NCBI GenBank assembly: GCA_001275005.1
Contig: JWZX01002904.1
Span: 59,603-79,602, forward strand
Source: Chrysochromulina tobinii
Taxonomy: Eukaryota
Direction of reading: 5' to 3'
DNA: 20,000 nt
A program made the position numbers and the translations under genes. This document shows, piece after piece, positions 1 to 20,000 of the stretch; the stretch's first letter is position 1; each line of letters starts with the position of its first letter. Below the pieces are notes generated by a model that searched no databases, was not told the DNA's origin, and saw only the letters and a list, made by a program, of their open reading frames with translations.

Positions 1-1
1 C

Positions 2-214
2 CTCTCATGGTTTCCAAAGTACCCGCTCGATCAGCTGCCGTGGAGCATTGTGGCTGCACCGACCGAGCCGCTGCTGAAGCCGACACGCAAGGTCGTGCCA
101 CCCGTCGCAGGCGTGGATATCAGCCCGATCATCTGGGTGAGTATCCTCAGCTTCATTAGCGAGATCCTGATCGGCCCGCAGGGCCTACTCACCATCATGC
201 AGAAGCGCGGCTGA
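2..214 (+). CDS. CCB3: 3' part of CCB3 (YGGT family; heme c_i assembly factor for cytochrome b6f); 5' end outside the window
   Basis: Not in the ORF track. Frame +2 reads LSWFPKYPLDQLPWSIVAAPTEPLLKPTRKVVPPVAGVDISPIIWVSILSFISEILIGPQGLLTIMQKRG*, with TGA at 212-214. This contains the YGGT core (SW.P...PTEP.L...R...PP..GVD..P) and the CCB3-typical tail E.L.GPQGLL. Confidence 0.88.
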   Translation, partial: LSWFPKYPLDQLPWSIVAAPTEPLLKPTRKVVPPVAGVDISPIIWVSILSFISEILIGPQGLLTIMQKRG

Positions 215-507
215 GAGCATCAGGCGGTCTCGAAAGAGGTGAGTCATGCGAATGAGGGACCGCACGACGAGGGTGATTGTGCGATGTGCCCATCGGATCA
301 GCACAGCGCATATGCCTCTCTTGATTCCATGTGCCATGCACACGCCACACACGCACGGATGGCACTTATGCTATAGTACTTTACAACGGACAGCCGTATT
401 ATACGCCGGTCTGAAACTGTATTTTGATTACGAAGTTTCTCGATCAACATGCGCGTTGCATCTATAATCCTTTCGTCGCCGCTCTGTGCGACCGTGTCCA
501 CGTCAAT

Positions 508-3500
508 CTAATCATAAGGCGCGTCTACTGGTGGAGGTGGTTGAGCCACCGGCAGCGTAGGCAGCGTCGGCGGCATGCGATGCTCCACAGGCTGTGCCGG
601 CGCATACGCGCTCGCTTCGTAACCGCGAAGCGCCATCGGCGACGCACCAGCGCCGTACGCGGGTGGCTGCATCTGCTGCCCGGTGCCATAGACGCCCTGT
701 GACGTGGCGCCGCCGTACGCGGGTGGCTGCATCTGCTGCCCGGCGCCATAGACGCCCTGTGACGTGGCGCCGCCGTACGCGGGCGGCTGCATCTGCTGCC
801 CGGCGCCATAGACGCCCTGTGACGTGGCGCCGCCGTACGCGGGTGGCTGCATCTGCTGCCCGGCGCCATAGACGCCCTGTGACGCGGCAGGGAGATCTGC
901 ACTCGCCACAAGGGGGGCGGGGGCGGCCGGGGGGGCAGTCTCGAGGCAGCCCTCGACGACCTCCCGGAGCACTTTGCGCATGTCGCCGGTCGTCTTGGCA
1001 ATGATCGCCTCCACAAGCGAGGTTTGGTATTGCGAGTGGTACTGCGTTGCGATCCCGGAGAGGTCGCGCCCAAAGCGCGCGCCCACGACGCTTACGAGCG
1101 TCTCGTCCTTCTTGACGAGATGGACGAGACCGAAGGCTAGGAGCTCGGGCGTCTTGGCCACGCCATGGAAGGCCGCATGCAGCTTGCGCGCATAGTACGT
1201 CTCGGTCGGGGTAAGGAGCAGCCGCACGGCGCGCGAGAGCGGCCCGCGCAGGTGAGTGCCCACCTCATCGAGGATGTCGCATTCGTACCGTCTTCGATAG
1301 TCTCGCGCGAGGTCGGCGAGCGCAATGCGCCCGAGACCAGCGAGCAGCGGGAAGAGGCGTGTCTTGAGCAAGTCCGACTGGCCTGGAGGCACCTTGTCCA
1401 GCGCGCGGAAGACGTCGTGCACGATCTGCGTGCCGCCAATGCCGGCGCCGCGCGCGGCCTCATCGGCGCGCTCGAGGAGCACGAGCAGCAGCGGCAGCGC
1501 CGACTCGTGTGCGCCAAGACGGCGCTCTTCGGGCGTATCGAGCTGCCGGCGCAGCACACCGAGCAGCTCGACACGCTCAGTCCGACGCCACTCCTCCTGC
1601 AGCTCGAGGAGGGACGAGGGCAGGCTGGTGCAAAGCAGCTCGAGGATTGAGGTCGTCGCCGCCGCCTTCACGTCCTTCTTCGAGCTCGAGCTCGCCTCGA
1701 GCGCCGCCTTGAGCGTGCGCATGTCGAGCTCGGGTTTCGTCAGGAGGAGCGCCGTCTTGAGCGTATGCATGTCGTGCTCGGGTTTCGTCAGGAGGAGCAG
1801 CCCTTCGAGCTCCGAGCGCTTCCCGATCAGCTCGCTCAGCTCGCGCGCGTACGTGCGCGAGTACGCCCGGCGCATCAGCTGCAGCTCGGCCACCGACTTA
1901 CCCCGGAGTAGCGCGAGGATCTTGCCTTGGTCCTTCTTGCCGAGGGCCTCTTGCATGCGGCGCGCGTCTTCCTCGGCGCGCCGCTCCGCCCCTTCGGCCG
2001 CTGGCCGCTCGTCGTACCAGCGCGCGCCGGGCACTGGCGCGGGGACGACGTTCGGCGTCATCATTGGCGCGCTCGTAATGGCTGCGAAGGCACGTGCGCC
2101 AGGTCCGCTGCCGCTGCTGGCGCTGCTGGCGCTGCTGCTGCTCACGCGCAGTTCGATCGTCTGCGGCTCAGCGAGCCGCCCGGCAAGGGGAGCCGCCACG
2201 GTCACACGCATGGGCGGCTCGTTGGGCGCTTGGATGAGGTACGTCTCACCCACGTAGATGGCACCCCGAAGAACGCACCCGTTGATGCCGCCCATGGCCC
2301 CTATACCGTACCCGCCGTACCCGCCGTCGCCCGCGGAGCCAGCGCCGCCAGCGCCCGTGTCGCCCTCCGCGATGACGACCTGCGACATCCTCTCATGGCG
2401 CAGCTGGACGCGCACCGCGATCGGGTCACCGCGGGGGTTGATCGAAGCGGCCGCGAGGGCCACGACCCGCAGGTCGCGCGTGCATCGTCGCAGCTCGAGT
2501 GGGAGCTCTTCGTTCATCCCGAGCGGCGGGATGAAGCTCGCGCTCGCTGGCTCGGCAGGCCCAAGACCGTCGGCCATCAGTGGCACGAGAGGCGGCGGCG
2601 CGGACGCGTAGCCCCCGTAGCCCCCAGCGGCCGGCGGTGCTGCGTACGCGAGGTGCACGCGATGCGGGGCGCCCGGCTGCAGCTGGCGCTCATCGAGGCG
2701 CGCGCGGCCGCTCGCGTCTAGGAAGCCCGACGCGACGATGGCGCTCGGAGGCGGCGGCGGCACGTAGCCTCCCACCGAGTAGCCGTAACCACCGACGTTG
2801 AGGGGGTCCTCACGCGCGATGACGAATCCGAGCCCGGGCGGCGGCGGCAGGCCTCGTGCCCATTCGGCCACACTCAGCGACGGGCGCAGCGCGACAATCC
2901 CCTCGCCCTGCGCGCCGCCGAAGCCGCCGCCGCCGCCGTAACCGCCGTAACCGCCGCCGCCGCCGCCGCCGCCGCCGTAGCCCCCCTGCGCCGCGCGGGC
3001 CTTGTCGCGCGCCATCGGTATCTCGACGTCGACGCGCTTGGTGTAGGGCACGACGAGGGTCTTGGTGCTCGAGGCCCAGCCGTTACTCGGCTCCGTCACG
3101 ATGGTGATCTCGTCGCCCTGGAAGATGGCGTGCTCGCCCGCCTTGTCGCCCACCTCGGTCGGGGCAGCACCCTTGCCTTTGCGCAGCGCGAGAAGCATCT
3201 GGCCACTCGACTTGCGCAGAATCTTGAACGGGAGCTCGTCGAGCACCTCCTCGAAGGAGCTCGGCTGAAGATCGTCGCCGTCGCCAGAGCTCCGGTACTG
3301 CGCCGGCTTCTCCGGGCCGAGCCATCGCAGCCGCAGCCCCGCCTCTGGCCCACGCTCGTGCAACACCACCTTGACCAACGTGTTCGGCTCGTTGGCAAAG
3401 AAGCGCAAAGAGGTGCTCACGATGGCGCCTTCGCGCTCGGCGCCACGCACCTCGACGATGTACTCGTCGTGCATCACGAACCCGCCAGCCGATGGAGTCC

Positions 3501-6500
3501 GGACGGGCTCCTCGACGATCGCCTTGCCGCTCGCGACCGTGGTCGCCTCGATCAGCGGCTTCGCACCGGGCGCCATGCGGGCGGAGCGGATCGCGTACGG
3601 GATGGACGGCGGCAGTACCTTGTCCTTGATCGCGCTCTCGAAGCGTACGGTCAGGCTCGCCTCTCGGAGCGTCCCTCGCAACGGCACCTCGAGGGGCGCC
3701 GCGCCTACCTTGAAGGTCGTGCTCGCCTCGAAGAGTGCGCCGCCGAGGGTGTGCACCGTATACTCCTCCCCTATGAACAGGTGGCCCACGTGCGGCAGAG
3801 GCGCCGTACTGGGGGCGGCGAGCGTGCCAGAGAGCACCGGGAGGTCGAGGCGCGTGTGGCGCACCTCGTACCGGATGTTGTCGAGCGTCGCGAGGCCAGC
3901 TGCCCAGTGCTTACCGCCCGTGTTCGCGAGCGGCGCCACCTCAACACGCAGCGTGATGGCCTGGGAGAGCGGCGCGAGCAGCATGGACACCATGGCCATG
4001 TGGTTGGGGTCTTCCTTCGAGGCGCTCGGCGCGGCCTTGGTCTCGAAGATGCAAGGCTGGCCTGCCGGGTCAAACTGCTCGACGCTCGCTGCCTTGCCTG
4101 GGGTGGCGCCCGGCGCGGCCACCCGCAACTCGAAGCGCTCGGAGGCGGGCAGCGCCGTCTCGAGCATGCCATAGGATCGATGCAGCTCGGCTTGGTGCTT
4201 GGAGACGGCCTGCTTGGCCTGAAAGCGGCGCAGGTCGTGCACAAGCTGACCGAACTCGGTGAGCTCGAGGGTGCCAGATTGGTCGGCGTCGTACCGCTGC
4301 ATGATCTCCACGATCTCGCGCGACGAGGCGCTCAGCTTGAGGTCACTCAGTGCGGTGCTCAGTTCGTCAAGGTCGATGGAGCCACTTGAGTCCTTGTCGT
4401 ACGTACGGAAGATGGTGAGCACGTCATCGGTCACGTGCCGACCCACCTTGCCGCCCTGCTGCGGACGGAAGTCGACGCGCGAGTGGCCCTGCCCGCCACG
4501 GTACGTCAGGTACAAGTTGCGCCGCGGCACGCCAAGAGAGACGAGATGCTCCAGACACGCAGTCGCGCGCTTCTTCGCGAGTAGGTCCATGACGGCATTG
4601 CAGTCCTCGGTCGCGCGCAGCTTGAAGAGCGCGGCGAGGTCCTCGTCGGCACGCCCCTCTTCGGGGTAAGTCGTCTGCCCATGCACCTCGAGCGACGCCT
4701 CCGGGTGCCGCAGCATGATCGAGGCGATGCCTTCGAGCGTGGCGAGGTTCCTCAGCTGCTTCTCCTGGTTGAGATGTTCGATGCTCCACGATTGCGCGAG
4801 CCCCCGCGACGAGCTCTTGGTCGCGTCTTCGCTCGCGCCATTGAAGACGACTCGGTACTCCTCGGCCTGCAGGAAGGTCGCCACAGCCGCCGCGGCAGAG
4901 CTCGCCTGATGCTCCCGCCGCTTGTCGTGCGCCTTGTGCTTCTCGGCCATATCGGCGAGGGCCATGGGGACGAAGTGGACGCGCGACGCGCCCGTGCGCG
5001 CGCGGGCCGCTCCGGCCGCCCCGGCCGTGCCGGTGGCGGCGTCCGTGCGGCAGGTGGCAAGCAGGCGCTCGGGCGGGATGCCTCGCCGGATGAGGGCATC
5101 GACGCATGCATTCGCGCGGTTGGTAGCGAGCTGCTCGCAGAGCTCGCGCGCGTCCTCCCGAGCGCGACGCCGGTAGTATTGGGCAAGGCGCTCGGGAGCT
5201 TCACGCACGAGAGCCGTCTCGCCGTCCACCTGTAGCGCAACCTCGGGGGATTCGAGCAGCAACCTCGCGAGCTCATCGAGCAGCTCGTGATTGCGCTGCC
5301 GTTTCGTGTCGTCCCCTTCGTAGTCGAGGCTCCATGAATGCTCGATGGCGCCCAGGGACTCATCGGCCGCGGAGTGGAACGAGAGCACCTCGGACTTGAT
5401 GCGCGTGCGGATGCGTGTGTCCGCCTCGACCAGCTGCTGCTGCGCAGTGAGCGCTGCGCGTGCCGTGTGGCGGAGCATCCCTCGCTGCACTTCGCGCTTG
5501 AGGCCGAGGTGGTAGAGCTGGTACGGTACTGCCGCCGGTAGCTCCATGTTCGCGTACCAAGCATTCGTCGGCCACGCCCAGTACACTTTGACGTCGCACA
5601 TGGCGCGCTCGAGGCGCACGCCCACTTCGACCGCTTGCGCACTCTCGACGAAGCGAACGCTCGCGGGCTTCGTCACGGAGGTCGCGAGCACGCGCAGCTC
5701 GTAGAGCACGCCAGGCTCGAGCTTGTCCGCATGGAAGACGGCGCCCGAACGCCCCGGCCGCGTCGGGTGCAGCGTGCCCTCGTATACGGGCGCAGCAGCC
5801 AGATCGCGATCAGGGGCGGCCTTGGCGGCTGCCGGCGAGGGCGACATGTTGAGCGGCTGCATGCCCGCTATGGCGCCAGCCGCCTCGCGAGCGGCGGGCT
5901 GGCCTGCGGCGGGCTGATCTGCGGCGGGCTGGGCCGCGCCCTCGGCCGGCGTCTCGATGACGCGGTACACGTGGAAGGGGATCGAGCCGGGCAGTTGCAG
6001 CGCCTCAGTCCAATCACCCTTGCCGTAGCGCGCGTCAGCCGCCGTCACCTTGATTGTTCCGCGTCGCACGCGCGGCGCGATCAGCTGCTCGACGCACACG
6101 TCCTCGGGCTTGCTCTCGGCCTTGATGGAGAAGGAGCGGTAGACGCACTGGAAGTGCGAGGCCCCCGTCTCGGAACGAGGATCGTTCACACGCACCGCCC
6201 GCCGCTCGTCGAGCACGAGGTCCGGCTCGGACGGTAGCCGCACCGGCCGCACCTGAAGCACGTACGTCTCGTCCACATGGAGCGCCGTGTTGGGCGGCAG
6301 AGGGCACTGGACCTTTTGGCCGGCGGCCTGCGTCACTCCCTCGAAGACGAGGGCGAGCTCGGGCACAGGGCCCTCGTCGAGCGGCGCGTACGGGCGCATC
6401 GAGCGCGGGAGGAACTCGACGCGCAGGTGCTTGCTATTGCCGTTGAACGACGGGAGGAGCCGTTCGCGCCGAATGCCCAGCTGCACGAGCGTGCCAATGC

Positions 6501-9500
6501 ATGCCTTTGCACGCATCTCCGCGAGCTTGTCCATGATCGGCCCCACCTGCTTGATGCGGTCCATGCTCAGGTACGAGGCGAGTTGGCGCGGCGCCGCGTC
6601 CGCGCCGCCCGTCTCGCCACGTACCTCGAGATAAACCTCGGGGAACTTTTGGAGGATCGCGGCCACCCCCTGAAGCGTCTGCAGATTGAGTTGAGTGCGC
6701 CGCCGGTCCAGGTGCTGCACCGACCACGCCTGCTGCACATCGGCGAGCTGCTCGCCCGCGCCGTTGAACTCGACCACGTTGCGCTCGGTGAAGCTGCGCA
6801 TCTCGCTCAGGGCGGCGCGCAGCCCGCCGTCCGATTGGCGCTGGTGCAGCAGCCGGAAAGGCACGCCCGCGGGCAGCGGGCTGTACCGGTCTTTGATGCT
6901 CGAGGCGTGTGGAATGAAGTCCACCTTCATGGCCTCGCCCTGTGGGTGTGACGTCACCCACATGCGTGCTGCCTCGACGCCGCGCCGCACGAGCGCTTCG
7001 AAGCACGCGTCGCCTCGCTGGCGGGCGAGCAAGTCGAGGCACTTGGTCACGTCGTCCGTCGGGTGCAGCCGGAAGTAGTTGCCGAGCGCCTCCGCGGAGG
7101 TCTGCTTGGTGGTCGAGCCAGCAATCTCGAGTGCAATCTCCTTGTGCTGCTTCATGATGGCGGCGATCGTGTCGAGGATCTTGCCATTCTCGTCACGCTT
7201 CTTCGGCTCGAGATGCTCGATGTTCCACGCCTGCGCGACGCCGAGCGGCGAGCTCTGGGTCAGGGGGTCGGCGGCGCCATTGAAGAAGATGTCGTGGTCG
7301 ATCAGGTAGCGCGTAATCTGCTCGCGAGCTCGCGCGGCCGACTGGACGGTGACGTCATTCAGTTGCTCCGAGGCGAGGAACAGCTCGACTCGTCGCGAGG
7401 GGCGGTGGATCGGGATTTTGAGAGTCGTGCTGGTGCCGCCGAAGACGGTGAGCTCGGCGACGGCCTCTTCAGTACGAATCGTGGCGGCCACGTGTACCGT
7501 GTAGACCTCGTGCACGTAGAACAGGTCGGTGCCCTTCAGGAGCAGCTCGCCATCGAAGACCGTCTCGCGGAGCACTTCGAGGTTGAGCTTCTTGTGCCGG
7601 ATGGAGATGGGCACGCCGCTCGCGACCGCGAGTGCACTCGACCAGTGACCAGTCTCCGCCCGCGCGTTGACGAGCTTGATGAGCACGTCGCCCGTTTGGC
7701 GCTCGACCGACACGCGCACCTCCTGCGACCGAGTCGTCATCAACTCTGTGTTGGCCGCGACCTTGAACTCGACCACGGTCGGCTGGAAGCCGGTGCCGCT
7801 CAGCCCAAGCAGTGCGCTTGGCACGAACTCGGTCTGTGGCTTCCCCGTGCGCGCGCGGCAGACCGAGAGACGCTTCTCGAGCGTCTTATTGCGCGCCACG
7901 AGCGCACGCACGCAGGCCTCGGAGCGGTTGCGTGCGAGATGCATCGAGAGCAGCTGCGCGTCCTCCTTTGGCCGCCGCTTGTAGTAGCGAGCGAGCGCAT
8001 CGGGCGCCTCGTCCAGACGGGCACTCTCGCCATGAACCTCGAGCGCAACGCCCGGGTGCTCGCCCAAGATACGAGCGATCTCGTCGAGGAGATTGTGGTT
8101 CTGCGCCTTGAGCGTCTGGTCGGGATGGTCGACCGACCATGCTTCCTCGATGGCACGCAGCCCCTTGTCGGCCGCGCTCGCGAACCGGATCGCCCGGCTC
8201 TTGAGCAGAGCGCCGAGCTGGGCACTCGCCCGATCGAGCTGCACGCGCGACGAGCAGCCGAGCTGCACCACGTACTTCTCATCCACATAGAGCTGTGAAC
8301 GGTCGAGCTCGCGCCTGCATAAGCGCCCCGTCTCGCCCTCGACGAGAAACTCGGACACGACCTCCCCGAGCCCCGCGTGCACGAGCACGATGTCGAAGAG
8401 AGGCGGCAGCGGCAGCGCAGCTGACCAGTGGCCCTCGCGCGACGCACGCTCGCTCGCCTCGACGACGAGGGTCACGGGCGCCGTCTGCCGGCGCAGCGAC
8501 AGCACGATGGGCTGGTCGACATCGTCGCGCCCCATGGTGAACGCGTCCGTGAGCTCGCTGGCGACGATCTGGCGCGTCTGGGGCACGCGAAGCCGGTACG
8601 CTTGGCCCACGATGAGGCCGAACGTATTGAGTGGCGTGGGAGTGTGCCCGCTCGCCTGGCCCATTGAGGCGACAGTGCCCACGTGGTCGAGCACGTGGTA
8701 GCTCACCGCCACCGGCAAGGGCAGCTTGCGCGACCAATGGCCCTCCTCAACCGCGTGGCGGCAGCGCACGGTCAACGCGCCTGCGGCGGCGCGGCGCACC
8801 GGCAGCCTGATCTCGAGGATATCCAGATCGTGCACCTGGTCGGGGTCGATGGTGAACTCGCATAAGTTCGGATCGGTGCCTGGCCCCGCGAAGGCTTCGA
8901 AGACGTACGTCTGGCCCACGATCAGTCGCTCCTTGTGGGGAAGGGGCACGAGGACCTCGGGCTCGGCCTTCGTCGTCATGCCTGCATGCAGCACGGTGCC
9001 CCCCGCCTTGAGGCGCACCTCGAAGGGGATGCCAGCAGGTAGCCGCGCCATCTCTCGCTGCACCGGCTGCCCGGCCAAACTTGGGGCCGAGGACGTTCCC
9101 TCGGGGATGAAGTCCACTGTGCTCGCGCCGTCGCGCCCACGGAACGAGACGTACAGCTGGCTGGCCGGCACGCCCGAGTGCACGAGCGCCTCAAGGCACG
9201 CCTGTGCGCGGTGCATGGCGAGCTTGTCCATGAGCTCCTGCACGTCGTGCTTCGGGTGCTTGCCAAAGTGGTCTGCTAGTCGCCGAGGTGCGGACTCGGC
9301 GGCGCCCGTCTTGCCGTGCACCTCGATTCGCAGATTGGGGTACGCCTTGAGGATCCCTGCAACGCCCGAGATCGTCGCGAGGTTGGCGGCGCGCACCTGC
9401 GGGTCCGAGTGGTGGATGCTCCAAGCTTGCGTGATCTTGACGACCTGGCTGTCGGCCGCGCCGTCAAAGATGATGTCGTGCTTCTCGAGGAATGCCCGTA

Positions 9501-12500
9501 TACGTGCATACGCCTCCTGCGCTTGTGCGCTGCGATAGACGTTCGCATCTGCCGAAGAGAGGTAGCAACGCACCATGCGCGTCGCCCAGGTGACTCGCAT
9601 CACCACGTCCTGCACGCCCGCGCGCAGCAGCAGCGCGTTCGGGTCGGGCGCAAAGTAGCTGCCCCCTTCGAGGTCGAGTGTGTAATGCTCCTGGCAATAG
9701 AGCTGCCGAGACGGCTGGCTGCCCAAGAGCACGCACTTGCTCTCGTCGCCGCTGCTCACGACGCCCTCAACGATGCGCGTGTCGCTCGCCGTATGGCGCA
9801 CGACGACGCGCAGCCCGGGCGGCACGCGCAGAAAGTGGGACCAGTGAGCCGGCTCGGGGTGCGCCGAGCGGAAGAGGACATTCAAATCGCCCGTCGCCTT
9901 CTCCAGCGCCATCGAGACCTCTTGACTCGCTCCCGTGAGCGCGGGCGACGCGACGGTGAAGTCGATGCGCTTGGGCGTGAGCCCCGACAGGGGGTCGCCC
10001 AAGCGAGAGCTGCGTGGGGTCTCGAGGCGGAATTCGACCGTGTCGACGGCCTCGCCCCCGCGGAAGGTGGCGCGCAACCGATGGGACCCCACGCCCACCT
10101 TGCGCAGCGCCTCGACGCACGCGCTCGCGCGGTTGCGTGCCAGGTGGTCCAGGAGCCGCGGCAGATCGCGCATCTTGTAGTAGGCTGCAAGCGCGTCTAC
10201 GGAGTGCCGGCGGCCCGTCTGCACATGGACTTCGAGGTGAAGCGCCGGGAACCCGTTGAGCACCTCCACGATCGTGTCGATGACGGCGCAGTTGGCTTCA
10301 ACCTTGAGCGCGTCGTCGCGGAGGTCGAGCGACCACGAGGTAGCGACGTCCGGCACAGCCTGTGGGCCCGCCTCGAGGAACTCAACGGTCCGACCATGAA
10401 GCTTCTTTCGCAGCATCTCGGTCGCCTCGGCCACGGACTGGCGCATTTGATAGCCCACCTCCATGTAATAGGCCTCCTCGACGAAGAGTCGGTGCTTGGC
10501 AGGCAGCTCCTGCCGCACTGTGTGCGATGGCTGGCGCAGAATCGTCTCCTGGTGTACGACCGCGCCCGACTTTTTGTGCACGATGCGGTACTCGAAGGGT
10601 GCGGGCAGCTTGAGCGACGACGCCCAGTGGGCCGAATGGGCATGCACGGTGGTGAAGATGGCCGTCACGTCACCGAGCGCGCGGTGCACATCGACGCGCA
10701 CGGTCTGGTCGCCAAAGGAGTCGTTCTTGAGGATAGTGAACTCGCCGATCGCGTTGCTCACCACGCGCTTGTTCTGCTCGCTCGAAACCTCGACTGTGTA
10801 CGAGCGGCCCACGTACATCTGCGCGCCCTTTTCGAGCGTGAATCGCCCCTGAGCGTCCGTGGTGCCGCTGAACTTCAAACGCCCCGTACGCGGCTTGGGG
10901 AAGATGGAGAAGTGGATGCGCGGCATCGGCAGGTTCGCAAGGGGCGACTGGGTGTCCTTGAGCGGATCGCGCAGCAAGAGGTGCACACGCCCCGCTGAGG
11001 GCCCGATCGGCACCTGGATCTGCAGAGGCTCCTTCCCCGCCGAGATTGTGATCTCCGTCGTGCGTGCCGAAACATGGCTCGACCCCTCAAGGTCACCCAC
11101 CTCGAAGACGTACGTTTGGCCCACGTACAGCGCATCCGCACCGGGCAGAAGGGCGGCGCCTTCGCGTGTGACGCCCGAGGACGTCTCGAGACCCAGGGCC
11201 TTGTGCTTGGCGACGATGGTGATCGCCTCGTCAATGCGGATACGGTCGACGGGCGTCGGCTCCGCGTCGTCCTGGTCCAGGCGCAGCGTGACGCGCACGT
11301 CGCGCGACGTGCGCGACACCGGCACCTCGATGATCTGCTGCTCGACGAACTCGACGATGAACTCGCGCGTCGTGCCGAGCATCTCGTCCGTCTCGAGCAC
11401 CTCGAGCGTGTACGTCTCGCCAACGTAGAGCATCTGCTTCAGCGAGAAGCGGAGCAGCGCCGCGCCGCCCTTGTTCGCGGGCTCCGTCGGGGCGATGGCC
11501 AAGATCTCCCGCTCAGGCACAACGACGCCAAGCTCCTTGTGACGGATTCGGATGCGCGCGCGGCCGGGCATCGGCAGCGGCGCCGACCAGTGCGACGACT
11601 TTGAGCGCACGTCGACGAGCACGAGGCTCACGTCGCCCATCGGCCGCTCGACAGTGAGCTCGAGGGCTTCGTCATGCTCGGGCATCTTGAACTCCACTTT
11701 GGCGTGAGGGACTCCGAGCGACGGCATCGCCACCGTCTCGGCGATGTACCGTTCACCAGGGTAGAGGGCGTCCGGCTCTTCGATGCGCACCGAGACGCTC
11801 GAGGGGCGATGGACCGCCACGTAGCTCGCGCCGCCTCGGGGATCACGCCCAATGTACACACGGTGCTCGCGGGCCGCCTCGGCCGCGCCGATGCTCGTGT
11901 AGTCCTCAGTGTTCTCGGCGCTCTTACGCCACGCGGTGGTGCGCGCGCTGAAGGTCACGGCGTCGGCTGCACCGCCCACGAGCACGCTTCCAAACGTGCG
12001 GCTCGGGGGCACGCCGAGTCGTTGGAGCGCGCCCAGCACGGCGTTCACCCGTGCGCGCGCCAGCTGCTCGAAAGCGCTCTGTGCTCCGCTCGAGCCAACG
12101 GCCGTGCCGCTCGCCGTGCCGCCGTTGGCCGCGCCGCTGCTCACGCGCGCTGAGGAGGAGGAGGAGGCGAAGTGCTCAAGAAGGCGCTGTGGCGCTGCGC
12201 CGCTGGACTGGGTCTCGACCGTGACGCCCACCTCGACGTGGAGCATGGGGTAGCGGAGCATGGTCGACGCGACCGCCTCGAGGTTCGCGCGGTTCTGCAA
12301 ACGGATCGCCGTGTCGGTGTGGTCGAGCGTCCAGGAGAGTGCGACCGACTGCAGCGATCGCTCGGCTGGCGAGTGGAACGTGAGAGCCCCTGGCCGGCTT
12401 TGGGCCTTGAGCAGTTGAGTGACGGCGAGAGAGAGCGAGGAGGCATCGTGCAGCGAGCGTGGGATGAAGTCGGTGCGAATGTGGCCGCCACGACCCTTGA

Positions 12501-15500
12501 AAGACACGAAAAGCCGCTCAGCCGAGACGCCGCGCAGGATGAGTGCCTGCCGGCAAGCTTCGGCACGCAGCTCGGCGAGACGGTCCATGAGCCGTTGAAC
12601 GTCTTTGGTCCGATCGAGCCCAAAGTGCTTCGCGAGTCCGGGCGGCGCGTGGTCGGCGGGTCCCGTCTCGCCATGGACCTCGAGGGCGATCTTGTCGAAT
12701 TCCTTCAGGATAGTCGCGATGCCGTCGATCGTCTTCCAGTTCTGCGCCTTGTACCGCGTGTCCAGGTGGTTGATCGACCACGCCTGCTCGACCGTCGGCA
12801 GCCCTGCCTCGCCCGCACCATTGAAGTAGATGTCGTTGCCGTCGGCCAGGAAGGCCGCGACGCGCTTCAGGGCCGAGCTCGCTTGCTGCTCGCCGTCGGA
12901 GCGCCTCTGCTCGCTCTCCTCGACGTCCTTTTCAAACGTCTGCAGCTCGAGCTCGCCCGCCTTGCCGGCCGCCACGAGGGTCATCGTCTCCTTGTGGCGC
13001 ACATTGACAGTGATGCCATACGGGAGCGGCAGCTGCTGCTTCGATTTGATGGTGACGGTGGCGCAATAGAAGCGCCGACGGAGCGGCAAGTTGATCTGCT
13101 GCGTCGACTCTTCCGCTACGAGTTGCACCGTGAGCGGCTGGATAGAGGCTGATTCGAGGACGCGCAGCGTGTACGTGTGGCCGAAGAAGATGTCGGCCAT
13201 GCCCATGGCGTAGCCGTCGGGCGTGATCGACTTGGAGATGGGCAGGTGCAGGTCGGTCGCGTTGCGCGCCCACGCGAGGTTCTGGGAAGCGATCAGCCGC
13301 GAGTTGTGCAGCACCTCGAGCTGCTGCGGCGGCAGCGAGAGCACGCGCGACCAGTGATTCGGCCTCGGAAGCAGCGGGAAGAGGCGCGCCGTCACGTCGG
13401 AGACGCGGCGTGAGCAGACGAGCTCTACCGGCGCCTGCATGCCGTCGATCACGTCGAAGGTCGCCATCGCGCCACCTACCCCAAAGTTCGACTCGACGGT
13501 GGCCGTGTACTGTTCGCCCACGTAGAAGGCGTCGGGCACGTGCAGCAAGCAGCGCACGGCCAAGTCCGACTCGGTCGTGGTCGTCTCGGCGACCACGTGG
13601 CGAAGGGCCGTGTGCATCACGCGCACGCGCAGGCCCACTGGCAGCGCTTGCGCCGGCTGCGCGCCGTGCTGGGCACTCCCGCCGGCCAGCGCCTCGCCCG
13701 GCCGCTGCACCGACGAGCGCAGCACGACAACGATAGCAGGGACGCACGCTCGGCTGACGAGGAGCGTGGCGCTCGCGGTCTCTGCGCTCGAGCCCACCTG
13801 CAGTTCCGCCGTCGAGCGGAGCACCTGGGGCGTGGGCTGCAGCTCGAGGGTATACCGCTGAAACGCGAGGATCTCCACCTCCGGAGACGCGAGGGTCACG
13901 TGCGCCGTCACGTCGCCACGCGGCTGCGGCTCGCCGCCGCCGAGCTTGATGAGCTTCTTGCCAACGACCAGCCGAGAGTCGTGCGCGAGCCGCACGTAAA
14001 TGGACAGCTCGGTCGGCAGAGGCAGTCCCTCAGACCAGTGCGAGCTGCCGGCCTTGTCCGAGAGGAGATGCACATCGGCTGATGCGAGCTCACGGACGAG
14101 ATCGAGCTTGACGACCGTGGTGACTGCCTCCTTGCCTGCGCTCGAGGGCGCGCCAGGGGAGGCAGGGAGGGTCTCCTTACCGGTCTCCTTGCGTGAGGTG
14201 CTCCGAGCCTCCTTACGCGCCTCCTGCTTGCCCTGTTCCTCGCCCACGACGAAGGTCTTGGGCGCGGCCATCCGGAAGCCGCGACCCTTCGGTACCGAGA
14301 ACGTGTACTGCTCGCCCACGTACAAGGCGCCCTGGTTGACGAACCACGCGTCGCACTCGACCTCCATGCCGGAGAGGCTCGTGCGTCCCTCGAGTACAAT
14401 GCACCCGAGCCCCGTGTGGCTCACTGTGAACGGCACACCCACGGGCAGCGGCCGATCGTCTGCAGAGCACAGCAGCAGGCGCACGTCGCCGACTGCGCGA
14501 TCGATGGCGAGGACTACTTCTTGCGAGTCGCCCCCGTAGTGCACGCCGCCGCCGCTTGCGCCGCCGCCGCCTTCAACGAGGCTCGGCACTACGGAAGCGG
14601 TGGAGGCGCCCGTGACCACAAACTCGCAACGCGCGGCCAAGACGTGGCGCCCACTGAGTGACTGGAGGATGTACGTCTCACCCGTGTACAGCAGCTCCGG
14701 CGGGATCGAGACGCGGTTCGTTGGGCCTGCCGAGCCCTCATGCACGAGCGTGCCCGACGCCTTGTGCACCAGTTTGAATTGGACTTCGCGCGGGAGTGGC
14801 AGCCCAGCCGCCCAGTGATCCGTACTCGCCTCGAGAGCCTTGAAGGCGATGCCGAGCCCGCACGTCGAGCGGCGCACTTGCAACGTCACCTCCTGCGCCT
14901 CGGGGGAGCGCACGTAAAAGTCGCAGCTGCTCGCCTGCAGTCCAAAGGCGGCGAGCACCTTGAGCACGTACGTTTCGCCAACGAAGAGGTAGCCGCTTGG
15001 CAGCGAGACGCGCGGCGCCACGTCGCGTTGCCTGGTCGCGCCCGTAGCCACGACGCGCTCCGTGGCCTTGTGACGAACCTCGTACACGAGCCCCTCGGGC
15101 AGCTCGATCGAGGCGGCCCGGTAGGCGACGCTGCTGCTGCTGCCCGACTTGGCCTCCGGCACGGGCGGCGGCTGCGCACGGAAGATGAGCGACACCACGG
15201 CCGTCGCACGCTCGACGGGCAGCTGCACCTGCACCACCTGCCCGTCCGCCACCACAAAGTCGGTCGAAGTTGGAATGATGGCGCCGTTGGCGGAGGCCGA
15301 GAGCTCATACGTCTCCCCAACGAGAAGCGTGTCTTCGCCGTGGAGCTCCGCGCGGTCGGCCCCGACTGGAAAGGCAGGCATCACGCGCTGGTCGAGCCCG
15401 CGGTGCTTGAGCTGCAGCATCACGCTCGTCGGGACGGGCAGGTCCGACTCGCCCGGGAGCAGGTGCACCATCACGCGCCCGACACGGCGCGCGAGCACCA

Positions 15501-16005
15501 CGCTCACCACGTGCCCCTCGGAGGTGACGACAAAGTCCTTTTTGGCCATCTGTAGCTGGACGGTTGCAGGCACCTCAATCGTGTACGTCTCCCCCACGAA
15601 CAGGCTCTGATGCACGCCGCGCTCGCCCGCAGCGTCGCCGCTGCTGCTGCTGAGCACACACGTGTCGTGCCGGTCGGAGCGCGTCGCGCCGTGCGCAACT
15701 GGCACCCCAAGTCGCTTGTGGTACACGTTGAATGCGATGCCGTCGGGCATCGGGAGGGCAGAGGACCAGTGGCCGGTCCCCGCCTTGGCATACCGGCACG
15801 CGACAGTCACCTCGCCCACGCAGCGGTGCACACGGCACGCGACCTCCACGTGGCGGCTCATCGGCGTGAAGGTCGTCTCGCCCGCCTGTGATCGGCACGC
15901 CTCCGTCTTGTCGACGACGACCTCGTACTTCTCGCCCGTGATGAACGACATCGTCTTGGCAGTGAACCGCGCTCGCGAGTGCGTATCGGTCGCGCCGGTC
16001 GCCAC
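508..16005 (-). CDS. Giant multidomain protein (5165 aa): repeated putative beta-sandwich units, 9 OmpA-C-like domains, EF-hand pair, annexin-like core. True N-terminus probably lies upstream.
   Basis: 15.5-kb stop-free frame with protein-level internal repeats and recognisable EF-hand and annexin motifs. The listed start is a GTG in the middle of a repeat unit. The first in-frame ATG is at 15951. No introns are needed to explain the frame. Confidence 0.93.
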   Translation of the reverse strand: MATGATDTHSRARFTAKTMSFITGEKYEVVVDKTEACRSQAGETTFTPMSRHVEVACRVHRCVGEVTVACRYAKAGTGHWSSALPMPDGIAFNVYHKRLGVPVAHGATRSDRHDTCVLSSSSGDAAGERGVHQSLFVGETYTIEVPATVQLQMAKKDFVVTSEGHVVSVVLARRVGRVMVHLLPGESDLPVPTSVMLQLKHRGLDQRVMPAFPVGADRAELHGEDTLLVGETYELSASANGAIIPTSTDFVVADGQVVQVQLPVERATAVVSLIFRAQPPPVPEAKSGSSSSVAYRAASIELPEGLVYEVRHKATERVVATGATRQRDVAPRVSLPSGYLFVGETYVLKVLAAFGLQASSCDFYVRSPEAQEVTLQVRRSTCGLGIAFKALEASTDHWAAGLPLPREVQFKLVHKASGTLVHEGSAGPTNRVSIPPELLYTGETYILQSLSGRHVLAARCEFVVTGASTASVVPSLVEGGGGASGGGVHYGGDSQEVVLAIDRAVGDVRLLLCSADDRPLPVGVPFTVSHTGLGCIVLEGRTSLSGMEVECDAWFVNQGALYVGEQYTFSVPKGRGFRMAAPKTFVVGEEQGKQEARKEARSTSRKETGKETLPASPGAPSSAGKEAVTTVVKLDLVRELASADVHLLSDKAGSSHWSEGLPLPTELSIYVRLAHDSRLVVGKKLIKLGGGEPQPRGDVTAHVTLASPEVEILAFQRYTLELQPTPQVLRSTAELQVGSSAETASATLLVSRACVPAIVVVLRSSVQRPGEALAGGSAQHGAQPAQALPVGLRVRVMHTALRHVVAETTTTESDLAVRCLLHVPDAFYVGEQYTATVESNFGVGGAMATFDVIDGMQAPVELVCSRRVSDVTARLFPLLPRPNHWSRVLSLPPQQLEVLHNSRLIASQNLAWARNATDLHLPISKSITPDGYAMGMADIFFGHTYTLRVLESASIQPLTVQLVAEESTQQINLPLRRRFYCATVTIKSKQQLPLPYGITVNVRHKETMTLVAAGKAGELELQTFEKDVEESEQRRSDGEQQASSALKRVAAFLADGNDIYFNGAGEAGLPTVEQAWSINHLDTRYKAQNWKTIDGIATILKEFDKIALEVHGETGPADHAPPGLAKHFGLDRTKDVQRLMDRLAELRAEACRQALILRGVSAERLFVSFKGRGGHIRTDFIPRSLHDASSLSLAVTQLLKAQSRPGALTFHSPAERSLQSVALSWTLDHTDTAIRLQNRANLEAVASTMLRYPMLHVEVGVTVETQSSGAAPQRLLEHFASSSSSARVSSGAANGGTASGTAVGSSGAQSAFEQLARARVNAVLGALQRLGVPPSRTFGSVLVGGAADAVTFSARTTAWRKSAENTEDYTSIGAAEAAREHRVYIGRDPRGGASYVAVHRPSSVSVRIEEPDALYPGERYIAETVAMPSLGVPHAKVEFKMPEHDEALELTVERPMGDVSLVLVDVRSKSSHWSAPLPMPGRARIRIRHKELGVVVPEREILAIAPTEPANKGGAALLRFSLKQMLYVGETYTLEVLETDEMLGTTREFIVEFVEQQIIEVPVSRTSRDVRVTLRLDQDDAEPTPVDRIRIDEAITIVAKHKALGLETSSGVTREGAALLPGADALYVGQTYVFEVGDLEGSSHVSARTTEITISAGKEPLQIQVPIGPSAGRVHLLLRDPLKDTQSPLANLPMPRIHFSIFPKPRTGRLKFSGTTDAQGRFTLEKGAQMYVGRSYTVEVSSEQNKRVVSNAIGEFTILKNDSFGDQTVRVDVHRALGDVTAIFTTVHAHSAHWASSLKLPAPFEYRIVHKKSGAVVHQETILRQPSHTVRQELPAKHRLFVEEAYYMEVGYQMRQSVAEATEMLRKKLHGRTVEFLEAGPQAVPDVATSWSLDLRDDALKVEANCAVIDTIVEVLNGFPALHLEVHVQTGRRHSVDALAAYYKMRDLPRLLDHLARNRASACVEALRKVGVGSHRLRATFRGGEAVDTVEFRLETPRSSRLGDPLSGLTPKRIDFTVASPALTGASQEVSMALEKATGDLNVLFRSAHPEPAHWSHFLRVPPGLRVVVRHTASDTRIVEGVVSSGDESKCVLLGSQPSRQLYCQEHYTLDLEGGSYFAPDPNALLLRAGVQDVVMRVTWATRMVRCYLSSADANVYRSAQAQEAYARIRAFLEKHDIIFDGAADSQVVKITQAWSIHHSDPQVRAANLATISGVAGILKAYPNLRIEVHGKTGAAESAPRRLADHFGKHPKHDVQELMDKLAMHRAQACLEALVHSGVPASQLYVSFRGRDGASTVDFIPEGTSSAPSLAGQPVQREMARLPAGIPFEVRLKAGGTVLHAGMTTKAEPEVLVPLPHKERLIVGQTYVFEAFAGPGTDPNLCEFTIDPDQVHDLDILEIRLPVRRAAAGALTVRCRHAVEEGHWSRKLPLPVAVSYHVLDHVGTVASMGQASGHTPTPLNTFGLIVGQAYRLRVPQTRQIVASELTDAFTMGRDDVDQPIVLSLRRQTAPVTLVVEASERASREGHWSAALPLPPLFDIVLVHAGLGEVVSEFLVEGETGRLCRRELDRSQLYVDEKYVVQLGCSSRVQLDRASAQLGALLKSRAIRFASAADKGLRAIEEAWSVDHPDQTLKAQNHNLLDEIARILGEHPGVALEVHGESARLDEAPDALARYYKRRPKEDAQLLSMHLARNRSEACVRALVARNKTLEKRLSVCRARTGKPQTEFVPSALLGLSGTGFQPTVVEFKVAANTELMTTRSQEVRVSVERQTGDVLIKLVNARAETGHWSSALAVASGVPISIRHKKLNLEVLRETVFDGELLLKGTDLFYVHEVYTVHVAATIRTEEAVAELTVFGGTSTTLKIPIHRPSRRVELFLASEQLNDVTVQSAARAREQITRYLIDHDIFFNGAADPLTQSSPLGVAQAWNIEHLEPKKRDENGKILDTIAAIMKQHKEIALEIAGSTTKQTSAEALGNYFRLHPTDDVTKCLDLLARQRGDACFEALVRRGVEAARMWVTSHPQGEAMKVDFIPHASSIKDRYSPLPAGVPFRLLHQRQSDGGLRAALSEMRSFTERNVVEFNGAGEQLADVQQAWSVQHLDRRRTQLNLQTLQGVAAILQKFPEVYLEVRGETGGADAAPRQLASYLSMDRIKQVGPIMDKLAEMRAKACIGTLVQLGIRRERLLPSFNGNSKHLRVEFLPRSMRPYAPLDEGPVPELALVFEGVTQAAGQKVQCPLPPNTALHVDETYVLQVRPVRLPSEPDLVLDERRAVRVNDPRSETGASHFQCVYRSFSIKAESKPEDVCVEQLIAPRVRRGTIKVTAADARYGKGDWTEALQLPGSIPFHVYRVIETPAEGAAQPAADQPAAGQPAAREAAGAIAGMQPLNMSPSPAAAKAAPDRDLAAAPVYEGTLHPTRPGRSGAVFHADKLEPGVLYELRVLATSVTKPASVRFVESAQAVEVGVRLERAMCDVKVYWAWPTNAWYANMELPAAVPYQLYHLGLKREVQRGMLRHTARAALTAQQQLVEADTRIRTRIKSEVLSFHSAADESLGAIEHSWSLDYEGDDTKRQRNHELLDELARLLLESPEVALQVDGETALVREAPERLAQYYRRRAREDARELCEQLATNRANACVDALIRRGIPPERLLATCRTDAATGTAGAAGAARARTGASRVHFVPMALADMAEKHKAHDKRREHQASSAAAAVATFLQAEEYRVVFNGASEDATKSSSRGLAQSWSIEHLNQEKQLRNLATLEGIASIMLRHPEASLEVHGQTTYPEEGRADEDLAALFKLRATEDCNAVMDLLAKKRATACLEHLVSLGVPRRNLYLTYRGGQGHSRVDFRPQQGGKVGRHVTDDVLTIFRTYDKDSSGSIDLDELSTALSDLKLSASSREIVEIMQRYDADQSGTLELTEFGQLVHDLRRFQAKQAVSKHQAELHRSYGMLETALPASERFELRVAAPGATPGKAASVEQFDPAGQPCIFETKAAPSASKEDPNHMAMVSMLLAPLSQAITLRVEVAPLANTGGKHWAAGLATLDNIRYEVRHTRLDLPVLSGTLAAPSTAPLPHVGHLFIGEEYTVHTLGGALFEASTTFKVGAAPLEVPLRGTLREASLTVRFESAIKDKVLPPSIPYAIRSARMAPGAKPLIEATTVASGKAIVEEPVRTPSAGGFVMHDEYIVEVRGAEREGAIVSTSLRFFANEPNTLVKVVLHERGPEAGLRLRWLGPEKPAQYRSSGDGDDLQPSSFEEVLDELPFKILRKSSGQMLLALRKGKGAAPTEVGDKAGEHAIFQGDEITIVTEPSNGWASSTKTLVVPYTKRVDVEIPMARDKARAAQGGYGGGGGGGGGYGGYGGGGGFGGAQGEGIVALRPSLSVAEWARGLPPPPGLGFVIAREDPLNVGGYGYSVGGYVPPPPPSAIVASGFLDASGRARLDERQLQPGAPHRVHLAYAAPPAAGGYGGYASAPPPLVPLMADGLGPAEPASASFIPPLGMNEELPLELRRCTRDLRVVALAAASINPRGDPIAVRVQLRHERMSQVVIAEGDTGAGGAGSAGDGGYGGYGIGAMGGINGCVLRGAIYVGETYLIQAPNEPPMRVTVAAPLAGRLAEPQTIELRVSSSSASSASSGSGPGARAFAAITSAPMMTPNVVPAPVPGARWYDERPAAEGAERRAEEDARRMQEALGKKDQGKILALLRGKSVAELQLMRRAYSRTYARELSELIGKRSELEGLLLLTKPEHDMHTLKTALLLTKPELDMRTLKAALEASSSSKKDVKAAATTSILELLCTSLPSSLLELQEEWRRTERVELLGVLRRQLDTPEERRLGAHESALPLLLVLLERADEAARGAGIGGTQIVHDVFRALDKVPPGQSDLLKTRLFPLLAGLGRIALADLARDYRRRYECDILDEVGTHLRGPLSRAVRLLLTPTETYYARKLHAAFHGVAKTPELLAFGLVHLVKKDETLVSVVGARFGRDLSGIATQYHSQYQTSLVEAIIAKTTGDMRKVLREVVEGCLETAPPAAPAPLVASADLPAASQGVYGAGQQMQPPAYGGATSQGVYGAGQQMQPPAYGGATSQGVYGAGQQMQPPAYGGATSQGVYGTGQQMQPPAYGAGASPMALRGYEASAYAPAQPVEHRMPPTLPTLPVAQPPPPVDAPYD
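651..884. repeat. 60-bp tandem repeat, about 3.9 near-identical copies, encoding (GATSQGVYGAGQQMQPPAYG)n in the giant ORF
   Basis: Unit cgccgtacgcgggtggctgcatctgctgcccggcgccatagacgccctgtgacgtggcgc starts at 651, 711, 771 and 831, with only isolated substitutions. Confidence 0.97.
950..1980 (-). other. Annexin-like core domain (about 4 degenerate annexin repeats) within the giant ORF
   Basis: AEEDARRMQEALG..KILALLRGKSVAELQLMRRAYSRTYARELSELI, and LARDYRRRYECDILDEVGTHLRGPLSRAVRLLLTPTETYYARKLHAAFHG...DETLVSVVGARFGRDLSGIATQYHSQYQTSLVEAIIAKTTGDMRKVL. These match the annexin repeat pattern (DA..L..A..G; TL..I...R...DL..I...Y...Y..SL...I...TSGD..K.L). Confidence 0.8.
1699..1798. repeat. 48-bp tandem duplication (2 copies) inside the annexin-like region
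   Basis: gagcgccgccttgagcgtgcgcatgtcgagctcgggtttcgtcaggag (1699-1746) versus gagcgccgtcttgagcgtatgcatgtcgtgctcgggtttcgtcaggag (1747-1794). The protein reads LLLTKPEHDMHTLKTA / LLLTKPELDMRTLKAA. Confidence 0.93.
4234..4428 (-). other. EF-hand pair (calcium-binding) within the giant ORF
   Basis: Two canonical 12-residue loops, DKDSSGSIDLDE (4363-4398) and DADQSGTLELTE (4255-4290), with D1, D3, S5, G6 and E12 and calmodulin-like flanking helices (IFRTY..., IMQRY...F). Confidence 0.92.
4462..4890 (-). other. OmpA-C-like domain 9
   Basis: VVFNGA..QSWSIEH..RNLATLEGIASIMLRHPEASLEVHGQT..LAKKRATACLEHLVSLGVPRRNL..RVDF. Confidence 0.7.
4965..5427 (-). other. OmpA-C-like domain 8
   Basis: LSFHSAA..HSWSLDY..RNHELLDELARLLLESPEVALQVDGET..LATNRANACVDALIRRGIPPERL..RVHF. 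Confidence 0.72.
6405..6822 (-). other. OmpA-C-like domain 7
   Basis: VEFNGA..QAWSVQH..LNLQTLQGVAAILQKFPEVYLEVRGET..LAEMRAKACIGTLVQLGIRRERL..RVEF. Confidence 0.72.
6910..7330 (-). other. OmpA-C-like domain 6
   Basis: IFFNGA..QAWNIEH..ENGKILDTIAAIMKQHKEIALEIAGST..LARQRGDACFEALVRRGVEAARM..KVDF. Confidence 0.7.
7820..8232 (-). other. OmpA-C-like domain 5
   Basis: IRFASAA..EAWSVDH..QNHNLLDEIARILGEHPGVALEVHGES..LARNRSEACVRALV..RL..TEF. Confidence 0.7.
9103..9520 (-). other. OmpA-C-like domain 4
   Basis: IIFDGA..QAWSIHH..ANLATISGVAGILKAYPNLRIEVHGKT..LAMHRAQACLEALVHSGVPASQL..TVDF. Confidence 0.72.
10025..10430 (-). other. OmpA-C-like domain 3
   Basis: VEFLEA..TSWSLDL..ANCAVIDTIVEVLNGFPALHLEVHVQT..LARNRASACVEALRKVGVGSHRL..TVEF. 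Confidence 0.65.
11945..12430 (-). other. OmpA-C-like domain 2 (with a Ser/Gly-rich insertion)
   Basis: LTFHS..LSWTLDH..QNRANLEAVASTMLRYPMLHVEVGVT..LARARVNAVLGALQRLGVPPSR..AVTF. Confidence 0.62.
12460..12871 (-). other. OmpA-C-like domain 1
   Basis: IYFNGA..QAWSINH..QNWKTIDGIATILKEFDKIALEVHGET..LAELRAEACRQALILRGVSAERL..RTDF. Confidence 0.72.
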
Positions 16006-16636
16006 GACGCACCTGATCGTGATTGATGCAGCACGCGCAACGGCACGCCTGTGGGAAGCGGGAGCTCGCTTGCCCAGTACGAGGTGCCGGCATGCACGGA
16101 GCGCAGCACCACGTCTACCGACGCGAAGGCACGAGCAACGCGCAGCACCATCGCCGCCGTCTCGCCCACAGACGACGTGAATCCAACGGTCGCCTCATCG
16201 AGCAAGTCGGACTTTGGCACACGGAGCCAAAAGTTCTCGCCCACGTACAGGTTGGCTGCCTGGCCGTCGACGGAGCCCGAGCCGTTGGCAGCGGTTCTGG
16301 CGTGCACGACGACCTTGGACTCACAGTGCACGATTTCAAAGCCGATGCGCTCGGGGAGCGGCAGCGAGCGCGCCCAGTGCTGCGTGTCCACGAGCGCCAG
16401 CTCGAGTTCGAAGCTCGGACCACCTCGACAACCACCTCGAAGCCACGCGCACTCGAGGCGCCGCCATCGACGGTGAAGCTCGCCTCGCCTGCCGAGATGC
16501 CCGGGCCGCCGGGCGTGCGCGCTACGTAGGTCTCACCTACGAAGAGCGTGCCGCGCCGCTTGATGACTGACTTGCCCACCTGGTCCGTGACGCCGCTCGC
16601 CACTTCCTTATTGAGCAACTTGTGTACGATCGTCAC
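16006..16636 (-). pseudogene. Frameshifted 5' continuation of the giant ORF (about 2.3 further repeat units)
   Basis: The frame of ORF 16115..16636 gives IVHKLLNKEVASGVT..LFVGETY..FTV..VVEVVRA. After a shift at ~16411 the next frame gives ELELALVDTQHWARSLPLP..LYVGENF..YWASELPLPTGVPLRVLHQ. After a shift at ~16020 it joins IRCVVATGAT of the main ORF. The motifs are the same as in the main array. Confidence 0.82.
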
Positions 16637-16639
16637 GGA

Positions 16640-17110
16640 CTTGCGAGCGCTCCCGTCGCGGGATCCACCTTTGCTGGGTGGTACTCATGGTGCACACGGC
16701 CAGGCTGTAGTCGCAGCCGGCGGGTGCGACGGGGTTGCGGTACACCACGTAGTGTATGCGTGCGTTGTCGTCCTTCTCGCCCGGCAGCGGGCTCGGCCGC
16801 GAGAGCACGAGCGCCTCGCCGGGCCCCAGCGACCGCACGCGCGACACGACCGTCCCGTGGAAGTCGTGCACGAATGGTGGGTCCCCAGTCTGCGCCTTGG
16901 CGGCTCGGTTGAGGAGATCCGCGCTGCGCTCGAAGCACAGGTACGCGCGCGCAATCTCGGTCGCCGCGCTGTAAATCTTCGCGAGCTGCACCAGCTTCTC
17001 GCACACGATCTTTGCCCGCGGCGGCGCGGCCCACCCAAAAGGCGCACACGAGCGGCTCGCGGTAGAGCACGCCCTCCAAGACCCCCAGGCAGTGCGACAC
17101 GAGCCACACG
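16640..17110 (-). pseudogene. Degenerate fragment of an unidentified protein gene
   Basis: Protein-like text is split over two frames: KIVCEKLVQLAKIYSAATEIARAYLCFERSADLLNRA..VRSLGPGEALVL..HYVVYR..YSLAVC, then EYHPAKVDPATG in another frame. It is loosely reminiscent of a 'C-N-T-G..EYHP' segment of giant protist proteins, but the identity is uncertain. Confidence 0.4.
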
Positions 17111-17480
17111 TCTTTGAGAGGGCGCAGCGCCTCAGGCGCCGCGACAGCGTCATTGCGTCCGCCTCTGCGGCGAACAAGCCGCTCGGGTAGACCTCCGCGC
17201 CATCCAGCAGCTCCGCCGCCTCCCCCACACGCGGATGGAACAGCTCACGGGCGCGGCGCAGACCACCGCGCGCCACCGGCACGAACGACAGCTCTCGCAA
17301 CGCGTCCACAAACCCCGCGTCCTCCGCACTCAACGCGCGTGTGCAGCTCGTACAGAGCACCCACCATCGCACGGCCGCGCTCGCTCGCCTGCAGCTCGCC
17401 CAGCCGAGCGAACACGTGCTCGCGGTAGAAGCGGCTGCGCCCGATCTGCGGGATGCCCGCGAAGAGTACGAGACCCGACT
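17110..17480 (-). pseudogene. Sacsin-like gene fragment, frameshifted near 17335
   Basis: GIPQIGRSRFYREHVFARLGELQASERGRAMVGALYELH /shift/ SAEDAGFVDALRELSFVPVARGGLRRARELFHPRVGEAAELLDGAEVYPSGLF. This resembles sacsin repeat regions (L..L.FVP...G.L....L..P......L......P...F). Confidence 0.6.
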
Positions 17481-17850
17481 CGCCTGTGACCACGCAGCAC
17501 TCGAAGCGCTCGTCGAGCAGCGCTGTGAGTTCATTCATTCATACACACTAGGATTCACACCCTAACCCCTCGTTTCACAAATACCAACACGTTCAACGCA
17601 ATCTCCACGTGGACCGGCAACACCTCGATGCCCGTGACCTATGTGCAATCGGTCGAAATCCGCTGCCTGGTGCACGTTGTGGCTGGAGAGCGGATCCGAG
17701 GGCGTCTTGTGCCAGGACGCCGCGGACTGACATCTGGGTGCATGCGCATTGTGCGTGTGGGTGTGAGTGAGTGGGGGTGCACGGGCACGACTCGCGCACA
17801 AGTACCCTATAATTGTTTTCCAGAAAATTCGCTGTGTGATTGTGTGTGTA

Positions 17851-18305
17851 TCGGCGATGTGCGGCTTGAGCAACACGAAGAGGAACTCGGGCACGTTGGC
17901 CATCGTGAGCTCGTACTCGACGAGCGCGTACGAGAGCAGGTTATAGTGGTGCTTGTACTTGTCCTCCAAGATGAGCACTGTCTTCGCCGAATCGAGGATC
18001 ACTCGTGCCCGAGCCACCGCAGGCACCCGCCCTCCTTCAAGAATCTGGTGGTCGAAGTTGACGTACAGCTGCTCTGTTGACGAGTGGCGCGCGAACAGCG
18101 TCGACTGCAGTTCGCTCTTGGCCGCCTCTCCCATCGCTCCCAAGCAGAGCGCCTCAAACTGTCGACCACGGTCGACGGTGCACCCGATCGTGTTGTATTC
18201 CTTGACCGCCTTCTTCGAGTCCTTGAGCTCCACGAGCTCCTGGTGGTTACAGAACTGCTCGTGCATGGACTGCTCGATGCGCCGGATGAGCTGGCGCGCC
18301 CCGAG
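17851..18305 (-). pseudogene. Axonemal (outer-arm gamma/DNAH5-8-like) dynein heavy chain N-terminal tail fragment
   Basis: ARQLIRRIEQSM..KDSKKAVKEYN..FEAL..AAKSELQSTLFARH..TEQLYVNFDHQIL..SAKTVLILEDKYKHHYNLLSYALVEYE..LLKPHIAD matches the DHC N1 region. The segment KEGGCLRWLGHE (expected about REAKCL.R.G.E) lies in another frame, which implies compensating frameshifts near 18035 and 18000. Only about 150 aa of a >4000-aa protein are present. Confidence 0.8.
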
Positions 18306-18739
18306 CTTTCTGCGCCCATGCCAAACTGTTAGGCGCCCGAAGCTGAACCCCACCCCACGTCGAGCTCTCTGCATTCTGCACACTATTCGTGAATATCAGG
18401 GGCTCCCCCGTAGAGGGGCCTATCTTCCGAGTTCACGTTTTCGTGCAGATGACTTGGAGTTGGAATCTCCAGAGATGCTGACTCAACGTGGGGTCGCAGG
18501 ATTGATTTCCAACGGCGGCCCCCATTGCGGGTGTGCAAGGTGGCGCGAAGATTAGAAGACGACGCCTAATGACGAAACCTCGCCTATGTTCCACGCTTCG
18601 CGTCGTTATTGAAAAGGTCGACGACTGTCCCGGTACGTGACGCTGTAGCGGGCGTTTGAAACAGCAAAGCCTCGCAAGAACTGCAACCCTAGGAATGGCG
18701 ACGCGGCTCGGCTGGCCTCGAGCCGCCCTCCTGTGTTCC

Positions 18740-19535
18740 CGGTCCACGATGCAGGTCCACGAGACCTGGAGCAACGGGCGAAGGCGGCGGAGCAGCATGT
18801 CACGGCGGTGGAACAACGACGGGCGAAGGCGGCGGAGCAGCATGCCACAGCGGTGGAACAGACAGCAGCGGCAGCGGAGCAGCGGGCGGCCGCGGCGGAG
18901 GAGCAGGCAGAGATGGAGCTACAGCGAGCAGAGGTGGCCGAGCGCAATTGCGAGAATGCCCACGACGAGTACCGCGCGGCGGCGGAGACCGTGGCAACGT
19001 AAAGCTCGAAGGGGAGCGGCAGCTCGAGGCGAGCGCGCATGCCGAGGCGCTGCACGAGGCGAGCACGCGCGAGGCGACGCTCAACTCGGCGCTCACGCTC
19101 GCCGACGCGCAGCTCGCGAGCGCCGAGGTGGCGCTCGAGACGGCGCTCGCGCAGCTGGATGCGGAGCGGCAGGCGGTGGCACGCACGAGGGCCGACGCGG
19201 AGCTCCTCCGAAGGACCATGAGAGCGATCTGGCGAGCCAGCTGCACACACAGAGCGAGCAAGCCCTGCGCTTGGCGGCGCTCTCCTCGGAGCTGAGCGTC
19301 GAGCTCGAAAAAGCGCGACGCGCAGCCGCCGCGGAGGTTTGCAGCCGCGCGCCACTCCATTGGCCAGCTGCAAGCACACCTCGCGGACGGCGCGGCGCTA
19401 CATGCGGCTGCAGAGGCGCGCCTCGAGCGGCAGCTGGTGGAGCGCCAGCTGGTGGAGCGCCGTCTTGAGCACGAGGCGACGGAGGCGCGGCTGGAGTGCG
19501 TGAAGCTCATGGATGCCATCGTATATCGGCGATAG
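18740..19535 (+). pseudogene. Fragment of a long coiled-coil (Ala/Glu/Gln/Arg-rich) protein gene with about 3 frameshifts
   Basis: Heptad-like text continues across frames: EQRAKAAEQH..AAAETVAT (stop 19002) / KLEGERQLEASAHAEALHE..ELLR / DHESDLASQLHTQSEQALRLAALSSELSVELEKARR / IGQLQAHLADG..KLMDAIVYRR* (TAG 19533-19535). Confidence 0.55.
18774..18860. repeat. 45-bp tandem duplication (about 2 copies)
   Basis: acgggcgaaggcggcggagcagcatgtcacggcggtggaacaacg at 18774 and acgggcgaaggcggcggagcagcatgccacagcggtggaaca at 18819. Confidence 0.88.
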
Positions 19536-19702
19536 CGGCGGCGGGCGCGTCCAGCCGCTTGTGGCGCTCGTGCGAGGCTGTCGAGCCGCGTGCGCTCGGC
19601 GTACATCAAGGCGGTGTGCCTCGTGGGCTCACTCGACGAGGGCGACGGGCCCAAGCAGGCGGGCGTGTACACCAAGCTGATGGTGAACACACGCATCGAC
19701 GC

Positions 19703-20000
19703 GACCTGGTGCAGAGCGTGCTCACACTCGCGGCGCACCTGCGCCACCTCGACCTCGAGGGCCTCGGGGTGGGCGTGGACGAGGCGGTCGCGCTCGTCTC
19801 GGCGGGCCGCGCGCTGCGGACGCTGAGGCTGGGTAAGTGGGTGATGCCCGTGGGCGAGCTGCAATCAAACGAGTCGGTGTCGACGAGCGGCCTGGCGGTG
19901 GGCGAGGGCGAGGGCGCCGTCGTGGGCGCGCTCCTCAAGGCGAGCACCAGCCTGTCGACGCTCGATCTGAGCGGCTCGTCATGCGCGGCCGAGGCGGCGC
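19703..20000 (+). pseudogene. Leucine-rich repeat (RNase-inhibitor/NLRC3-like) coding fragment, open to the window end
   Basis: Not in the ORF track. The frame from 19703 reads DLVQSVLTLAAHLRHLDLEGLGVGVDEAVALVSAGRALRTLRLGKWVMPVGEL..GLAVGEGEGAVVGALLKASTSLSTLDLSGS, with LxxLxL motifs. Upstream protein-like text (19590-19700) is in a different frame. Confidence 0.6.

Follow-up and report, generated by a model that had tools for sequence, protein, structure and literature searches.

A giant protein joining a beta-sandwich rod, OmpA-C-like domains, EF-hands and an annexin-like end: a candidate calcium-regulated tether in Chrysochromulina tobinii

The 20,000-nucleotide stretch of DNA analysed here (the window) carries on its minus strand most of the gene for a giant protein of ~6,490 amino acids. 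We propose that this protein is an intracellular Ca2+-regulated tether or spacer that runs from membrane to cytoskeleton, and we put the probability of this reading at about 0.5. The whole protein is predicted to be elongated, a rod of 30-35 beta-sandwich domains whose loops carry nine projecting OmpA-C-like domains. Each domain of this kind adds ~4-4.5 nm, and at that spacing the rod would be roughly 130-155 nm long. A pair of EF-hands and an annexin-like core complete the C-terminal part.

Results

The scan for open reading frames in the window retrieved a minus-strand frame without stops at 508-16194 (5,228 codons), whereas the longest frame in 200 order-2 Markov simulations reached 1,120 codons. 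Its GC3 was 0.85, and the antisense in-register frame contained 33 stops. The first-pass annotation had described one uninterrupted frame of more than 5,000 amino acids over 508-16636. Its length stood, but from 15,961 upwards the letters belong to a decayed partial gene copy with frameshifting indels (15961..16633, minus strand), identical to loci L001/L002 and not to the intact gene at contig locus L003. Below that point the window is identical to L003 over 9.5 kb (6459-15960). The change from intact gene to decayed copy falls within a switch zone at 15850..15960, where the two have the same letters. As it stands in the window, the gene has a chimeric 5' end, and it gains length once this is corrected. 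The Met at 15,951, which looks like the start, is internal: in L003 the intact frame carries on upstream for another ~1,340 codons. Thus, the protein had first been read as too small: the coding sequence at 508..15960 (minus strand) holds the C-terminal ~5,150 of ~6,490 residues, and the N-terminal ~1,340 lie beyond the window, in L003 from 6674 onward. Adding the two parts gives 6,488 amino acids by arithmetic (~6,490-6,500). An intron at 16,633 was ruled out, since an AG acceptor is lacking and L003 runs through this position uninterrupted.

RNA contigs from four runs, of four studies, lie on the frame and tile it. One of them spans 5912-16633 with no splice gap, and at the variant letters the RNA contigs agree with L003 in 14 of 14 cases. 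For the N-terminal 1,340 codons, the RNA check covers the first 30 of 981 letters beyond 16,633. At the DNA level, contigs of four runs tile positions 1-7000 of the window joint-free; depth is doubled at 3745-4900, and no single independent contig bridges the 3' part as a whole.

The rod occupies 2143..15825 (minus strand) as ~25 CnaB/prealbumin-like beta-sandwich units of ~100 amino acids, recognised by profile matches (some partial), by a model and by fold matches. This is in line with the about 27 repeats and the beta-sandwich rod read at first sight. The units share the motifs HW..LPLP and LYVGETY, and several are split by inserted domains. One beta unit (model residues 1-106) is predicted to have the seven-strand prealbumin-like fold; it reached middling Z scores of 8.7-9.2 to pilin/CnaB-type domains, and Foldseek matched it to SpaA, SpaD, SdrD and CnaB2. 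Domain packing is not established, given a pTM of 0.44 for the modelled segment. In a rough test for isopeptide Lys-Asn residues, with a register that partly cut the last strand, no conserved Asn column was found (best 3/31 rows).

All nine OmpA-C-like modules of the first-pass annotation were recovered by profile in the window frame, with a Pfam OmpA match, and all are on the minus strand. Units 1 (12442..12879) and 2 (11926..12429) together interrupt one beta unit, after position 50 and before position 51 of its profile; unit 2 is divergent, and its Ser/Gly loop carries EF-hands in the homologues P0004 and P0006. Units 3 (10006..10431) and 5 (7801..8235) are each inserted late in a beta unit. 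The others are unit 4 (9085..9519), which was modelled, and units 6 (6892..7335), 7 (6388..6819), 8 (4948..5430) and 9 (4444..4902). Insertion in beta-domain loops is predicted throughout. Profile evidence for it comes from units 1, 2, 3 and 5; for units 4, 6, 7, 8 and 9, where an excision test gave no spanning gain, it comes from flanking sequence and the strand order in one model. The units are predicted to adopt the OmpA-C alpha/beta fold: the model of unit 4 superposed on 5wtl with a VIA Z of 11.8 and an rmsd of 2.0 A over 108 aligned residues, and the unit profile matched YiaD with E 1.5e-6.

In AbOmpA, binding needs both Asp271 and Arg286, according to PMC12108004. The Arg is kept in 9/9 units of the window, in 48/48 aligned units with the long homologues included, and in 192/192 of the wider family. 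The peptidoglycan Asp (TD motif), its position fixed by alignments, is present in 0/9 units of the window, in 0/49 aligned units of the giant protein and its long homologues, and in 23/198 of the wider family. Directly after this position the units carry an insertion of ~13-20 residues.

The two canonical EF-hands claimed at first reading were found at 4225..4434 (minus strand; Pfam EF-hand_1 2.3e-11), with two 12-residue loops of the pattern D-x-D-x-S-G...E. The window's protein carries only these two; by pattern, the long homologues have from 2 to 18, and EF-hands adjoin OmpA units or sit inside them. The annexin-like core lies at 940..2022 (minus strand) and also bears out the first-pass annotation, with Pfam Annexin at 1.7e-11 (44 bits against a cut-off of 25, in two stretches) and 75 matching PDB sequences, the best being annexin VI (3.4e-11). 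That all four repeats are there was judged by eye only. The type II Ca2+ site of annexins follows the consensus KGxGT-(38)-D/E, as given in PMC12249911. The annexin region contains neither KGxGT nor GxGT, in the window as in six relatives, and P0002/P0003 have KGLRT. Hence Ca2+-dependent lipid binding may be lost. Tethering to membranes by this end, as first suggested, may still hold, while its Ca2+ dependence is uncertain from the sequence.

The C-terminal tail is Gly/Tyr/Gln/Pro-rich and stems from four 60-nt tandem repeats at 651..888 (minus strand), which P0002, P0003 and P0005 do not have. The N-terminal tail is basic, of Arg/Pro/Ser type. The N-terminal domain taken from L003 is SelW/Rdx-like by weak profile matches that lie under the curated Rdx cut-offs: TIGR02174 at E 2.9e-4 (21 bits against a cut-off of 34), Pfam Rdx at E 0.087 and Atlas Rdx clusters at 0.88. 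Its CFNS motif gives CxxS in place of CxxU/CxxC. The model of this domain had a pLDDT of 54.5, Foldseek gave nothing below 1e-3, and the PDB sequence search found no match.

By hydropathy only, no hydrophobic N-terminus that could be a signal peptide was seen in L003, P0002 or P0003 (maximum over 11 residues 0.04-0.17). The same measure showed no clear membrane segment, and neither a lipoprotein signal nor a barrel was found. Cys makes up ~1% of residues, and N-glycosylation sequons are few. In the window frame and the N-terminal part, Pfam showed no Ig/Fn3, filamin, spectrin or CH domains, and the giant protein yielded no known domain for binding actin or tubulin.

The divergent homologues P0002/P0003 (6,549/6,550 amino acids) and P0005 (6,097 amino acids) have the same architecture in one polypeptide, with the same domain order. 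The beta rod of 30 or more units is conserved in these homologues of 6,100-6,550 amino acids, and the combination of OmpA with the annexin end also occurs in P0013 and P0028. OmpA units 1 and 2 group by position across homologues with starred support, the other units less clearly. The first-pass annotation knew of no described protein with this combination; likewise, no description turned up in the literature that we searched.

The eukaryotic OmpA-C branch comprises 205 clusters at E 1e-10 or better. Among 55 other proteins with the same OmpA-like subfamily, 28 had another Pfam family, 20 had none and seven had only OmpA. Partners in those 28 were EF-hand (8), C2 (6), NHL (5), ankyrin (3) and ion channel (2), with CH, PDZ, WW, TRAF-type zinc finger, ubiquitin and annexin once each. 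P0130 independently combines C2, an OmpA-like domain, LRR, annexin and ankyrin. The partners of the domain are mostly cytosolic modules.

No relative of unit 1 was confirmed in prokaryote genomes (303 pattern matches) or viral contigs (18). Since such single-protein scans detect close relatives only, they neither date the OmpA-like domain nor point to its source. Phaeocystis proteins annotated as 'OmpA/MotB' were considered as support and rejected: among the PMC10861871 entries listed, two had their best hits in Pseudoalteromonas at 92-96%, another contained a barrel domain of outer-membrane type, and a short 'hypothetical' protein gave no verdict.

Discussion

Several known systems share parts of this architecture. 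OmpA-C/Pal/MotB domains (PF00691) have the same fold, the G-x-T and L-x-x-x-R-A motifs and the invariant Arg. The giant protein differs in that the Asp is replaced, mostly by Gly, and followed by insertions, in a conserved Trp-bearing N-terminal segment, and in the nine copies set in a eukaryotic rod with neither barrel, lipoprotein signal nor membrane helix. Stalks of Gram-positive pilins and adhesins (SpaA, SpaD, SdrD B repeats) are likewise tandem seven-strand units of ~100 amino acids, but the rod described here is eukaryotic, lacks the conserved isopeptide Asn column, holds whole inserted domains in its loops, and neither a signal nor a sortase motif was seen in it. Most known CnaB-type rods belong to secreted surface proteins. 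Compared with annexins, Giardia alpha-giardins included, the C-terminal core resembles annexin VI/V, but the KGxGT sites are missing and the 'head' has ~6,000 amino acids, against a range from a few to more than 100 residues in PMC12249911. The N-terminal domain recalls SelW/SelT/SelH (Rdx) through weak matches, and differs from them by its CxxS, its low scores and its fusion to a rod.

Titin, filamin, spectraplakins and Spirostomum GSBP1/2 (PMC9946354) are giant cytoskeletal rods, very large repeat proteins that serve as backbones or spacers, some of them under Ca2+ control. Neither in sequence nor in domains was the giant protein found to match any of them, and it has another repeat type, OmpA-like side domains and an annexin end. 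By analogy, it would most likely work as they do. The scaffold or titin-like filament, one option of the first-pass annotation, is thus our preferred reading too. The annexin-like C-terminus would dock on a membrane, possibly Ca2+-free since its sites are degenerate, and the basic Arg/Pro/Ser tail together with the SelW/Rdx-like domain would secure the opposite end. With 30 or more units conserved, the rod suggests a function of length, and this length may set the distance between membrane and cytoskeleton. Along the rod, the OmpA-like knobs with their invariant Arg could bind a protein or an anionic partner, and Ca2+ at the EF-hands may alter this binding.

Other explanations have to be weighed against a tether. 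The protein could instead be a soluble or loosely anchored signalling scaffold without the mechanics of a tether, whose rod only spaces OmpA-like protein-binding modules and EF-hands and whose annexin end serves for interactions but is blind to Ca2+. The loss of the annexin calcium motifs and the shuffling of the OmpA-like domain among PDZ, WW, TRAF, ankyrin and channels speak for it; a rod of this length, conserved in homologues, exceeds what a scaffold seems to need, and we regard this option as doubtful. Sensing of bacterial prey or wall fragments by a multivalent array was also put forward by the first-pass annotation, and could take the form of a peptidoglycan sensor or trap, placed either at the surface or on damaged food vacuoles, facing the cytosol. 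The OmpA-C fold, the retained Arg, the Asp kept in part of the wider family and the resemblance of the rod to bacterial adhesin stalks would agree with it. However, the Asp that AbOmpA requires is absent from every aligned unit of the giant protein and its long homologues, an insertion follows right behind its position, the sequence shows neither a signal peptide nor a membrane segment, and the partner modules are mostly cytosolic. These observations leave wall sensing unsupported, and we judge it unlikely.

Export without a signal peptide, as an extracellular adhesin or a scale or coat protein, would suit the tandem CnaB-type domains, typical of surface proteins, and some annexins do leave the cell without a signal sequence (PMC12249911). 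Low Cys content, few sequons, EF-hands of canonical type and an OmpA-like domain with cytosolic partners argue against it and make it improbable. A component specific to the haptonema or flagellar apparatus, which would bind Ca2+, tie the bundle of microtubules to the membrane cisternae around it and act in rapid coiling, has a similarly low chance. According to PMC6398456, coiling is Ca2+-dependent, motor-independent and possibly aided by Ca2+-binding microtubule-associated proteins, and the haptonema microtubules form a circle of ~100 nm ringed by cisternae. EF-hands, a membrane-type end, a basic N-terminal tail and a comparable length scale fit such a linker, but the giant protein has no recognised tubulin-binding domain. 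Finally, the fusion of domains might be an assembly artefact or an unexpressed frame. The chimeric 5' end, the one place where the chimera named at first reading as a refutation is real, the unbridged 3' part, the doubled depth and the chance that RNA libraries contain DNA could be cited in its favour. The exact L003 match, the RNA contigs of four studies, the joint-free DNA tiling and the domain order shared by independent homologues render this highly improbable.

Conclusions

At the technical level, a decayed partial copy can remove 1,340 codons from a giant gene in an assembly. At the level of the domain family, there is an apparently undescribed eukaryotic OmpA-C branch in which the peptidoglycan Asp is mostly gone and the domain is shuffled with modules of calcium, membrane and cytoskeletal type; in addition, a conserved giant protein has been made from two folds known mainly in bacterial envelopes. 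According to PMC6398456, how haptonemata coil at the molecular level is unknown. It is conceivable, as a long shot, that haptophyte-type algae recruited OmpA-C as a general intracellular binding module, and that this bottle-brush protein links microtubules to cisternae and drives the coiling. As a tether, the reading that we prefer, the protein would be a concrete candidate in haptophyte-type algae for cell mechanics controlled by Ca2+ and free of motors.

Results

The frame is stop-free across 508-16194 on the minus strand (5,228 codons, against 1,120 for the longest frame in 200 simulated sequences), with a GC3 of 0.85 in a window of about 67% GC. Pfam matched OmpA in four of seven pieces of the frame (three exceed the cut-off), together with an EF-hand pair and Annexin. 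A profile made from the protein's own repeats found nine OmpA-like units and 25 beta-unit matches, part of them partial, so the domain inventory of the first-pass annotation was correct. Four RNA runs, each from a different study, gave contigs along the frame; a single one spans 5912-16633 with no splice gap, and the gene lacks introns across the RNA-checked part.

That annotation had placed the protein at 508..16636: the frame at 508-16194 holds and the 5' end does not, since a decayed copy is joined there to the intact gene. Scanning 34 of 64 metagenome parts gave at least three matching loci. L003, with the intact gene, equals the window exactly across 6459-15960 and differs beyond; L002, with a decayed partial copy, equals it exactly across 15,850-18,511, and L001 is equal to L002. 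Because the identity to L003 ends at 15960 while that to L002 starts at 15,850, the window passes from intact gene to decayed copy inside 15,850-15,960. The variant letters of RNA run X2 agree with L003 in 14 of 14 cases and with L002 in none. At 16,022, two nucleotides are missing in three of four RNA contigs; the same three diverge from the window at 16,633, where a 30-letter loose RNA end is identical to L003. The decayed copy differs by 42 non-synonymous and 23 synonymous changes, has indels of 16, 2, 1 and 15 nt, and has also lost larger stretches. In RNA run X6, one contig has the window's version across 13,698-16,633; this counts against a pure artefact and could reflect either two copies collapsed in the same way or a recombinant allele that really exists.

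The L003 frame is open from 6593 through the locus end, giving a complete protein of 6,488 aa from the first Met if the added part is intron-free. This part adds a basic Arg/Pro/Ser tail, a SelW/Rdx-like domain with CxxS (matches all weak, model pLDDT 54.5) and at least seven further beta units, for about 30-35 in the whole protein. The near-identical homologues P0002 and P0003 have four RPxSA motifs in their basic N-terminal tail (residues 1-100), and L003 has one RPQSS; such motifs may be tied to ciliary or microtubule proteins.

In L003, where the gene is intact, its real neighbours on the upstream side encode a TPT-family translocator (3626-4804) and, at 5207-6394, an FkbM-like methyltransferase, both on the plus strand. 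The C-terminal part of a YGGT-family protein (window 2-214, plus strand; Pfam 5.8e-14) is encoded convergently to the giant gene. On the upstream side of the decayed copy, window 16634-18400 consists of assorted gene fragments, among them a piece of dynein heavy-chain N1 (17565-18395). At 16683 and 17522 the RNA contigs have insertions and loose ends, which would fit source genes located elsewhere. CCCTAA telomere-like repeats adjoin the end of the decayed copy (L002 11981-12023), and a CCCTAACCC run lies at window 17560-17568; the region could be subtelomeric or one that captures fragments. L002 1-3315 (minus strand) holds a 1,105-codon frame, repetitive and without a Pfam match, in which beta-helix-like segments recur. 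The YGGT protein, the TPT-family translocator and the dynein fragment, together with the GC content and the absence of introns in the RNA-checked part, indicate a plastid-bearing eukaryote, plausibly a haptophyte.

At the 3' part, L003 ends at window 6459, and DNA contigs of four runs tile window 1-7000 with no joints, none spanning the whole stretch among the contigs listed; the evidence for the EF-hand-to-annexin link thus comes from the window, the tiling and the homologues. DNA depth roughly doubles at 3745-4900, with variant letters and loose ends, so the genome probably has further partial copies of the EF-hand/OmpA-9 segment. OmpA, EF-hand and annexin share a single chain in P0002 (6,549 aa), P0003 (6,550 aa) and P0005 (6,097 aa), and likewise in the fragment P0013. 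P0002 and P0003, about 33-37% identical to the giant protein along long stretches, differ so little from one another that they were counted as one lineage. We built a tree of 71 units: those from the window and nine long relatives that cover over 110 profile positions, and 11 taken from other architectures. Units 1 and 2 of the different homologues cluster there according to position, with starred support, on a weak backbone.

We modelled one beta unit, OmpA unit 4 and flanks from eight sequences (pLDDT 71, pTM 0.44). Unit 4 matched OmpA-C domains (Z 11.8, rmsd 2.0 A, 108 residues), the first beta unit matched CnaB/prealbumin-type domains (Z 8.7-9.2), and the best Foldseek rows were pilins, SdrD and OmpA-C. 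The OmpA units are more than plain links from one beta unit to the next. We made a profile from 79 clean beta units; its match ahead of units 1-2 takes in positions 21-50, and the one behind them takes in 51-102. Excising the inserts of units 1-2, 3 and 5 gave a single spanning match with a raised score; excising units 8-9 brought no gain, and excising unit 4 or 6-7 gave no spanning match. The unit 4 model has one beta strand ahead of the insert and six behind, and the sequence flanks of the other units are consistent with this pattern. From these splits, excisions, strands and flanks we infer a beta rod with OmpA units as side knobs. EF-hands are inserted within OmpA unit 2 in the homologues P0004 and P0006.

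Discussion

We favour, with a probability of about 0.5, an intracellular Ca2+-regulated tether or spacer that would join membrane and cytoskeleton. Among 55 OmpA-like-carrying proteins scanned with Pfam (three with beta units, and 52 of the 57 long ones that lack them), 20 had no Pfam family, seven had OmpA alone and 28 had other families: EF-hand, C2, NHL, ankyrin/LRR, ion channel, CH, PDZ, WW, TRAF zinc finger, ubiquitin and annexin. Barrel or lipoprotein families were absent from the five best rows per protein. This is the pattern expected of a eukaryotic module that works inside the cell. At E 0.001 the profile of the OmpA-like domain matched 574 clusters, and at 1e-10 it matched 205. A second architecture, P0130 (2,545 aa), combines C2, the OmpA-like domain, LRR, annexin and ankyrin repeats, and P0120 and P0147 join it to ion-channel domains.

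The EF-hands would be a likelier source of calcium control than the annexin core, given canonical EF loops and an annexin end that matches annexin VI (E 3.4e-11) and lacks, in a motif scan of the window and six relatives, the KGxGT given as annexin consensus in the accessible part of PMC12249911.

A peptidoglycan sensor appears improbable. AbOmpA binds diaminopimelate through Asp271 and Arg286, according to the available text of PMC12108004. The Arg is kept in 48 of 48 units of the window and five long homologues, as a sensor would want, but the Asp, placed directly after G-x-T by alignment to YiaD, Pal, OprF and MotB, is absent from all 49 units with a residue at the site, mostly replaced by Gly; 153 further proteins have Asp in 23/198 units and Arg in 192/192. 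By hydropathy, the N-termini of L003, P0002 and P0003 are not hydrophobic, and no clear membrane segment was found. With the Asp missing, the earlier suggestion of wall-fragment sensing is not supported. A coat protein exported by an unconventional route is similarly doubtful, as is a linker specific to haptonema or flagellum. A non-mechanical signalling scaffold is unlikely too, if somewhat less so. An artefact is very improbable.

Titin and filamin are giant backbone proteins. The tether reading takes up the earlier scaffold or titin-like option as the best one, with a working mode like that of titin-, filamin- and GSBP-type backbones (for GSBP, the part available of PMC9946354), although the giant protein lies outside these families and is no canonical OmpA-C, annexin or pilin either.

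The first-pass annotation knew of no described protein with this combination, and we found neither the architecture nor the eukaryotic OmpA-like subfamily described in the open-access literature searched, subscription papers being outside its scope. OmpA proteins named in a haptophyte (Phaeocystis) proteome are apparently mostly bacterial among the rows listed in the accessible part of PMC10861871. P0005 is already annotated automatically as EF-hand plus OmpA-like, so the domains are visible in databases, though apparently unstudied. Familiar folds and a familiar type of task come together here in a conserved, previously undescribed arrangement.
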